The notes under the pieces: model-generated
What the model saw: only the letters and a program-made list of their open reading frames with translations
Database searches by the model: none
What the model was told of the DNA's origin: nothing
Part shown: one piece after another, positions 1 through 64,000 of the stretch
Layout: each line of letters opens with the position of its first letter
Numbering within the stretch: position 1 is the stretch's first letter
Position numbers and translations under genes: made by a program
IMG/VR virus record: IMGVR_UViG_3300020420_000671
From: a virus
Lineage: Duplodnaviria; Caudoviricetes
Direction: 5' to 3' (one strand)
Length of the DNA stretch: 64,000 bases

Positions 1-492
1 TGGTATTGTAATGTAGACACTACTTTCGGACTTCCAGATTCAAATAAATTACCCTTTAATAACTTTATTAAAGGTGCGGTTGCTGGATTAAACACTTATC
101 TTTCAAAGTTAGGAGTTGATCATTCAGTATCTTATGGAGTTGAATGTTGGTTAAACAGATATAGTAAAAATCAACACCAAGAATTACACAATCATGCTGG
201 TGAAAGCGTAATAAGTTGTGCTTACATGCTTAAACTTCCTCCAGATAGCGGTAGATTTGTGTTTTATAGAAACACTTATGACTTCTTCCACGGTAGTGCT
301 CTACCTAGTTGTAGTTCGGAACCTTTCAAATACAACAACAGGATAACTCCTCCATTGCGTGAAGGAGACATTGTATTTTTTCCAAGTGTTTTAGAACACT
401 ATGTTACTGTGAATGAAAGTGATAAAACAAGAGCTACTATCAGTGCCAACTTTATTATCAAAGAGAGAACAGATGAAGAAAAACAAAATTAA
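1..492 (+). CDS. putative 2OG-Fe(II) oxygenase (TIGR02466-like), 5'-truncated by window edge
   Basis: Frame 1 is open from base 1; motifs WLNRY..HQELHNH, SCAYMLKLP, EGDIVFFPSVLEHYV, RATISANF. Confidence 0.7.
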   Translation, partial: WYCNVDTTFGLPDSNKLPFNNFIKGAVAGLNTYLSKLGVDHSVSYGVECWLNRYSKNQHQELHNHAGESVISCAYMLKLPPDSGRFVFYRNTYDFFHGSALPSCSSEPFKYNNRITPPLREGDIVFFPSVLEHYVTVNESDKTRATISANFIIKERTDEEKQN

Positions 493-1180
493 TGAAGAAG
501 AAGTTTTTGAAATCAATAAAGACTACTCTGTAACTATAAAAAAATTAGGAAGAAAACAGACAGTAGTTGTAGTTGTTGATGATTTTTACAAAAATCCTAT
601 GAGCGTAAGACAATTAGCTTTGGATATACCAGCTTCATCAAATCAACGTATTAGAGGAAATAACCCTGCTTGGAGAATTAACGCTTTTTACGTTTTAGAT
701 TCAATGTCTTGGATATTTGATCAGCTATGTAGACAGTATTACCCTAACATAATGTCTAATTGGTCAGCAAACATGATGGCAGAAAGTTTTATGAGGGCTA
801 CTTTTATGGTAAACGTAATGCAATCCGAAAATTTACCACCTATGTCTCCGCACATGGACAATCCTAGTGGTCTAAATTTTGCTAGTACCATTTATTTGAA
901 TACAGAAAACGAAAGTAATGGTGGAACTTCCTTTTATGAGTTTGCCGGAAAGGAGTCTATACAAGATCCTGATCAGTATAACTACTATGACAAACAAAAA
1001 ACGACTCCTATAACAAAATATATCACAGAATCAATAGGAGATTGGGAAATGACTGGTATTGTTCCCATGAAATTTAATAGAATGGTGTTGTATCCGCAGA
1101 ACATGTTACATACAGCATACGTTAAACCAGGAATGTTTTATGAGGATTTATATAGACTGAACCAACAGTTCTTTATTTAG
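473..1180 (+). CDS. DUF6445-like 2OG-Fe(II) oxygenase-fold protein
   Basis: VVVDDFYKNP, PHMD (HxD), FASTIYLN, GGTSFY, KFNRMVLYP..LHTA; start moved to ATG 473. Confidence 0.6.
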   Translation: MKKNKINEEEVFEINKDYSVTIKKLGRKQTVVVVVDDFYKNPMSVRQLALDIPASSNQRIRGNNPAWRINAFYVLDSMSWIFDQLCRQYYPNIMSNWSANMMAESFMRATFMVNVMQSENLPPMSPHMDNPSGLNFASTIYLNTENESNGGTSFYEFAGKESIQDPDQYNYYDKQKTTPITKYITESIGDWEMTGIVPMKFNRMVLYPQNMLHTAYVKPGMFYEDLYRLNQQFFI

Positions 1181-1188
1181 GAGGTAAG

Positions 1189-1764
1189 ATGGAAGGTGAT
1201 TTTAACGGTATAGAAGAATACAAACATGTGTTCCCTTTAGACTATTGTAAAAAGTTAATTGAAACATTTGAACAACGTGCTTCTATGCAATTAACTGAAC
1301 ATCAAACAGGATTTAAAAATCAAGATGAAAGAATATTCATGGATCTAGCTAACCATAACAATATGTTTCATGTAGACGCAGACCTGTGTAAGTTTTTCTA
1401 TCAAACTGTAATGACAACGTATGAAGAGAAATATAGATCAAAATATGATAGTTTAGCCGCGGTTGTACAACATTCTCCAAAAGGAATGAGCATACAAAAG
1501 ACAAGACCACATCAAGGATACCATGCTTGGCATTGTGAAAACGCAGATTTATGTACTTCTTCGAGAGTAATGGCATACACTTTGTATCTAAACGCTGTAG
1601 AAGAAGGTGGAGAAACAGAATTTTTATACCAAGGCGTGAAAATAAAACCAGAACCTGGTAAGTTAGCATTCTTTCCAGCTTATTATACTCATCCGCATAG
1701 GGGAAATCCTATTTACAAAGGAATAAAGTACATAGTATCTGGATGGTACACTTTAGACGAATAG
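1189..1764 (+). CDS. 2OG-Fe(II) oxygenase (prolyl-hydroxylase-like)
   Basis: YHAWHCE (HxE), YTLYLN..EGGETEF, THPHRGNP, KYIVSGW; SD GGAGG upstream. Confidence 0.8.
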   Translation: MEGDFNGIEEYKHVFPLDYCKKLIETFEQRASMQLTEHQTGFKNQDERIFMDLANHNNMFHVDADLCKFFYQTVMTTYEEKYRSKYDSLAAVVQHSPKGMSIQKTRPHQGYHAWHCENADLCTSSRVMAYTLYLNAVEEGGETEFLYQGVKIKPEPGKLAFFPAYYTHPHRGNPIYKGIKYIVSGWYTLDE

Positions 1765-1772
1765 GAGTAACG

Positions 1773-2138
1773 ATGAAATTATTAATAGCAGTACTAGCAG
1801 TATTTACAGCAGTAGCAGTATTTACAGACACAAGAGCAAAAGCAGGAGAATGGAATGAAAAACCTGTCATGTGCGGAGAGGAAACAGAAGTTTTTGGACT
1901 TATGGGTTCAAAAGATGAACAATTATTGTTTTCAGGCGACATGTTTGCTAAAGTAAAAGATCCTGATGAAGCAAATGGATTGTCACCAACACCTGCTATT
2001 TTGCCTTTGGCCGTTTATGTTAATTTTAAAACAGGAACTTTTACTATTGTAGAGCGTCATGGAGATCCTTACAATGTATATTGTATTATTGCCATAGGAG
2101 CAGGTATGAAACTTCCTAATTATGGAGAGATGGAGTGA
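1773..2138 (+). CDS. hypothetical exported protein
   Basis: SD GGAG before ATG 1773; signal-peptide-like N-terminus MKLLIAVLAVFTAVAVF..AKA. Confidence 0.6.
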   Translation: MKLLIAVLAVFTAVAVFTDTRAKAGEWNEKPVMCGEETEVFGLMGSKDEQLLFSGDMFAKVKDPDEANGLSPTPAILPLAVYVNFKTGTFTIVERHGDPYNVYCIIAIGAGMKLPNYGEME

Positions 2139-3592
2139 AAATTTGTGTTGTAGGTGGTGGTACAGCTGGATTTGTTGCCGCACTTATACTTAAAAAAAGT
2201 TATCCGCAGTATACGGTTGACGTAATTCGAAGCACCAAGATTGGAACTATAGGTGTTGGTGAAGGAAGCACTGAACATTGGCAAGCCTTTATGGATTTCT
2301 GTAACATCACTGCTGGAGAATTAATAAAAGAAACAGATGCAACATTTAAATCAGGTATTATGTTTCAAAATTGGAGTAAAAATGATTTTTTACAAAGTGT
2401 TCATGATCCTTTTGTAGGTGAACACCTTGGATTACCTTTGACTTATGCTAAACTTTTATCAGATAACGTTCATCCTAAAGAACTTGTAGGAGCATACACA
2501 TGGAAGAGTCATCAACCATTCAACAAATATATGGACGAAAGGCCTAATGATACAGGAGTAAGCCAATATCATTTCAATACCAGCAAGTTAAATGACTTTC
2601 TAACAAAAAAAGCAATACAATATGGTTGCCAAGTAGTAGATGATGAAATTACTGCTATCAATATGCCAGACGGCAAAAATATTACCAGCTTGAAAGGAGA
2701 AAAGTCTGATTATCATTATGACTTTTATATTGATTCTACAGGATTCAAACGTTTACTTATAGAAAAGATGGGAGCCAAATGGCAAAGTTATTCTAAATAT
2801 TTAAAAATGAAAGAAGCTATTGTATTTCCAACTGAAGAAGAAGATGAAATACCTGTTTGGACAGTTGCTAGGGCTATGAACAGTGGATGGCTGTTTAGAA
2901 TTCCTGTTTGGGGTCGCAAAGGCAACGGTTATATATATGACAGTGATTTTATTACTCCGGAAGAAGCTAAAATAGAAGCAGAAGCATACCTAGGACACGA
3001 AGTGTCTGTGGCTAAGAATATAAAATTTGATCCAGGAGCATTAGATAAGCCTTGGATTAACAATGTTTGTGCTATAGGATTGTCGGCTAGCTTCGTAGAA
3101 CCACTTGAGGCCAGCAGTATAGGCACAAGTATTAATCAAAGTTTTTTATTAGCACAACGTATTGTAAATTATAATATGCCTACTATTCAAAGATACAACG
3201 AAGAAGTCGAATCGATTATGAATAATATAAGAGACTTTATTTGTTTACACTATATTACTGATAAAGATGATACAGAATTTTGGAAACACATAAAAGAAAC
3301 TGAAATGCCTGATAGCCTAGCAAATAATTTAGACATGTGGCGAACAAGATTACCAGTAGCAGATGATTTTACAGATAAAACCAAAAAAGTTTTGTTCAAC
3401 GAATACAATTATATATTAGTAATGTATGGTCTTGGATTGATTGACACACAAGCTGTAAAAAAACAATATGAAAGTATTCCGCCTGAAGCAAAAGAATTTG
3501 TAAATAGACAAATCACTGCTAAAAAAGAAAATGACAGGTTAAAATGTGTTCCGCATAAACTGATGTTAGACTTAATACGGAGATTATCGTGA
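2135..3592 (+). CDS. flavin-dependent (tryptophan halogenase family) protein 1
   Basis: VGGGTAG, GVGEGS, ATFKSGI (catalytic Lys position), WLFRIP, FVEPLEASSIG; GTG start. Confidence 0.85.
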   Translation: MKICVVGGGTAGFVAALILKKSYPQYTVDVIRSTKIGTIGVGEGSTEHWQAFMDFCNITAGELIKETDATFKSGIMFQNWSKNDFLQSVHDPFVGEHLGLPLTYAKLLSDNVHPKELVGAYTWKSHQPFNKYMDERPNDTGVSQYHFNTSKLNDFLTKKAIQYGCQVVDDEITAINMPDGKNITSLKGEKSDYHYDFYIDSTGFKRLLIEKMGAKWQSYSKYLKMKEAIVFPTEEEDEIPVWTVARAMNSGWLFRIPVWGRKGNGYIYDSDFITPEEAKIEAEAYLGHEVSVAKNIKFDPGALDKPWINNVCAIGLSASFVEPLEASSIGTSINQSFLLAQRIVNYNMPTIQRYNEEVESIMNNIRDFICLHYITDKDDTEFWKHIKETEMPDSLANNLDMWRTRLPVADDFTDKTKKVLFNEYNYILVMYGLGLIDTQAVKKQYESIPPEAKEFVNRQITAKKENDRLKCVPHKLMLDLIRRLS

Positions 3593-4452
3593 GAATATTT
3601 GCGTTTGGTTGTAGCCTAACACAATATTTTTATCCTACTTGGGCAGATATACTCATTCATCATTACAAAACCAAAGGTTACGAAGGTTCAAACTGGGCAA
3701 AAAGCGGAGCAGGTAACATGTATATCAACATGCGCCTATGGGAAGCTAACACCATACACAAATTTAACAAAGACGATGTAATTCTTTTACAATGGTCAAG
3801 TATGTACAGAGAAGATAGATACCATATGGGCAAAGGATGGTGGACACCTGGAAATTTTAGTAGACAAACAATTAACAGTGAAAATAGTTTTATGTTGAAT
3901 AATTATTTTTATCAAAACACTTGGACCTGGGCAGATATAATGCATTGTACGATGCGTGATTGTGCTACAATAAGTGCTACTCACAAAGCATTAGACACTA
4001 TAGGTTGTAAAGTTTACTCAACTTATTTTAGAGATCCATTTGAGGGTTGGGAAGATGCTCCTAAGCACTTCAATCAAACTAATCCCAAACTTGAACTTGA
4101 GGATGTGGGAGCGGTTTTAGAATCTTACAGAGAAGATATTGCTACTACCTGTCCTCCAATTTTAAACGCACTTGATTTTGGAACCGATAAAGATTTTTTT
4201 GTAACGAGACCAAAAAGTGTTCCTAGCTTGAAGGAAGAACACCAGCACATGAATATACATGAACTACACCCATTGACTCACGAAGCCGCTCAATTTGTCG
4301 AAAAACATATAGAGCCTTTATCTACAGAAACAAAACAATTCGTAGATGATTGGGAGAAAAAATTAACAGCTAATGATCCTATTATACTTGAAGAACTAGA
4401 ATGGCATAATAAAGATAAAATTGGCTGGTCAGATGATAGATGGAGACCGTAA
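3589..4452 (+). CDS. SGNH/GDSL-like hypothetical protein
   Basis: FGCSLT, NWAKSGAGN, LLQWS..RED, late ELHP motif resemble SGNH blocks. Confidence 0.45.
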   Translation: MRIFAFGCSLTQYFYPTWADILIHHYKTKGYEGSNWAKSGAGNMYINMRLWEANTIHKFNKDDVILLQWSSMYREDRYHMGKGWWTPGNFSRQTINSENSFMLNNYFYQNTWTWADIMHCTMRDCATISATHKALDTIGCKVYSTYFRDPFEGWEDAPKHFNQTNPKLELEDVGAVLESYREDIATTCPPILNALDFGTDKDFFVTRPKSVPSLKEEHQHMNIHELHPLTHEAAQFVEKHIEPLSTETKQFVDDWEKKLTANDPIILEELEWHNKDKIGWSDDRWRP

Positions 4453-5015
4453 TGTCAATACCAGTAATAGGACTAGATAGAGACGGCACAATTAATGAAG
4501 ACATAGGTGGTTACGTTACCAAGCCAGATCAGTTTAAAGCAATACAAGGTAGCTTAGAAGCTGTTAAAATGATAAGAAACAAAGGGTATGACGTAGTCAT
4601 ACTAACTAATCAAGCAGGCATACAAAAAGGTATTATGGACGCAGTTGACGTTGATATTGTTCATAATCATATGATGACATTGTTAGGTGAAATAGGATGT
4701 AAAAGTATAAACGGATTATACTACTCAACCACACCATTTAAAGATGATCCGTATAGAAAACCTAACACAGGAATGTTTAAACGTGCGGCAAGTGAAATAG
4801 GAGTTGACTGGTCAAACGGTGTATATGTAGGAGATAAGATAACTGATCTAAAAGCCGCTGTAAAAGCCAAAGCAAAGCCAATACTTGTTAAGACTGGTTA
4901 TGGTTTAGAGACTGCTAAGAAGTTAGAAACGTTTGCTAACAAAGATTTAAAGAAAAAAACAGAAGTATTTGATAATCTACTAGCTTATGCCCATTCATTA
5001 GTGGATATTTCCTAA
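4452..5015 (+). CDS. gmhB: D,D-heptose 1,7-bisphosphate phosphatase-like HAD-IIIA hydrolase
   Basis: LDRDGTINED, LTNQAGI, RKPNTGMF, VGDKITD; lacks the CxH/CxC zinc ligands. Confidence 0.75.
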   Translation: MSIPVIGLDRDGTINEDIGGYVTKPDQFKAIQGSLEAVKMIRNKGYDVVILTNQAGIQKGIMDAVDVDIVHNHMMTLLGEIGCKSINGLYYSTTPFKDDPYRKPNTGMFKRAASEIGVDWSNGVYVGDKITDLKAAVKAKAKPILVKTGYGLETAKKLETFANKDLKKKTEVFDNLLAYAHSLVDIS

Positions 5016-5046
5016 AATATTAAAGCTCTACATATCAGTGCAAAAC

Positions 5047-5054
5047 GATAAATA
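5047..5054 (+). promoter_or_regulatory. putative T4-type late promoter GATAAATA
   Basis: Intergenic, directly before the tail-fibre/structural gene run. Confidence 0.6.
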
Positions 5055-5071
5055 CAGTATGGAGCAGGTAA

Positions 5072-5587
5072 ATGAATAAACTTCTGACAAACTTTTTTAC
5101 AAAAGGGCAAAATAATTCAATATTATTACCTAGTAGATCTAACTTTAGCTTTAGAGGAAGCTGGGTAGCAGTACAGAGAAATAACACTATTTTAGATAAA
5201 TTTCACCTAGGTGATTTTAGTAGTGCTATGTATCAAGTAGCAGTTGAGTTTGACAGTAATGAAAAAGAAACAATGCAGATTTCTGTGGTTGCTAGACCAG
5301 ACAGAGCTGTTGTTTCCATATTTGGTAGGGCAACAATTAACCAAGAATTAATAACTGTTACAGCGGCAGTAGACGCTAGTAGCGTATATCTATATGCTAG
5401 TCCGAAGTCAAATACGTATTTAGGCAGTAAAGTTACATTTCATGCTACCTATGCTCAGGCAATACATCAGTTAACTCCACCAGCCATAGTCGCAGACACA
5501 TCAACGACGGAGGCATCTGGAATAAATACTTTTGATGCTACAACTAGCACATTTGATAAAACTAATGTAACATTTGATAGGACGTAA
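5072..5587 (+). CDS. putative virion structural protein
   Basis: Late box upstream; C-terminal TFDATTSTFDKTNVTFD motif of the kind seen in T4-like marine phage virion proteins. Confidence 0.5.
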   Translation: MNKLLTNFFTKGQNNSILLPSRSNFSFRGSWVAVQRNNTILDKFHLGDFSSAMYQVAVEFDSNEKETMQISVVARPDRAVVSIFGRATINQELITVTAAVDASSVYLYASPKSNTYLGSKVTFHATYAQAIHQLTPPAIVADTSTTEASGINTFDATTSTFDKTNVTFDRT

Positions 5588-5589
5588 TA

Positions 5590-7077
5590 ATGGCAAAATC
5601 AGTAATTAACGTAGGTACAGCCGCAAACGATGGAACAGGTGATAATCTTAGAGCAGGTGCCGCCAAGATTAACGCTAATTCTGAAGAGCTGTATAACGCA
5701 CTAGGTGATGGCACTAACTTAAAAGATATCATTAATTCAAATCTTGAACTTGATATTCCAAACGACAACGCAAAAATAAACAAGATAAGTTTTCATGCTT
5801 CAACACTAAACCAAATGAATGCTATTGATGCTTCAACATATCATGGAGCAATACTTCATGTACACGAAGGTGGTTCGGTTTATGTAGCACACGCAGGAGC
5901 ATGGCACAAATTACTTTTAGATGCTAGTGGCGGAGCAATAACAAATTACACAGATCCTTTAAAAAGTGTAGCTTACGTAGGAAATATTAATTCATTATCA
6001 GATGTTGATACAGTTAGTCAAGCTCCACAAACAGGAAACGTTCTTAAATGGGACGGTGGTAAATGGGCACCAGGAACTGATATTGCTTCAGGAGGATCAG
6101 GATTAGATGCTGATACGCTTGATGGACAAGATGGTTCATATTATTTAAACTACAACAACTTAAACAACAAACCAACAGTACCAAGTTCATTAACAGATTT
6201 AAGTATATCAGATGGATCAAACGGACAAGTATTAACAACTAACGGCAGTGGTACGTTTACTTTTACTACGATTAGCACAGGCGGAAACCAAAACATTTTC
6301 CAAACATTTGATGGAGACACCGGTACAACAACAGCTAATTCTACAACTGACACATTAACAGTGGCAGGTGGTGCTAACATTTCTACAAGTGTTGTAGGAG
6401 ATACTTTAACTATTGCGTACACGGGTTCACCTAACTCAGGTGAGGAAAACCAATTTGCGTTTAGTAATGTTCAATCTGATTCAGGATTAGCACAAGCTGA
6501 TTCAAAAACTGACACACTTACAATAGCAGGTGGAACAAATATTTCAACAGCAGTTTCAGGCGATACAGTAACAATTAATTATTCTGGCACTAATAACTTA
6601 TCAAGTTTATCAGATACAACTATAACAAGTCCAGGTGCTGGTGCTTTGTTTGCCTACAGCGGTTCAAGCTGGGTAGACTTAGGTCAAAAAATTGATCAAG
6701 TTGCCTATCAAGCGATAACAAGATTAAAAGTTACAGCAGATTCTTTCAATGGTTACAAATTTGACCAGTATGGTAACACAGAAGATCCTATCATTTATGG
6801 TATCAACGGCACAACACTTGCGTTTGATTTGAATGACAGTTCATTAAGCAGTCATCCATTCCAAATTGAAACAAGTGGTGGTACTGCTTACAGTGAAGGA
6901 CTAGTTCATGTAGCAAATGACGGTACAGAATCAACAGGATCATCAGCTCAAGGTAAGACTTCAGGTACTTTATATTGGAAAATACCTTCAGCTATAAGTG
7001 GAAACTATGCTTATCAATGTACAAGTCATGGTGCCATGAGAGGTACAATTACTATTAAACAGATAAGTGCGATTTAA
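5590..7077 (+). CDS. tail fibre/baseplate protein with gp9/gp10-like N-terminus and C-terminal cupredoxin-like domain
   Basis: INVGTAANDGTGDNLRAG..KINAN..ELY N-terminus; two internal DTLT(V/I)AGG repeats; C-terminal H...YQCTSHGAM. Confidence 0.65.
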   Translation: MAKSVINVGTAANDGTGDNLRAGAAKINANSEELYNALGDGTNLKDIINSNLELDIPNDNAKINKISFHASTLNQMNAIDASTYHGAILHVHEGGSVYVAHAGAWHKLLLDASGGAITNYTDPLKSVAYVGNINSLSDVDTVSQAPQTGNVLKWDGGKWAPGTDIASGGSGLDADTLDGQDGSYYLNYNNLNNKPTVPSSLTDLSISDGSNGQVLTTNGSGTFTFTTISTGGNQNIFQTFDGDTGTTTANSTTDTLTVAGGANISTSVVGDTLTIAYTGSPNSGEENQFAFSNVQSDSGLAQADSKTDTLTIAGGTNISTAVSGDTVTINYSGTNNLSSLSDTTITSPGAGALFAYSGSSWVDLGQKIDQVAYQAITRLKVTADSFNGYKFDQYGNTEDPIIYGINGTTLAFDLNDSSLSSHPFQIETSGGTAYSEGLVHVANDGTESTGSSAQGKTSGTLYWKIPSAISGNYAYQCTSHGAMRGTITIKQISAI

Positions 7078-7086
7078 GGATAAAGT

Positions 7087-7638
7087 ATGTCAACTGTAAT
7101 AAACGAAAAATTCCAAGCACAGAACGGATTTGAAAGTCCTAATTTTACTGTAGATACTAACGGAAAAATTACGGCGCCTACTATTGACGTACAGTCAATA
7201 TTGCTTAACGGTACACAATTCGTTCAGTATGTACCACCGTCAGATGATGATGACGATACAGGTACTACTGTTTCCAACAGCTTTGAAAGTTTAGCTGTTA
7301 CAGGTGGAGTATTTAAAGTAAACTATCAGAACACAACTAATCTTTCAGTAATTAATGGCAGATTAACAATCAATAATGTTGGAATACCTGGTACTATAGA
7401 CAACGTAGACATAGGTTATACCACAGCAGGACAAATTAAGACATACGGAATTGACATGACAAACGCACCCGACAGTACAGCAAGTCAAATCAATTTGAAC
7501 GGCGCAACAGTAAATGGAGATTTAAATATGACTGACAATGTTGTATTACCAAAGGATCCGTCACTTACTACTCACGCATCAAGAAAAGGATATGTAGACG
7601 CAACGGCAACGGCCTTAGCAGTAGCATTTGGAGCATAA
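7087..7638 (+). CDS. putative tail-associated structural protein
   Basis: In fibre gene run; beta-rich; ends HASRKGYVDATATALAVAFG, a fibre-type motif. Confidence 0.5.
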   Translation: MSTVINEKFQAQNGFESPNFTVDTNGKITAPTIDVQSILLNGTQFVQYVPPSDDDDDTGTTVSNSFESLAVTGGVFKVNYQNTTNLSVINGRLTINNVGIPGTIDNVDIGYTTAGQIKTYGIDMTNAPDSTASQINLNGATVNGDLNMTDNVVLPKDPSLTTHASRKGYVDATATALAVAFGA

Positions 7639-7641
7639 AAT

Positions 7642-10600
7642 ATGGCAAAGAAAAAGATTGTAGAGTATAGATTTTATCCGGGGATAGGTATAAACGATAG
7701 CGTTTATCCAAATGCTTATGCTCTAATTACAGCCAATAAAAATTTTATACAAAAAGAAGTAACGGCATGGATTGCTAGACAAGTTCAATTAAATGCTACA
7801 GGTTTTGTAGGATACACATACGATGCGGCCAAGTGTGAAAGAGACACAGGTTACAACGTTGACGCATGGGCACATGACTTAACATATGGCGGTAACCAAG
7901 AAACAACTAGAATAGCAAACACCTACTGGGAAGGCGATGTAGCACAACTTGATGGCGACAGACAAGCTGAGATATTAGCAAAAGGCTTTACAAGAGATTT
8001 AATCAACAATCATATTATTACAAACAGTCCACAAGGTACTCCATATCAAACAGCAGTAACACAAGTTACCACAGCTAACACTGGAGAATCTGCGGCAAGT
8101 ACAAGAATACAAATATTAGCACAGATAGTTATTGATGTTATTACTACAGGTACTAGTGCGTTACCAACTTTCGAAAGAAAAGGATTAGGACACATTAGAT
8201 TCCCAGGTAATTATGACACAAGTGATTTGCTAATTGTTACAAATACAACAAAAGCAACAGTGATTTACAACTTTACTGATCCACTCAAAGGTGGTAAGGT
8301 AACAAGAGAAGATGATGTTACTCCAAGAGACTCGGGCGGATATGTTATCAAATATGATACCACTGATGCGAACAGTGATGCTGATGATGACTTTCCAAAA
8401 TATTTACAAACTACAGACTCAATAGCTGTTTTAGACTTAAACTTTAACACTAGTTCAATGGCAACTAGCGATGAGTTACAAATTTTTATTGATTCACCTG
8501 AACAAACAATTAGACCATATGACTTTGGTACTGATGCTATTGAAAGAATAAGAGTAGCACAACCATTGTCCATGCTAGATGCTGACTTTGAGTACGGATT
8601 ACAGCCAACAAAATGGTCTGCTATTGGTATGATGAGAGGTTATCCAAGTATTTACGAACTTCCAGGCACCGATACACAAGTATTAAGTGTTGTCACAGAT
8701 GCTTCATCAGGCACAGCAGGCATTGGTGCTAGTAGAATAACAGTAACAACCATAGGTGCTCACGGGTTTGAACCTGGTACTCCTATCACAATTAAGGCTT
8801 TAGAGGACGCAGTCGGTGGCGCGGCTAGAGCAGAAGGTTCGTTTATCATTGATGACGTTCCTACTCCTAATACATTTAGATTTTTTGCCAAGTCCAAGGT
8901 TGGAACAACCAACGGACAGGTTCTTTCTACAACATATACACAGCTAAGACAGGGTGCTTTTTACACTGGGGCTAGTGTTGGACAGCCACAATTTATTGTA
9001 GCAAGTAATGGTACCAATGGTACAATGACTCTTGCGTTGGCGGCTCAGACTGGCGAGAATAGATTAGCGTTTACAGGAGACGTACCAGAGATAGGTGCTC
9101 CGATTGTAAATGCGGCATTTCCAACAGGAACACAGGTTACAGGTATAAACAGTACGCCAGGTGGTACACCATTGTCAATGAATTTGACACAAGACATAAA
9201 TCCAGGTAATACTTCCTTTACAGTAAGCAGTACAACAAACATTGCTCAAGGACAAGCCGCTAACAACGGTACAGGAGATGCTATCTTTGTTAACAGCATT
9301 GTGGGAAATACTGTGAATATGAGTGGATCTTTTACTAGTACTATTGCTAGAAACACACAAACTTACACAGGAGTATCTGGAACAATCACAGCACCAGTTG
9401 GAACAAACGCACAGTTTGATATTAATAGATCAGGCGTAAACTATTCTATAACAACAGTAAGCCAAATAGGATCAGGATACAAAGCAGGTGACGTAATCAA
9501 GATTACAGGAAATAATTTAGGTGGATTTACACCAGCTAACGATGCTGAGATAGTGATTGCCACAGTAAATGGTTCAGGCGGAGTGTTAACAGCTACAATT
9601 TCTGGAACAGCGTTAAGCGGAAGCGTAACATACCAAGACGTAGCATCAACATATAACCACGGTAGTGGTACATGGGGAGCGTCAACAGTTGACATAAACT
9701 ATGAAAATGATGCTTATTCAAGCATTTCAATTGCCAGTCCAAACGATACAACAGGGTACGCAGTTAATGACGGTTTAAGAATTGTAGGTACATCAGTACT
9801 AGGTGGATCGGGTCAAGACGGTAGTCAGAATGATAACGGTAATGACATCGTAGCCAAGGTTGCTACCATAGGAGCAGGTGGATCTATTTCAAGTATTAGC
9901 ATCGTAAATGATGCGGCTAGAACAGGTACCGCTCCTGATAGCACGGTAAACTATAGTTTTGGCGGAGCAGGTGGAGCATCATTTACTGGTGGTTCAGGAT
10001 CAAGTTTTGAATTTCAGATAGATAAACAAGTTGGAGCTACAACATCATATGGTATCATGCTATCAAATGGAGGTTCAAGTTACAATACAGCAGATGTAAT
10101 TGTTTGTGCTGGAACTGATTTAGGTGGCGCAAGTCCTGCTAATGATTTATATTTAAGAGTAGTAGCGGTTGACGGTAACGGCGGAATTACTGATGTAAGA
10201 TTAGAGGGTCAAGATATTTCTTCAGCACCAGTTCCATTCAATGGAGGAGTATTTTCTGGTAAAACATTAACAAACTTCAATGGATCAGGAGCAGTTTTTG
10301 ATGTTACTAACAACGGATCTACTTATAGTGTAGCTGTTGATACTCCTGGTACAAATTACATTGACGGACAAGAATTTACAGTAGCAGGAACAGCATTAGG
10401 TGGATCAAGTCCAGCTAACGATGCTACAATCTCAATTTCAGCAACAAACTCAACTGGTGCTTCAAACCAAGGAATTATTCAAACAGTTAGTATTTCAGGC
10501 TCAGCACCTTCATTACCAACAGACTTTAGCAACGTGGCAGGAGCTAACCAAGCACACGCAGGAGCTAGTGGTACATTTGATATTACGAGAACACAAGGAG

Positions 10601-13600
10601 CATATTCTATAGCAATGAATATTGCTGGTACAGGATACCAAGTAGGTAACGAAATAACCATAGTAGGTACAGATTTAGGTGGTGCGGCACCAACAAACAA
10701 TGCTACACTTATAGTGTCAAGTATTGATGGTTCAGGAGGAGTAAACAACGCAACAATCACAGGTACAGCAATAGGTGGAGGAACACTTAATTTGGTAGGT
10801 GGTGTTACGCTTTCAGACTTTACTACAGCAGGTATACCATCTAGTTCAAGTGTAAACTTTGAAGCATTGTCAACTATCGAAGTAACATATCCATACGCAC
10901 ACGGAATAGTGCCTGGAGATACATTTATTGTTGATGTAAATTCAGATGATGGTGGAACAAATAATCACAGCTTGGCGGCAGGATCATTTATAGCAACTCA
11001 AGTTCCTACACAGAAAAAAATTAGATATAACACAAGAGCTCCAGGATCAATAGCAGAATTTGATGCTACTTCTACAGAAGATAGAATACAAGGTAACGTT
11101 TACCTACGTCCAGATAGTTTCTTTGTACACAGACCATATGATGGAGGTGTACAGCTAGGAACAGGTGGACCACAACACGGTGCTCAAGCAATTAGACAAA
11201 GTAAAAAATATATTAGATATCAATCAGGTAAAGGTATTATGTATACCACTGGTGCTTTGTTTGCTCCATCTTATGACGTCAGAAGCATTACAGCTTCTAG
11301 TATAAACATAGGTGCAACATTGACAATCATTACAGATGATAACGATCACGGTGCTCAGGTAGGTGGTAGAATAAGACTTATTGGAGTTGAAACAAAAGGA
11401 TACAACGGCGAATATGTTATCACGCAAATTGTTGATGAAAGAACATTACGTTGCTTGTCTACTAGAAGATTAGGATCAACAAATGCTGTGCTTGGATTTG
11501 GAGCACAGATGACAGTTGTTGGTTGGCATGGTGCTACTGTGCGTTCAGGAGTCTTTGATGATCAGAATGGAATTTATTGGGAATATGATGGAACCAATGT
11601 CAGTGTAGCTCAGAGAACTTCAACAAGACAGATAGCAGGTACTGGTTCGGTTACTCCAGATAGTAACTTGATAACAGGTAACAACACAAGATTTAGAGAT
11701 CAACTTAAAGCAGGTGACAGAATTGTAGTAAAAGGAATGACACATGTTGTATCTCATGTAAATTCACAAACTGAAATCACAGTAACTCCGGACTACAGAG
11801 GTGTAAACGTTTCACAGGCATGTAAAATTAATCTAATAAGTGATAAAAGAGTGCTACAAAATGAATGGAATAGAGATAAACTAGACGGTACAGGCGGTAG
11901 TGGTTATAACATGGATGTAAGATATATGCAGATGATTGGTATCCAATACAGTTGGTATGGTGCTGGTTTCATTGACTGGATGGTCAGAGGTGCCGATGGT
12001 AACTTTGTATACTGTCACAGAATGCGTAATTCAAACGTAAACACTGAAGCATTTATGAGATCAGGTAACTTACCTGTGCGTTATGAAGTGACCAATGAAG
12101 GATCTATGACATCACTTGCGGCAGATATTAATCCTACAGTTACAACGATACCGTTGGTTGAATCTAAGTTTTTCCCAAGTTCAGGAACAGTATTCATCGA
12201 CAACGAATTAATAAGTTATACAACCATAGATCATACTACAAAGTCATTGACAAACTGTACAAGAGGTACAACACTACAAAATTTCCAAGCAGGTGCTACT
12301 AGGCAGTATTCAGCAGGTGGAGCAGACGATCACTCAGCTAGAACAGGTGTAATTTTAATTAGTAACACAATTACTCCACTTATATCACACTGGGGTTCAG
12401 CGTTTGTTACAGATGGTAACTTTGATGAAGATAGAGGATATATCTTCTCATATACAGAACCAGGAATCAATGTTACTACTACAAGAGGTACAGCTTTCTT
12501 GATAAGACTAGCACCAAGTGTATCCAACGCTATTGTTGGTGACTTGGGTGATAGAGAACTACTTAACAGAGCTCAGTTATTGATGCAAGGACTTGAGTTA
12601 ACATCAGATGGTGTTGATCCTGCTAACAATGCCAACATAATTACAGGTGGTATTGTTGTTGAAGGTATTCTAAATCCACAGAACTATCCACTCAACCCAA
12701 ATGATATTGGTTGGACTGGATTGTCAGGACTAGCACAAGGTGGTCAGCCTAGCTTTGCTCAGGTAGCATCAGGTGCTTCAGTTAACTGGAACTCAGGTGA
12801 TACGGCTACCTACTCAACAGTAGCAGTTATGGCTAAGGTTACAACAACAGCACAGCTGATGCCATGGTGGTCATTTAGAACAAATAGAAGCTACGCATAC
12901 TTTACAGCAGACAGTTGGGAAAATTCTAACTTATCAGTTGGTGATATTGTTAACGCAGACGGTGGCGGCAATGAATATTTCCCACAAGGAACTTCAATTC
13001 AAACAGTTGTTGACCAAAGTATTTACGGAAGATATCTTGTTTACTTCTCACAAAATAGTAACTCAAATAGTTCTAACGGTGCTACGCAGACATTTGAAAA
13101 AGGCGGAGATGTTGTTAACAGTACACAAGCATTGTTCTTAAAAAACGCATGGGACGCAGGAGGAGCCAAGTCAGGTACTGAGATTGGTGATTCTGGAGGT
13201 GCTCCGACAGACCAAGGTGATATTACAATGCCAGCAGGAACATACGTTTCAAACGTAGAAGGACCATTGCTATTTGGTGATCAAAGTGGATCAGGTATTG
13301 AATATTACAGAGTAACATTTAATAACGCATTTAACGGAACACTTCAGCCAGGAGACTTGTTTAACTTTACTTTCCAACAACCACCTTACGCACAGCCAGG
13401 TGAAACAGTATTTTCATTTATTGCTACACCAGGTGAAAGATCAACACTTGATCTAATGCTGTTGAAAGAATTAACAAATACTACACTAGGTGGTCGAGGT
13501 ACATTCCCGAATGGTCCAGATGTTTTAGCAATTAACATCTATAAAACAACTGGTGCCGCTACAACAGCTAATTTAATTATTAAGTGGGGAGAGGCTCAGG

Positions 13601-13605
13601 CGTAG
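7642..13605 (+). CDS. large tail fibre/spike-like virion protein (1987 aa)
   Basis: Gly/Ser/Thr-rich, beta-rich, five internal ~90-aa repeats, located in structural run. Confidence 0.65.
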   Translation: MAKKKIVEYRFYPGIGINDSVYPNAYALITANKNFIQKEVTAWIARQVQLNATGFVGYTYDAAKCERDTGYNVDAWAHDLTYGGNQETTRIANTYWEGDVAQLDGDRQAEILAKGFTRDLINNHIITNSPQGTPYQTAVTQVTTANTGESAASTRIQILAQIVIDVITTGTSALPTFERKGLGHIRFPGNYDTSDLLIVTNTTKATVIYNFTDPLKGGKVTREDDVTPRDSGGYVIKYDTTDANSDADDDFPKYLQTTDSIAVLDLNFNTSSMATSDELQIFIDSPEQTIRPYDFGTDAIERIRVAQPLSMLDADFEYGLQPTKWSAIGMMRGYPSIYELPGTDTQVLSVVTDASSGTAGIGASRITVTTIGAHGFEPGTPITIKALEDAVGGAARAEGSFIIDDVPTPNTFRFFAKSKVGTTNGQVLSTTYTQLRQGAFYTGASVGQPQFIVASNGTNGTMTLALAAQTGENRLAFTGDVPEIGAPIVNAAFPTGTQVTGINSTPGGTPLSMNLTQDINPGNTSFTVSSTTNIAQGQAANNGTGDAIFVNSIVGNTVNMSGSFTSTIARNTQTYTGVSGTITAPVGTNAQFDINRSGVNYSITTVSQIGSGYKAGDVIKITGNNLGGFTPANDAEIVIATVNGSGGVLTATISGTALSGSVTYQDVASTYNHGSGTWGASTVDINYENDAYSSISIASPNDTTGYAVNDGLRIVGTSVLGGSGQDGSQNDNGNDIVAKVATIGAGGSISSISIVNDAARTGTAPDSTVNYSFGGAGGASFTGGSGSSFEFQIDKQVGATTSYGIMLSNGGSSYNTADVIVCAGTDLGGASPANDLYLRVVAVDGNGGITDVRLEGQDISSAPVPFNGGVFSGKTLTNFNGSGAVFDVTNNGSTYSVAVDTPGTNYIDGQEFTVAGTALGGSSPANDATISISATNSTGASNQGIIQTVSISGSAPSLPTDFSNVAGANQAHAGASGTFDITRTQGAYSIAMNIAGTGYQVGNEITIVGTDLGGAAPTNNATLIVSSIDGSGGVNNATITGTAIGGGTLNLVGGVTLSDFTTAGIPSSSSVNFEALSTIEVTYPYAHGIVPGDTFIVDVNSDDGGTNNHSLAAGSFIATQVPTQKKIRYNTRAPGSIAEFDATSTEDRIQGNVYLRPDSFFVHRPYDGGVQLGTGGPQHGAQAIRQSKKYIRYQSGKGIMYTTGALFAPSYDVRSITASSINIGATLTIITDDNDHGAQVGGRIRLIGVETKGYNGEYVITQIVDERTLRCLSTRRLGSTNAVLGFGAQMTVVGWHGATVRSGVFDDQNGIYWEYDGTNVSVAQRTSTRQIAGTGSVTPDSNLITGNNTRFRDQLKAGDRIVVKGMTHVVSHVNSQTEITVTPDYRGVNVSQACKINLISDKRVLQNEWNRDKLDGTGGSGYNMDVRYMQMIGIQYSWYGAGFIDWMVRGADGNFVYCHRMRNSNVNTEAFMRSGNLPVRYEVTNEGSMTSLAADINPTVTTIPLVESKFFPSSGTVFIDNELISYTTIDHTTKSLTNCTRGTTLQNFQAGATRQYSAGGADDHSARTGVILISNTITPLISHWGSAFVTDGNFDEDRGYIFSYTEPGINVTTTRGTAFLIRLAPSVSNAIVGDLGDRELLNRAQLLMQGLELTSDGVDPANNANIITGGIVVEGILNPQNYPLNPNDIGWTGLSGLAQGGQPSFAQVASGASVNWNSGDTATYSTVAVMAKVTTTAQLMPWWSFRTNRSYAYFTADSWENSNLSVGDIVNADGGGNEYFPQGTSIQTVVDQSIYGRYLVYFSQNSNSNSSNGATQTFEKGGDVVNSTQALFLKNAWDAGGAKSGTEIGDSGGAPTDQGDITMPAGTYVSNVEGPLLFGDQSGSGIEYYRVTFNNAFNGTLQPGDLFNFTFQQPPYAQPGETVFSFIATPGERSTLDLMLLKELTNTTLGGRGTFPNGPDVLAINIYKTTGAATTANLIIKWGEAQA
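9397..10770 (+). repeat. five degenerate ~90-aa protein repeats inside the 1987-aa fibre
   Basis: Consensus G...F.I.....Y......G..Y...D.I.I.G..LGG..P.ND....V..I. Confidence 0.7.
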
Positions 13606-13990
13606 GCTCAGGCTTATCGCTTTGGCTATCACCTGGAAACACTCTGTAATTATCTTCTACAGAATCAGCAGTACTTACTTCAGTTATAGAACTACCTCTT
13701 TCCATACAAACTAATTGATGAGGTTGTAATGGAGGATTTCTCCACGTATCTCCTGCCTTTAATTCTTGTTCGTGTAGTTCAGCAGTTTGCGTATCAATCC
13801 ATCTTAACAAGAATCTACCAGCATTGACAAACCAAGATTCGTCTTTTTCTCTGTGAAAGTGCATTGAAAACTTTGCTCCGAGCTTTTCAAATACCATAAT
13901 TTTACCGCAGTATTTTTCATTAGTTGCCCAGATTAGTTCATAACCCCAACCTTTTTCAACTCTACCTTCAAGTCTTTTTGTCATGTACAA
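13580..13990 (-). CDS. cupin-domain protein (sugar isomerase/epimerase-like)
   Basis: KGWGYELIW, FSMHFHREKDESWFV, HQLVC. Confidence 0.65.
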   Translation of the reverse strand: MYMTKRLEGRVEKGWGYELIWATNEKYCGKIMVFEKLGAKFSMHFHREKDESWFVNAGRFLLRWIDTQTAELHEQELKAGDTWRNPPLQPHQLVCMERGSSITEVSTADSVEDNYRVFPGDSQSDKPEPTPEPLPT

Positions 13991-14816
13991 TATCCTTTAG
14001 ATATTCATCTATAGTAATCCAATGCCTTATTGGTATAGTATTATGTATCTTAGTATTATCAGCACAAGTGTATTCCTGATACTGTCCTTTTAGGTGATCA
14101 GGCATATCTATGTACTCTATTTCAGCATCTTGTAATTTAGCAACTAATTTGGCAACAGTTTCAATATCTACAGGCTTACTAGTACCCAAATTGAATATAC
14201 CACTTATATCTTTTGACATCATTTCTTCGTGTATACGCACTACATCGTATACTGACACTAAATCTCTTTTGTATAGATGACTGTCTTTAAATAATTTAAT
14301 TTTTCCGGTCAGTGATGCTTGTTCTTGAAACTTGCTTACCATGCTTTGTTGATCTTTCTTATGTCCTTCTCCTGGACCATATACATTAAAGTATCTAAAA
14401 GATTGAACATTCATTTTAAATTGTGTAATATCATTGTCCAGTAAAAACTTATCAACTAGATATTTGCTCCAAGCATATGGTGTTTGCGGATAAACAGGAT
14501 CTGTTTCGCTAAACATTTCTTTCTTCAATGGTCCATATACTGCCGCTGTACTTGCTAATTGTATATTTGTTCCATAATGATCACATATTTGTAGTAGTCT
14601 CATGGTAAATTCGTAGTTGTGTCTCCAAACTTTATCTACATCTCTTTCTGTGGTATCCGAAATAGCTCCACAGTGAACTACCCAATCATACTGTTCAACA
14701 GCAGGAACTACGTTTTCTACCCAATCATAACCTTCTACTTCATGTCCTTTATGTAAAAGATATTGTGACATATGGCTTCCTATAAAGCCTTTGTGTCCTG
14801 TAACTAATACTTTCAT
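13968..14816 (-). CDS. hldD: ADP-L-glycero-D-manno-heptose 6-epimerase-like NAD-dependent epimerase
   Basis: VTGHKGFIG, HCGAISDTTE, ASTAAVYG, YAWSK (YxxxK), FRYFNVYGP.E.HK, KRDLVSV; adjacent to hldE. Confidence 0.8.
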   Translation of the reverse strand: MKVLVTGHKGFIGSHMSQYLLHKGHEVEGYDWVENVVPAVEQYDWVVHCGAISDTTERDVDKVWRHNYEFTMRLLQICDHYGTNIQLASTAAVYGPLKKEMFSETDPVYPQTPYAWSKYLVDKFLLDNDITQFKMNVQSFRYFNVYGPGEGHKKDQQSMVSKFQEQASLTGKIKLFKDSHLYKRDLVSVYDVVRIHEEMMSKDISGIFNLGTSKPVDIETVAKLVAKLQDAEIEYIDMPDHLKGQYQEYTCADNTKIHNTIPIRHWITIDEYLKDIVHDKKT

Positions 14817-16063
14817 TGTGTCATTTTTCCTATTATGTTTGTTGTACTATGTCCTTCTACTGTAGGAAATATAACCACTTCAGCCAAATGATTACCAACC
14901 ACTGTCTCTGGAATATAATCACCGCCTTTTACAATAATGTCTGGTTGTACCTTTTCCATAGTTTGTAAAGGAGTATCCTCATCAAAAATTACTACTTCGT
15001 CAATGAAACCAAGTTCCTCAAGGGCTTGTTTTCTAGTAAATTCATCATTGATAGGTCTTGTATCGCCTTTAATTCTTTTAACACTCGTATCACTGTTTAT
15101 GCCTACAACTAATTTATTACCAAGAGTTTTGGCATGTTTCAATAACTTTAAATGTCCAACGTGTAGTATATCAAATACACCATTTGTAAAAACTATTCCT
15201 GTGCTTAAATCTTTTGGAGTAATCACAGCTACGCCACGTTTTTCAACTATTCTAGCCGCGGCAAAACAGGCTAGTTTACACGATTCGAATATATCCAATC
15301 CTCTTTCTATTCCATAGGCAATGACAGATAACACAGTATCACCTGCTCCGGTTACATCAGCAACTTCTTTTACAGGTTCCATAAAATTTTTATATTGTCC
15401 TTGTTCATTTATCACATGTATACCATTGGCACCATCTGTAACGACCAACCAGTTCCATTTATGTTTACGCATATTCTCTAAAGCAGATTCTATTGTAAAT
15501 TCTCCAAACCATGATATGTATTCTTTCATATTTGGCTTTACTAAAAAAGCACCTGCGTAGATTTCTGGACTTTGTTTAGGATCTACTAGAACCTTACAAC
15601 CTTTTGAAACTAATTCTTGAACTGTATTCTCTTGAACAATTCCTTTGTTGTAATCACTTACACAAATTAAAGTGTTAGAAGTTGCGTCAATTAGCAATCT
15701 TTCATACGCTTCTGTACCTTTATAAACTTCTTCGTTGTCCCAACGTACAATGTGTTGGCCGTTTTGTCCAACTAATCTAGTTTTGGTTGTTGTAACCAAA
15801 TGATCTTTTACAACTCTAGCTTCTAAATCTGTATCTTCTAACAGTTCAAGTAGTTTATATCCCTCTTTGTCTTGTCCAACACTACCAAACAGCTTTACCT
15901 GTCCATTGATAGATTGGATATTAAGAGCCAAATTACCTGCTCCGCCTATGCTGAAATGTTGTGATTCTTCTAATAAGACTGGTACAGGAGCTTCGGGGCT
16001 TATCCTATCTGCGTTACCAACTATCCATCGGTCCAACATGATATCACCGTATACTATTATCAC
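14813..16063 (-). CDS. hldE: bifunctional heptose 7-phosphate kinase / heptose 1-phosphate adenylyltransferase
   Basis: YGDIMLDRW..G..DRISPEAPVPV, GGAGN, SDYNKG, DVTGAGDT, then FTNGVFDILHVGH (HxGH), KGGDY. Confidence 0.9.
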   Translation of the reverse strand: MIIVYGDIMLDRWIVGNADRISPEAPVPVLLEESQHFSIGGAGNLALNIQSINGQVKLFGSVGQDKEGYKLLELLEDTDLEARVVKDHLVTTTKTRLVGQNGQHIVRWDNEEVYKGTEAYERLLIDATSNTLICVSDYNKGIVQENTVQELVSKGCKVLVDPKQSPEIYAGAFLVKPNMKEYISWFGEFTIESALENMRKHKWNWLVVTDGANGIHVINEQGQYKNFMEPVKEVADVTGAGDTVLSVIAYGIERGLDIFESCKLACFAAARIVEKRGVAVITPKDLSTGIVFTNGVFDILHVGHLKLLKHAKTLGNKLVVGINSDTSVKRIKGDTRPINDEFTRKQALEELGFIDEVVIFDEDTPLQTMEKVQPDIIVKGGDYIPETVVGNHLAEVVIFPTVEGHSTTNIIGKMTQ

Positions 16064-17541
16064 TGATGATTCCTAATGTACTCTGAATTATCTGGCAAGT
16101 ACGTAGTTTTAGCATCAAATTCTTTTACGTGTTGAACGTATGCCTTATCTGATAACAGCGTATCATTGTTGTAAAATAATTCTTTTCTACAAACTTCGTC
16201 TGATAATTTTCCTGTGCCTGCTAGTACATAACTCCATAAAGGCCATCCTGCTGATCCTTCTTGTCTTGGAAACATTGATTGATTGGGTGTTCTGTGTTTA
16301 CTCATTTCATGTATATCTCTAACGAAAGGTGTTATTGTTTTACCACTGTCAATATATCGCCAAAATTCTGTATCTTTTCTACCACAAGTGTAATGAGCAA
16401 CTAAGAAGTCTTTGAGTATATCATATAAATGACCATTTGTATTATTGTATTCAGCCACTTGTCCTATGTTACATGTCTGATCTACATCATTACCTAAACA
16501 CCCGTAAACAAAATGTTTCAGTTGGAATATGGTTGTATGTATACTTGTAGCTTCTAAAGGTTCAGCAAAAGCCGCACACAATCCAACTGATAAACAGTTT
16601 TTTATCCATAATGTTTCTTGTCGGCCGCTTTCAAATTTTAGCAATCTAATAGGTTCTACTTTCTTTCCTATGGTTTGTTCTAGTTCGACTTGTGCTTGTT
16701 CAGGAGTAACGAAATCATCACAGAACACATAACCGCAACCTCTTCTGTTCAATGTAGGAATTTGCCAACACCAGCCGTTCTTTTGTGCCCAAGCATTTGT
16801 TACAGGTTCAATTTTTTCATCTTCATCATATGGTAATAAAAAAGGTAAAGCACTATTTACAGGTAAATTTTCTTTGTAACTTTTCCATTTACTACCTACT
16901 GCTTTCATTAAAATTTGAGCAAATCCACTAGCATCAATAAACATATCTCCTGGTTGTGTTTGACCATTGCTTAACTTTAATTCTTTTATATAACCACTTT
17001 CAGGATGTAATACTACTTCGTTTACTTCCGAATCTATATGTTTTACAGTATCACAAAGTTTTTTGAAATATTTTCCTACCTTGTGTGCGTCAAAGTGATA
17101 AGCGTGATTACCGTTATGATCAGGAAAACTATTTTTATTATGATGTATCTTGTAACCTAGTTCCGTAGAAATGTGTAGTAATTCTTTGTCTCGATATCCT
17201 AAAGCATTTAAAAAAACCAAATCCTGTGAATCATAACTTGTAGGAGACCCATCAATAGGACCATAGTAATGGCTTACTGTATCCGGATTCCAACCTATGT
17301 GTTTTATTCCTAATTTAATTGTAGCGTCACATTCTTCTATAAAGTCTTTTTCAACACAACCTAAGTTATGCATCTCGTTTTGAACTATGTTCGTTAATGA
17401 ACCTGTACTGCCTTCACCAGCTCCTATAATTCCAATTTTACTACTTTCAATACAAGTTACTGAATGCTCTGGACGTATTTTTGAAATCATCAATGCGGCC
17501 AACCAACCAGCAGTTCCGCCTCCTACAATAACTATTTTCAT
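16060..17541 (-). CDS. flavin-dependent (tryptophan halogenase family) protein 2
   Basis: VGGGTAG, GAGEGS, ATIKLGI, WCWQIP, FAEPLEATSIH. Confidence 0.85.
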   Translation of the reverse strand: MKIVIVGGGTAGWLAALMISKIRPEHSVTCIESSKIGIIGAGEGSTGSLTNIVQNEMHNLGCVEKDFIEECDATIKLGIKHIGWNPDTVSHYYGPIDGSPTSYDSQDLVFLNALGYRDKELLHISTELGYKIHHNKNSFPDHNGNHAYHFDAHKVGKYFKKLCDTVKHIDSEVNEVVLHPESGYIKELKLSNGQTQPGDMFIDASGFAQILMKAVGSKWKSYKENLPVNSALPFLLPYDEDEKIEPVTNAWAQKNGWCWQIPTLNRRGCGYVFCDDFVTPEQAQVELEQTIGKKVEPIRLLKFESGRQETLWIKNCLSVGLCAAFAEPLEATSIHTTIFQLKHFVYGCLGNDVDQTCNIGQVAEYNNTNGHLYDILKDFLVAHYTCGRKDTEFWRYIDSGKTITPFVRDIHEMSKHRTPNQSMFPRQEGSAGWPLWSYVLAGTGKLSDEVCRKELFYNNDTLLSDKAYVQHVKEFDAKTTYLPDNSEYIRNHQ

Positions 17542-19043
17542 TAAAAGTCTCCAGTACTATGACATCTTACATACCAATCATAACCCATATTGGTTGTTTC
17601 TATAGCATCTTTATGTGAGATGCTTAATTTATTTCTTATTTCTTCTGATCCCATAAATTCTTGCATAGCAAAATCTATCTGCATTGGACTTAACCTGTTT
17701 AGGTCAACGTTTGTTGGATAGCCCATTTGTATTAACCATAATTGCCAATTCTGTGGATGAAAGAGTGTTTTACTTGACACATCAGAATAAAAAGTTCTTT
17801 GCGGATCTTTTAACCAATCTTCATAAAATAAATGTCTTTGAGATTTTACGTGTTTTTGTTTAACGTAATTCCAAAACTTTGTGTCCCATTTACTATCAGC
17901 ATAATGGCTACCAACGAAATCAACAGCATCACCATACCATGACATCATTGTTTTGTTATACATGTCTATTGAATTTTCTGTATAGGCGTATTGCGGAATA
18001 TGTAAAGCAAGTTCTTGTACACCATATGTCATACTGGCTAATCCTGTTGACTCTAGTGGTTCAATAAATCCTCCACTTAACCCAATTGATACAACATTCT
18101 TTTCCCAAAAGTTTTCACTATAGTACGGTGTCCAATCGATTAATTTCAAATCTTCAGGCTTTATTCTATTGTTCCAATGTTCACAAAAATATTTTTTAGC
18201 TTCTTCTGGGTCAGTAATATTACTATTGAATACCATACCAGAACCAATTCTTGATTGTGTTGGTATTTTCCAAATCCATCCATGGTCCACAGCAGGGCAA
18301 CTTACGTATGGCACACACTCTTTTTCAAAATCTTCATATGGCACATGTCCTGCTACTGCGGCGTTGGTGAATAGTCTACCTGTATCCAGTAACTCCACCT
18401 TTTTCTGGTCTTTTAACAGCGATAAGAAGCCCGTACAGTCCAGGTAAAAGTCTGACTGGTGTGTTGTACCATTCTTTAGTTCAAGGCTGGTTATATAGCC
18501 ATCTAGGTCTTTATTTACTTTGACTACATCGCTCTTGATGATGTTAACTGTGTTAGTGCAAATGTTTTGTAACTCAGTTACAAGTTTGCCAGCATCTATA
18601 TGATATGCTAACGTTTCAAAAGCATTGAACATGTCGACCTTGTTCATCATAGTATTTTGATAACTAGGAACACTATATTCTCTAAAATCTAAATCTTGTT
18701 TTTGTGCCCAGATATCATATTGTGTACATTTCAAATCAAAATATGATCTATTTAAAAAGAATGGGTGATAAATTTTTTTACCTGGCTCTACCCAGTTTGG
18801 AAAATCAATACCGGCCTTGTATGTAGCATCAACGTTTTGGAACCATTGAGGCAAATTAATTCCACATTGTCGTAGGAATGAAGGAAAAGTTAACACGGTT
18901 GCTTCACCAACTCCTATTGGATTACCTACTTCTTTATCAATCACCGTTAAGGGCATGTCCCAAAAATTATTTTGTATATAAGTTGCGGCTAGCCATGCCG
19001 CTGATCCACCGCCAACGATAGTGATGCTTTTAATTTTTCTCAT
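17541..19043 (-). CDS. flavin-dependent (tryptophan halogenase family) protein 3
   Basis: VGGGSAA, GVGEAT, ATYKAGI, WIWKIP, FIEPLESTG. Confidence 0.88.
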   Translation of the reverse strand: MRKIKSITIVGGGSAAWLAATYIQNNFWDMPLTVIDKEVGNPIGVGEATVLTFPSFLRQCGINLPQWFQNVDATYKAGIDFPNWVEPGKKIYHPFFLNRSYFDLKCTQYDIWAQKQDLDFREYSVPSYQNTMMNKVDMFNAFETLAYHIDAGKLVTELQNICTNTVNIIKSDVVKVNKDLDGYITSLELKNGTTHQSDFYLDCTGFLSLLKDQKKVELLDTGRLFTNAAVAGHVPYEDFEKECVPYVSCPAVDHGWIWKIPTQSRIGSGMVFNSNITDPEEAKKYFCEHWNNRIKPEDLKLIDWTPYYSENFWEKNVVSIGLSGGFIEPLESTGLASMTYGVQELALHIPQYAYTENSIDMYNKTMMSWYGDAVDFVGSHYADSKWDTKFWNYVKQKHVKSQRHLFYEDWLKDPQRTFYSDVSSKTLFHPQNWQLWLIQMGYPTNVDLNRLSPMQIDFAMQEFMGSEEIRNKLSISHKDAIETTNMGYDWYVRCHSTGDF

Positions 19044-19479
19044 TCTCTAAATATCCTATAAGGTCAAAAACAGTTTTTAGTTTAGTTTGGTTAGTTTTGT
19101 TTTGTAGTGTATTACGTAAACCCATGTGTAACGGTTTTGGCCATTTGCCAAAACTTACCCAACTATATCCATCATGTTCTTCGTTTAGATTAGGAATAAA
19201 TTCATTTTTTGTTACACACAAATATGTATGGAAACTAAATTTTTCATCGCTACTTACAAATGTTTCTAGTGGTATGGTTTTCAAAATTTCTGGTATCTGT
19301 CCAATTTCTTCAGTTATTTCTCTTTGTAAAGCGGGCCACGGATACTCATTTTTTCCATTGGTTCCGCCTACTAAACCCCAGACGTTTTTTTGTTTACTTT
19401 GTGTTCTATGTAGTAGTAGAAACCTTTTGGTCTTTAAAGCATAGAATAAGGCTCCACTACATGTGATTTCACTATTCAT
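19030..19479 (-). CDS. NUDIX hydrolase
   Basis: Canonical Nudix box GTNGKNEYPWPALQREITEEIG; start moved to ATG 19479. Confidence 0.85.
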   Translation of the reverse strand: MNSEITCSGALFYALKTKRFLLLHRTQSKQKNVWGLVGGTNGKNEYPWPALQREITEEIGQIPEILKTIPLETFVSSDEKFSFHTYLCVTKNEFIPNLNEEHDGYSWVSFGKWPKPLHMGLRNTLQNKTNQTKLKTVFDLIGYLENEKN

Positions 19480-19484
19480 GTAAA

Positions 19485-19492
19485 TAATTATC
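19485..19492 (-). promoter_or_regulatory. putative late promoter variant GATAATTA
   Basis: One mismatch to GATAAATA, 5 nt before NUDIX ATG, same spacing as other late boxes. Confidence 0.4.
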
Positions 19493-20995
19493 TTAAAGTG
19501 CGAGGCGCCAAGTACCTTTTTGATACTCACCCTCCCAGCTGAGTATCCATTCTGTACCAGTCCACCTATATTGTACGCCTGTATTTAGGTTTGTGATATA
19601 TTTGGTTGTAGTACCATCATCCGTACTAGCGTCAAATACTATGTGCCACTTAGATCCGTCCCACTCTACAACATCATTTTGTCCTGCCACAAAATCACTT
19701 CCGTCTACGTTTTTCCAAGCATCTGGACCATCATATGGATCTCTACTGCTACCATCACTTGGATCCTGGCCAAATGTCATTAATCCGCCTACGTTAGCAC
19801 TATCATTTATTTTTCCAAGAAGTAACAATCTTAGACCTGCCACTTTTGTTGTCGAATTTGGATTATATTTTTGTGGGTCAATAATATAGTCTACACTACC
19901 TGTATTGTTTCTACCACTTGGACTATTTAAACTAGAATTCGTAGGAATTGTATCTTCGTCCCATACTATTTGTAATTTTGTTCTGTCTAGTTCATTAATT
20001 GTTATACCACCATTGATACTTATTGTACCAGTTTCGCCAGTTAAAAGTTTTCTTTTAATCTGTAATTGTGATAGTCCTGCTCTGTATACACCAGGATGTG
20101 GATCTATTACTTGATCCCATGCTATACTTCCTACCCTACCCCTATCAACTATTTGTGCTGTATTGCCCATTACGAGTATATCATAATCTTTATAGTTATT
20201 ACTTCCTACTGTGATACCATCTTTGATTGTTCTGCCAGTTTGTAAATCTGTTTTTGCTTGACTATTTTCAGTATCAGAGTAAGCTGAAAGGGTAGGCATA
20301 GACATACCTAAGTTTATTGTACCTTTGGATTCATCAAAAATACTCATTATTACATTTGTGATGACTCCTAGTTTCTTAACTTTAGCAGGCAAGTTGATAT
20401 AGATCGGAGTGGTAAATGATAAACTAGCAATATCTATTTCTGTTTCCGTACCTTGCGGTATACTTCTACTTGAAAAGTTCAAACCCGTAAGTTCTACAAC
20501 AGTCAAACTTGACCAATCTACATAGTTATCTGTAGTTTGTATTTCTAAACTTGGATTAAACAACATAAGAAGTTGTTCCATTATTTGTAATTTCATTTCT
20601 GTGTTCGTAGACCAAATATCAACATTCACAGCTAACGTGTAGGGCGACGGCATTATTCTTTCTACAGTATAATTTTTTCCTTGTGTGTTTAGATATTCTT
20701 TATTATTATCATCATAAGCTCTTTCTCTGATATGTACTTTGCTTGTATAACTTGAATCTGCTGTTCTAGTTCTATCTTGTTCCAAGGAAGTAATGTATAC
20801 AGCCATTCTAGGAGCAGAAGGTATTTTATTTTCACTATTATCTCTGATAATGTTAGCAACCTGCCTTGTCATATCTCCATACATCACAGGTACTTGTACT
20901 TCCTTACCTTCACCATCTTTGTATTTGAAGTTACTGAACAGTCTTATTAGCTGAGTAATATATCTTCTAATTTGTCCATCATAAAAATGTTGCAT
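19493..20995 (-). CDS. gp15-like tail sheath stabiliser/tail terminator with C-terminal extension
   Basis: HFYDGQIRRYITQ..RLFS, VPVMYGD, PRMAVYI..L..D..R, PSPYTL.VNVDIW, EQLLMLFNPS. Confidence 0.7.
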   Translation of the reverse strand: MQHFYDGQIRRYITQLIRLFSNFKYKDGEGKEVQVPVMYGDMTRQVANIIRDNSENKIPSAPRMAVYITSLEQDRTRTADSSYTSKVHIRERAYDDNNKEYLNTQGKNYTVERIMPSPYTLAVNVDIWSTNTEMKLQIMEQLLMLFNPSLEIQTTDNYVDWSSLTVVELTGLNFSSRSIPQGTETEIDIASLSFTTPIYINLPAKVKKLGVITNVIMSIFDESKGTINLGMSMPTLSAYSDTENSQAKTDLQTGRTIKDGITVGSNNYKDYDILVMGNTAQIVDRGRVGSIAWDQVIDPHPGVYRAGLSQLQIKRKLLTGETGTISINGGITINELDRTKLQIVWDEDTIPTNSSLNSPSGRNNTGSVDYIIDPQKYNPNSTTKVAGLRLLLLGKINDSANVGGLMTFGQDPSDGSSRDPYDGPDAWKNVDGSDFVAGQNDVVEWDGSKWHIVFDASTDDGTTTKYITNLNTGVQYRWTGTEWILSWEGEYQKGTWRLAL

Positions 20996-22155
20996 TATTC
21001 GTTGTCCGGTTTAGCTTTTAAAGCATCTGCTAGGCTCTGTCTTTCTTTTACAGTTTCGCCGCCTATACTTGAAGTTGCTGTATTGTTAACAAATGAACTT
21101 CTTTGTGTTTGTTTAGTATCAGTATTGCTTAGGTTAACTCTAATATTATCTTCCATTTTTACCCACCTTTGGCCATCATATCTAAATAATCTATTCGGAA
21201 ATAAATCTGTTCTTAAAAAATAATCTCCAGTTACGCTCCCAGTAGGAAATCCAATTCCGCTACCAAATGCTTCTCCGTTTGGTGCTATTCCATCTCCTAT
21301 CAAATAACCTTCGTACCCTTCTCTTTCTGGTGTTTGATGTATTCTATCTGCTAATTCATTCTGTGTACTGGCATCTAATGTACTTGTATCTGTTGTTACA
21401 AGTTCTGTAACACCTCGATCGTCAACTTGAAGTGTATATAAATGACTAGTATCATATCCAGATTTCCCTGAGTCTGCTTCTGCTTGTTTTACAACAGCAT
21501 CATTTATTTCTTTTTCTTTGTTATAAGTTGACAGTAAATCTCTAAGTGTCTTGTCACTGCCTTCTTCAGCTTTAGCATCAAGTATGTCTTTGTATTCTTG
21601 TGAATCAACTATTTGTTTTAATTTTAATCTATATAAATGTGGATACCAAGTTTGTGTAAATCCTTCACTTGCTCTGTTAACATCTTCTACTACATAGAAT
21701 CTTTTAAGTGCTAGATCAAAGTCATTTAGAGCATGTGGATCTTTTAAATGCGGTAATTCTATAACATCACCTGACATAATTTTTCGACCTAGAGCATTTA
21801 CAGTATAGTTTATAGGAACTGTCATAAAGACAATATCTTGTGATAAAAATAAACCAAACTGTGATAAATCAAAATCTATATCAGCAACATTATAAATGCC
21901 TCTAATTGTGTATACATTTGGATCATATTTTCTGTCTCTATTTTCTAGAAAAATCATGTCCTGTATGTTGGTTTCTTTTACAGCATCATATGTTGGAGTG
22001 CCTGCTGTAGCTTCTCCTGTAGCAGGATTTTTAGGGCCTAGATACTTGTGTACAAAAACGTCTGTACCACCAATAGTAAACATCTCTTCAATGTTTTTGT
22101 CTAAAAACTGATAATCTTTTCCCTTTTCGGGTTTATATAAACTGAGTCTTGGCAT
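20995..22155 (-). CDS. gp14-like neck (head closure) protein
   Basis: EEMFTIGGTDVFVH, FDLSQFGLFL..D, GDVIELPH; divergent from gp13-like gene; start moved to ATG 22155. Confidence 0.65.
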   Translation of the reverse strand: MPRLSLYKPEKGKDYQFLDKNIEEMFTIGGTDVFVHKYLGPKNPATGEATAGTPTYDAVKETNIQDMIFLENRDRKYDPNVYTIRGIYNVADIDFDLSQFGLFLSQDIVFMTVPINYTVNALGRKIMSGDVIELPHLKDPHALNDFDLALKRFYVVEDVNRASEGFTQTWYPHLYRLKLKQIVDSQEYKDILDAKAEEGSDKTLRDLLSTYNKEKEINDAVVKQAEADSGKSGYDTSHLYTLQVDDRGVTELVTTDTSTLDASTQNELADRIHQTPEREGYEGYLIGDGIAPNGEAFGSGIGFPTGSVTGDYFLRTDLFPNRLFRYDGQRWVKMEDNIRVNLSNTDTKQTQRSSFVNNTATSSIGGETVKERQSLADALKAKPDNE

Positions 22156-22163
22156 AACATAAC

Positions 22164-22171
22164 TATTTATC
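22164..22171 (-). promoter_or_regulatory. putative late promoter GATAAATA (leftward)
   Basis: tatttatc on + strand, 8 nt before gp14-like ATG. Confidence 0.6.
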
Positions 22172-22175
22172 AGAG

Positions 22176-22183
22176 CATAAATA
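22176..22183 (+). promoter_or_regulatory. putative late promoter CATAAATA (rightward)
   Basis: Back-to-back with the leftward box, before gp13-like gene with SD AAGGA. Confidence 0.6.
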
Positions 22184-22201
22184 CTGTAGCAAGGAACGAA
22201 T

Positions 22202-22963
22202 ATGGCAACTAATTTAAAAACTAAAAAACAAGAAGTATTCAAGTATGTTGAGCTTAATTTAGGCGGAGGCATGATAGATGTTGAATTAGATCCAGATCAT
22301 TACGAAACTGCCCTTACAGCGGCCCTATCTAAATTTAGACAAAGATCAGATAATTCAGTTGAAGAATCCTACATGTTTTTACCACTTGTTATAGATCAAA
22401 ATGATTACACATTACCGCAAGAAGTAATGGAAGTTAGACAGGTTTTTAGAAGAAGCATAGGTAGTAGATCAGGTGGAGGAGATGGAGGTACTCTGTTTGA
22501 ACCATTTAATTTAGCATACACTAATACTTACTTGTTAGCAAGTTCTAACATGGGCGGATTAGCAACATATAATGCGTTTGCCGGATTTCAAGAATTGGTT
22601 GGAAGAATGTTTGGATCATTCATAGAATTTAAATGGAATACTGTAAACAAAAAATTAACACTTCTACAGCGTCCGAGAGCAGACGAAGAAATACTTCTTT
22701 ACGCATATAATTACAGACCAGACTTTGAGTTGTTGGAAGATTACCTAGCTCAACAGTGGTTAAAAGATTATACACTCGCAAAGTGTAAGTATATGCTAGG
22801 TGAAGCACGTAGTAAGTTTGCCACTATTGCTGGTCCACAGGGTGGATCTTCCATGAACGGAGATGCTTTAAAAACAGAAGCACAATCAGAAATTGAAAAG
22901 CTAGAAGCAGAAGTAGCCACGCAAGTAGGTGGCGGCGCAGGATATAGCTTTACAATTGGTTAA
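22202..22963 (+). CDS. gp13-like neck protein
   Basis: LGGGMIDVELD, WLKDYTLA..KYMLGEARSKF..IAGP.GG..MNG..LK.EA..EIEKLE C-terminal gp13 pattern. Confidence 0.8.
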   Translation: MATNLKTKKQEVFKYVELNLGGGMIDVELDPDHYETALTAALSKFRQRSDNSVEESYMFLPLVIDQNDYTLPQEVMEVRQVFRRSIGSRSGGGDGGTLFEPFNLAYTNTYLLASSNMGGLATYNAFAGFQELVGRMFGSFIEFKWNTVNKKLTLLQRPRADEEILLYAYNYRPDFELLEDYLAQQWLKDYTLAKCKYMLGEARSKFATIAGPQGGSSMNGDALKTEAQSEIEKLEAEVATQVGGGAGYSFTIG

Positions 22964-22970
22964 ATTCCAC

Positions 22971-22999
22971 TTGACAATCTAAAACTTTTACGTTACAAT
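22971..22999 (+). promoter_or_regulatory. sigma70-type promoter TTGACA-17-TACAAT
   Basis: Near-consensus, intergenic, before dNMP kinase. Confidence 0.8.
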
Positions 23000-23024
23000 A
23001 ACTACTATTACGTAAGGACTCACT

Positions 23025-23651
23025 ATGATAATTGGTTTATGTGGACTCATTGGAAGTGGTAAAGGTACTGTCGCTGATATCCTTGTAGATGATCACAAAT
23101 TTGTAAAAATAAGTTTTGCTGACAAGCTGAAAGACGCCGTGTCTACAATGTTTGACTGGGATAGACAAATGCTAGAAGGTGAAACACCCGAAAGTAGATC
23201 CTGGCGTGAACAAGAGGACGATTTTTGGACCAAAGAAACAGGCCGTAGAATCACTCCAAGATTAGTGTTACAAGAGTTTGGAACTGATTGTATGCGTAAT
23301 GGTTTTTTTGACGGTGTATGGGTAAGTTTTGTAAGGAAGAAAATATTAGAAAATCCTGATAAAAATTTTGTAATTCCTGATGTAAGATTTAACAATGAAG
23401 CAGAAATTATACAAGCTATGGGCGGAAAAGTATGGTGTGTTAAACGTGGGCCTGATCCGTTATGGTTTAGGCAATACGTTGATTTAGACATAGAGCCAAC
23501 AGATGTACATCCAAGTGAATGGCGTTGGGCAAAAGTAGCCTTTGAACATAACATTTATAATGAAGGTACTATTGATGATCTTAAAAATCAGGTACGAGGT
23601 CGCCTTGCTTCCACTTTACGCCTTTCTTCTGCAAAAGCCGTTGGCAATTAG
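23025..23651 (+). CDS. deoxynucleoside monophosphate kinase (T4 gp1-like)
   Basis: GLCGLIGSGKGT P-loop, SFADKLK, TPRLVLQEFGTD, IPDVRF.NE. Confidence 0.85.
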   Translation: MIIGLCGLIGSGKGTVADILVDDHKFVKISFADKLKDAVSTMFDWDRQMLEGETPESRSWREQEDDFWTKETGRRITPRLVLQEFGTDCMRNGFFDGVWVSFVRKKILENPDKNFVIPDVRFNNEAEIIQAMGGKVWCVKRGPDPLWFRQYVDLDIEPTDVHPSEWRWAKVAFEHNIYNEGTIDDLKNQVRGRLASTLRLSSAKAVGN

Positions 23652-23916
23652 CACATATTGTTTTTAAATTATTAAAGTGTGTGTTAGTTAAATTACCATC
23701 AATATGGTAAACATTAAACTGTTCAGCATGTCCTTTGAAACCACACTTGTCGCATTCACTCTTCATTCTATATCCTGCTTTGTACCAGGTAGGTATACCA
23801 TGTCCTTTACCATTATGTAGACAGGACTCACATTGTTTTCTATAATATGTTTTACCAGCCTTCTTGTAGTTAACCGCGGCTGGTCTTTGATTACAATATA
23901 GACATAAAGGACGCAT
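23581..23916 (-). CDS. zinc-ribbon/HNH-like protein
   Basis: Several CxxC pairs; HIDGNLTNTHFNNLKTICANCQR resembles HNH with final His replaced by Gln. Confidence 0.6.
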   Translation of the reverse strand: MRPLCLYCNQRPAAVNYKKAGKTYYRKQCESCLHNGKGHGIPTWYKAGYRMKSECDKCGFKGHAEQFNVYHIDGNLTNTHFNNLKTICANCQRLLQKKGVKWKQGDLVPDF

Positions 23917-23920
23917 ACTG

Positions 23921-23928
23921 TATTTACC
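23921..23928 (-). promoter_or_regulatory. putative late promoter GGTAAATA
   Basis: 4 nt before the HNH-like ATG. Confidence 0.5.
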
Positions 23929-23984
23929 ATCCCTTTTTGCCCCCTTTTATTATGTTATTTCTTGGTATATTTTTATTAAGATGA

Positions 23985-23991
23985 CTAAATA
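23985..23991 (+). promoter_or_regulatory. putative late promoter CTAAATA
   Basis: Before tail sheath gene, followed by SD AGGAG. Confidence 0.55.
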
Positions 23992-24021
23992 CATACAACA
24001 GTTGATATACAGGAGAACAAA

Positions 24022-27000
24022 ATGGCATCATTAATATCACCAGGTGTAAATGTTAGTGTTATAGACGAAAGTTTTTACACCCCAGCTGAACCGGGAATGA
24101 CTCCTATGGTGTTTGTTGCATCTAGACAAGATAAAACAAACGCGGCAGGGACAGGCACAGCCAGTGGAACTACAAAAGCTAACGCTGGTGTACCACAACT
24201 AATTACATCACAAAGAGACTTATCTGATAAGTTCGGAGATCCAGTCTTTGAAACAGATAACAATAATAACCCTATAAACGGCGGCGAATTAAACGAATAT
24301 GGTTTACAAGCGGCTTATTCTTTCTTAGGTGTAGCAAACAGAGCTTTTGTTACAAGAGCAGACATAGACCTAAATGAGATTACGCCAAGTGCTTCTGCTC
24401 CGGCGGCGGCTCCAGCAAACGGAACATTCTGGTTCGATACTGCTTTAACAAAATATGGAATTTTTGAATGGAACGGAAATGCTGTTACTGTAACAGGCGG
24501 ACAGTCATTCACTAACAAAGTTCCAACAGTAATTACATCAAAAACAAATTTAGTAGGTGAATCCAATACAGGAATACCAAAAGGTTCAGTAGGACAGGTA
24601 GGAGACTATGCTGTTGTTACAACCACTACAAGTAATAAAGTATACTACAAAAATACTGACGGTGCTTGGGTAAAAGTTGGTTCATCTGATTGGGTAAAGA
24701 GTTGGCCAACAATACAAGGATCAACTGCTAACCCAACTTTAACGAACGGACAAACAATTATTATAAACGGAAGTACTGTGTCACTTTCAGGAACATCTGT
24801 TGCTAACATGGTAACTGCTATTACTAATGCGGCAATCACAGGTGTATCTGCGAAAAGTGTAGACGGCAAACTTTATATCTACAGTGACGGAAGTTCAACA
24901 ACTGACGGTTCAACAGACGACGATGGCGCCATTTCCATTGCGGCTGGACAAACTGGTACATTGTTAGCTGACTTAGGTATCACAGCAGGAACTTACTTTG
25001 CTCCTGCGTTAGAAATTGCTCCACATACGGCTGTTCCAGCGTTCAAGACTGCAGACACAAAAACAAGACCTTCAGGTTCTGTTTGGTTTAAAACTACAGA
25101 TGCTAACTTGGGTGCTAATTACAAAGTTAAAGTATACAATACTACAACAAAACTTTGGGTAGATCAATCTGCTCCAGTTTACAAAACACACGAAGCGGCT
25201 TTATTTAATTTAGACAAATCCGGCGGTGGTATTAATCTTGCGGTAGGTGCTACATACATTCAAGCACATACAACACTAGCAGAGAATGAAGAATTTGATT
25301 TTACAATTTTTGCTAGAAACGTATCAGGATCAACTACCATTACTTCAAATGCTATTACAGCAAGTACATTTGCGGCAGGCACATTCAATTTTACAATTGG
25401 AGAAAGTAAAGTAGGACAAGCGGCTTTAGACGCAGGTGTGGCTTTATCATTCGTAGCAACTGGTGCTACAGCAGATGCTGACTTGTTTGCTAACGCAATC
25501 AACGCACATGGATTTACTAACATACAAGCAAGTGTAGACGCAAGTAACAGACTTGTTATTTCACACAATGATGGTGGTGAAATGCGTATTAAAGATACAG
25601 ACAATGCTTTCCAAAACGCAGGATTTAGTGCTTATAACTACAGCACAAAATTAGGAACAGCTAATCTTTATACAGCACCAACAGGTGATAGTGCTTTTGA
25701 TTTCCATGCTTCAAATTGGAAAATCTTAACTTACAATGCTGGACCAAATGCTCCAACATCATTAACAACAGACGGCAGATTATGGTACAGTTCAATTGTT
25801 GATGAAGTTGATATGTTGGTACACGACGGAACAACATGGAAAGGTTACGGAAACGTATACTCAAGTGCTGATCCAGAAGGACCAATTGTAAGTGCCACAG
25901 AGCCAACACAACAATCAGATACTACACCATTAGTAACAGGAGACTTATGGATTTCAACAGCTGACTTAGAAAGCTATCCAGAAGTTTACAAATACAATGC
26001 TGATCTTCAAAAATGGTTAGCTGTAGATGAAGGTGACCAAACTACAGAAGATGGTATTTTATTTGCTGATGCTAGATTTGGTACAACCGGTGGTACTAAC
26101 GGAACAAACGGGGAAGCACCAAAAGGAACTATCAAAGAACTATTAGTAAGTGACTTCTTAGACTTTGATGCTCCAGATCCAGCACTTTATCCAAAAGGTA
26201 TGTTGTTATGGAACTTACGTAGAAGCGGATTTAATGTTAAAAAATTCGTTAGAAACTATATAGACTTAACAGCTAAAAACATTAGAAAAAATGATGAGAG
26301 CATGGCTACTTATTATCCACACAGATGGGTAACTGAGTCTGCTAATCAGCCAAACGGTAAAGGTAGCTTTGGAAGAAAAGCACAGCGTAAAGTTGTAATT
26401 CAAGCGTTACAATCATTGGTAAACAGTAACCAAGAGATTAGGGACGATGAATCAAGACTATTCAACGTTATGGCTACACCAGGTTATCCAGAACTTATAG
26501 GTGAAATGATAGCACTTAATAATGATAGAGGCTTAACAGCGTTTATTATTGGTGACTCACCATTTAGATTAAAATCAGATGGAACTACTTTAAACAACTG
26601 GGGTAATAATACTGCTCTTGCTGTTGAAGATAACGATGACGGACTTGTTTCAAGAGATGAATACTTAGGTGTGTTTTATCCTAGCTTATTCACAAGTGAC
26701 AATGCCGGAAATAACGTTGTTGTTCCACCAAGTCATGGTATAATGAGAACTTTTGCTTTAAGTGATCAAGTATCGTTTCCATGGTTTGCTCCAGCAGGTA
26801 CAAGACGTGGTGGCATAACAAATGCTAGTGCGGCAGGATTTGTAGACGCTGAGGGTGAATTTAAATCAATAGCATTGAACGAAGGTCAAAGAGATACATT
26901 ATATTCTTTAAATATTAATCCGATTACATTCCTTACAGGAGCAGGATTAGTTAACTTCGGTCAAAAAACTAGAGCAAGAAACGCAAGTGCTTTAGATAGA

Positions 27001-27312
27001 ATCAACGTAGCACGTTTAGTAATTTACTTAAGATCACAACTTAAGAAACTAGCTAAACCATACATCTTTGAACCAAATGATAAGATTACACGTGATGAAA
27101 TCAAGGCACAAGTTGATAGTTTAATGTTAGAGCTTGTTTCACAAAGAGCATTATATGACTTCTTAGTTGTGTGTGATGAATCAAATAACACACCATCTAG
27201 AATTGATAGAAATGAACTTTATGTAGATATTGCGATAGAACCAGTAAAAGCTGTGGAGTTTATATACATTCCATTGAGACTTAAAAATACTGGAGAAATA
27301 GCAGGACTATAA
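24022..27312 (+). CDS. tail sheath protein (gp18-like, 1096 aa with large insertion)
   Basis: LISPGVNVSVIDES N-terminus; VPPSH, WFAPAG.RRG, RD.LY..NINPI, G.V.FGQKT, ALDRINVARL, FEPND..TR, IEPVKAVEFIYI. Confidence 0.92.
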   Translation: MASLISPGVNVSVIDESFYTPAEPGMTPMVFVASRQDKTNAAGTGTASGTTKANAGVPQLITSQRDLSDKFGDPVFETDNNNNPINGGELNEYGLQAAYSFLGVANRAFVTRADIDLNEITPSASAPAAAPANGTFWFDTALTKYGIFEWNGNAVTVTGGQSFTNKVPTVITSKTNLVGESNTGIPKGSVGQVGDYAVVTTTTSNKVYYKNTDGAWVKVGSSDWVKSWPTIQGSTANPTLTNGQTIIINGSTVSLSGTSVANMVTAITNAAITGVSAKSVDGKLYIYSDGSSTTDGSTDDDGAISIAAGQTGTLLADLGITAGTYFAPALEIAPHTAVPAFKTADTKTRPSGSVWFKTTDANLGANYKVKVYNTTTKLWVDQSAPVYKTHEAALFNLDKSGGGINLAVGATYIQAHTTLAENEEFDFTIFARNVSGSTTITSNAITASTFAAGTFNFTIGESKVGQAALDAGVALSFVATGATADADLFANAINAHGFTNIQASVDASNRLVISHNDGGEMRIKDTDNAFQNAGFSAYNYSTKLGTANLYTAPTGDSAFDFHASNWKILTYNAGPNAPTSLTTDGRLWYSSIVDEVDMLVHDGTTWKGYGNVYSSADPEGPIVSATEPTQQSDTTPLVTGDLWISTADLESYPEVYKYNADLQKWLAVDEGDQTTEDGILFADARFGTTGGTNGTNGEAPKGTIKELLVSDFLDFDAPDPALYPKGMLLWNLRRSGFNVKKFVRNYIDLTAKNIRKNDESMATYYPHRWVTESANQPNGKGSFGRKAQRKVVIQALQSLVNSNQEIRDDESRLFNVMATPGYPELIGEMIALNNDRGLTAFIIGDSPFRLKSDGTTLNNWGNNTALAVEDNDDGLVSRDEYLGVFYPSLFTSDNAGNNVVVPPSHGIMRTFALSDQVSFPWFAPAGTRRGGITNASAAGFVDAEGEFKSIALNEGQRDTLYSLNINPITFLTGAGLVNFGQKTRARNASALDRINVARLVIYLRSQLKKLAKPYIFEPNDKITRDEIKAQVDSLMLELVSQRALYDFLVVCDESNNTPSRIDRNELYVDIAIEPVKAVEFIYIPLRLKNTGEIAGL

Positions 27313-27315
27313 ACG

Positions 27316-27323
27316 GATAAATA
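27316..27323 (+). promoter_or_regulatory. putative late promoter GATAAATA
   Basis: Between sheath and tube genes, SD AGGAG follows. Confidence 0.6.
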
Positions 27324-27344
27324 AAAGTAATAGGAGCATATAGA

Positions 27345-27974
27345 ATGGCAATTTCAACACTTTCAAAGTTAACAGTACCCTTAGATAGTAACGCAAGTGC
27401 ATCTAACCAAGGGTTATTGATGCCAAAATTAGCATACCGTTTTAGGGTATCGCTAGAAAATTTTGGTGTATCAAGTCCAACAACTGAACTAACAAAACAG
27501 GTAATGGACATAACTAGACCAAACGTAAGTTTCGATCAAATGACTGTTGATATTTACAACTCAAGAGTATACCTAGCAGGTAAACATACTTGGGAACCTA
27601 TTACAATTACTTTACGTGAAGATGTAAGCAACAACGTACAAAAATTTGTTGGTGAACAATTACAGAAACAGTTAGACTTCTTTGAAATGTCAAGTGCGGC
27701 GTCAGGAAGCGATTACAAATTCGTTACTAGAATGGAAATACTCGATGGTGGTAACGGTGCTAATGCTCCAACAGTACTTGAAACATTTGAGTTATACGGA
27801 TGTTATGTTGAGAGTGCTAACTATAATACTTTAAACTATGCTGAATCAGCACCAGTAACTGTAACGTTATCAGTAAGATACGACAATGCTATACAAACAC
27901 CACAAGGTACAGGTATAGGTACAGCAATTGGTAGAACAATTAACACAGCTATTACAGGCGGTGGTAACGGTTAA
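27345..27974 (+). CDS. tail tube protein (gp19-like)
   Basis: Follows sheath; RFRVS, RPNVSFD..TV..YNSRVYLAGKHTWEPITITLRED, FELYGC, VTLSVRYDNA. Confidence 0.85.
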   Translation: MAISTLSKLTVPLDSNASASNQGLLMPKLAYRFRVSLENFGVSSPTTELTKQVMDITRPNVSFDQMTVDIYNSRVYLAGKHTWEPITITLREDVSNNVQKFVGEQLQKQLDFFEMSSAASGSDYKFVTRMEILDGGNGANAPTVLETFELYGCYVESANYNTLNYAESAPVTVTLSVRYDNAIQTPQGTGIGTAIGRTINTAITGGGNG

Positions 27975-27995
27975 TAGTTAATAAACTAATTACAT

Positions 27996-28023
27996 AAAAA
28001 GGGCCTTCCGGGGCCCTTTTTTT
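27996..28023 (+). terminator. intrinsic terminator (possibly bidirectional)
   Basis: AAAAA-GGGCC-TTCCGG-GGCCC-TTTTTTT. Confidence 0.85.
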
Positions 28024-28034
28024 ATGACCAAAAA

Positions 28035-28041
28035 CTAAATA
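28035..28041 (+). promoter_or_regulatory. putative late promoter CTAAATA
   Basis: Just after the terminator, before VOC gene with SD AAGGAG. Confidence 0.45.
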
Positions 28042-28069
28042 CCTGTAAGTAGCAAAAAAGGAGATTCCA

Positions 28070-28513
28070 TTGAGTAATAGATTTCATTTGGCCGTCGAAG
28101 GTGGCGACCTTTCAACAACCGTTCCCTGGTATCAAAAGGTTTTAGGTTGTACTTTAGATATGGCAGAAGAAGGAAAATGGCAGGACATAGATTTTTGGGG
28201 TAATGAATTAACATTACATGAAACAACACCAAGGCAAGGTAAAGGTCCTGAAAGAGAAAGACACAGCGTAGACATGGGCGAAGTTTGTGTCCCACACTTT
28301 GGTATACATTTACCATATGATGACTTCAAGATAGTCAAAGAAAGCGTCGAAGCGAATGGTGGTTTTTTAGACACACCTTATGTAAGATTTGAAGGCACAG
28401 ATTATCAGCAAGAAACATTTTTTGTAGAAGATCCTAACTTTAATGTACTTGAAATAAAGTCTATGGCAAAAGATAATCCGCTAGATTTCGAAGTTCATGG
28501 AGTAGGTTGCTAA
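28070..28513 (+). CDS. VOC/glyoxalase-family protein
   Basis: FHLAV, DIDFWGNELTLH, VPHFGIHL, QETFFVEDPNFNVLEIKS; TTG start. Confidence 0.8.
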   Translation: MSNRFHLAVEGGDLSTTVPWYQKVLGCTLDMAEEGKWQDIDFWGNELTLHETTPRQGKGPERERHSVDMGEVCVPHFGIHLPYDDFKIVKESVEANGGFLDTPYVRFEGTDYQQETFFVEDPNFNVLEIKSMAKDNPLDFEVHGVGC

Positions 28514-28542
28514 TCTTATTATATACGTACTTAATTACTATG

Positions 28543-28550
28543 GATAAATA
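28543..28550 (+). promoter_or_regulatory. putative late promoter GATAAATA
   Basis: 5 nt before ATG 28556, no SD. Confidence 0.6.
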
Positions 28551-28555
28551 TTAGT

Positions 28556-29776
28556 ATGGCAAACTTTTTAAATGGATTTTTAGACAACGTAGTATCAGGG
28601 GCTTTGAACCCAAAAGGAACTCTTGCTGATTATCAACATGGTGCTAGACTTTATGTAGATGATAGTCATAGGTTATCTCCTAAAGTAAAATTTCTTTATC
28701 ATGTGTCAATCGATATCAATAGAGAAGCATCAGCTATAATTCCGCAATTAGGAGCAAAACATATTAACGAACTTAATATGCTTGTCAAGTCAGTTGATCT
28801 TCCAAGATTCAATGTACAAACAGATGTGAAACATCAGTATAATAGAAAACGTGTTGTTCAAAAACGTATTGACTACCAACCTATAACTTTAACATTTCAT
28901 GACGATGCTTTTGGAGTTACTACTGCTTTGTGGGAGGCATACTACAGATATTATTATAGAGACGGACAATATTCAAGAACAATGCCAGCAGGAGCACCAG
29001 ATCCTTCAGTGCCAGAATTTCATAATCATGGTGCTTACAATAAAGGAGCGATATATGGAAAAACAATGTATCGATATGGCTTAGATAATGATAGTTTTGC
29101 TCCTTTCTTTAATAATATTACAATTTACCAACTGTCTAGAAAAAGATATACAGCTCTTACTTTAATAAATCCTATTATAGCATCTTGGTCACATGACACA
29201 ATGGATAACAGTGATGGCCAAACTCCTGTGGCTAACCAAATGGTTTTAGAATATGAAACAGTACATTACAGTAGAGGACCGATTGGTAAAGCAGGTCCAA
29301 AAGGTTTTGCTGAAGAACATTACGACAAGAGTCCAAGTCCTATTTCACTATCAGGTGGTGGAGCAGGCAGTTTGTTAGGTGCCGGTGGTGTATTAGCGGG
29401 AGCAGGTTCCGTACTAGCCGACATACAAGGCGGCAATGTTAGTTTTGGAACAGTTCTAAGAGCGGCAAACTCTGTACAAAATTTAGGTAGTCTTTCAAAG
29501 GCCGGTATAGGCCAAGAACTTATAGGTGAAGGATTAGATGCCATCGGACAAACAACAGGTATTGATGTTAGCGGTGTTGCGGGTGTAGCGTTTCCAAAAG
29601 GCGGCAGTGGTGGTCTTGGCGGAGGAAAAACTTTAGCACTTGCTGGCTTGGCAGTAGCAGGAGCAAAAGCATTTAATAATATGTCATCAAGTGGAGCTTC
29701 ATTATCCAAAGCAATGCCAGACACTAGTGGTACAAACGGTCCTGGATATGATGATCCTGATTATATAGGACCATAG
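28556..29776 (+). CDS. tail tube-like / tube initiator protein (gp19/gp54 fold) with Gly-rich C-terminus
   Basis: VKSVDLPRFNVQT....YNRKRVVQKRIDYQPITLTFHDD, MVLEYE. Confidence 0.6.
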   Translation: MANFLNGFLDNVVSGALNPKGTLADYQHGARLYVDDSHRLSPKVKFLYHVSIDINREASAIIPQLGAKHINELNMLVKSVDLPRFNVQTDVKHQYNRKRVVQKRIDYQPITLTFHDDAFGVTTALWEAYYRYYYRDGQYSRTMPAGAPDPSVPEFHNHGAYNKGAIYGKTMYRYGLDNDSFAPFFNNITIYQLSRKRYTALTLINPIIASWSHDTMDNSDGQTPVANQMVLEYETVHYSRGPIGKAGPKGFAEEHYDKSPSPISLSGGGAGSLLGAGGVLAGAGSVLADIQGGNVSFGTVLRAANSVQNLGSLSKAGIGQELIGEGLDAIGQTTGIDVSGVAGVAFPKGGSGGLGGGKTLALAGLAVAGAKAFNNMSSSGASLSKAMPDTSGTNGPGYDDPDYIGP

Positions 29777-29784
29777 GAAATACT

Positions 29785-30159
29785 ATGACTGAAACAAATT
29801 TACCAAGAAAACCAGATTCAAGAGATTCTTCAACAGTTGTAAAAAGATATTTTAATACCTACTACGGAAAAGAACTTGCTTTTCCAAGTAATGATGTTGA
29901 TGCTGTAATCGGCTTTTTAGAAAATAAAGGATTTGATAAATCTGCCGCACTCAGTACAGGAACAATATTATTAAAACAAGCAAAACTTGATGGTATCAAA
30001 GTATTTGAATTATTAGATACTTTGAAAGGTTTGGACAAACTACAATTAAGTTATACCGTTACACAGGTTTTAAATTTTAACAGACAAAAAATAAGCACTC
30101 TAGGATATAGAGTGACTGACACACGCAAGCCTACAGAATCCAGAAACATCATGGGGTAA
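29785..30159 (+). CDS. hypothetical protein in tail/head cluster
   Basis: ORF packed between structural genes. Confidence 0.6.
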   Translation: MTETNLPRKPDSRDSSTVVKRYFNTYYGKELAFPSNDVDAVIGFLENKGFDKSAALSTGTILLKQAKLDGIKVFELLDTLKGLDKLQLSYTVTQVLNFNRQKISTLGYRVTDTRKPTESRNIMG

Positions 30160-30162
30160 CCA

Positions 30163-30600
30163 ATGAAGCGTTGGGCTCAGGGTAAGTACACACTTAAAAA
30201 TCCAGACAAGTATGTAGGAAACAAAAGTCCAACTTATAGATCAAGTTGGGAATTTCATTTTATGAAATTCTGTGACGAAAATCCAGCGATAGCATCGTGG
30301 GCAAGTGAAGCTATTAAGATTCCATTTAGAAGTCCGTTAACAGGAAAGCCAACTGTATATGTACCAGACTTTTTTATCCAGTATAAAGATAAAAAAGGCA
30401 GAGCAAGAGTTGAGCTTATAGAAATTAAACCAAGCTCACAAGCAATGCGTGAAAATATAGGAAATAACAAACAGAATCAAGCGTCATATGTACTTAATAT
30501 GGCAAAATGGGAGGCCGCAAGTAAATACTGTAAGTCAAAAGGCATTAGATTCCGTGTAATTACAGAAATGGAATTGTTTCACCAGGGCAAACGTAAGTGA
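30163..30600 (+). CDS. head completion nuclease (T4 gp4-like)
   Basis: KNPDKYVG, YRSSWE, WASE..KIPFRSP, YVPDF, IEIKP, NMAKWEAA..YC...G..FRVITE. Confidence 0.88.
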   Translation: MKRWAQGKYTLKNPDKYVGNKSPTYRSSWEFHFMKFCDENPAIASWASEAIKIPFRSPLTGKPTVYVPDFFIQYKDKKGRARVELIEIKPSSQAMRENIGNNKQNQASYVLNMAKWEAASKYCKSKGIRFRVITEMELFHQGKRK

Positions 30601-30606
30601 TAAATA
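30599..30606 (+). promoter_or_regulatory. putative late promoter GATAAATA
   Basis: Overlaps gp4 stop, before small terminase-like gene. Confidence 0.55.
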
Positions 30607-30632
30607 ATAGTAGCATATAATGGATTCAAGCT

Positions 30633-31121
30633 ATGAGTAAAAAATTAGAAGAACTGCTAGATTTACCAGACTCAAAGGAAATAATCAAGCAGGAAAAAGA
30701 CAAAGAAAAACACGAAGTCATTCAGCAACAGAACGATACTTTACGTGACATAGCGGAAATGGACAAAATTTCTGCCGCTTTACCACAAGTAAAAGGCCTT
30801 GGAGAGATGGCTGATAAAGAACTAAATGAAGTAGCTGAAAAATCTATGGAAGCATATGAAGATTTAATGGATTTGGGCATGAATGTTGAATCAAGATATT
30901 CAGGTAGAGTATTCGAAGTAGCTGGTCAAATGCTTAAAACCAATTTAGATTCCAAAGTAGCTAAATTAGATAAAAAACTAAAAATGGTAGAATTACAACT
31001 TAGAAAAGAAAAACTAGATAAAGATGGCAAACCTGATGGTGACTCTATAGTACAAGGAGAAGGCTATATAGTTACAGACCGTAATAGTTTGCTGGAAAAA
31101 CTAAAGAATATGGATAAATAA
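30633..31121 (+). CDS. terminase small subunit (gp16-like)
   Basis: Helical/coiled-coil; LMDLG..ESRYSGRVFEVAGQMLK matches the R(A/V)(Y/F)EVAGQ pattern of T4-like marine phage gp16. Confidence 0.6.
   Translation: MSKKLEELLDLPDSKEIIKQEKDKEKHEVIQQQNDTLRDIAEMDKISAALPQVKGLGEMADKELNEVAEKSMEAYEDLMDLGMNVESRYSGRVFEVAGQMLKTNLDSKVAKLDKKLKMVELQLRKEKLDKDGKPDGDSIVQGEGYIVTDRNSLLEKLKNMDK
31113..31120 (+). promoter_or_regulatory. putative late promoter GATAAATA
   Basis: At end of gp16-like gene, before 31139 ORF. Confidence 0.5.
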
Positions 31122-31138
31122 TTTATAAGGACGGGAAT

Positions 31139-31702
31139 ATGTTTGAAAAATACCTAACAGAAGCAAAAAAAGAGTACAAATTTTCAATTGGTGTGGCAGG
31201 AGAGCTACCAGAAGGTTTTGCTGATTCTATGGAAACAGCATTACAACGTTTTAACGTTGTGTCAATGAGCCCAGGTAAGAAAACTCCTATACAGGAAAAA
31301 CCACTGGATTTTCCACAACTTTCAAACAGCGAAGTCACATACTATGAAGCAACATTAACATATCCGACAACACCACAAGTATTGTCAGAATACATTCCAC
31401 AGTGCACTGATATCGAAAGAGCTAGTATTATTGTGCGTACCGAGAATGATCCTGCTTTAGAGTACCAATCACAAAAAGAAGAAGACCCATATCAACCAAA
31501 ACTTGATACAGAAGATATGGGACAAGCTGTACCAAACGCACAGGAAACTGTTGGTGGTGAAAGAGTTATGAGTCTTTTGAAAGAATTAGAAACAGCTAGA
31601 AAAGAAACAGAAAACAGTCCAATAGCCGATGTCAAACCAGCACCAGAGAGCAAAGACATAAGCGACAATATTGGAACTAAATCACCGATAGGGAGTAAGT
31701 AA
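31139..31702 (+). CDS. putative head/virion protein
   Basis: N-terminal YLTE/A possible prohead-protease site; late box upstream. Confidence 0.5.
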   Translation: MFEKYLTEAKKEYKFSIGVAGELPEGFADSMETALQRFNVVSMSPGKKTPIQEKPLDFPQLSNSEVTYYEATLTYPTTPQVLSEYIPQCTDIERASIIVRTENDPALEYQSQKEEDPYQPKLDTEDMGQAVPNAQETVGGERVMSLLKELETARKETENSPIADVKPAPESKDISDNIGTKSPIGSK

Positions 31703-31703
31703 T

Positions 31704-32732
31704 ATGAATATGAAAGATATGATTCAGCAGATGACAGACATCGAAACTGAAGCAAAATCAAAAAAACAACAAATTAATGAAGCGGCATCAATGAACATTT
31801 CTATGACTGCTGATGATGCTGGACAAGTTGGACAGCTAATGTCAATGATGAAAAACGCAGGAATGAATCCTAAACCAGTAGGCGGAGATATGCCTATGCC
31901 AATGAGACATGACATTGATAAATTTAGACAAGCTGTAGACGCAAAATATGATGATCCAAAAATTCCAGGCAAAGACGATGTGCCAGGAGATATGGATCTT
32001 AAAGCAGGTTTACTTGGAAAAGGTTTAGCGGCAACAGGCGGAGCAGTAGGACTAGATGCTTTAGACAAAGCAACTGGTGGAGTAGGATCAGACATGGCGG
32101 CAACAGGAGCAGGAGCAGTTGCTGATTTAGTAGTACCTGGATCAAGTGCTATTGTTAAACCAATCGCAAAAGCCATTGCGCCAAAAGTAGCAGGAGCAAT
32201 AGGTGGAGCGGCTTTGGCTGACGATGAGACAAAAGAAGGCGATTATGCTAACGCACCAGACGAGGATTATGCTCCATACACAGACGTTATTAAAACAGGA
32301 AACGATCTTAACAAATCTAAAAAATCTTATCCAAAGGTAGCAGGCGGAGATAATCCTATGAATCTAGCAGATAAGATTAAAGAAGAGCTATCTGCTTTGT
32401 ACAAAGAATACCAAGTACCTGAAGAAGGTTACGCTAACAGACAACATCAAGAAATTGGTGATCAAATGTTTGTGTTTGCTCAGGAAATCAAAGACGGAAA
32501 ACATAGTTACGATTACATACTTGACGAGTTAAACAGCATGTTTGATATGGTTAAAAAATCCGGTGATAAAGTTTATATCAACGCATTCAAGGCTCTAAGG
32601 GGAATTCAACCTGAGGACGTTGGTGATGATAAAGACGGTGGTATGAATCAAAGTATGTCTAAGGCACAAGATGCTATTGATATTTTAGACGGTGCCGACG
32701 ATAGCGACTATCCACACATGGGCAAAATGTAA
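31704..32732 (+). CDS. putative internal head protein with glycine-zipper segment (paralogue A)
   Basis: Acidic; INE/AASMNISMTADD; DDPKIPGKDD; Gly/Ala hydrophobic stretch. Confidence 0.5.
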   Translation: MNMKDMIQQMTDIETEAKSKKQQINEAASMNISMTADDAGQVGQLMSMMKNAGMNPKPVGGDMPMPMRHDIDKFRQAVDAKYDDPKIPGKDDVPGDMDLKAGLLGKGLAATGGAVGLDALDKATGGVGSDMAATGAGAVADLVVPGSSAIVKPIAKAIAPKVAGAIGGAALADDETKEGDYANAPDEDYAPYTDVIKTGNDLNKSKKSYPKVAGGDNPMNLADKIKEELSALYKEYQVPEEGYANRQHQEIGDQMFVFAQEIKDGKHSYDYILDELNSMFDMVKKSGDKVYINAFKALRGIQPEDVGDDKDGGMNQSMSKAQDAIDILDGADDSDYPHMGKM

Positions 32733-32925
32733 AAATGAAGATGCGTGAACTTTTAAATAAGATGGACGCAATTGACACACCAGTCAATGAAGCCGCTTCA
32801 ATGAACATCAACATGACAGCAGATGATTGTAACGAAGTCGGCGAACTAATGAAATTAATGTCCAACGCTGGACTTACTCCAAAACCTTTATCAGCTACCA
32901 AAAAAGATGATCCAAAAATTCCAGG
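31950..32925 (+). repeat. 20-bp identical direct repeat GATGATCCAAAAATTCCAGG (31950-31969 and 32906-32925)
   Basis: Read directly; part of the paralogous duplication. Confidence 0.85.
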
Positions 32926-33100
32926 AAAAGATGACGTTGAAGGTGATAAAGATCTTCAAGCAGGAATGCTTGGAGGTATAGCAGGAGGATTAGGCGGTAG
33001 TGCATTAGGAACAGCTTTAGGCGGTCCAATAGGCGGTATAGTTGGTAGTATAGCCGGCGGAGCACTAGGCGATAAAATTACCGGCGACGGCATAGTATAA
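32735..33100 (+). CDS. putative internal head protein with glycine zipper (paralogue B)
   Basis: VNE/AASMNINMTADD; DDPKIPGKDD; GGIAGGLGGSALGTALGGPIGGIVGSIAGGALG. Confidence 0.55.
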   Translation: MKMRELLNKMDAIDTPVNEAASMNINMTADDCNEVGELMKLMSNAGLTPKPLSATKKDDPKIPGKDDVEGDKDLQAGMLGGIAGGLGGSALGTALGGPIGGIVGSIAGGALGDKITGDGIV

Positions 33101-33122
33101 TTCCCCCAAAACTTTGCGAATC

Positions 33123-33150
33123 AAATAGGCTCTCCGGAGCCTATTTTTTT
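33123..33150 (+). terminator. intrinsic terminator
   Basis: AAATAGGCTC-TCCG-GAGCCTATTT followed by T run. Confidence 0.85.
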
Positions 33151-33152
33151 GA

Positions 33153-33159
33153 GTAAATA
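33153..33159 (+). promoter_or_regulatory. putative late promoter GTAAATA
   Basis: After terminator, 7 nt before terminase ATG, no SD. Confidence 0.55.
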
Positions 33160-33166
33160 GTTTACT

Positions 33167-34753
33167 ATGGTTAAAAGTTTAGATGGCGTATTAACAAAAA
33201 AAGCCAACACAAGAGAAACATTTACAGAAGAGCAGATAGCTGATCTACAGGCTTGTGCTGATCCAAAAAATGGATATCTGTATTTTTGTCAAAAATTTTT
33301 TAACATTCAACATCCTGTAGCAGGTAAGATGTTGTTCGAACCATTCACATATCAACAAAAACTTTTAAACAGTTATCACGAACATAGATTTAACATTAAC
33401 ATGTTACCAAGGCAAAGTGGTAAGACTACAACTGCCGCCGGATATCTATTGTGGTTTGCTATGTTTCATCCTGATCAAACTATACTTATAGCGGCACACA
33501 AATACACAGGTGCCCAAGAGATCATGCAGAGGATTAGGTACGGTTATGAACTATGTCCTGACTTTATAAGAGCAGGAGTTGTCAATTACAACAAAGGATC
33601 AATGGAGTTTGAAAATGGTAGTAGAATTGTTAGTGCTACAACTACTGGAAATACTGGTAGGGGTATGTCTATTAGTTTACTTTATTGTGACGAGTTCGCG
33701 TTCGTAAGTCCAACTATTGCTGATGAATTTTGGACTTCCATATCTCCAACACTAGCAACAGGTGGTCGTGCTATTATTACATCAACACCTAATTCTGATG
33801 AAGACACATTTGCTGTAATTTGGAAAGAAAGTCAAAATAAATTTGATGCTAATGGTAATGAACAAGAAGTAGGTATGAATGGTTTCCATGGATTTACCGC
33901 TAAATGGGACGAACACCCTGATAGAGATGATGAATGGCGAGAAGCAGAAATAGGCAGAATAGGCGAAGAAAGATTTAGACGAGAATATGGCTGTGAATTT
34001 TTAGTTTATGATGAAACGCTTATCAACAGCATAAAACTTTCTACGCTCGAGTCCATTACTCCTAAAATGAATATGGGCCAAACACGTTGGTATGAAGATA
34101 TCAAATCTTCCGAAAATTATGTAGTAGCATTGGATCCTAGCATGGGTACAGGAGGTGACTTTGCGGCCATACAGGTTTTTGAAGTTCCAAGCTATAAGCA
34201 AGTTGCTGAGTGGAGACATAACGAAACTCCAATTCCCGCACAAATTAGAATACTTAAAGACATCTGTCAACATCTAAAAGATAATTGTAAAAATACTGGA
34301 ACAAATATCTACTGGAGCGTTGAAAATAATGCTATAGGAGAAGCGGCACTGATAGTAATTAACGACTACGGAGAAGAAAATATACCAGGACTTTTTATCA
34401 GTGAACCAATGCGTAAAGGTCATGTACGTAAGTTTAGAAAAGGATTCAACACAACACACGGCACCAAAATTACAGCTTGTAGTAGACTAAAAACAATGGT
34501 TGAAAATGATAAAATACAATTGAATAGTGCGGCTCTTATAACTGAGCTTAAGAATTACGTGGCAACAGGCACCAGTTTCAAAGCAAAAGTAGGACATACA
34601 GATGATCTAGTGAGTGCGACATTGTTAGCATTACGCATGATGGCTGTTTTGAAGGATTGGGATCCTAGAATATACAATTCCTTCAGTCAAGCTGAAGGTG
34701 AAGAGCCATTTGAACCCCCTATGCCTATATACGTTACAGGCGGTTTAGGATAA
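33167..34753 (+). CDS. terminase large subunit (gp17-like)
   Basis: LPRQSGKTT Walker A, LYCDEFAF Walker B, STPN, ALDPSMGTGGDF, DDLVSA nuclease motifs. Confidence 0.95.
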   Translation: MVKSLDGVLTKKANTRETFTEEQIADLQACADPKNGYLYFCQKFFNIQHPVAGKMLFEPFTYQQKLLNSYHEHRFNINMLPRQSGKTTTAAGYLLWFAMFHPDQTILIAAHKYTGAQEIMQRIRYGYELCPDFIRAGVVNYNKGSMEFENGSRIVSATTTGNTGRGMSISLLYCDEFAFVSPTIADEFWTSISPTLATGGRAIITSTPNSDEDTFAVIWKESQNKFDANGNEQEVGMNGFHGFTAKWDEHPDRDDEWREAEIGRIGEERFRREYGCEFLVYDETLINSIKLSTLESITPKMNMGQTRWYEDIKSSENYVVALDPSMGTGGDFAAIQVFEVPSYKQVAEWRHNETPIPAQIRILKDICQHLKDNCKNTGTNIYWSVENNAIGEAALIVINDYGEENIPGLFISEPMRKGHVRKFRKGFNTTHGTKITACSRLKTMVENDKIQLNSAALITELKNYVATGTSFKAKVGHTDDLVSATLLALRMMAVLKDWDPRIYNSFSQAEGEEPFEPPMPIYVTGGLG

Positions 34754-34756
34754 ATA
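34749..34756 (+). promoter_or_regulatory. putative late promoter GATAAATA
   Basis: 5 nt before ATG 34762. Confidence 0.55.
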
Positions 34757-34761
34757 TTAAT

Positions 34762-37374
34762 ATGAAAAACCTTGAATACATAGCAGACGAGCTTTTTAAC
34801 AAAATTAGAGGAAGATATCCTTCTGTTACTGTTGGTGACAATGACGCAACAATAACAAATATGCCAAAACAAGGCAGATTCTTTGAATTTGATTTCCAGC
34901 CAGGAAAAAAGGTAAGTATAAGTTTAGATGAGGATGGTATTGCTGTAATGTACAGCACTAAACTGTTTGATTCAAACGATGCCAGTTTAAAAAGTAACTG
35001 GTTCCGTTTTTTAAAAGAACTTAGACTGTTTGCTAAAAAGAGAATGTTAAACTTTGATACAAGAGATATTACAAAAAACAGTTTAGACAAAAGAGATTAT
35101 GAATATCTAAGCACGGAGAAACAAATGAGCGAATCGAAACTATACGGAACGAGCAGAACCAGTTTTCAAGACATTGGTTCAGCTAAAATGATTGTGAAGC
35201 ATTCACAGCCGATCAATAGAGAACAACCAGCAGGTAGAACAAGAGACATTGCTGGAATATACATTGAAAGTGAATCGGGAGAAAGATTTAAATATCCTAT
35301 GAAACACTTGAACGGAGCAAGGGCTATGTCCATGCACGTTGCCGAAGGTGGAACACCATATGATGACTTTGGTAAACACATCATCGGTCTTTCAGAAGAA
35401 CTATCCAAGCTAAGAAAATTCAAAACTTACATGAATCGCTCAAGTGTAATGGCTGAAGGACTTGCTGGCTATATGGATATTGTAAACGAAAGAATTGAAG
35501 CTGTAAAGAAAACGACACATGCGTTACAGTCAAAAGCAAAATACCAAGAAGCATTTAAGAACTTTGATAATACCGTGCTTGAAGAAGTTCCAGAAGATGT
35601 TTCAAACAGCTGGATTGACGAACTAACAATCAAACAGTTTAATGAAGAGCTCAAAGGTGTCTTTCCGTACATTTACAAACTTGTTAGTGAAGCAAACAAG
35701 GTTAAAGATCTTGGTCCAGAAGATTTGATAGGCGAAGGATTTGATCCTCAAGAGTTTAAAGGTGTGATTAAAGGATTTGAAGTATCCGGAGATGATGGTG
35801 AAGAAGAAGGAGCTGACATCCATTATACTGCTAAAATTGTAGATGGTAAGCCAGTAGTGGATCCAAAGTCAATTAAAGTACACGCATACGGTAATAATCC
35901 AAGTAGTAAATTAGGATATGACGTGGACAATGATACAGATATGATTATGAATTATGGTGGTGTAGACGCAGAAGAAATACTACGTTCAGCTCAAGAAGAT
36001 GCTGAAGAAGAATGGAATAATAGAGACAACAAATATGCCCATGGTGAAGATGTTGAAACCGAAGGTGCGGTAAAAGGTATGGTCATGGACATGGAAGACG
36101 ATGCGGCTGACATGTCAAGAGACGAATTCATTGAAAAATATGGAAGAGGTTATGCTGATATTTGGGATAAGGTAAATGACGAAGATTACATGGATCCGGA
36201 TTACATGTCACCAGAAAGCTATGATTTTGAACCAATCGCAGACGATATTATAAGTGGAGCAAAGTTCAATCAAGAAACACCAATGACAGAATATGAAAGA
36301 GCTTTTGAAGATTTTAAAATGGCGGCGGCCAATGCGGCGGCTAAAGGCGAAAAAGACTTTGAATATCCAAAAGGATCAGGAAAGAAACATCCAACCAAAA
36401 TGGATAAAGCAACAGCGGCAAAACTATTAGCTGACAGCCAAACCAACGAAGATGACGCAATCGCATTAGGTACTGTAGGTAAAAAGTATCTCGGTATGTA
36501 TAAAACCCATGGAGCAGATTACCTAGCCCAAGTGTTAAAAATGGACAAAGCAACATTTGGAAAAGAAATGGTAAAGGCTGATGGTGATCCAGCAAAATTA
36601 ATTCAAAACTTCCTTTCTAAAAGAGGATTCAACGAAGCACAACAGCTTGACGAATTGGCATTTCTTCCTTTCTTAATTCCGGCGGCGTCGGTAGCTATGA
36701 GGGGTCTTATGAATCCAGCGGTTAGACAAGGAGCAATGAAGGGCGGTAAAGCTGTAGTTGGTTGGGCACTGAAAAATCCAGTCAAAGCAACAGTCGGCAC
36801 AGCGGCCGCGACAAATCCTATAGATACCAAAAATGCAGTCGTAGGAGCAGTAGATGGTGCTAAAAAATTAAAAAAAGGAATCGACGATGCCGGCGAACTA
36901 GTTCAAAACGCAAAAAAAGCGGTTAGTGATATTGGTAACAAGATTCCAACCAAAGATGATTTAATCAAGCTACTTCCTGGTGTACCTAACTTAGGTGGAC
37001 TAGCATCAATAGCAAGACAATATGCATTGCCTGCGGCAGTAGTAGCGGCTTTGGCACTTGGCGGAGTAGCGGCATATAAAAAACTTTTTGGTGGAAAAAA
37101 AGAAGGTGATGATCAGGATACAGTAGATCTAAGTCCAAAAGGACAAGGTGACGAACTGAAAGGTCCACAAGAAACACCTTTAGATGAATTTGTGAAAAGC
37201 ATGTATGATTATACTCAAAATGCTTTTCCAAAAGGTGAAACAGCAGTATTAACTTCTGTACAGAAGAAGTATGGAGATAAAGCTGTTCCCGAAGCTGGTA
37301 AGATGATTGACGAGCTTTTAGCTGGTCAAGATAGTGAAATGGCAAGAATTCAAGCACTTGCTGGACTAAGATAA
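34762..37374 (+). CDS. putative multi-module internal head protein (870 aa)
   Basis: Late box; repeated xxE/(A,G,S) sites; acidic modules; two hydrophobic segments; C-terminal ARIQALAGL. Confidence 0.5.
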   Translation: MKNLEYIADELFNKIRGRYPSVTVGDNDATITNMPKQGRFFEFDFQPGKKVSISLDEDGIAVMYSTKLFDSNDASLKSNWFRFLKELRLFAKKRMLNFDTRDITKNSLDKRDYEYLSTEKQMSESKLYGTSRTSFQDIGSAKMIVKHSQPINREQPAGRTRDIAGIYIESESGERFKYPMKHLNGARAMSMHVAEGGTPYDDFGKHIIGLSEELSKLRKFKTYMNRSSVMAEGLAGYMDIVNERIEAVKKTTHALQSKAKYQEAFKNFDNTVLEEVPEDVSNSWIDELTIKQFNEELKGVFPYIYKLVSEANKVKDLGPEDLIGEGFDPQEFKGVIKGFEVSGDDGEEEGADIHYTAKIVDGKPVVDPKSIKVHAYGNNPSSKLGYDVDNDTDMIMNYGGVDAEEILRSAQEDAEEEWNNRDNKYAHGEDVETEGAVKGMVMDMEDDAADMSRDEFIEKYGRGYADIWDKVNDEDYMDPDYMSPESYDFEPIADDIISGAKFNQETPMTEYERAFEDFKMAAANAAAKGEKDFEYPKGSGKKHPTKMDKATAAKLLADSQTNEDDAIALGTVGKKYLGMYKTHGADYLAQVLKMDKATFGKEMVKADGDPAKLIQNFLSKRGFNEAQQLDELAFLPFLIPAASVAMRGLMNPAVRQGAMKGGKAVVGWALKNPVKATVGTAAATNPIDTKNAVVGAVDGAKKLKKGIDDAGELVQNAKKAVSDIGNKIPTKDDLIKLLPGVPNLGGLASIARQYALPAAVVAALALGGVAAYKKLFGGKKEGDDQDTVDLSPKGQGDELKGPQETPLDEFVKSMYDYTQNAFPKGETAVLTSVQKKYGDKAVPEAGKMIDELLAGQDSEMARIQALAGLR

Positions 37375-37405
37375 CCAAAATACCAGAAAAAGTCAAAAAA
37401 AACAC

Positions 37406-37434
37406 TTGACTTTATAAATATTATCGTGTAGTAT
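37406..37434 (+). promoter_or_regulatory. sigma70-type promoter TTGACT-17-TAGTAT with embedded late box TATAAATA (37413-37420)
   Basis: Intergenic, before SSB gene. Confidence 0.75.
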
Positions 37435-37442
37435 GTAACTTA

Positions 37443-37478
37443 TGTGCTACGCGATTAGGCACAATACAAAGGCTAATT
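37443..37478 (+). promoter_or_regulatory. candidate H-type RNA pseudoknot in the SSB mRNA leader
   Basis: S1 UGUGC/GCACA, S2 GAUUAG/CUAAUU, zero-nt central linker, just before SD AAGGAGG. Confidence 0.45.
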
Positions 37479-37493
37479 TAAAGGAGGCTTATT

Positions 37494-38468
37494 ATGGCAA
37501 CATTAGCAGAAATCAGAGCTAAACTGAAAGAACAAGAATCACGCACAGGTGGTTCACAAAGCTCCGGCGGGGACAACGCAATTTTTCCATTCTGGAATAT
37601 GAAAGAAGGCGAAAGTTCAACACTTCGTTTCCTTCCTGATGGTGATGAATCAAATACATTTTTCTGGAAAGAACGTTTGATGATCAAACTGCCTTTCGCA
37701 GGTGTAAAGGGTGAGACTGACTCTCGTCCAGTACAAGTACAAGTTCCTTGTATGGAAATGTATGGTGATAGCTGTGAAATTCTTAACGAAGTTCGTGGCT
37801 GGTTTAAAGATCCAAGTCTTGAAGACATGGGTCGTAAATATTGGAAGAAGAGATCATATATCTTCCAAGGATTTGTAACTGAAAACGCATTAAGCGATGA
37901 TACAACTCCTGAAAATCCAATTAGACGTTTTATTATTGGTCCACAGATTTTCCAAATCATCAAGCAGGCTCTTATGGATCCTGATATGGAAGAACTGCCA
38001 ACAGATTATACTGCTGGTTGTGATTTCCGTCTTAACAAAACTACAAAAGGCGGATATGCGGATTACTCAACTTCAAGTTGGGCAAGACGTGAGCGTCCAT
38101 TAAGTGATGCTGAAATGAAAGCCATAGAATCAAATGGTTTATTCAACTTGCCAGACTTCCTTCCGAAGAAACCTTCCGAAGTAGAAGTCAAAGTGATGAA
38201 AGAAATGTTTGAAGCGAGTGTCGATGGTGAAGCATACGACATGGATCGCTTTGGACAATACTTCCGTCCAGCTGGTATGTCTGCTAGAACAGGTGACCCT
38301 GTTGCTCAAAAGGCGGATACTAGCCCAAAGCAGGCAACGGCTCCAGTAGCAGAGACTCCCGTAGCAGAGGCTCCAAAAGCTGAAGCGCCGAAAGTTGAAG
38401 CAACAGCTCAACCAAGTGGAAAGGCAGAAGACATTCTTTCCATGATCAGAGCAAGACAACAAAACTAA
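37494..38468 (+). CDS. single-stranded DNA-binding protein (gp32-like)
   Basis: STLRFLPD, FFWKER, C.EMYGDSC, RKYWKKRSY, RFIIGPQIF, GCDFRL.K..KGGYADYSTS. Confidence 0.88.
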   Translation: MATLAEIRAKLKEQESRTGGSQSSGGDNAIFPFWNMKEGESSTLRFLPDGDESNTFFWKERLMIKLPFAGVKGETDSRPVQVQVPCMEMYGDSCEILNEVRGWFKDPSLEDMGRKYWKKRSYIFQGFVTENALSDDTTPENPIRRFIIGPQIFQIIKQALMDPDMEELPTDYTAGCDFRLNKTTKGGYADYSTSSWARRERPLSDAEMKAIESNGLFNLPDFLPKKPSEVEVKVMKEMFEASVDGEAYDMDRFGQYFRPAGMSARTGDPVAQKADTSPKQATAPVAETPVAEAPKAEAPKVEATAQPSGKAEDILSMIRARQQN

Positions 38469-38477
38469 AAATATATA

Positions 38478-38501
38478 CTTGTGGGGTTAATCCCCCACAA
38501 G
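38478..38501 (+). other. 9-bp RNA hairpin between ssb and uvsX
   Basis: CTTGTGGGG-TTAATC-CCCCACAAG, no U tract. Confidence 0.6.
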
Positions 38502-38519
38502 GCTATTTAAGGAGGTATT

Positions 38520-39578
38520 ATGGCAAAGGCATTTGATCCAAGTAAATTCAGAACGGCACTTACAAAAAGCATAACAGGCATGAGTGCTGGTTTTAATGAT
38601 CCAACAGATTGGATCTCAACAGGAAATTACGCATTAAACTATTTGGTTAGCGGAGATTTCCACAAAGGCGTTCCACTAGGCAAGGTAACTGTATTCGCAG
38701 GTGAATCCGGTTCAGGTAAATCTTATTTTTGTGCTGGTAACATTATTAAGGCGGCACAAGAACAAGGAATCTTCGTTGTATTGGTAGATTCAGAGAACGC
38801 ACTAGATCAAGACTGGTTAGAAAGACTTGATGTACAAACTAGCGAAGATAAACTATTGAAACTTAATATGTCAATGATTGATGACGTAGCAAAGACAGTT
38901 TCAACATTCATGACAGACTACAAAGCTATGAATGAAGAAGAACGTCCTAAAGTATTATTTGTAATTGATTCTTTAGGTATGTTGTTAACTCCAACAGATG
39001 TTGATCAGTTCCAAAAAGGTGATATGAAGGGTGATATGGGTAGAAAGCCTAAGGCACTTACATCGCTTGTTAGAAACTGCGTTAACATGTTCGGTAGTCA
39101 TAATGTAGGATTGGTAGCAACAAATCATACGTATGCTTCGCAAGATATGTTTGATCCAGATGATAAGATATCAGGTGGACAAGGATTTATCTATGCTAGT
39201 TCTATAGTTGTAGCTATGAAAAAACTAAAACTAAAAGAAGATGAAGACGGTAATAAAGTCAGTGACGTCCGTGGTATTAGAGCGGCTTGTAAAGTAATGA
39301 AAACAAGATATGCTAAACCTTTTGAAGGCGTACAGGTTAAGATTCCATATGAAAGAGGTATGGATCCTTACAGTGGACTTGTTGACTTGTTTGAAAAACA
39401 AGGATTACTTGTCAAAGATGGAAATAGGCTAAAATATATTGATGGAAAAGGCGAAGAGCATAAAGAATATCGCAAGAACTGGACAGGTGAAATGTTAGAT
39501 ATGATTATGTCTAATTTAAACGCCAAAGATGATTCTGTGGTAAATACCAAGGTCGAAGAACCAGCTGAAACAGAATAG
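38520..39578 (+). CDS. uvsX: RecA-like recombinase
   Basis: ISTGNYALNY, GESGSGKS, VDSENALD, IDSLGML, GDMGRKPK, SGGQGFIYASS. Confidence 0.92.
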   Translation: MAKAFDPSKFRTALTKSITGMSAGFNDPTDWISTGNYALNYLVSGDFHKGVPLGKVTVFAGESGSGKSYFCAGNIIKAAQEQGIFVVLVDSENALDQDWLERLDVQTSEDKLLKLNMSMIDDVAKTVSTFMTDYKAMNEEERPKVLFVIDSLGMLLTPTDVDQFQKGDMKGDMGRKPKALTSLVRNCVNMFGSHNVGLVATNHTYASQDMFDPDDKISGGQGFIYASSIVVAMKKLKLKEDEDGNKVSDVRGIRAACKVMKTRYAKPFEGVQVKIPYERGMDPYSGLVDLFEKQGLLVKDGNRLKYIDGKGEEHKEYRKNWTGEMLDMIMSNLNAKDDSVVNTKVEEPAETE

Positions 39579-39586
39579 GAGCAACA

Positions 39587-39826
39587 ATGGAATCAAGTAT
39601 GATAGTCGATATTTGGAACACGTTCAAAGAAAGTATCGAGAAAAAACATATTGAAACAGTAGCAGAAAGATATGTAGATGTTTGTGCTGACTTTGGTACA
39701 GATGATACTGCCTTTAGAGATGCTATGGGAAATTGTGATAATTTAGATGCGGCAATTTCATATTACTTGGATATGGAAGACCCTGAAGATTATGACGAAA
39801 ATGACCCAGAAAATTGGGACGACTAA
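39587..39826 (+). CDS. small acidic hypothetical protein
   Basis: SD AGGAG; C-terminal DMEDPEDYDENDPENWDD. Confidence 0.7.
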   Translation: MESSMIVDIWNTFKESIEKKHIETVAERYVDVCADFGTDDTAFRDAMGNCDNLDAAISYYLDMEDPEDYDENDPENWDD

Positions 39827-40282
39827 ATGGGTTACTACTCCACTGTAGCAAGAGACATTAGTAAGATTCCTGATGCTATACAACACTTTGAAACAGAGTT
39901 AAGCGCCGCAAGAGTTGAAACAAAGCTCAAAGGCAACGTAGAACGTGCGGCGGCTGAACTTCCAGGTATTGTAGAACATCGATTCCAACAACTTCAAGAA
40001 ATAGAAGCAATTTTAAACTACTTAAATATTGAATTGCGTAGATTACGTAGCTCATATTTTAAAAAATATTTAGAAAACTATCAAAGAGCCTTATCCAGTA
40101 GAGACGTTGAAAAATATGTTGATGGAGAAGCTGACGTAGTAGACTACGAAAAAATCATAAACGAATTTGCTCTTCTAAGAAATAAATGGCTCGGCTTGCT
40201 TAAAGGACTTGACCAAAAACAATGGCAGATCACCAATGTAGTTAAGTTAAGAGTAGCAGGCATGGAAGATGCGTCATTATAA
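39827..40282 (+). CDS. uvsY: recombination mediator
   Basis: Helical; LSSRDVEKYVDGEAD, WLGLLKGLDQKQWQITNVVKLRVAG; follows uvsX. Confidence 0.8.
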   Translation: MGYYSTVARDISKIPDAIQHFETELSAARVETKLKGNVERAAAELPGIVEHRFQQLQEIEAILNYLNIELRRLRSSYFKKYLENYQRALSSRDVEKYVDGEADVVDYEKIINEFALLRNKWLGLLKGLDQKQWQITNVVKLRVAGMEDASL

Positions 40283-41042
40283 GTTCCAAGTTCCAGAAAA
40301 TAGCAGAAAATTAAGAGGACAACTTTTCACATACCTATACAGTCTTTGTGATGTAAAAACTATCAGTGGTCCTGAAGATATAGAAAAAGACAGATATCTA
40401 GCATTTAGTCATCCTTTTGATGATTGGATATTTGACTATATTGTTAAAAACAAAGATCTAAATTTTTTCCATATAGATAACGGATATATAGGTAACCATA
40501 GGCATAAAACACCTTGGCACTATAGAATAAGTTATAACTCTTTACAAAACACTAAAGTAAAAAAAGTATCTAGTAGCAGAACACATCTTCTTGAAATTGA
40601 TGACAGACTTTGGTCTGATGATTGGAATTTAGAAGGAGATTACAACCTGATTGTGCTACCCAACCAGTCCAATATATTTAAATACTTAGGAGAAGATTAT
40701 GATACTTGGAAACGTCAAACATTGGATCATTATCAATCATTAAAAGTGCCTTGTAAGGTAAGAGAAAAACAAGGTAAGCGTAGAAAGAGATATGAAGAAA
40801 TTTTACCTATGATGAGAAACGCAAAAAAGGTTATAACGTATCATAGCATGGCGGCTGTTGAAGCATTGTGTTTAGGAAAACCAATTGAGATACTAGGACA
40901 AAGTGCTGTTCAACACTGGCAAAACAAAACAAATTTTAATAGAAAGGAAATGTTAGAACACATAGCATGGAGCCAATTCAATAGAGATGAATATACCAAT
41001 GGCATAGCATGGGATCTAACATTTGAGTATCAGGTTAATTAA
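40269..41042 (+). CDS. KpsC/KpsS-like (Capsule_synth-type) GT-B transferase-like protein A
   Basis: HIDNGYIG, VITYHSMAAVEALCLGKP, HIAWSQF; paralogue of 49321, 50192, 51950. Confidence 0.5.
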   Translation: MRHYKFQVPENSRKLRGQLFTYLYSLCDVKTISGPEDIEKDRYLAFSHPFDDWIFDYIVKNKDLNFFHIDNGYIGNHRHKTPWHYRISYNSLQNTKVKKVSSSRTHLLEIDDRLWSDDWNLEGDYNLIVLPNQSNIFKYLGEDYDTWKRQTLDHYQSLKVPCKVREKQGKRRKRYEEILPMMRNAKKVITYHSMAAVEALCLGKPIEILGQSAVQHWQNKTNFNRKEMLEHIAWSQFNRDEYTNGIAWDLTFEYQVN

Positions 41043-41722
41043 TGAGTTACGTTGAACTAGATGGTTGGAGAACTATACCTCAAGACATTTGTCTTAAAAG
41101 TGCTAAGAAACAAGGCAATGGAAAAATTGAGGAATATCAAAATTGGGAATTACAAACAGCAATTTCTCATTGTGCTAAACTTAGAATAGCAGTAGATATA
41201 GGAGCTCACGTTGGAATAACTTCTTTTAGGTTGAGCCAATCATTTGAACATGTCCACGCTTATGAAGTAAACACAAAACTGTTACCCAGTCTATTATACA
41301 ATTTAGACATGAAAAAAGTTATCAATGTAACTACTCATCCTGTTGGTCTTGGCGATACAGAAAAAGATGTAGACATTATTGAAACACATAAAAGTTTTAG
41401 TACGCATATAGATCCTAATGCCACTAAAGGAAAATATAAAGTTAAAACGTTGGATTCTTTTAATTTACAAAATGTAGACTTTATTAAAATAGACGCAGAA
41501 GGATATGAGCCATTAATTGCTAAAGGAGCAATAGAGACTTTGAAGAGATGTAAACCAATAATTTTATACGAAAGAAAAGATCACCCTGCTAGATATGGTT
41601 TTGAAAGGGAAAGCATAAGAAGCGTACTTATGGATATAGGATATAGAATGGTTAGAAAATTAGGTAAAGGCGAAAAGAATGCCGTGCTGGCATATCGACC
41701 AGAAATGAGTCGTGATGTTTGA
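41042..41722 (+). CDS. FkbM-family methyltransferase
   Basis: VDIGAHVG, HAYEVN, VKTLDSF, DFIKIDAEGYE. Confidence 0.85.
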   Translation: MSYVELDGWRTIPQDICLKSAKKQGNGKIEEYQNWELQTAISHCAKLRIAVDIGAHVGITSFRLSQSFEHVHAYEVNTKLLPSLLYNLDMKKVINVTTHPVGLGDTEKDVDIIETHKSFSTHIDPNATKGKYKVKTLDSFNLQNVDFIKIDAEGYEPLIAKGAIETLKRCKPIILYERKDHPARYGFERESIRSVLMDIGYRMVRKLGKGEKNAVLAYRPEMSRDV

Positions 41723-42563
41723 GCTTCCACAATTACACGGACATAATGTTCCTGATAAAGCAAAAGACATAATTTTTTTTAGTTGTGATTATGACTATTT
41801 TGATAGACACGGATACGCATTAGCCCAAAGTATAAACAGAACTATAGGTTGGATACATGTTCATTGCCATATAATAAATGAAGGTAATATGAATCAAACA
41901 GTATTGGATCAATTATCTCTACATTATCCTTTCACGTATTCATATGAACATGTAAGTAAAGAATTATACAGTAATCTAAAGAAAAATCATAAAAGAATGA
42001 AAGAAGGTCAAGATATATTTAAGACAGGTGATCATGACTACATTGCTAGGCGAACTTATCTAGCAAGTGCTAGATTCATGCGATTATATGAAATTTTTCA
42101 AAAAGAAGACCAACATATATTTCAACTTGACTGCGATACAGTTTTAAGAAACGGTTTTCATCAAAAGGACTTTAGACAGATAGCAGAAAATGTTGCTGTG
42201 ATGCCAAAGCCAAAAGATCCTGGAATCTTCATAGCCAGTGCCTTGTGTTTGGGTTTAGGAGATAAAGGTATAAGATTTAGAAAACTGTTTAGTAACAACA
42301 TGATAGAAGCATTTACAAAAGAAATTTATTGGTTCGTTGATCAAGATGTTTTAAGAGATACAATGGCCGAATGGGCTAACATGGGAGAAACATTTGAATA
42401 CATTCCTTATCAATGGAATGCTTGGGGACAAAAGAGATACGATATATTTTCCACAGGAAAAGGTAATAAAAAGAATGACAGAAGATTCAAGGCGGCTCAA
42501 ATGAATTGGCTTCCTGAACATTGGAAAGAGATAATTAAAAAAGAAGTTTTAAATTTACCGTAG
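41712..42563 (+). CDS. GT-A glycosyltransferase-like protein
   Basis: FFSCDYDYF, YLASARF, QLDCDT (DxD), WFVDQDVL. Confidence 0.55.
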   Translation: MMFELPQLHGHNVPDKAKDIIFFSCDYDYFDRHGYALAQSINRTIGWIHVHCHIINEGNMNQTVLDQLSLHYPFTYSYEHVSKELYSNLKKNHKRMKEGQDIFKTGDHDYIARRTYLASARFMRLYEIFQKEDQHIFQLDCDTVLRNGFHQKDFRQIAENVAVMPKPKDPGIFIASALCLGLGDKGIRFRKLFSNNMIEAFTKEIYWFVDQDVLRDTMAEWANMGETFEYIPYQWNAWGQKRYDIFSTGKGNKKNDRRFKAAQMNWLPEHWKEIIKKEVLNLP

Positions 42564-42566
42564 TAT

Positions 42567-42734
42567 ATGATTGAAGAAATAGAAAGTCCTTGTATTAATA
42601 TTTGTACTATGGATCCTGATAGTGGACTATGTTTAGGTTGTAGTAGAACAGCAGATGAAATAGAAAAATGGGGAGACCCTAAAACAACAAATGAATGGAA
42701 AATTAAAAACTTAGAAGAATTGGAAACAAGATGA
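42567..42734 (+). CDS. DUF1289-like small Cys-rich protein (55 aa, below ORF-track cut-off)
   Basis: Translated by hand: MIEEIESPCINICTMDPDSGLCLGCSRTADEIEKW... Confidence 0.75.
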   Translation: MIEEIESPCINICTMDPDSGLCLGCSRTADEIEKWGDPKTTNEWKIKNLEELETR

Positions 42735-43300
42735 CACAGGGTTACATTATATATCTGCCAGACTATCCTGATAGTGTTTCTATGGCAACACGGGCAATGG
42801 AGAGTGCTAAAAAGACTGGTTGGAATGTACAATTATACGAAGGTGTCAATGGTACGAATGTTAGATTAGAAGATTATAATTTAAGACCATCGTTGGTTAA
42901 TAAGAAGTGTCAAAGGTTATTAGAACGTCCTGGCACACAAGGTTGTTTTCTCAGTCAATACCTTTTATGGGAAAAATGTTTTGTATCGCAAACACCATTA
43001 TGTATATTCGAACATGATGTTATATTTAAAAGACCTATGGGAGAGATACAAGACTGTGATGTATATAAGTTTGAAGGTTTTAATAAAGCAAAACCTATAG
43101 CACCAGGCAATTGGTATGAAGGTGCTAGGGCATATCATTTGACTCCTATTGGTGCTAGAAAACTGCTAGACTGGGTATTTGCTAATGGAGCCATGCCAGC
43201 AGATTGGATGTTGTGTGATGGTATTGTTGATATGAAATTTGATAAACATAACAAAGTTACATTTAAATCAGGAATGAGCTTTACAAAGGATCTACAATGA
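42731..43300 (+). CDS. GT25-family glycosyltransferase
   Basis: YIIYL, EGVNG, GCFLSQ..LW, IFEHDV, AYHLTP.GARKLL, PADW. Confidence 0.75.
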   Translation: MTQGYIIYLPDYPDSVSMATRAMESAKKTGWNVQLYEGVNGTNVRLEDYNLRPSLVNKKCQRLLERPGTQGCFLSQYLLWEKCFVSQTPLCIFEHDVIFKRPMGEIQDCDVYKFEGFNKAKPIAPGNWYEGARAYHLTPIGARKLLDWVFANGAMPADWMLCDGIVDMKFDKHNKVTFKSGMSFTKDLQ

Positions 43301-44082
43301 ATAGAATGATATATCAAGTAGCAGTTGGATCACAAAGCAAGTTATATCTACATTGTATAGAAAGTGTAAAAAAATATTGCGACAAATATAATATTACGCA
43401 TATAGTACAAAATGAACCTATTCTAAAAATACGTCCAGATGAAACTAGAACAGGTAGAAGTAAAGAAGCAGTAAACAGATTAGGATATCTTCCTATATAC
43501 GAAAAAGAAAATGCTTTTACTCATTTAAATAATTACGATCAAATTGCTATTATAGATAGTGATATCTATATTAAGATAGATGCTCCTAATATATTTGATA
43601 CACTTACGGAAGAGTATGCTTTTGGAGCAGTAGCAGAAAGAGAATTACCTTGTGCTAAAAAATATAAATCTAAGATAAGAAAGTATTCAAAAGCGGCATT
43701 CGAACATTTAGATGATGTAAATTGGAAATGGAATCATTTAGGAGCAGAATTTTACAATATGGGGTTAATGGTAATCAATAGTAAAAAATTTTTGCCATAC
43801 TTGAAAAACCAAACTCCAAAAGAATTTTTATCAAGATCAGAATTCAAAGACTTTGTAGACGGCGTTGGTTATAAAAAATGGTCAACAGATCAAATGCTAT
43901 TAAATTGGTGGGTCAAGAAAGAAAATATACCTACTAAAAATTTAGATTGGAGATACAACGGCCTGTACAAAGGAATAGAAGACAACAGACTATCAGAAGC
44001 ATTTTTTGTACATTTTTTCCTAAAAGATCTGCTTCCTGAAAGAGGAGAAAACGTTTCAACACTAATGGAGGCAATCAAATGA
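43297..44082 (+). CDS. GT8-like glycosyltransferase
   Basis: IIDSDI (DxD), YNMGLMV, DQMLLN, WRYN, FVHF. Confidence 0.7.
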   Translation: MNRMIYQVAVGSQSKLYLHCIESVKKYCDKYNITHIVQNEPILKIRPDETRTGRSKEAVNRLGYLPIYEKENAFTHLNNYDQIAIIDSDIYIKIDAPNIFDTLTEEYAFGAVAERELPCAKKYKSKIRKYSKAAFEHLDDVNWKWNHLGAEFYNMGLMVINSKKFLPYLKNQTPKEFLSRSEFKDFVDGVGYKKWSTDQMLLNWWVKKENIPTKNLDWRYNGLYKGIEDNRLSEAFFVHFFLKDLLPERGENVSTLMEAIK

Positions 44083-44615
44083 ACGTAAACGAGTTTGGTC
44101 ACTGTAAGGACCTAAAACAGTTTTATAATGAAATAAGAGAATTTTATCGTAGTCATTATAAAGATGATTTTTTAAGATACTACGATACTTTACAAAAACT
44201 CGCAGGTGAATGTAGTAGCTATAGAGAGCTAGGAGTAATGCAGGGTGGATCGGCCGCGGCTGTGCTGTCAGGTAATGCTAACATAAAAGCAGAGTTAATA
44301 GACAGGAGTTTCCAACATCTTAATAACCATAAACATGTGTTCAACGGATACAATGTTTCGTTTGTTGAAAGTGATTCACTTGTATGTCCGGTAAATGAAT
44401 GCGAGATGACACTTATTGATAGTATGCATCATTACAAACACGTTAATAAAGAAATACGTAGATATGAAAATAGTGTTTCAAAATATTTGGTATTCCATGA
44501 TAGCAATTATCATGAAATAAAGAGAGCCATTGACGAATGTGTTGCTAGAGGAAAATTCAAGATCAATATTCTAGATGATAAAAGCTATGGATATTGTGTG
44601 TTAGAGAGAAGATAA
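44079..44615 (+). CDS. class I SAM-dependent methyltransferase
   Basis: RELGVMQGGS, ESDSL, LIDSMH, LVFHD. Confidence 0.7.
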   Translation: MNVNEFGHCKDLKQFYNEIREFYRSHYKDDFLRYYDTLQKLAGECSSYRELGVMQGGSAAAVLSGNANIKAELIDRSFQHLNNHKHVFNGYNVSFVESDSLVCPVNECEMTLIDSMHHYKHVNKEIRRYENSVSKYLVFHDSNYHEIKRAIDECVARGKFKINILDDKSYGYCVLERR

Positions 44616-45400
44616 TGAAACACGTTGTAATGAGATATATGAGCACAAGGATCAAGGATCTTCCTTATGGGTGTCCTGGATTTGGAGATATTGTACACTC
44701 AACGTTGTTAACATATAATTACGGACAAGCCTTTAACGAACAAGCAACATTACACATAGCAGGGCATCAGTACAATAGGGATAAGCCTACAACATGGACG
44801 GAAGTAATAAATTTATTTCCCAAAGATAGTGTACACCTAAAATGGTATAGATATAAGTCTGATACTAATCAGGATCAAGGATTTTTTGATTTAGTAAAAC
44901 AAGAACATCCAGACGCAGTTTTACATTATTACGAAAAGTATCCTGGTAAGATACAAAAAGTTATTCAGCCAAGTTTTTATGTTGACGAATACATGAAATC
45001 GTATCCATGTTTAAAACCAGAATGTCCTTATCCAGAAGCAGAAAAAAGTTTGTTACCAGAAAAATTTGTTACAGTTCAAGTAGATGCCGGTAGTAAAAAA
45101 CGTATGCTGAAACCGCATCAAATGAATAACATTTTAAATTTTTGGATTACAAAAGGATACAAGCCTATATATCTAGGAGGGCAGGCTTCACATCCATTAT
45201 TACAAAGAGCACCAATGGCAGGGTATGCTATGAGTAAAGCTAGGGCACATATTGGTGTAGACAGTGGTTATATGCACTTGGCTCAATGTTTCTTTAAGCC
45301 GGAGGACATATACATATATACTAACAGACCATGGGATAAATGGGAACATCATTTAAAGATGTTTAAAGATAACGGGGTTAATATAAATGAATACTATTAA
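44615..45400 (+). CDS. GT9 (heptosyltransferase-like) glycosyltransferase
   Basis: N-terminal GFGD and C-terminal HIGVDSGYMHLA (GT9 DSGxxHxA signature); start moved to ATG 44615. Confidence 0.65.
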   Translation: MKHVVMRYMSTRIKDLPYGCPGFGDIVHSTLLTYNYGQAFNEQATLHIAGHQYNRDKPTTWTEVINLFPKDSVHLKWYRYKSDTNQDQGFFDLVKQEHPDAVLHYYEKYPGKIQKVIQPSFYVDEYMKSYPCLKPECPYPEAEKSLLPEKFVTVQVDAGSKKRMLKPHQMNNILNFWITKGYKPIYLGGQASHPLLQRAPMAGYAMSKARAHIGVDSGYMHLAQCFFKPEDIYIYTNRPWDKWEHHLKMFKDNGVNINEYY

Positions 45401-45878
45401 GTATGACGGAAAAGAATATTTAGAATTACAATCAAAAGGTTATGCGGCACAATATGCGTTTCCGTTTGCTAAACAAATACTAACAGGAAAAGGATTAGAC
45501 ATAGGACCTAACAGAGAAGAATGGTCGTTTCCTGGATCAAGAATGATTGATCTCGTAATACCTGATGAGTATGATGCTTTTAATTTACCTAATGAAAAGT
45601 TTGATTATATATTTTCTTCACATTGTTTAGAACATTTAAATGATTGGGTTGGAGCACTCAACCACTGGTCCACTAGATTACACAAAGGCGGAATAATCTT
45701 TTTATATCTTCCACACCCAGATCAAAGATATTGGAAGCCTTGGAATAATAGAAAACATGTTCATATACTTGAGCCAAAACACATTGAAGACTATTTTAAC
45801 TCAAAGAAATTTTCAAAAGTTTTTGTTACGCACGGATATGATCTAAATCATTCTTACTACGCTGTTGCTGAACTTTAA
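45387..45878 (+). CDS. class I SAM-dependent methyltransferase
   Basis: GLDIGP, FDYIFSSHCLEHL, GGIIFLYLP. Confidence 0.75.
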   Translation: MNTIKYDGKEYLELQSKGYAAQYAFPFAKQILTGKGLDIGPNREEWSFPGSRMIDLVIPDEYDAFNLPNEKFDYIFSSHCLEHLNDWVGALNHWSTRLHKGGIIFLYLPHPDQRYWKPWNNRKHVHILEPKHIEDYFNSKKFSKVFVTHGYDLNHSYYAVAEL

Positions 45879-45896
45879 TGAGAGACAGATTAAAAA

Positions 45897-46589
45897 ATGA
45901 GATTAGCAGTTTGTATATCCGGTGTTAATAACAAGAACAGTCGTATTGTAAAGTTCTTAAAAGAAAAAATTCCAGAAGCAACATATTTTTATCATACTTT
46001 TTCAAACAAAACAAATTTGATCGATAAAGAATTACATGATAACCTATTTACGATGCACTATCCTAAGTGGCATTATCATCCTATGGAAGTGCCAAATATA
46101 TGTAAACACGGAAAGTTTAAAAAATATGTAGAACAAAAGTTAAGTTGGGACAAGTTATATTTTGGCACAGTTCCAATTTTACAACATTGTGATTTATTAC
46201 GTAAGATTCCAAAAGAATACAATTTAATAATTAGATGTGACTGGAACACACAGATAGATAGACAGGTTGATTTACATCATTGGTATAGAAAAGCATTTGA
46301 ACAAGGGCCTATTGGCTTTATGGTTAGAGATAATAGAGGACCAAATTTTGGCTCAGGTAAACTACAAGAACTACCAAAAGACGAAAATGATATTAATAAC
46401 GATTGGTTTCATTTTTTACCTAGTAGCTTGATAATACATCATAGAAAACATTTTGATGTAAAACAAGTAACACAATTAGACAAGAACTGTGAGCTACTGC
46501 CTAATGAGTGGGGTTGGTATCAAGTGTTAAGTGCTCCTTATGGTGGGATTCACACCAGTGTACATGGTTTTGCTAAAGAGCTTAAATAA
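45897..46589 (+). CDS. hypothetical protein, possible glycosyltransferase-like
   Basis: MRLAVCISG N-terminus, IIRCD, NDW; inside glyco island. Confidence 0.4.
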   Translation: MRLAVCISGVNNKNSRIVKFLKEKIPEATYFYHTFSNKTNLIDKELHDNLFTMHYPKWHYHPMEVPNICKHGKFKKYVEQKLSWDKLYFGTVPILQHCDLLRKIPKEYNLIIRCDWNTQIDRQVDLHHWYRKAFEQGPIGFMVRDNRGPNFGSGKLQELPKDENDINNDWFHFLPSSLIIHHRKHFDVKQVTQLDKNCELLPNEWGWYQVLSAPYGGIHTSVHGFAKELK

Positions 46590-46604
46590 CATGGAGAAAA
46601 GATT

Positions 46605-47213
46605 ATGAATCTACAAGAAGTTTTTGTAAAACATAAATGTGATAAAGGAATCAAACATAGATATTGGGAACTTTATCAAGAAGATTTTACAAAACACAAA
46701 GACGATCCAATTAATATATTAGAAATAGGTACTTTCAAAGGTGAAAGCACAAATGCGTGGTTAGAATATTTTTCACAGGCAAAAATTTACACTATAGATA
46801 CATTTGAAAGAGTACAAGCTAAAGATTTGCCTTGTTTGGAAGATCACAGAGTACAATGGGCACAACTAGATAGCACATCAGAAAATTGTAACAATCATTT
46901 TAAAAATCAAGGAATAAAGTTTGATATTATTATAGACGACGGTTTACATACGCCTGAAGGGCAAAGACTAACATTTGAAAGACTGTTTGAATTCTTAAAA
47001 CCAACAGGTAGTTATTATATAGAAGATGTATGGATGCTAGACAAGGTTGATCGAAATCATCATTGGATCACCAGTCATCCAAACGACTTCACAATGGACA
47101 AATACAACAAACTTATAAGTGTCATTTCTGAACACGCAGTTACACATCACAACTTCAGCAGTAAGACAGTACCAGATAGTTATATATTAAAAGTGAAATG
47201 GAAGCATTCGTAA
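46605..47213 (+). CDS. class I SAM-dependent (sugar O-)methyltransferase
   Basis: CDKG..HRY..LY, ILEIG, W.EYF..A.IY.ID, FDIIIDDGLH, YYIEDV. Confidence 0.75.
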   Translation: MNLQEVFVKHKCDKGIKHRYWELYQEDFTKHKDDPINILEIGTFKGESTNAWLEYFSQAKIYTIDTFERVQAKDLPCLEDHRVQWAQLDSTSENCNNHFKNQGIKFDIIIDDGLHTPEGQRLTFERLFEFLKPTGSYYIEDVWMLDKVDRNHHWITSHPNDFTMDKYNKLISVISEHAVTHHNFSSKTVPDSYILKVKWKHS

Positions 47214-47869
47214 TATACATTCAAGGCCATGAGGATAGTGAAAAGTTTTCTGACCGATGTGTACAAAGTATAATCGATACTGAATCAGAACTTGATATAA
47301 TAAAATTTCCTGCTATCACTCCGGAAAACATGTGGAAAGTGAATTACACTTGGCCACTACGTAAAAAACGTTTATGTGAAAAAACAAACTTATTGCTTTC
47401 TGCCTATAAAACATACGACAACAACAAACGAATTGCCGCCGCTCAAAGCCATTACATGCTTTGGCGTAAATGTGTTACGCTTGATAAACCAATATTAATA
47501 TTAGAACATGATGCTATCTTTATAAAGAAATTTGACATGAAGATATTGGACTGGTGGCCTGGTGAAGGTGCCGTCAGTATTAACAATCCTATAGGGGCAA
47601 CCTTTGGATCAAAAGAGTATGATGCTAAATTAGATAACGGTATTAACGAAGTTCCTTGGTTGGTTGACAAAAACATACCACAAGGTCTACCTGGTAATAG
47701 TGCCTATGTACTTTATCCAGATGCGGCAAAGGAACTAATTAGATTACAGGAAGAAATAGGTTGGTGGCCTAATGACGCTATTATGTGTAAGCAACTTTGT
47801 CCGTGGATTAGATGTTATAAGCCTTACATAACTAAATGCCAAGGTATCAAATCAACAACCAGTAAGTAA
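47198..47869 (+). CDS. GT25-family glycosyltransferase
   Basis: FVIYI, AAAQSHYMLW, ILEHDA, PGNSAYVLYP..AKELI, WPND. Confidence 0.7.
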   Translation: MEAFVIYIQGHEDSEKFSDRCVQSIIDTESELDIIKFPAITPENMWKVNYTWPLRKKRLCEKTNLLLSAYKTYDNNKRIAAAQSHYMLWRKCVTLDKPILILEHDAIFIKKFDMKILDWWPGEGAVSINNPIGATFGSKEYDAKLDNGINEVPWLVDKNIPQGLPGNSAYVLYPDAAKELIRLQEEIGWWPNDAIMCKQLCPWIRCYKPYITKCQGIKSTTSK

Positions 47870-47876
47870 AAGCAAA

Positions 47877-47884
47877 TATAAGTA
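47877..47884 (+). promoter_or_regulatory. putative late promoter variant TATAAGTA
   Basis: 5 nt before ATG 47890, no SD, same geometry as other late boxes. Confidence 0.45.
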
Positions 47885-47889
47885 TAGTT

Positions 47890-48654
47890 ATGAAGATAGT
47901 CTTAGTAACTGGAGGTTTCGATCCTCTACATTCGGGCCATATTGAATACTTTACTGAGGCAAAGAAGCTTGGAGATGTTTTGGTTGTAGGTATTAATTCA
48001 GATGAATGGTTGACACGTAAAAAAGGAAGACCATTTATGCCTTTCAAAGAAAGATTAAAAATTATTGATTCACTATCAATGGTGGATGATGTATTGTCAT
48101 TTGAAGATGCTGACGATACTGCCAATCAAGCTATTTTTAAATTAATGTGTACAACCGGTAGTGGACATGATATTGTATTTGCTAATGGCGGTGATAGGAA
48201 AGAAGGATCTGTGCCTGAGGAAAACATATATGATGACAAAATAGAATTTGTTTATGGAGTAGGAGGTGAAAACAAGATCAATTCAAGTAGTTGGATACTA
48301 GATGAATGGAAAACGCAAAAAACTGAAAGAGATTGGGGTTATTGGAGAGTGTTGGATGATAAACCATCCAAAGGATATAAAGTAAAAGAACTTGTAATAT
48401 ACCCAGGAAAGTCTTTAAGCGATCAGAAACATTTTAAAAGATCTGAATTATGGACTGTGCTAGAAGGTACGGTAAATATGACAACTGAATGGCAAGAAAG
48501 AAGGTCTGATGTTAAATTACAGCCAGGCGGTTTACAATATGAAATAGGCAAAGAAGTATGGCATAAAGCAACAAACAGCGGAGATGTCAATGCCCATGTG
48601 CTTGAAGTTCAACGTGGTACATGCGTTGAAGAAGACATAGAAAGAAGGGACTAA
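47890..48654 (+). CDS. cytidylyltransferase-like (HxGH) domain fused to cupin domain
   Basis: VTGGFDPLHSGH, GINSD.WL..KKG, FANGGDR, SSSWIL; then ERDWGYW, LSDQKH..RSE.W. Confidence 0.8.
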   Translation: MKIVLVTGGFDPLHSGHIEYFTEAKKLGDVLVVGINSDEWLTRKKGRPFMPFKERLKIIDSLSMVDDVLSFEDADDTANQAIFKLMCTTGSGHDIVFANGGDRKEGSVPEENIYDDKIEFVYGVGGENKINSSSWILDEWKTQKTERDWGYWRVLDDKPSKGYKVKELVIYPGKSLSDQKHFKRSELWTVLEGTVNMTTEWQERRSDVKLQPGGLQYEIGKEVWHKATNSGDVNAHVLEVQRGTCVEEDIERRD

Positions 48655-49340
48655 TGAAAGTATTTGTAGGTTACGATACAAGAGAAGACATAGCTTACCA
48701 AGTTTGTAAGCACAGCATTATTGCTAGGAATAAGGACATTGATGTACGTCCACTTAAACAACAAGAGCTAAGAGACACAGGGTGGTATACACGCCCTATT
48801 GATAAACTAGCATCAACAGAATTTACTTTTACAAGATTTTTAATACCAGAGCTTACTAATTATGAAGGTTGGGCTGTGTTTATGGACAGTGATATGATCC
48901 TTACAACTGATATCAAAGAATTGTTTGATCAGGCAGATGATCAATACGCAGTAATGTGTGTTCAGCACGATTACAAGGTAACAGAAAGCACAAAGATGGA
49001 TGGACAAAAACAAACTATCTATCCAAGAAAGAATTGGTCAAGCATGGTTCTATGGAACTGTGGACATCCTAGTAACAAGACAGTCACAAAAGATTTTGTA
49101 AACAATCCTGAAATTACAGGAGCCTACCTACACAGGTTTAGTTGGTTGAAAGATGAAGAAATTGGCAGTTTGGATCATACTTGGAACTACTTGATGGGAG
49201 TGTATAACGATATAGAAAAACCAAAATTAATACACTACACGGAAGGTGGCCCTTGGTTTGAAAATTACAGATATTGTGATTATCACCAGTTATGGAAAAA
49301 TGAATTACACAATATGATGCATGGAGCAAAAGATGAGTGA
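48654..49340 (+). CDS. GT8-like glycosyltransferase
   Basis: VFVGYD.REDIAYQVC.HSI, STEFTFTRF, FMDSD, YPRKNWSS, IHYTEGGPWF. Confidence 0.75.
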   Translation: MKVFVGYDTREDIAYQVCKHSIIARNKDIDVRPLKQQELRDTGWYTRPIDKLASTEFTFTRFLIPELTNYEGWAVFMDSDMILTTDIKELFDQADDQYAVMCVQHDYKVTESTKMDGQKQTIYPRKNWSSMVLWNCGHPSNKTVTKDFVNNPEITGAYLHRFSWLKDEEIGSLDHTWNYLMGVYNDIEKPKLIHYTEGGPWFENYRYCDYHQLWKNELHNMMHGAKDE

Positions 49341-50199
49341 TACTGTTCCTCCTAAAATGTTAATGATAGACGGGGAGGATGAAATACTAAAACATTGGAG
49401 ACAAGGAACCGATGCGTTAGTAATTGACCGAAAACAAATATCAAGTAAAATTAAAGACAGTCCTTGGCCTATAGACATTCCTGTTTCTTTTAGAAGCATG
49501 ACTAAACGTAAAGAAATATGGAAATGTTGGGAAACTGGCAGGCCTTTTTATTATATAGATAACGGTTACATGGGTAACCTAGATAAGAAGAAACGTTGGT
49601 ATAGAGTAGTAAAAAATAATATTCAGCATACAAAAGTTCCGTTGTTCATGGGTACAGAAACTAAATGGCCAATTGATAGATATCAAGAAATTTGTAGGAT
49701 AGCACCATATATGCACTACATGGGGCAAAAATCTAACAAACAACAAAACGGTTCTATATTGTTAGTTACTCCATCTGAAAAACCTTGTGCGTTTTATAAT
49801 ATTACGAGAGACGATTGGGTTAGAGATACAATAGCAGAACTTAAAAAACACACCGATAGACCAATTGTAATTAGAGACAAAGGTTTGCGTCCAGACAGAA
49901 TTAAAAATGGAAGTGTAGCTTCACAATGCCACAGAGAAAGAATACATAGTGTTGTTACATATCAAAGCATGGCGGCATTAGAAGCAATCCATTACGGCAT
50001 ACCAGCTTTTACAATGGCTCCATGTTGTGTACAAAGCGTTGCCAATACGGATCTGTCAAAAATAGAAAACCCAGTTTATCCAGATCCAAATAAATTTTTA
50101 AACTTATTGGCTTATCTTTCCTATTGTCAATTTACGCTAGAAGAATTTTCGTCCGGTTTAGCTATTAGAATGATAGAGGAGTTTAAGCTGTATGACTGA
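49321..50199 (+). CDS. KpsC/KpsS-like GT-B transferase-like protein B
   Basis: YIDNGYMG, VVTYQSMAALEAIHYGIP, YLSYCQFT.EE. Confidence 0.5.
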   Translation: MEQKMSDTVPPKMLMIDGEDEILKHWRQGTDALVIDRKQISSKIKDSPWPIDIPVSFRSMTKRKEIWKCWETGRPFYYIDNGYMGNLDKKKRWYRVVKNNIQHTKVPLFMGTETKWPIDRYQEICRIAPYMHYMGQKSNKQQNGSILLVTPSEKPCAFYNITRDDWVRDTIAELKKHTDRPIVIRDKGLRPDRIKNGSVASQCHRERIHSVVTYQSMAALEAIHYGIPAFTMAPCCVQSVANTDLSKIENPVYPDPNKFLNLLAYLSYCQFTLEEFSSGLAIRMIEEFKLYD

Positions 50200-51133
50200 T
50201 ATAATGAGAGTTTGTGCTTACTTGAAAGCTATTCCTCCAGGAAATAAAAATCCAGAAAAACCAAAACTGCTTGAATATTTTGTAGAAGGAGTAAACAAGT
50301 CAGGTGACAAGTCAATGTTAATAAATTCATATCAACATGAACCAGCGGATGTTGCTGTATTACAAGGTTATGTACATCCAGGAAGCAAACATGTTCCTCA
50401 TCTAAACTTAAGACGTGATGTGCTAGACAAACAAAAATCCATAGGTGGTAGAACAATCATAGCTGATGCTAATTTATTCTTAGCTTACGATCCTGGAAAC
50501 AAAAACACTTACTTGAGATATAGTTATGATGGTATATTTCCAAATACAGGAGAATACTGTGACTCTAAAGTTGACCCACAACGTTGGGCTAGAATGAGAG
50601 ACATATTAGGCTTATCTCTTAAACCTTGGAAGAAACACGGAGATTATATTTTAATCACATGTCAGAGAGACGGTGGCTGGAGCATGAATGGCCAATCAGT
50701 CATAGAATGGTTACACTTATTATTAATGAAACTTAAAAATTTAACTGATAGAGTAATAATGGTGAGGTTTCATCCAGGAGACAAAAAGATTTCAAAACAC
50801 ATGATGCAACTACAAGCTATAGGACACAAGGTACGTTTTAGTTCTCCTAGTGTAAGTTTGCTTAAAGAACTAAATGATGCTTACTGTGTTATAAGTCATA
50901 ACAGTAGTCCTGGAGTTGTATCTGCTATAGAAGGTGTTCCTATATTTTTATTGGATCCTGAAAGAAGCCAAGCGAAAGAAGTAGCAAATGTTAATCTATC
51001 AAGCATAGAAAATCCTAATTATGATTTTGATAGAGAATCATGGCTTAGAAGAGTAGCAATGAGTCATTGGAGACTAGATGAAATTAGATCAGGTGAATGT
51101 TGGAGGCATATGAAGCAATGGGCGAAACAGTAG
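50192..51133 (+). CDS. KpsC/KpsS-like GT-B transferase-like protein C
   Basis: ILITCQ, VRFHP (HP motif), ISHNSS..VVSAIEGVP, W..RVAMSHW..DEI. Confidence 0.55.
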   Translation: MTDIMRVCAYLKAIPPGNKNPEKPKLLEYFVEGVNKSGDKSMLINSYQHEPADVAVLQGYVHPGSKHVPHLNLRRDVLDKQKSIGGRTIIADANLFLAYDPGNKNTYLRYSYDGIFPNTGEYCDSKVDPQRWARMRDILGLSLKPWKKHGDYILITCQRDGGWSMNGQSVIEWLHLLLMKLKNLTDRVIMVRFHPGDKKISKHMMQLQAIGHKVRFSSPSVSLLKELNDAYCVISHNSSPGVVSAIEGVPIFLLDPERSQAKEVANVNLSSIENPNYDFDRESWLRRVAMSHWRLDEIRSGECWRHMKQWAKQ

Positions 51134-51975
51134 ATATCAAAGTAGTAACAACATTTCATAAAGAAGGTTACGAGTTATATGGTAAAAGATTTTTAGAATC
51201 GTTTGCTAAAAATGTTGACAAAAGGATAAAGATGTTTTGTTTTACAGAAAATTGTAATCCTGAAAATCCTGATCCTAATCAAATTACTATTGAAAGCCAA
51301 GAGTTTGTGCTTCCTAAACTAATGTCATTCAAAAGAAGGTGGAGGAACGAGCCAAAGGCAAACGGCATACCACCTGATGATATAAAAGCAAGACGTCCAA
51401 GAGATCATCACAAAAAGTTCAAGTGGGACGCAATTAGATTTGCCAATAAAGTGTATTCAGTATTTGCGGCTTGTGAAAGAAGCACTGATTGGTGTGTATG
51501 GATGGACGCAGATAGTTACATACATACTCCGTGGAGTTATGAACAGTTTAAATCATTACTGCCAGATGATAAATGGATCACATACGTAGGAAGAGGTAAG
51601 GGATCACAAACCTGGCCTGAGTGTGGATTCTATGGATTGAATCTTAAGGATGTTATATGTCAGGACTTCTTAAAAGAATTTGAAAGAGTGTATGAAGAAG
51701 CAGAAGATGGAATTTTCAAATTAGAAGAATGGCATGATAGTTTTGTGTTTGGAAATATTTTAAATTCAATGAAGGATTACTATCCTGAAGTTTTAGACTA
51801 CAGTAAAGACATTTACGTCAACACAGCAAAGACAGGAGGTGGAGGTCATCCACTTATTAATTCAGTGCTTGGCAATTGGATCGATCACATGAAAGGTGAT
51901 AGAAAGAATGTTGGACATAGTTTACAAAAAGACTTAATGAAATCCAGGGATGAAAAATATTGGAATGAAATTTAG
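51097..51975 (+). CDS. GT-A glycosyltransferase-like protein
   Basis: VVTTF, RFANKVY, WMDADS (DxD), ECGF, WHDSFVF, DHMKG. Confidence 0.55.
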   Translation: MLEAYEAMGETVDIKVVTTFHKEGYELYGKRFLESFAKNVDKRIKMFCFTENCNPENPDPNQITIESQEFVLPKLMSFKRRWRNEPKANGIPPDDIKARRPRDHHKKFKWDAIRFANKVYSVFAACERSTDWCVWMDADSYIHTPWSYEQFKSLLPDDKWITYVGRGKGSQTWPECGFYGLNLKDVICQDFLKEFERVYEEAEDGIFKLEEWHDSFVFGNILNSMKDYYPEVLDYSKDIYVNTAKTGGGGHPLINSVLGNWIDHMKGDRKNVGHSLQKDLMKSRDEKYWNEI

Positions 51976-52816
51976 TTTATGGACAGATAACGGTGCACTT
52001 AATTCTAAACCTATTTTTACTGCCTTTGCTACTAGCCTTCACAATAACGGCCACTCTGTTCTGTATAATGATATGGCTGGGGATATCCATGTTATTTGGA
52101 GTGTATTATGGTATGGTCGTATGGCTCCAAACAAAACTGTATGGGACGAAGCACAACGACAAGGAAAGCCAGTAATAGTATTAGAAGTAGGTGGTATCAA
52201 AAGAGGTACTACTTGGAAAGTTGGACTCAATGGTATTAATAGAGAAGCAAACTTTGGTCCAATGGGCAATGATGACTCTCGCGTTCGTAAGTTAGGACTT
52301 ACGTTAAAACCTTGGAAATTTAATAATGAGTATGGTGATATAATCATAGCATGTCAACACGCACACAGCCATCAATGGAGAAATCAAAAATCCGTACAAA
52401 CATGGGTGTTTGATTCTATTGACTTACTTCGACAACATACCAATAGAAAAATTATAGTAAGACCACATCCAAGAAGTCCTATTCCTGGCATTCAAAACGA
52501 ATTTAAAAATGTTATATTACAAGTTCCCTCTCAGATTCCACAAACGTATGATGACTTTGACTTTGATCCTAGTAACGCTTATGCGGTAGTAAACTGGTCA
52601 AGTAATCCTGCTACGCAGGCCGTGATTCAAGGAATACCTGTTTTTGTAGGTCCAGATAGTTTAGCATTTGATGTAGGTTGTACAAATCTTGCTAGTATCA
52701 ATGGTCCTGTAATGCCAGACAGAACACAATGGTTGAATGATATTGCTTATACTGAATGGACTTTGGAAGAAATTGAGCAAGGAATTCCTTTAAAACGCTT
52801 GACATCTAGCTTATAA
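51950..52816 (+). CDS. KpsC/KpsS-like GT-B transferase-like protein D
   Basis: VLEVG, IIIACQ, VRPHP (HP motif), VNWSSNPATQAVIQGIP, WLNDIAYTEWT.EEI. Confidence 0.55.
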   Translation: MKNIGMKFSLWTDNGALNSKPIFTAFATSLHNNGHSVLYNDMAGDIHVIWSVLWYGRMAPNKTVWDEAQRQGKPVIVLEVGGIKRGTTWKVGLNGINREANFGPMGNDDSRVRKLGLTLKPWKFNNEYGDIIIACQHAHSHQWRNQKSVQTWVFDSIDLLRQHTNRKIIVRPHPRSPIPGIQNEFKNVILQVPSQIPQTYDDFDFDPSNAYAVVNWSSNPATQAVIQGIPVFVGPDSLAFDVGCTNLASINGPVMPDRTQWLNDIAYTEWTLEEIEQGIPLKRLTSSL

Positions 52817-52827
52817 TCAAGTATAAT
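52799..52827 (+). promoter_or_regulatory. perfect sigma70 consensus promoter TTGACA-17-TATAAT
   Basis: Read directly; heads the uvsW-petB-kdsAB gene run. Confidence 0.88.
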
Positions 52828-52833
52828 ACAGAC

Positions 52834-54075
52834 ATGAAACAAGAAAATTGTGAAGGTCTATTATCTCTTCTAACAGGTATCACTATACCAAGGCCTGTCA
52901 TGCTGAAGGTATTGGACAACGGATATACGTTATTAGATGCGGATGCTAAAATACTTAAAAGCATAGCAAAGCAACTTTCAAAAGGAATTCCTTTAACTAA
53001 CAGACAGCATAGTTTAGTATTAGATAAACTAGAAAACTATAGAGATCAATTTATTAAAAAAGGAATTGACATTGATTTATATAAAGATAAATTGATGTAT
53101 CCATATAGGCAAATAGACAGATCACATACTTTAAAATTAGATAATGATAAATTAAAAATTAGATTTCCATTTAATAAAAAAATTATTGATAGGATAGAAG
53201 AAGTAAGACGTGTAGATAATCGTAGTCATGAATATAGTGAAAATACACATACTTTTAAATATACACCACAAACTTTAATGAAGTTAGTTGAGATAGCAAA
53301 AAAGTTTGATCACAAATTTGAGATAGATGAAAATGTTGAAGACATATATCAACAATGTTTAAAGTTTGAGGCAACTAAAGAGGAATATGTACCTGGTGTA
53401 TACAATTACAAAGTAAAAAATGTACCTGCCATAGTGAAAGACATGTTATTAGATGAAATAGGAGAGTGTAACAGAGATACTCTTCCGCTGTATTATGACC
53501 GTAGAGAACTTTTTGGATTGAAACATTTTGATATGGCAAAAATATCACAAAGCTATGCTAGATTATCTGTATTGACAAATAAAATAATACAACGTAAAGA
53601 TCCAACTATAGTATTACAAACAAAAACGCATACAATCGATCAGTTGGTACAATCACTTATGGAACTGAATAGGTTACCTATATTAATTGTGTTAGATGAT
53701 AAAAAAGCATTAGATCAATTGACTGTTTGTCATAATCATTTTAAAAACGTTATACATAGTTCTGAAATATCAGTTTGTTTTAGAAAACCAAATAATGAAG
53801 ATAGAGATCCTTTCAACGAAATGGTAAGTGAAAAAGGCATCAATAATCCGGTTGACAAAAATTCAAAAATAGTGTATATTAATAATAGTAAACTGCCTAA
53901 GCCGTTGTTACAGAAAGATTTTTCTCCTAGAGCTATTGTTAGTTTAGGAGGCCACATAATTGGCTTTAACAATGTAACAAACTTTATACAACAGTTTGAT
54001 CTTCAAATAGTATATGAAGATAACAGCTCATCAGTTTACTGGAACAAAAGATTAAGGAAGATAGTAAATGCCTAG
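52834..54075 (+). CDS. hypothetical protein preceding UvsW
   Basis: 413-aa ORF directly after sigma70 promoter, overlapping uvsW start. Confidence 0.65.
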   Translation: MKQENCEGLLSLLTGITIPRPVMLKVLDNGYTLLDADAKILKSIAKQLSKGIPLTNRQHSLVLDKLENYRDQFIKKGIDIDLYKDKLMYPYRQIDRSHTLKLDNDKLKIRFPFNKKIIDRIEEVRRVDNRSHEYSENTHTFKYTPQTLMKLVEIAKKFDHKFEIDENVEDIYQQCLKFEATKEEYVPGVYNYKVKNVPAIVKDMLLDEIGECNRDTLPLYYDRRELFGLKHFDMAKISQSYARLSVLTNKIIQRKDPTIVLQTKTHTIDQLVQSLMELNRLPILIVLDDKKALDQLTVCHNHFKNVIHSSEISVCFRKPNNEDRDPFNEMVSEKGINNPVDKNSKIVYINNSKLPKPLLQKDFSPRAIVSLGGHIIGFNNVTNFIQQFDLQIVYEDNSSSVYWNKRLRKIVNA

Positions 54076-55525
54076 TTGTAGGTTAATTATACAAGATGAA
54101 GTTAACATCAAAATAGATGGACTGCCTGTTGATGTAAGAAGAAAGATATCAAACGCACTAAAGTTTGAAGTGCCATATGCTAGATATATGCCACAATATA
54201 AACTAGGACGTTGGGACGGAAAAGTTGGCTTCTTTGGTCTTGGTGGTTCTGGTTACGTTAATCATCTTGATACAATCAATAGTGTTCTCCATAAATGTGG
54301 AGTACAAATAGATGAGATAGAAGATCAAAGACAAAAAATAAAATTAGATTTTCAAGCTATAAATGAAAACTTTTGGGCACATAAAACTTGGCCGAAAGGA
54401 CATCCTGCTGAAGGAGAAAAAATTATATTAAGAGATTATCAATTAGAAGTTGTTAATAACTTCTTAGCAAATCCGCAGTCGTTACAAGAAGTTGCCACAG
54501 GAGCAGGGAAAACAATTATTACTGCTACGTTAAGTAAACTCACAGAAGATTATGGACGCAGTCTTGTGATTGTTCCTAATAAATCCTTAGTAACACAAAC
54601 AGAAGAAGATTATGTAAACTGTGGATTAGATGTTGGTGTATACTTTGGGGATAGAAAAGAGCTTGGTAAAACACACACAATCTGTACTTGGCAAAGTCTA
54701 AACATATTAGATAAGAAAACTAAAGATGGTGAAGCAGTATTAACATTAGCAGAGTTTTTGGAAGGTGTATCAACAGTTATAGTAGATGAAGTACATCAAG
54801 CAAAGGCAGAAGTTTTAAAAAACTTATTGACACGCAACTTAAGAAATGCTCCAATACGTTGGGGACTTACTGGTACAATACCAAAAGAGAAATTTGAGTT
54901 TGAAGCTATACACGCAGGCCTTGGTCCCGTCATAGGACAGATAAGTGCTAAAGAATTACAAGACAAAGGTGTGCTGAGTGAATGTCACGTGAACATTGTA
55001 CAATTGATTGACACTCCGGTACATTCTAACTATCAAGAAGAATTAAAATATCTTGTGACAAATGATCCAAGAATAGATTACTTAGGCAAATTACTTAATA
55101 AAATCAAAGCATCAGGCAATACATTAATACTTGTTGACAGAATATCAGCAGGAGAAAAATTACAAAAATCCATACCCGGTTCACAGTTTGTGAAAGGCGA
55201 TGTAAAATTAAAAGACAGAAAGGAAGCATATGATGAAATCAATGAAGGTACTAATCATGTTGTTATTGCGACATATGGTGTGGCCGCCGTTGGTATTAAC
55301 ATTCCTCGTATTTTTAATCTTGTTCTCATTGAACCTGGAAAGAGCTTTGTGAGAGTAATACAATCAATAGGCAGAGGCGTAAGAAAGGCGAAAGATAAAG
55401 ACTTCGTACAGATATGGGATCTTACATCAACTTGTAAGTTCGCGAAGCGGCACCTTACTCAAAGAAAAAAGTTTTATAAGGAGGCGCAGTACCCATTTAC
55501 AATAGAAAAAGTAGAATGGAACTAG
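54068..55525 (+). CDS. uvsW: SF2 DNA helicase
   Basis: LRDYQ, VATGAGKT, VDEVH, GLTGT, GINIP, QSIGRGVR. Confidence 0.88.
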   Translation: MPSCRLIIQDEVNIKIDGLPVDVRRKISNALKFEVPYARYMPQYKLGRWDGKVGFFGLGGSGYVNHLDTINSVLHKCGVQIDEIEDQRQKIKLDFQAINENFWAHKTWPKGHPAEGEKIILRDYQLEVVNNFLANPQSLQEVATGAGKTIITATLSKLTEDYGRSLVIVPNKSLVTQTEEDYVNCGLDVGVYFGDRKELGKTHTICTWQSLNILDKKTKDGEAVLTLAEFLEGVSTVIVDEVHQAKAEVLKNLLTRNLRNAPIRWGLTGTIPKEKFEFEAIHAGLGPVIGQISAKELQDKGVLSECHVNIVQLIDTPVHSNYQEELKYLVTNDPRIDYLGKLLNKIKASGNTLILVDRISAGEKLQKSIPGSQFVKGDVKLKDRKEAYDEINEGTNHVVIATYGVAAVGINIPRIFNLVLIEPGKSFVRVIQSIGRGVRKAKDKDFVQIWDLTSTCKFAKRHLTQRKKFYKEAQYPFTIEKVEWN

Positions 55526-55526
55526 A

Positions 55527-56033
55527 ATGAAAATACTTACGTTAGAAAATAAACCTCTAGATCTAAACACGCTACCGGATCAAATAGAAGAGGATATAAG
55601 ATTTAGTATATTAGATAATTCAGATTCAAACAATCCTGATTTCTTTTATGTGCCTTTAATCTTTTTGGAATCTTTTAGTTCACCTAGTTGTGTTTTAGAT
55701 ATAGGAGGTTTTGAAGTCCAAATGCCTATAGATTGGCATATAGCAGTTGGATGTCCGGATAGCGGAAATGATATAGAAATATTGCCATTGACCAGCATAG
55801 GAGATAGAGGATTTGAAGCGTTCATTTTCAATCCACTGACCAGCTTCAAACCAGACTTTACTCCTGTAAAGGTAATTAATTATTATAATGATGTTAAATG
55901 GTACTTTCCAAAAGTAAGAAACGCACAACTTTTAAGTATACCAGTTGAAGAAAAAAATGAACCAATGTGTGCTTTCTTTATTAAGGACATTACTAGACAA
56001 ACAGAAGTTATCAAATACGGAGAATTGTTTTAA
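55527..56033 (+). CDS. hypothetical all-beta protein
   Basis: Coupled ORF after uvsW. Confidence 0.65.
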   Translation: MKILTLENKPLDLNTLPDQIEEDIRFSILDNSDSNNPDFFYVPLIFLESFSSPSCVLDIGGFEVQMPIDWHIAVGCPDSGNDIEILPLTSIGDRGFEAFIFNPLTSFKPDFTPVKVINYYNDVKWYFPKVRNAQLLSIPVEEKNEPMCAFFIKDITRQTEVIKYGELF

Positions 56034-56389
56034 TGAAAGCAGGAAAAATTTGGGGACAGACAGAGCTGATACACGCTAATGGTGTTTTAGAATTCCATAG
56101 AATAGAATTTAAGAAAGGTTTCAAGTGTTCTGAGCACGAACACAAATTCAAATGGAACGGTTTCTTTGTTGAGTCTGGCAAGATGATTGTCAGAGTTTGG
56201 CAAGATGATCAAGAAGGTTTGGTTGATGAAACTATTTTAAACGCAGGAGATTTTACACAAGTCAAACCCGGAAAGATACATCAGTTTGAAGGCATTGAAG
56301 ATGGTGTAGCTTTTGAACTATACTGGGCCGAATTCAATCATGATGATATCGTAAGACGCACAGTTGGAACCAAGGTCAAAAATGGATGA
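56033..56389 (+). CDS. cupin-domain protein
   Basis: GKIWG, CSEHEH..KWNGFFVESG, HQFEG. Confidence 0.7.
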   Translation: MKAGKIWGQTELIHANGVLEFHRIEFKKGFKCSEHEHKFKWNGFFVESGKMIVRVWQDDQEGLVDETILNAGDFTQVKPGKIHQFEGIEDGVAFELYWAEFNHDDIVRRTVGTKVKNG

Positions 56390-56646
56390 CCAAACTTATA
56401 CCAGGACAAGCTCTAATATACGAAAGAGCCAATGGTGTAACGTATGCTCGATATAGAGATCCTCCTCACAACATGATTGAACGATGGATCGTCGGCGGCG
56501 AACCTAAAGCAGTAGCAGAAGCAATGGGTATCATTGATTATGATGAATGGAAAGATATAATGATGACATCTGAAAAAAATGCTACCCTTAGAAAACTTAT
56601 TGACAAAGTAAGAACCACATACTACATTTTAAAAGAACCAAAATAA
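56386..56646 (+). CDS. hypothetical protein
   Basis: Coupled ORF; IYERANGVTYAR. Confidence 0.6.
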   Translation: MTKLIPGQALIYERANGVTYARYRDPPHNMIERWIVGGEPKAVAEAMGIIDYDEWKDIMMTSEKNATLRKLIDKVRTTYYILKEPK

Positions 56647-56661
56647 AACAGAAGGAAGAGT

Positions 56662-57948
56662 ATGGCTGATAAAGATTACAAACCAGTTAAGACAAATAAA
56701 GTAGGCGGATCTCCATTTACAGGAGTGCTAGGTTGGGTAGACGATCGACTGCCAATATTTCGTATGTTCAAATATGAATATTTAGATTTCCAAGTGCCTA
56801 GAAGTTTAAATTACTTTTGGAGTTTTGGAGGCATCCTAATGTTCTGTTTACTAGGACTTATAATCACAGGACTTACATTAGGAATGCATTACAAGCCTGA
56901 TGCTGAAAAAGCCTTTTTAAGTGTAGAACATATAATGAGAGATGTAAATTTTGGATGGTTACTGAGATATCTACATATGAATCTTGCTTCATTCTTTTTC
57001 ATCGCAGTTTATCTACACATATTTAGAGCAATGTATTTTGGTTCATATAAAGATCCACGGCAAGTGATGTGGCTTATAGGGATCACCATATTCTTCTTAA
57101 TGATGGCCACTGCTTTCTTAGGATATACATTACCTTGGGGGCAAATGAGCTTATGGGGAGCAACAGTAATCACAAGTTTATTCGGAGCAATACCTCTTGT
57201 AGGAGAAACTATTGTCACTTGGTTATGGGGAGGATATGCGGTTGACGATCCAACTATTAATCGATTCTACGTATTACATTGGTTAATTGCTTTTATAATT
57301 TTAGGTGTTGTAGTATTACATGTTATAGCATTACACATTGTTGGATCTAATAATCCATCAGGTATAGAGCCAAAAGATACTAGAGACACAGTATCATTCC
57401 ATCCATACACAACTGCTAAAGATATGTTTGGCATGGCAGTATTTTTTACAATCTTTGCTATGTTTGTTTTCTTTGTTCCTAACATACTAGGACATCCAGA
57501 CAATTATATTCCTGCCAATCCAATGCAGACACCTGCTCATATTGTTCCTGAATGGTACTTCTTACCTTTCTATGCTATATTAAGAGCTATCCCTGACAAA
57601 CTAGGCGGCGTGATTGCTATGGTTAGTGCTATTGGAATACTTGCTTTGTTGCCTTGGTTAGATAGAAGTAAAGTAAGAAGTTGTATATTTAGACCTTTAC
57701 ATCGACAATGGTTTATCTTATTTGTTTTAAATTTTATGATGTTAACTTGGGTTGGTGCTATGCCAGCCGAAGGATATTACATAACTCTTGGAAGAATCGG
57801 AACAGCATATTGGTTCCTATATTTCCTTGTAATAGTGCCGTTGAATAGTGTCCTTGAAAAACCTAAACCTATGCCTAATTCGATCCATGAATATTTAGAT
57901 TGGAAAAAACAAGGCAAAATTAAATCAGTATTTTCATGGATGAAATAA
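56662..57948 (+). CDS. petB: cytochrome b of the cytochrome bc1 complex
   Basis: NYFWSFGG; four heme His in LH-x13-H pairs (RYLH..YLH; VLH..VLH); [13 protein letters not shown]; PEWY; Qi ALH and PY...KD; single 428-aa chain. Confidence 0.97.
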
Positions 57949-58124
57949 TGGAGGAAGATTATCCTGACACAATAATATATGTAGATTCAGAAAGAGTTTG
58001 GTGTATGGGAGAAGACATGGATCACCCTAAAGTTTATTATACTGTACCTGAAGAAGGTTTTGTAGTTTGTGGCTATTGTGATATAAAATTTATGCGAAAG
58101 AAAAAGGAAGATGATAATGAATAA
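57936..58124 (+). CDS. zf-CHCC zinc-finger protein (NDUFS6-like)
   Basis: VWC.G....HPKVYY.......VCGYC = C-H-C-C arrangement. Confidence 0.75.
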
Positions 58125-58347
58125 GCCTAACACAACTTTTAAATTATCAATAAGAGATGTAGAAGTAATAGAACAAGCTCTTAGAAACAAAGCAGGAAGA
58201 AGAGGCATGGCTATAGCACAGGGAGATACATCACCAGAACTGAAAGCTGAGATGTATGAGATCCAAGATGTGCTTGGTAGAATACATGAACAGAAAAATT
58301 TTTATGCCAAATTCAAAGACGGCAAAACTCCTTATGTGAGCGGATAA
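58111..58347 (+). CDS. hypothetical protein
   Basis: Overlap-coupled ORF. Confidence 0.6.
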   Translation: MIMNKPNTTFKLSIRDVEVIEQALRNKAGRRGMAIAQGDTSPELKAEMYEIQDVLGRIHEQKNFYAKFKDGKTPYVSG

Positions 58348-59126
58348 TGAGAATTATAGCAGGACCTTGTCAACACGAAAGTATTTTAGAATCATTTGAG
58401 ATAGCATCTCATTGTAGAAGGATTTGTAAAGATTTAGGATTTGATTACTATTTTAAAGCAAGTTTTGACAAAGCAAATAGAAGCAGTAAGGACGGTATAC
58501 GCGGAATAGGTTTTGATAAGACAATGAAGGACTTTTACCTTATCAAAGAAAAACACGGTAACACTCTTAAAATACTTACGGATGTTCATACAGTAGAACA
58601 AGTAGAATCTATTAACAAAAACCACAGTGATGTAATAGACGTTTTACAGATACCTGCCTTCTTATGTAGGCAAACAGATTTAGTACAGGCGGCTTGTGCT
58701 ACTGGTAAAATAGTAAATATTAAGAAAGGACAATTTCTTGCTCCTTGGGACATCAAAGGCATCTTGTCTAAAACAGACGGTGCTAAAGAAGTTTGGATAA
58801 CTGAAAGGGGAACTAGCTTTGGATACAATACACTTGTTGTTGACTTTACCGGTCTTGACTATATGCTTAACAATTACGATAATGATATTATTTTTGATGT
58901 TACACACTCGGTTCAAAAACCAGGTGGTTTGGGTGGATCATCTGGCGGAAACAGAGAATACGTTCCCGGACTTGCTAGAGCAGGATCGGCACTAGGAATC
59001 AAAAACTTCTTCTTAGAAGTACATCGTGATCCAGACAATGCTCCTAGTGATGGACCAAACATGTTACACTTAAAAGATTTCGAAAGGACGATAAATGAAA
59101 TCAAAAGCTATTCTTATACCGGCTAG
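58347..59126 (+). CDS. kdsA: Kdo 8-phosphate synthase
   Basis: IAGPC, FKASFDKANRSS, TDVH, QIPAFLCRQTDL, NIKKGQF, ERG, FDVTHS, EVH..PD.APSDG. Confidence 0.95.
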   Translation: MRIIAGPCQHESILESFEIASHCRRICKDLGFDYYFKASFDKANRSSKDGIRGIGFDKTMKDFYLIKEKHGNTLKILTDVHTVEQVESINKNHSDVIDVLQIPAFLCRQTDLVQAACATGKIVNIKKGQFLAPWDIKGILSKTDGAKEVWITERGTSFGYNTLVVDFTGLDYMLNNYDNDIIFDVTHSVQKPGGLGGSSGGNREYVPGLARAGSALGIKNFFLEVHRDPDNAPSDGPNMLHLKDFERTINEIKSYSYTG

Positions 59127-59787
59127 GTTACACAGCACAAGGTATACTAATAAAATGCTTGTTGAATTAGATGGCAAGCCAATGATTAAACGTGTGTATG
59201 ATGCTTGTATGTCAACAGGTTATGATACATTTGTAATCACGGATAGCATGGAAATATTTTCTTTGTTTAATTCTGAAAATTGTTGGATAGAAGAAAAGCC
59301 ATATGAGAATGGAACGGCAAGATGTGCCGGAGCTATTTCAAATAGGTTTTTCAAAGCATATAATACTTTTATAAATGTACAAGGTGACATGCCAGATGTT
59401 ACACCTGAAATGATTAATCAATGTGTAGAATGGTTAAAATATTATTCAGTAAGTACAGTCTACACAACAATGCGGAAAGAAGAACAAGACAGACCAGAAA
59501 GCGTCAAAATGGTACGTGCTGGTGACAAGGCTCTTTGGTTTGGTAGAGGCATGACTGGTTATGGTGATTGGCATCTGGGTGTGTATGGATATAGACGAGA
59601 TGCTTTAGAAATGTATCCAAACTTAGAGATCCCAATTGAAGAAGATGTTGAGAAACTAGAACAACTACGTTGGTTAAAGAATGGCTGGGATATTGGTTGT
59701 TCACATGTTGAATTCAACGGAACCGAAATCAATACAAAAGAAGATATACACGAATGGAATTACAAGAATGGATTACTAAATGGTTGA
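59095..59787 (+). CDS. kdsB: CMP-Kdo synthetase-like cytidylyltransferase
   Basis: IPAR..STR..K, INVQGD, HLGVYGYR, EKLEQLRWL..G..I; INTKED in place of VDTxED. Confidence 0.85.
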   Translation: MKSKAILIPARLHSTRYTNKMLVELDGKPMIKRVYDACMSTGYDTFVITDSMEIFSLFNSENCWIEEKPYENGTARCAGAISNRFFKAYNTFINVQGDMPDVTPEMINQCVEWLKYYSVSTVYTTMRKEEQDRPESVKMVRAGDKALWFGRGMTGYGDWHLGVYGYRRDALEMYPNLEIPIEEDVEKLEQLRWLKNGWDIGCSHVEFNGTEINTKEDIHEWNYKNGLLNG

Positions 59788-59812
59788 CATTGAGCCGTAT
59801 ATGTATTATAAT
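59784..59812 (+). promoter_or_regulatory. perfect sigma70 consensus promoter TTGACA-17-TATAAT
   Basis: Read directly; 5 nt before ATG 59818. Confidence 0.88.
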
Positions 59813-59817
59813 AAGCT

Positions 59818-60273
59818 ATGAGTAAATTACCATTAAAAGACATACTTGCGGCAATTGATATGGGAGCCAAAGAAGTTTGGGACGAACTATCTGATGATGA
59901 ACGCAAACAAGTAAGTTTTTATCTTTTGAACAGATATGTAAGTTCACAAAAAGGTAATAGAGATAAACAAGAATTAGCAGTATTCAAAACAAATGAATAC
60001 TACAACAAAAACTTTTTTAATTTACAAAAACATAAAAAATTATTATGGCAACTTATTTGTATGTCTGGTAACACAAAAAACATACAGTATCATGAGTGGA
60101 TAGGATACAAAAAGAAAAACGGATCCAACAGTAAAAATGTAAAGTTTTTAGAAAAGTTATTTCCTAATATGAAAAAAGATGAGGTTGAGTTACTTGCTAG
60201 AATATCTACAAAAAAAGAACTGTTTGCCCTTGGAGAAGCATACGGAATGGATAAGAAAAGTGTCGGTATCTAA
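59818..60273 (+). CDS. clamp-loader small subunit-like protein (gp62-like)
   Basis: LKDILAAID, FYLLNRYVS, NEYYN, H.KLLWQL, QYHEWI resemble the gp62-type pattern. Confidence 0.5.
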   Translation: MSKLPLKDILAAIDMGAKEVWDELSDDERKQVSFYLLNRYVSSQKGNRDKQELAVFKTNEYYNKNFFNLQKHKKLLWQLICMSGNTKNIQYHEWIGYKKKNGSNSKNVKFLEKLFPNMKKDEVELLARISTKKELFALGEAYGMDKKSVGI

Positions 60274-60946
60274 ACCATACAAGTGTGAATACTGTGGTGC
60301 TAGTTTTACTAGAGAAAAAACACTATCAGTTCATATGTGTGAAAAGAAACGTAGACACTTACAAAAAAATGAAAAGCATGTACAGTTAGGCTATTATGGA
60401 TTTACAAGATTCTATAGATTAAGTGCTGGTACAAAAAATGAAAAAACATATGAACAATTTTGTGACAGTCCATATTACAATGCTTTCGTAAAATTTGGTA
60501 GTTGGCTAAACAATGTAAAGCCCTTGTACATGGAAAAGTATATTGACTGGGTAGTGACATCAGGAGTAAAACTAGATCATTGGTGTAGAGACGAACTATA
60601 TGAAAAATACGTTAATGAATTTGTATTGAAAGAAAGTATGGAAACAGCAGTAGAAAGAACTATAGACACAATGATGAATTGGGGAGAAGAAAAGGAAGCT
60701 CCATGGAATGATTATTTCCGACATGCTACATTAAACAGAGTGACCAGAGATATCAAGGATGGAAAGATAAGTCCATGGCTTATGCTTAACTGTTCATCCG
60801 GCAAACAGATGCTATCTCAATTCAATGATGAACAACTTGAATTTGTGTATACTGTTGTTGACCCAAAACATTGGGCTATGAAATTTAGAAAGAAACAAGC
60901 AGACGTAGAGATTGTAAAAGAAGTTGCCAAGGAATCAAAATTATGA
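60260..60946 (+). CDS. C2H2-type zinc-finger hypothetical protein
   Basis: KPYKCEYCGASFTREKTLSVHMC; GTG start at 60260 preferred over 60179. Confidence 0.65.
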   Translation: MSVSKPYKCEYCGASFTREKTLSVHMCEKKRRHLQKNEKHVQLGYYGFTRFYRLSAGTKNEKTYEQFCDSPYYNAFVKFGSWLNNVKPLYMEKYIDWVVTSGVKLDHWCRDELYEKYVNEFVLKESMETAVERTIDTMMNWGEEKEAPWNDYFRHATLNRVTRDIKDGKISPWLMLNCSSGKQMLSQFNDEQLEFVYTVVDPKHWAMKFRKKQADVEIVKEVAKESKL

Positions 60947-61509
60947 AGACTCACTTATTAGGAAACACACATCAATGGATTATTGAAAGCCACTATGAAG
61001 ATAAAGAAGAATTTGACTTTCATTGGGATAAGAAAGTATTTCCTAGCGACACTAGAGAAGATGTGAGTGATCAAACTAGCACATATCGTGGTAAGCAATT
61101 TAACATACATCCTGATGCGTATGTTAACGAATGGAAATTCAAACCGCATTTACAGGAACAGATTGATAAGGTAGGGTTGCCTATTAAAATTACAGACTTG
61201 TGTGCGTTATGGATTATTGAATACAAAAAAGGTGGCTGGCAGAAAGCACACAGACATAGTGACCCAAATGTAAAAAAGTTAAGTGCTGTTGTATATCTGT
61301 CAGATGCTGATCCAGACCCAACAACATTCCACGGAGGTACATTTGCTTATCTTTATGATGGAGAAGGTAATACACATGACTTGTGTTATAAGCCTAACAG
61401 AGGAGATTTATTGATATTTAAAAGCACGGTATTACACGGATCATATCCTGTAAGGGATAACAAAAAGGTATTTGTGGTGGACTATTTCTATGAGGATAAG
61501 TATGTATAA
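60943..61509 (+). CDS. putative 2OG-Fe(II) oxygenase
   Basis: WIIEYKKGGWQKAHRH, LSAVVYL, RGDLLIFKSTVLHGSYP, KKVFVVD. Confidence 0.7.
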   Translation: MKTHLLGNTHQWIIESHYEDKEEFDFHWDKKVFPSDTREDVSDQTSTYRGKQFNIHPDAYVNEWKFKPHLQEQIDKVGLPIKITDLCALWIIEYKKGGWQKAHRHSDPNVKKLSAVVYLSDADPDPTTFHGGTFAYLYDGEGNTHDLCYKPNRGDLLIFKSTVLHGSYPVRDNKKVFVVDYFYEDKYV

Positions 61510-61780
61510 AGTAGTTAAAAATTTTGTAAAGGAAAGCTACAACAACAGTAAAGTTGCTTTCTTCTGTGAAATGGCAGAAGCTACATTCTTAATAAGTGCC
61601 AGTGCTATACTCACGTATACGGTTTTGGCTCCTGCTACAAAAATCTTTATCCCTTTATACTTCGTTGGAAGCATACTTGGGATAATTAGTGCTATAATAA
61701 GAAGAGCGGCATTTGTGATAGTTCTTTGTTCTTGGTTTACTATTATGAATGCTATTGCGTTATGGAGGTTGTTTATATGA
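61502..61780 (+). CDS. small membrane protein
   Basis: Three hydrophobic segments. Confidence 0.65.
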   Translation: MYKVVKNFVKESYNNSKVAFFCEMAEATFLISASAILTYTVLAPATKIFIPLYFVGSILGIISAIIRRAAFVIVLCSWFTIMNAIALWRLFI

Positions 61781-62283
61781 AACTAGATCTAATAAAGTCG
61801 CCAAATGAATGGCTACAAAAGAAAATAGAACCAATGGATCTTAACAATATACCCGAAAACATTGTTGAGATAAAAAATGAAATGGATCGGGTAATGAAAG
61901 AAAATAAGGGCATAGGGCTCAGTGCTAATCAGGTTGGGCTAGATTATAGACTGTTTATTTTCCATGCTGAAGCATTACAAAATATCAGTGCTGAAAGAGT
62001 AAACATGTGTATTAATCCAGAAGTAATTGAATTTATTGAACCTGAAGTAGAAATGTGGGAAGGTTGCCTTAGTTTTCCAAAAGTAAATCTTTTCGTTAAA
62101 AGACATTCAAAGATTAGAGCAACGTGGACTAATGAAAACGGAAAGAAGATGGACGAAAAACTTTATGGTTACGATGCTAGATGTTTTTTACATGAACTAG
62201 ATCATTTGAACGGCATTACATTCGATAATTATGTATCACCAATTGAATTTAAAAAGGCACAGGAGAAAGCACAGGCTGAATGA
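61777..62283 (+). CDS. def: peptide deformylase
   Basis: GIGLSANQVG, EGCLS, HELDH; SD GGAGG before ATG 61777. Confidence 0.95.
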   Translation: MKLDLIKSPNEWLQKKIEPMDLNNIPENIVEIKNEMDRVMKENKGIGLSANQVGLDYRLFIFHAEALQNISAERVNMCINPEVIEFIEPEVEMWEGCLSFPKVNLFVKRHSKIRATWTNENGKKMDEKLYGYDARCFLHELDHLNGITFDNYVSPIEFKKAQEKAQAE

Positions 62284-62444
62284 GTCAACTAACTGAAAAA
62301 CAAGTAAGAGCAGAATACAAGGAGCATAGAAAAGATCCAGTATTCGCTGAGTGTTGGCCTGATACTAATCGTGCGTTTTATGAATGGTGTGAAGGATATT
62401 TAGATTACAAGCATATAAAGGCAAAAGAAAATGATGAAGACTGA
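62280..62444 (+). CDS. hypothetical protein (54 aa, below ORF-track cut-off)
   Basis: ATGA overlap with def stop; MSQLTEKQVRAEYKEHRKDPVFAECWPD...; fills the gap to nth. Confidence 0.6.
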   Translation: MSQLTEKQVRAEYKEHRKDPVFAECWPDTNRAFYEWCEGYLDYKHIKAKENDED

Positions 62445-63114
62445 ACAACAAATTAAAACAATATACGAACGACTAGGTGATTATTGGCCAAAGTATTCTA
62501 ATAAAAAGCCGGCGGCAAAGATACACAAGGAATCCTATACAAGTCTAATTGGAGTTATGTTGTCAGCTCAAAGCCAAGATAAAAGAACAGCAATAGCTTG
62601 TAAACAACTTTTCTCGTTAGCTGATAATCCATATGACATGCTAAAACTTACACAAGAAGAAATAATAGAAGCTATCAAACCGGCGGGACTTTACAACGCA
62701 AAATCAAAAAACATTTTAGCCACTTCAAAGGTATTGATAGAGAAGTATGATGGTAAAGTTCCACAAACACAAAAAGAATTAATGTCCTTACCAGGAGTTG
62801 GAAGAAAGAGCAGTGACATAATGATGAGATTTGTTTGGGGTGCTCCTAACATAGCAGTAGATACTCATGTGTTTAGATTGCTGTGGAGATTGGGTTGGAC
62901 CAACACACTGGACGAAGGGAAGAGTGCTGTGATAGTGAATGATACAACCCCTGACAAATACAAGTATGCGGCTCACATGCAATTAATTACTCATGCTAAA
63001 AGGATATGTAAAAGTAAAAAGCCTAAATGTAATATTTGTGTAATAGATGATATGTGTGATAAAAGACATATTGATGTTCCAAAATCTAAATTAAGAGAAG
63101 TAGTGTATGCCTGA
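62431..63114 (+). CDS. nth: endonuclease III (HhH-GPD glycosylase with 4Fe-4S)
   Basis: LSAQSQD, LPGVGRKS (catalytic Lys), AVDTHV (Asp), C-x6-C-x2-C-x5-C. Confidence 0.92.
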   Translation: MMKTEQQIKTIYERLGDYWPKYSNKKPAAKIHKESYTSLIGVMLSAQSQDKRTAIACKQLFSLADNPYDMLKLTQEEIIEAIKPAGLYNAKSKNILATSKVLIEKYDGKVPQTQKELMSLPGVGRKSSDIMMRFVWGAPNIAVDTHVFRLLWRLGWTNTLDEGKSAVIVNDTTPDKYKYAAHMQLITHAKRICKSKKPKCNICVIDDMCDKRHIDVPKSKLREVVYA

Positions 63115-63697
63115 TATTGATATAGACTTTGCTGATAGAACTGAAGTGCTAGGAAAACTAAAGCATAGGATTGCTAGACTTGATGAAAAGAAAAAACACA
63201 ATACTGGTGTATATGTGACAGAGATTCCGCATAATCCAATTGATATGTTATCTACTATTGATTATGAATCAGCAGAAGACAGAGGATATTTTAAATTAGA
63301 TTTTCTAAATGTCAGCATCTATGAAAAGGTAAAAGATGAAGATCATCTTAAAGAACTAATGAATAAGGAACCGATATGGGAACTGTTAGAGACAAAAGAC
63401 TTTTGCGATCTGGTATTTCATGTATCAGGACATCACACACTAATCAAAAAATTAAAACCAAAGAACAAAGAACAACTGGCCGCTGTATTGGCTATCATAA
63501 GACCAGCAAAGAGACATCTTCAAGATAGTAACTGGGAAGATATCTTCAAGGAGGTTTGGGTAAAACCTAAAGAAGGATATTATTTTAAAAAAGCTCACGC
63601 AGTAGCATACGCCCATGCTATTGTTGTACACATGAATTTAATCTGCGAGGAACTTAATGGATTGGGAAGTAAAAGACTACAGAAAGAAACCGCCTAA
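63107..63697 (+). CDS. minimal DnaE/Pol III alpha-like nucleotidyltransferase (196 aa)
   Basis: PDIDIDF, KHNTGV, KLDFL, IIRP, YYFKKAHAVAY in DnaE order with thumb and most fingers missing. Confidence 0.8.
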   Translation: MPDIDIDFADRTEVLGKLKHRIARLDEKKKHNTGVYVTEIPHNPIDMLSTIDYESAEDRGYFKLDFLNVSIYEKVKDEDHLKELMNKEPIWELLETKDFCDLVFHVSGHHTLIKKLKPKNKEQLAAVLAIIRPAKRHLQDSNWEDIFKEVWVKPKEGYYFKKAHAVAYAHAIVVHMNLICEELNGLGSKRLQKETA

Positions 63698-63899
63698 AAA
63701 AGAAGTGGACTGGATAGACTGGCAAGTACCGAGAGAAATGGCAAGTCAGTATATATGGAGAATGATTTTCTGGGTTTTGCTGATGCCGTTAATTTTCTTC
63801 GGACAATTCTATGTTAACGCTTCTTACTTATTGATGCTAGTTTTTCTTGTAGACTATACTTCTTACCTACGTTGGAAGCAGGGCGATGATCAGCTTTAA
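63657..63899 (+). CDS. small membrane protein
   Basis: Hydrophobic C-terminal half; overlap-coupled. Confidence 0.5.
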   Translation: MDWEVKDYRKKPPKKEVDWIDWQVPREMASQYIWRMIFWVLLMPLIFFGQFYVNASYLLMLVFLVDYTSYLRWKQGDDQL

Positions 63900-64000
63900 A
63901 TCCTTTTTTACTACCGTCAGGATTGTATCCTAACCTCGTATATAGCTCGGCTATTTTACTTTTTATATTATGGACTCTTTCTTCTAGATTCATCTTGGCT

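Follow-up and report, generated by a model that had tools for sequence, protein, structure and literature searches.

Which phage genes stand closest to a phage-borne cytochrome b? The nearest in kind are cyanophage psbA and psbD (D1 and D2), each of which encodes one host-derived, membrane-integral, cofactor-binding core subunit, is carried by lytic T4-type phages without the rest of its complex, evolves under purifying selection and is traded between phages and hosts. Cyanophage photosynthesis genes reshaped views of viral control over ocean energy flow, and D1 turns over quickly. The gene described here belongs not to a photosystem but to respiratory complex III of heterotrophic alphaproteobacteria, and whereas the expression and function of psbA have been demonstrated, those of phage cytochrome b are predicted. 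We know of no fast turnover like that of D1 for cytochrome b. To our knowledge, no comparable respiratory core subunit has been characterised for viruses of SAR11 or SAR116, the heterotrophs that dominate ocean respiration.

The electron-transport AMGs of pelagimyophages and cyanomyophages (cytochrome c, AOX/PTOX, plastocyanin and ferredoxin) likewise concern host electron transport and reside in marine myoviruses of streamlined hosts; they are soluble carriers or stand-alone single-subunit oxidases, whereas cytochrome b is an obligate member of a multi-subunit complex. Among the AMGs of SAR11 myophages, PMC7029224 gives cytochrome c and alternative oxidase (Table S5), and cytochrome b is mentioned in neither the text nor the tables of that paper. 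The same gene family does occur in viral-fraction metagenomes: K00412 ('CYTB, petB') is an entry in two virome gene tables (PMC3877843, PMC10653327; Roux et al. among them), with Tsiola et al. 2023 finding it in samples taken at 5 and 50 m (PMC10653327). Those entries are read- or contig-level KEGG labels that come without genome context, phylogeny, partner-gene check or selection analysis. A complete bc1 complex (Fe-S protein, b and c1) has been reported for the predicted temperate Nitrosospira phage roc1 (preprint 10.64898/2026.05.02.722434). There too the cytochrome b is phage-associated, but it comes with all three subunits and many central-metabolism genes in a predicted temperate prophage, whereas the window studied here (the whole 64-kb stretch of DNA that was analysed) holds a lone b subunit in a T4-core, virulent-type genome. 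Cytochrome b is absent from the pelagimyophage, marine jumbo-phage and long-read virome papers, and the literature searched held no dedicated study of phage cytochrome b, only the K00412 entries in the two virome tables; the statement in the preliminary description of this DNA that no characterised example was known thus stands.

How does the window gene compare with a cellular cytochrome b? Its reading frame is open throughout, and the 428-aa product matches two Pfam families, Cytochrome_B (PF00033; residues 42-226, E 9e-69) and, further on, Cytochrom_B_C (PF00032; residues 284-385, E 7e-44). Because both Pfam domains lie in one ORF, the protein is of the unsplit bc1 type rather than b6 plus subunit IV. 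Among solved structures the closest is the cytochrome b of Paracoccus denitrificans (2yiu/9fks, E 1e-142), which aligns over the full length, in agreement with the initial reading of an intact bc1-type protein. The four heme histidines claimed for it are H105 and H119 in helix B and H206 and H220 in helix D, with the predicted 13 residues between the members of each pair. Similarly, the Qo motifs WGATVIT and PEWY were located at residues 165-171 and 296-299, and the Qi histidine and aspartate at H225 and D254, together with the Qi lysine, K253. The gene is about as AT-rich as its surroundings, as had been stated (35.4% GC versus 36.1% for the whole window); since phage and host are both AT-rich, neither GC nor GC3 gives a signal of phage or host origin.

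The coordinates of the locus are collected in Table 1. The gene is preceded by the Shine-Dalgarno-like stretch that had been proposed, is separated from the upstream ORF by 15 nt and overlaps the downstream ORF by 13 nt, which bears out the tight coupling claimed for it. The perfect sigma-70 site said to lie upstream of the gene is real and is one of two such sites in the 64 kb, against 0.08 expected from shuffled sequences. A private cytochrome b promoter, suggested by a 10/12 site at 56600, was rejected because that site is not conserved in L001, an independent assembly of the locus, and no conserved −35/−10 pair was found upstream of cytochrome b in the other viral loci. In all, the checkable parts of the preliminary description are supported.

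Table 1. Features of the phage cytochrome b locus and of the surrounding window.
Feature	Position	Strand	Details
Phage hallmark block: tail sheath, tail tube, TerL, gp32-like SSB, UvsX	24022..39578	+	PHROGs matches
Sigma-70 consensus promoter-like site, TTGACA-17-TATAAT	52799..52827	+	12/12 positions; putative start of the cytochrome b unit
Upstream co-oriented genes	52834..56646	+	tightly packed or overlapping; Pfam and PHROGs matches
413-aa ORF, unknown	within 52834..56646	+	upstream of cytochrome b
UvsW-like helicase	54068-55525	+	upstream of cytochrome b
phrog_11279	55527-56033	+	upstream of cytochrome b
Cupin (phrog_7851)	56033-56389	+	upstream of cytochrome b
86-aa ORF	56386-56646	+	directly upstream of cytochrome b
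Shine-Dalgarno-like purine-rich stretch, GAAGGAAGAG	56651..56660	+	read from the sequence; ends 1 nt 5' of the ATG
bc1-type cytochrome b, phage-encoded, full-length	56662..57948	+	428 aa, P0001; PF00033 and PF00032
zf-CHCC protein, NDUFS6/NUMM homologue	57936..58124	+	62 aa, P0122; PF10276, E 1.5e-11
78-aa ORF accompanying viral cytochrome b	58111..58347	+	homologues adjoin cytochrome b in L001, L004 and L201
KdsA-like (DAHP_synth_1) and KdsB-like (CTP_transf_3) genes	58347..59787	+	Pfam E 1.9e-50 and 2.6e-22; downstream, co-oriented
Second perfect sigma-70 consensus site	59784..59812	+	marks the start of the next unit

The ORF whose start overlaps the cytochrome b stop encodes a small zf-CHCC protein that matches chain 8qby_R of complex I from Paracoccus (E 9e-6) as well as NDUFS6 from mitochondria (E 1e-5). 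It also follows cytochrome b in the viral loci L001, L002, L003 and L063, and phages belonging to several of the cytochrome b clades carry it too. As a homologue of the complex I accessory subunit NDUFS6, this protein suggests a respiratory theme in the genes carried beside cytochrome b. Its nearest host copies are of the Fonsibacter type (45-47% identity), and it thus points to the same lineage as cytochrome b. The 78-aa ORF that comes next has no family match in Pfam or PHROGs.

Phage or phage-family genes lie on both sides of cytochrome b, with the hallmark genes further away, and the gene is thus embedded among phage genes as had been claimed. TerL is 54% identical to that of PA5oct and 48% identical to that of Phosso, and the tail sheath is 38-41% identical to those of the jumbo isolates PA5oct, Phosso and Atu_ph07. 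By these sequence comparisons the window is part of a T4-core myovirus with jumbo phages as its nearest isolates. The three phages (hosts Pseudomonas, Sinorhizobium and Agrobacterium) are the closest isolated relatives of the backbone but have no cytochrome b match. An HTVC008M-type pelagimyophage, with a backbone near HTVC008M or Mosig and a genome of ~150 kb, was considered and rejected: TerL and sheath are nearest to PA5oct, Phosso and Atu_ph07, relatives of 155-172 kb are only 44-47% complete by CheckV, and contigs of related phages reach 283-306 kb. A related backbone accompanies different cytochrome b alleles, TerL being 76% identical to the window in record G204 and 61% in G206, and UvsW 84% and 66%, respectively. 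Among the other records, which are fragments, G205, G207 and G208 gave no real TerL or UvsW match, and G205 and G207-G210 no real UvsX or sheath match.

In cells, cytochrome b is encoded within petABC (also fbcFBC). The copies closest to the phage gene, of the Candidatus Fonsibacter type, share its domain order and catalytic residues and are 73-75% identical to it over the full length. The difference lies in the company that the gene keeps. The host arrangement is petA-petB-petC, cellular petB always lying between the other two, and in every one of 135 Pelagibacter genomes b adjoins c1 (preprint 10.64898/2026.04.03.716430); the phage petB lies between phage ORFs and overlaps the zf-CHCC gene. 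Neither PetA nor PetC was found by tblastn with host queries in the 64-kb window, and neither was found in 75 IMG/VR viral loci. Likewise, whole viral records of 19-172 kb contained no Rieske protein (0/35) and no cytochrome c1 (0/35); these records are all fragments, with CheckV completeness of 3-47%, and the absence applies to the portions that they cover. The claim of a petB without flanking petA or petC thus extends from the window to 75 loci and 35 whole records, and the search of viral databases that had been called for shows that a lone petB recurs in at least 75 viral contigs.

From which hosts did the viral genes come? The preliminary description had named Rhodobacter and Paracoccus for complementation; a donor or host lineage of that kind was rejected, the gene being instead SAR11-subclade-III-like. 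Among cellular sequences it is closest to those of Fonsibacter-type (SAR11 subclade III-like) Pelagibacterales, and the viral clade to which it belongs (support 100/99) is sister to these hosts (95/93). A second viral clade, of 13 representatives, has SAR116 single-cell genomes as its sister group (support 100, quick tree), and the viral loci L025 and L026 group with HIMB59-type sequences. The viral label requires at least four changes on the cytochrome b tree, and a single viral clade is rejected by the AU test (p 1e-4). On these trees the viral cytochrome b copies are polyphyletic, which indicates that they were acquired several times from different host lineages. The host side of the tree is itself discordant. 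The cytochrome b of Fonsibacter-type SAR11 falls together with HIMB59-type and viral copies, and monophyly of Pelagibacterales is rejected for cytochrome b (p-AU ~1e-6 under both LG+G4 and LG+C20), while the PetC that adjoins Fonsibacter-type petB follows the Pelagibacterales tree (99/97). Because of this conflict, replacement of petB only is a possibility. We raise tentatively, and as the less probable outcome, that petB alleles form a pool circulating in both directions between phages and hosts, in which phages would exchange their petB for the version compatible with the Rieske protein and c1 of the current host, and from which at least one host would have replaced petB alone inside petABC. 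If so, phages would be the vehicle by which a core respiratory gene is replaced, and cytochrome b would be to respiration what psbA is to photosynthesis.

Selection on the viral copies is strict. No heme, Qo or Qi residue varies among the full-length viral copies (66/66), none of which contains a stop or frameshift; in 115 cellular copies the same landmarks are invariant except for three single substitutions in WGATVIT. In the 91 columns that are invariant among the 115 cellular sequences, the viral copies keep 88-91, the window's clade (clade A) keeping all 91. Between viral pairs dN/dS is 0.008-0.094, compared with 0.019-0.050 between host pairs; for the window against its viral relatives it is 0.025-0.053, and against L001 dN is 0.017 and dS 0.68. 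Judged by these ratios, purifying selection on viral cytochrome b is as strong as in hosts, and relaxed selection, named beforehand as an observation that would count against a functional gene, is not seen (dN/dS 0.01-0.09, the host range). Within viral clades synonymous sites are saturated or nearly so (dS from 0.7 to more than 2) with dN/dS ~0.03, which shows long residence in phages under selection at the protein level.

We propose that the window gene is probably a genuine AMG, a catalytically competent bc1-type cytochrome b that was taken from an alphaproteobacterial host, is retained by a lineage of marine jumbo T4-core myoviruses and would supply the core of complex III during infection. 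It groups with a plausible host lineage (sister to the Fonsibacter type, 95/93), has phage genes on both sides in independent assemblies and is retained in at least 75 viral loci under purifying selection, as expected of an AMG. A host-type sigma-70 promoter would drive transcription of the gene together with the phage genes around it, and the eight-helix product would enter the inner membrane of the host and acquire two b hemes. There it may pair with the host-made Rieske protein and cytochrome c1, replacing or adding to the host cytochrome b around which the complex is built, so that quinol oxidation and proton-motive force could outlast declining host gene expression in a long infection. 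Complex I may be supported in parallel, to judge from the overlapping NDUFS6-like zinc-finger gene. The occurrence of alleles from different host lineages (SAR11-III-like, HIMB59-type and SAR116) in related phage backbones fits a need to match the partner subunits of the host. The analogy with cyanophage psbA drawn at the outset gains from the finding of a lone cytochrome b in at least 75 viral contigs, acquired several times. This recurrence points to a respiratory counterpart of the cyanophage photosynthesis genes: complex III may be a bottleneck of infection in these marine hosts, some of the respiratory electron flow in the sea may pass through viral alleles, and phages may shuttle core respiratory genes between host lineages.

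Rather than sustaining host complex III, the phage subunit might retune it. Incorporated into the host bc1, possibly as a heterodimer, it would alter electron leak, inhibitor sensitivity, supercomplexes or regulation. The sequence differences that could serve such a purpose are specific to single clades: clade A has 20 fixed differences from its cellular sister group, including residues 123-126 just after H119 (RAMYF versus RGLYY), and Q in the SAR116-type viral clade stands at a site that is S in 96% of cellular sequences. The co-carried NDUFS6-like gene may also hint at a broader manipulation of the respiratory chain. However, no viral-specific or convergent substitution is common to independent viral clades, and clade A retains 91/91 invariant columns, the other viral copies at least 88, with every Qo and Qi landmark kept. 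The motif glycine at which mutations are associated with Qo-inhibitor resistance is unchanged in the window protein. Retuning is unlikely on this evidence, although it is the strongest competitor of the AMG reading.

More doubtful still is that petB persists as a mobile cassette, maintained by phage-host recombination or homing with little or no benefit to phage replication. In 27 SAR116-type loci the gene that immediately follows cytochrome b encodes a SegE-type GIY-YIG homing endonuclease, close alleles occur in differing genomic contexts, small ORFs accompany the gene across clades, and the histories of host petB and petC conflict. Mobility alone, however, does not explain the retention of every catalytic residue, nor does it sit well with the deep synonymous divergence and low dN/dS within viral clades.

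Since the phage supplies a single subunit of an obligate three-subunit complex, that subunit could instead interfere, competing with host cytochrome b so as to block or divert respiration, as a dominant-negative protein or as a countermeasure in superinfection or abortive infection. Intact heme ligands and Qo and Qi sites would not be needed for this, yet all 66 copies retain them unchanged, under selection of the same strictness as that on host genes; we regard interference as very improbable. That the gene is a recent, functionless passenger has nothing specific in its favour beyond the habit of phage hyperplastic regions of gathering host genes, and the depth and diversity of the viral clades, their strong purifying selection and the absence of stops and frameshifts in the 66 full-length copies leave it scarcely credible.

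Is the junction between phage and host-type DNA genuine? L001 is collinear with the window over both junctions (87-100% aa identity), and error-free contigs from two other studies span both junctions with no mismatch, contig X2 covering 55812-56834 and 57161-58032 and contig X3 covering 56161-56829. This independent assembly and the bridging contigs provide the junction support that had been called for as a check against a chimera. GenBank phages gave no DNA match to positions 50000-64000 of the window. The sole cytochrome b match among GenBank phage proteins is the prophage-derived Helicobacter record Pt11470_1, HTVC008M and Mosig having none. The Pt11470_1 copy lies at the end of its record beside a host-type rpe and is probably host flank, and two clade-B records are labelled provirus by IMG/VR. 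That the window gene is likewise host DNA, misassembled or misbinned onto phage DNA or left as the flank of a provirus, nevertheless has a negligible chance of being right, given junctions that recur in unrelated studies, the lack of petA and petC in 75/75 viral loci when hosts always have both adjacent, neighbours that in every examined clade match phage RNR, RNase H, primase, clamp loader and homing endonuclease families, and an identity of only 73-75% to any cellular cytochrome b found.

Finally, two metatranscriptome runs yielded only short conserved-motif pieces with loose ends on cytochrome b, which probably derive from other organisms, and one identical 194-nt RNA-library contig maps to the neighbouring region of the cupin gene and the 86-aa ORF.

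Is the cytochrome b gene a genuine part of this phage genome? PHROGs matches in the window include a tail sheath, tail tube, baseplate wedge, large terminase (TerL), gp32-like SSB, UvsX and UvsW-like helicase, and among 50,697 GenBank phage records none matches the window at the DNA level. The isolates with the most similar TerL and sheath proteins are the jumbo myoviruses PA5oct (287 kb; TerL 54% identical to that of the window), Sinorhizobium phage Phosso (469 kb) and Agrobacterium phage Atu_ph07 (490 kb); the SAR11 myophage HTVC008M was rejected as nearest isolate, since both proteins are closer to those of the jumbo myoviruses. Relatives of 155-172 kb are only 44-47% complete according to CheckV, and close cytochrome b alleles are found on contigs of 283 and 306 kb. 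Together, the jumbo-type proteins, the CheckV incompleteness and the large contigs identify the phage as an uncultured marine jumbo T4-core myovirus. Both junctions of the cytochrome b gene recur in L001, an IMG/VR locus from a different metagenome that is collinear with window 54068-63899 and whose proteins are 87-100% identical. Likewise, Logan contigs from two unrelated studies (ballast water 2025 and seawater 2024) bridge the upstream junction (X2, 55812-56834; X3, 56161-56829) and the downstream junction (X2, 57161-58032) error-free, and the stretch is present in sequencing runs of 14 studies. The assembly chimera against which the preliminary description had cautioned is thus contradicted at both junctions, and we regard it as almost certain that cytochrome b is a real phage gene. 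On the 306-kb contig (L200, 306,491 bp; L199 is a contig of 158,112 bp), an 85%-identical allele lies amid methyl-, sulfo- and glycosyltransferases; this lineage of phages is of jumbo size, and the surroundings of cytochrome b are shuffled among close relatives. We also note three paralogous tryptophan-halogenase-like genes amid the structural genes.

A single polypeptide carries both Pfam domains, Cytochrome_B (PF00033; E 9e-69) at residues 42-226 and Cytochrom_B_C (PF00032; E 7e-44) at residues 284-385, so the protein is of the long bc1 type rather than the split b6/subunit IV type. Among solved structures, it is closest to cytochrome b of Paracoccus denitrificans (2yiu, 9fks), with a full-length alignment at E 1e-142. 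Every landmark initially claimed was found: the heme His pairs H105/H119 and H206/H220, with 13 residues between the members of each pair, the Qo-site motifs WGATVIT (165-171) and PEWY (296-299), and the Qi-site residues H225, K253 and D254. A pattern scan of IMG/VR yielded 75 confirmed viral loci at 53-97% identity, and in each clade examined the neighbors are phage genes, with families including class II or class Ia ribonucleotide reductase, T4 RNase H, primase, clamp loader, tail spike and SegE-type homing endonuclease. No heme, Qo or Qi residue varies among the 66 full-length viral copies, and viral copies retain 88-91 of the 91 columns invariant across 115 cellular sequences. Relaxed selection, the second concern raised at the outset, is excluded by low Nei-Gojobori dN/dS (0.008-0.094 for viral pairs versus 0.019-0.050 for host pairs; 0.008-0.032 for the least saturated pairs, for example with dN 0.017 and dS 0.68 for the window versus L001). 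We regard it as very likely that selection maintains a functional cytochrome b in phages.

Does the phage carry the partner genes? Fonsibacter host loci have the order petA-petB-petC, and cytochrome b is adjacent to cytochrome c1 in all 135 complete Pelagibacter genomes (2026 preprint 10.64898/2026.04.03.716430). When host PetA and PetC served as tblastn queries, neither matched the window or any of the 75 viral loci, which were searched together with as much as 8 kb of flanking sequence. Among 35 whole viral records (19-172 kb), none was hit by the Rieske or the Cytochrom_C1 profile, although each profile detected the positive-control genomes run alongside. The suggestion that petB is carried without petA and petC therefore extends well beyond the window; since the searched records are fragments, the absence of both genes from complete phage genomes is likely rather than proven.

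Tight coupling was correctly anticipated: a 15-nt gap separates cytochrome b from the upstream ORF, and a Shine-Dalgarno-like stretch precedes the gene (Table). The perfect sigma-70 promoter reported at 52799 is one of two such sites in 64 kb, versus 0.08 expected from shuffles, and the two flank a ten-gene block (52834-59787) containing cytochrome b. Host-like genes nearby encode a cupin, KdsA, KdsB, glycosyltransferases, methyltransferases, a 2OG-Fe(II) oxygenase and peptide deformylase. A large surface-glycan gene block (40269-52816 and 58347-59787) includes an FkbM methyltransferase, two GT8 glycosyltransferases, KdsA, KdsB and a cytidylyltransferase fused to a mannose-6-phosphate-isomerase-like domain; Pfam shows no KpsC/KpsS-like transferases in it. 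The downstream zf-CHCC protein is similar to two complex I subunits, the zinc-finger subunit of the Paracoccus enzyme (8qby chain R, E 9e-6) and the mitochondrial accessory subunit NDUFS6/NUMM (E 1e-5). SAR11 and HIMB59 genomes have one zf-CHCC copy each, and the phage protein is nearest to the Fonsibacter type (45-47% versus 35-38% for others). The gene follows cytochrome b in four loci (L001-L003 and L063) and lies elsewhere on cytochrome-b-bearing records from other clades (G208, G209, L014). By this homology, the phage carries parts of two respiratory complexes.

Table. Coordinates of features in the window and in related viral loci
Feature	Position	Strand	Remarks	Basis
Tryptophan-halogenase-like paralogue	2135-3592	+	E about 1e-101	phrog_2928
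Tryptophan-halogenase-like paralogue	16060-17541	-	E about 1e-101	phrog_2928
Tryptophan-halogenase-like paralogue	17541-19043	-	E about 1e-101	phrog_2928
Virion structural protein	7642-13605		1987 aa, very large	phrog_5838, E 5e-247
Sigma-70 consensus site	52799-52827		TTGACA-17-TATAAT	12/12 match
Shine-Dalgarno-like purine-rich stretch	ends 1 nt before cytochrome b ATG	+		sequence
Cytochrome b	56662-57948	+	428 aa	open reading frame
zf-CHCC gene	57936-58124		62 aa; overlaps cytochrome b stop by 13 nt	PF10276, E 1.5e-11
Second perfect sigma-70 consensus site	59784-59812
ORF of 62-63 aa	L040:7783-7974; L201:4813-5001		homologues in 26 SAR116-type loci	no family hit

Where did the phage alleles come from? 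At 73-75% identity, cytochromes b of Candidatus Fonsibacter and Pelagibacterales come closest among named cellular proteins; among 201 Pelagibacterales species genomes, seven are at 74-75% and the others at 59-63%. In IQ-TREE analyses (quick, 129 rows; careful, 79 rows), viral cytochrome b is polyphyletic, and a single viral clade is rejected by the AU test (log-likelihood difference 767, p 1e-4). Placed against alphaproteobacterial PetB, as the preliminary description had advised, the window's clade (100/99) has the Fonsibacter-type group as its sister (95/93); three freshwater-type viral loci are nested within that host group, and two viral-only clades branch close by. L025 and L026 cluster with HIMB59-type genomes, and a viral clade of 13 representatives is sister to SAR116 single-cell genomes (100*, quick tree). 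Two viral records share the window's backbone, G204 (TerL 76%, UvsW 84% identical) and G206 (61% and 66%), the latter with a SAR116-type allele; thus, related phages carry host-matched alleles. The route was either capture on several occasions or the exchange of alleles at a locus that the phages kept. Small ORFs travelling with the gene support exchange. For example, the 62-63 aa ORF directly adjoins the start codon of cytochrome b in two widely divergent cytochrome b clades, namely 26 SAR116-type loci and L201 (allele 79% identical to the window's); the C-terminal half of this ORF hardly varies. Similarly, L001, L004 and L201 each have a counterpart of the window's 78-aa ORF (58111-58347) next to cytochrome b. 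The T5-type dNMPase near L201 suggests that the jumbo lineage is not the only carrier of the gene. In L201/L202 (protein P0041), which may represent a different phage lineage, a lone cytochrome b lies amid many tiny ORFs and GrpE-like and IMPDH-like genes.

In hosts, petB and petC have conflicting histories. Host cytochrome b groups the Fonsibacter type with HIMB59-type sequences (100/100; L076, L078 and L162-L168 versus L079, L080 and main SAR11 loci), and all SAR11-like viral clades fall within this superclade. With groups named after seeing the tree, cytochrome b rejects Pelagibacterales monophyly (p-AU 8e-7 under LG+G4, 2e-6 under LG+C20+F+G4), and the adjacent PetC puts the same Fonsibacter-type genomes inside the main SAR11 group (99/97), disfavoring the alternative weakly (p 0.096). 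These trees are consistent with replacement of petB alone in one host lineage, perhaps with phages as the carriers, although the direction of transfer can be read either way.

What could an intact, selection-maintained, host-derived cytochrome b, demonstrated here in a phage gene block preceded by a host-type promoter, do in the infected cell? In bc1 assembly the other subunits depend on cytochrome b for stability, which would make it a sensible choice as the single supplied subunit. We propose that the phage protein would be made, inserted into the membrane and heme-loaded, and would combine with the host Rieske protein and cytochrome c1, maintaining or raising complex III capacity as host expression fades; taken as a whole, this is the mechanism toward which we lean. 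Host-matched alleles fit a need for compatibility with host partners. Action by interference or as a decoy is unlikely, because every catalytic residue is kept. Phage cytochrome b joins the auxiliary metabolic genes (AMGs) that encode core subunits of host energy complexes. Its KEGG entry K00412 stands in two virome gene tables (PMC3877843, PMC10653327), in the latter among the AMGs of samples from 5 and 50 m. Cytochrome c and alternative oxidase, though not cytochrome b, are listed in a study of pelagimyophages (PMC7029224). Beyond table entries we found no paper describing phage cytochrome b in the open-access literature, so a report elsewhere is possible. In contrast to the lone cytochrome b here, a predicted temperate Nitrosospira prophage is reported to encode a complete three-subunit bc1 (2026 preprint 10.64898/2026.05.02.722434).

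Finally, we note several observations on individual loci. A SegE-type GIY-YIG homing endonuclease lies directly 3' of viral cytochrome b at L037:2746-3147 and in 26 further SAR116-type viral loci, and could be a means of its movement between phages. In L008 (about 1840-1890), a sequence resembling, by eye, a tRNA 3' end (GGTTCGAGTCC...CACCA) is immediately upstream of the gene. The sole GenBank phage record matching cytochrome b is Helicobacter prophage-derived (L203; PQ159902.1, 35684-36736); lying at one end of the record and close to a host-type rpe gene, this copy is probably host flank. Three viral loci inside the Fonsibacter clade (L009, L010 and L029; 83% identity) have GC 44% and GC3 51%, versus 32% and 21-25% in Fonsibacter, suggesting that the gene has long resided in a GC-richer phage genome.

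Follow-up and report, generated by a model that had tools for sequence, protein, structure and literature searches.

Does a phage open reading frame of 196 residues, which carries the active-site motifs of the bacterial polymerase subunit DnaE and overlaps an endonuclease III gene (nth), encode a complete miniature polymerase or one piece of a larger enzyme? The question is raised by the end of the window, i.e., the whole stretch of 64,000 nucleotides that was analyzed from an uncultured virus of the Caudoviricetes (IMG/VR record IMGVR_UViG_3300020420_000671; Table 1). A sequence-only reading of this DNA had taken the product for a self-sufficient minimal core of DNA polymerase III alpha with a functional link to endonuclease III. 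According to the comparisons with homologous sequences described below, the protein is in all probability the C-terminal subunit (C-half) of the split minimal Pol III alpha that was described in 2021.

Table 1. Features of the window around the gene of the polymerase half
Feature	Position	Strand	Basis
Perfect sigma-70 consensus TTGACA-17-TATAAT (12/12), 6 nt before the 151-aa gene	59784..59812	+	Consensus match
Core genes of phrog_11758 (151 aa) and phrog_11058 (255 aa)	59818..60946	+	PHROG (E 8e-17 and 1e-61)
Cargo genes: 2OG-Fe(II) oxygenase (60943-61509), small membrane ORF, peptide deformylase (61774-62283)	60943..62283	+	Pfam
orf54 (54 aa)	62280..62444	+	ORF listing; abuts the polymerase half in L019
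Endonuclease III gene nth, apparently intact (227 aa)	62431..63114	+	Pfam HhH-GPD, motifs
8-nt overlap ATGCCTGA of the upstream stop with the start of the polymerase half	63107..63114	+	Sequence
Probable C-terminal (Mg2+- and template-binding) half of a split minimal DNA polymerase III alpha (196 aa in the ORF listing)	63107..63697	+	phrog_11778, AF2, VIA-align
Key residues of the C-half: catalytic D3, D5, D65; K63; R132-P133; K161/K162; steric-gate H164			
Predicted membrane ORF (80 aa), overlapping the 3' end of the polymerase half	63657..63899	+	ORF listing

The DnaE motifs to which the sequence-only reading had pointed are present in the protein, namely PDIDIDF (residues 2-8), KHNTGV (30-35), KLDFL (63-67), IIRP (130-133) and YYFKKAHAVAY (158-168), and their equivalences with E. 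coli alpha hold. The N-terminus of the chain is itself the DxD metal-binding strand (MPDIDIDF, residues 1-8). Likewise, the derivation from DnaE was borne out by profile and structural alignment to E. coli alpha: a profile of 76 homologues placed residues 54-139 on residues 539-641 of alpha, including K553, D555 and the RP motif, and residues 153-179 on 742-769, the region of FNKSH. D3, D5 and D65 align with D401, D403 and D555 of the E. coli protein, and H164 aligns with the steric gate H760. Moreover, D7 corresponds to the DnaE-type D405, the extra aspartate which marks DnaE versus PolC (PMC3919608). Across 76 diverse C-halves, being 28-86% identical to the window protein, D3, D5, K63, D65, R132 and P133 were found without exception (76/76), while D7, H31 and H164 occurred in 75 of the 76. 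The three catalytic aspartates, all of which had been described as kept, are invariant, and no loss of them was seen among the homologues.

In the PHROG search, the protein matched phrog_11778 ("DNA polymerase", a profile of 197 positions) at E 9.2e-61 with residues 3-182 on positions 8-194, and residues 46-134 matched positions 578-678 of the DnaE-type phrog_405 (1190 positions). Pfam gave a weak match of DNA_pol3_finger only (E 0.015) and no match to PHP on the 196-aa protein. In metagenomic data, the C-half has matches to more than 8000 protein clusters formed at 90% identity (418 representatives at 50% identity), mostly marine and 183-197 aa long. It further occurs in 96 phage records, including the types of PA5oct, Atu_ph07, Phosso, Rak2/121Q/PBECO4 and XbC2, with 27-53% identity among the 60 matches listed; a megablast of positions 58000-64000 against the phage records returned no match. 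The view that this is no decayed pseudogene was upheld by the phrog_11778 match and the size of the family, which identify a real conserved gene, and the pseudogene reading was rejected on the conservation of both residues and family across homologues.

Group 2.2 jumbo phages were reported to carry a phage-specific minimal Pol III alpha beside a family B polymerase (Iyer, Anantharaman, Krishnan, Burroughs and Aravind, 2021; Viruses 13:63, PMC7824862), so that the sequence-only reading was right to recall abbreviated DnaE-like genes in T4-related jumbo phages. In the literature, no experimental work on the split minimal Pol III alpha was found beyond this description (PMC7824862). The kind of gene is already published, and the present one adds a member. 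The family (phrog_11778 for the C-half, phrog_11127 for the N-terminal half or N-half), the split point and the residue set are identical here, and the company of DnaG-type primase, DnaB and conserved neighbor genes, with PolB as seen in relatives, is shared as well. The present copy differs from the members described by Iyer et al. (2021) in that it belongs to an uncultured marine lineage with great numbers of family members, and in that a variable zone of cargo genes, nth among them in this case, has arisen immediately before the C-half. The phage also carries a contiguous DnaE of 542 aa with a finger domain, at variance with the published account, in which the split enzyme accompanies PolB in genomes devoid of PHP and other Pol III domains.

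The AF2 model of the C-half, based on a 76-row alignment, reached a mean pLDDT of 96 and a pTM of 0.88. When it was compared with solved structures, the top 13 Foldseek matches were all DnaE, and the top 14 rows of VIA-align were all DnaE or PolC, the next row having a Z of 3.4. The best VIA-align match was the ternary complex of Taq DnaE (3e0d; Z 9.5, rmsd 3.8, 186 aligned), and with 3f2c and 5lew (Z 9.3 and 9.2) the aligned lengths ranged from 186 to 193 residues. The comparison with the DnaE palm, which had been proposed as a check of the sequence-only reading, yielded the palm-plus-fingers fold of C-family polymerases. On E. coli 2hnh (Z 8.6), model residues 1-186 correspond to alpha 400-784, i.e., 186 residues cover a span needing 385 in E. 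coli alpha; the thumb (about 433-510 in E. coli) is replaced by a hairpin, and roughly 100 fingers residues (about 642-741) are missing. The alignments also confirmed the claimed absence of PHP, thumb, much of the fingers, the clamp-binding part and OB.

The 196-aa chain begins past the GS motif, and a complete Pol-beta-like palm is not found on one chain, positions 20-95 of PF07733 being located on another protein. A search with this profile (260 positions) of the cultured genomes Atu_ph07, Paride, 121Q and Phosso gave exactly one match in each of the four, covering profile positions of about 16-98 and separated from the C-half by tens to hundreds of kb. In the IMG/VR contig G001 (237 kb), the N-half at 183454-183681 matches PF07733 positions 20-95 and the C-half at 61189-61485 positions 96-196; the two are exact complements, encoded 122 kb apart. 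The N-half ORFs comprise 169-185 aa and carry WGxGRGS, of which GxGRGS is invariant across marine and cultured members. All N-halves read end on ...EFL[KRNE], to which 121Q adds a final W, and all 80 marine C-halves start with Met-Pro-Asp; the polymerase is therefore cut at one fixed point. The corresponding FERFLN of E. coli alpha, a homologous stretch, lies a few residues ahead of PDFDVDF. In addition, a natural fusion of 375 aa (P0237) contains the N-half, a 10-residue linker and the C-half in collinear order, and its PF07733 match (positions 12-121) crosses the junction. The two halves also co-occur in the phage records, with C-half/N-half counts by genus of 34/34 in Escherichia, 8/8 in Erwinia, 8/8 in Salmonella, 4/4 in Xanthomonas, 4/4 in Yersinia and 11/10 in Klebsiella. 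Like the C-half, the N-half matches more than 8000 clusters at 90% identity, and marine N-half genes are flanked by a large He_PIG protein on one side and Cpn10-like, MazG and NT5C genes on the other.

The self-sufficiency proposed for the 196-aa core was thus not borne out, as the N-terminal palm half with the GS triphosphate-binding motif is a separate protein of about 170-185 aa in relatives. The sequence-only reading had itself named the possibility of a piece of a split full-length DnaE; the split is real, but the whole enzyme is minimal (about 375 aa) rather than full length. Its suggestion to look for a separately encoded N-terminal partner succeeded in all four cultured relatives and in G001, but not inside the 64-kb window, where the best result of tblastn and of an N-half profile against the six frames had an E of 1.3.

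For a prediction of the complex, the window C-half (alignment A1) was combined with the non-cognate N-half of G001 (alignment A3, which omitted four N-half proteins known only from GenBank phage records); the C-half of G001 is 69% identical to that of the window. The predicted complex reached an ipSAE of 0.91, compared with 0.01 for the best of three controls, and lies above a mark at which 58 of 80 solved complexes pass, as do 2 of 110 mismatched pairs, counts that are approximate here, where own alignments were used. The runs agreed in at least 98% of contacts, with a partner pLDDT of at least 87. In the model, C-half residues 2-9 contact partner residues 146-159. The tightest contacts are those of residues 6-8 in the DxD strand with partner residues 150-152 in the strand before GRGS, together with those of the FKKSH helix (161-174) with the helix after the partner's GS motif. 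Contacts of this kind are made within a single solved DnaE chain, so that resemblance to known DnaE structures may account for the ipSAE pass. As a prediction, the complex supports binding of the two halves to each other. For the N-half alone, AF2 gave a mean pLDDT of 62 and values below 50 in the GS region, perhaps because the alignment was shallow, with 33 rows of mostly >70% identity; the low pLDDT may thus have other reasons than a need of the partner for folding and is not counted as a sign of it.

Homology, the exact split point, residue conservation, the co-occurrence of the halves, the natural fusion and the predicted heterodimer form the basis of the reading that we prefer. It is probable that group 2.2 jumbo phages carry a two-piece C-family core of about 375 residues beside their family B replicase. 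The C-half would supply the three metal-binding aspartates, the lysine beside the third of them and a trimmed fingers element, consisting of the R-P motif and the FKKSH helix with its histidine as putative deoxyribose steric gate. The second protein of about 170-185 aa, encoded far away, would contribute the helix-GxGRGS triphosphate-binding half of the Pol-beta-like palm. Both halves are expected to join by completing one beta-sheet, with the DxDxD strand placed against the partner strand before GRGS, which would restore a single active site. The resulting heterodimer would be an active, Asp-dependent, dNTP-selective, distributive and proofreading-less DNA-templated DNA polymerase, which presumably exists only in this two-chain form and is made early. 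Its role may lie in the PolB replisome, where it would extend primers or fill gaps at the fork, or else in repair. With thumb, about 100 fingers residues, clamp-binding domain and OB gone, the mode of holding DNA is puzzling.

The same losses of thumb, most DNA-holding parts and clamp contacts would suit an active heterodimer which is not a templated polymerase at all, such as a terminal transferase, a primer-synthesizing enzyme or a nucleotide-signal synthase. Many other nucleotidyltransferases of the Pol-beta fold have such roles, and the protein is accompanied by a full PolB replisome, to which this phage adds a second compact DnaE. Nevertheless, this explanation is unlikely, given that DnaE-specific fingers elements are kept beyond the generic palm, among them the invariant R132-P133, and that the structural matches are only to C-family polymerases. 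We find it still less credible that the protein has lost catalysis and persists as a structural or regulatory remnant of DnaE which binds other parts of the replisome. Its extreme reduction and its constant placement near primase and helicase genes would agree with such a function, but metal ligands and substrate-contacting residues are invariant down to 28% identity, and so is the GS motif of the partner, a pattern unexpected for an inactive scaffold.

Equally far from likely is the explanation from which the sequence-only reading started, a self-sufficient polymerase of 196 aa, translationally coupled to endonuclease III, which fills the one-nucleotide gap of base-excision repair like Pol beta. 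It draws on nth itself, which looks intact: its translation comprises the GVGRK lysine, the AVDTH aspartate and the C-x6-C-x2-C-x5-C cluster, CKSKKPKCNICVIDDMC, and Pfam matched HhH-GPD (PF00730, E 3.9e-18) and HHH (E 1.5e-5), with EndIII_4Fe-2S at E 0.036 only. The reported 8-nt overlap with the polymerase start was confirmed as well, and in the tree of the C-half, three separate clades have nth at precisely this site. However, the overlap does not single out nth. The sequence ATGCCTGA is the gene start in 58 of 80 related loci, recurring because Met-Pro-Asp written as ATG CCT GAY contains TGA, and it also holds the stop of peptide deformylase, orf54 or other ORFs situated upstream, with the same 8-nt overlap. 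It is a property of the polymerase gene start, whichever gene lies upstream. Besides, the palm half that binds the triphosphate is a separate gene, and the zone that harbors nth has also taken up the 2OG oxygenase and the peptide deformylase.

Linkage with nth in relatives, which had been proposed as a check, was likewise not conserved. Among 80 IMG/VR loci carrying the C-half, nth stands directly upstream in six (L027, L028, L031, L033, L059 and L074). It is missing from L019, whose C-half is 97% and peptide deformylase 98% identical and in which orf54 abuts the C-half with the same overlap, and it was not found at that position in the P0016 lineage (79% identical). No nth lies within 5 kb of the C-half in any of the four cultured relatives, no HhH-GPD gene was found in the whole records of Atu_ph07 and 121Q, and one in G001 lies >40 kb from either half. 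On the maximum-likelihood tree of the C-half, the presence of nth demands at least three gains or losses, forced by well-supported branches. Between clades, nth is more alike (84-92% identity) than the C-half (68-72%), a difference which could be cited for a bond between the two genes and which fits lateral exchange of a cassette. Judged by these loci, nth is a sporadic cargo gene inserted upstream and no obligate partner of the polymerase. The functional coupling to endonuclease III is thus not conserved, and the gap-filling partnership in base-excision repair is not supported as a rule; in that general form it is largely refuted, although a facultative link is possible in the few lineages that carry nth.

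The preferred reading, the two-chain C-family core, can be set beside other polymerases. Bacterial DnaE (E. coli 2HNH, Thermus aquaticus 3E0D) shares the Pol-beta-like palm, D401/D403/D555, K553, the RP motif and the FNKSH steric-gate helix, but it is one chain of about 1160 aa, whereas the phage enzyme comprises about 375 aa in two chains and lacks PHP, thumb, mid-fingers, clamp-binding domain and OB. The contig L005 contains the same C-half protein as the window and extends beyond the window's end; the compact DnaE of 542 aa is encoded there (13862-15490), beside DnaB in the same replication region. It is also a PHP-less C-family core, but it is one chain with a full PF07733 match (positions 19-260), longer fingers, a C-terminal extension and about 80 residues separating the DxD strand from the HxGG strand. 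Its identity with the split halves is about 24% and confined to motif regions, and it is therefore no recent paralogue of them. As a candidate for the missing part of the split enzyme, it was rejected in view of its own complete palm and this low identity. With the 542-aa DnaE present, the need for a split enzyme in this phage is not obvious. The PF07733 search found no contiguous DnaE match of this kind in the four cultured relatives. PolB is present in all five relatives (5/5), and PHP exceeded Pfam's cut-off in none of the five.

In Bacillus subtilis, DnaE is the primer-extending partner of PolC. As a functional analogy only, it too is a C-family polymerase that works with another enzyme as main replicase and in the company of a DnaG-type primase and a DnaB-type helicase; unlike in Bacillus subtilis, the main replicase of the phage is of family B, and such a role of the phage enzyme is putative. 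By analogy, the 375-residue core might be a dedicated primer-extension (hand-off) polymerase of the PolB replisome, an idea that we offer tentatively and consider rather doubtful in this specific form. It would extend primers made by the neighboring DnaG-type primase and hand over short DNA stretches to the family B enzyme, in the manner of DnaE and PolC in Bacillus or of Pol alpha and Pol delta in eukaryotes. The assignment of its two halves to separate transcription units would, in that case, control when the polymerase is active. The split minimal Pol III alpha is the smallest C-family polymerase core known, and its natural cut falls exactly between the NTP-binding and the metal-binding halves of the palm. 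Being very common in ocean viromes (>8000 clusters per half) and conserved from marine to enterobacterial jumbo phages, the family bears on the role of a second, here third, polymerase in a T4-type replisome and on how little of DnaE suffices for catalysis.

The gene neighborhood is conserved from marine to enterobacterial phages as a block in which the genes of phrog_11758, phrog_11058 and the C-half are followed by the oppositely oriented phrog_11637 gene, a structural protein and primase, with DnaB further on. In L005, a reverse phrog_11637 gene (122 aa), a putative structural protein of 254 aa, a DnaG-type primase and small genes lie downstream, and DnaB, nitrilase and the contiguous 542-aa DnaE follow further along. 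All four cultured phages (4/4) share the order of C-half, reverse gene, structural protein and primase, again with DnaB further along, and tblastn to L001-L004 showed that homologues of phrog_11758 and phrog_11058 directly precede the C-half in these relatives. Between the phrog_11058 gene and the C-half, none of oxygenase, membrane ORF, peptide deformylase, orf54 and nth occurs in the cultured relatives. The window thus appears to contain a variable cargo zone beside a conserved replication block, and the cultured gene order is probably ancestral, which would explain nth and the other cargo between the phrog_11058 gene and the C-half. The peptide deformylase was identified at E 1.3e-40 (Pep_deformylase), and the other cargo families were assigned by Pfam on the gene calls of L005.

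Regarding transcription, the perfect sigma-70 match suggests a candidate early promoter of the gene string ending with the polymerase half, and no terminator-like site was found between this consensus and the C-half. The T4-type late box TATAAATA occurs in one copy in the whole window and not near the polymerase half. The 255-aa phrog_11058 protein within this string has a C2H2-like zinc finger at its N-terminus, the match to zf-C2H2 (E 2e-4) falling short of Pfam's cut-off. Downstream, an ORF of 77 aa is called in the P0016 relatives at the same position as the 80-aa membrane ORF, the two being compared by position alone.

The two halves of the split mini-DnaE, namely the 196-aa metal- and template-binding C-half and its separately encoded NTP-binding partner (N-half), occur naturally as a single chain in the 375-aa metagenomic protein P0237, where they are joined by a linker of 10 residues. 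This protein could serve as a ready-made construct for the biochemistry of the mini-DnaE. Both halves are also encoded by Alishewanella phage vB_AspM_Slickus01, separated by only 11 kb in a genome of 141.6 kb, which is under the jumbo threshold. Accordingly, the split enzyme is not restricted to genomes of >200 kb.

The phage of the window additionally encodes a contiguous DnaE beyond the window end, in which the PF07733 domain is complete (E 3.7e-41) and a finger domain is present but PHP is absent. Compared with the split halves, it reaches only ~24% identity, in the motif regions. This DnaE gene directly follows DnaB and is flanked by two nitrilase genes. A comparable contiguous DnaE match was not seen in the four cultured relatives (Atu_ph07, Paride, 121Q, and Phosso).

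Features and their coordinates
Feature	Sequence	Position	Remark
Perfect (12/12) sigma-70 promoter consensus, TTGACA-17-TATAAT	window	59784-59812	consensus match
Densely packed gene string, + strand	window	59818-63899	first gene 151 aa
255-aa ORF, phrog_11058	window	60179-60946	E 1e-61
nth (endonuclease III) cassette	window	62431-63114	also in L027, L031, L059, L074
T4 late-promoter octamer TATAAATA	window	37413	single copy
Contiguous DnaE, 542 aa	L005, same phage	13862-15490	~6.4 kb past window end
N-half, 132-aa ORF, Cpn10/GroES-like gene, MazG, NT5C 5'-nucleotidase	L103	4001-6531	marine relatives
Both halves of the split enzyme	OQ508957.1 (Slickus01)	68424-68918 and 79814-80056

The N-half is followed by a small ORF and then an ORF of ~110-140 aa in 121Q, Paride, and the 237-kb metagenomic contig G001, the latter ORF appearing GroES-like by eye. 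Upstream of the C-half, the promoter consensus lies 6 nt upstream of the 151-aa gene opening the gene string. In cultured jumbo phages, genes of phrog_11058 and phrog_11758 (151 aa) immediately precede the C-half, and their products are possible candidates for further partners. The phrog_11058 ORF features a C2H2-like zinc finger at its N-terminus (YKCEYCGASFTREKTLSVHMC), which is absent from the metagenome gene calls because the called start lies 52 codons later.

In the comparison of the window with the loci L027, L031, L059, and L074, the nth cassette shares 84-92% identity, while the flanking C-half shares just 68-72%, and the junction is the same in every case. This higher similarity at a constant position suggests that nth is a cargo gene exchanged laterally at a fixed hotspot.

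For a T4-related phage, the late-promoter octamer is markedly depleted, as shuffles of the window led to an expectation of 9.3 +/- 3.1 copies, with at least one copy in 100/100 shuffles.
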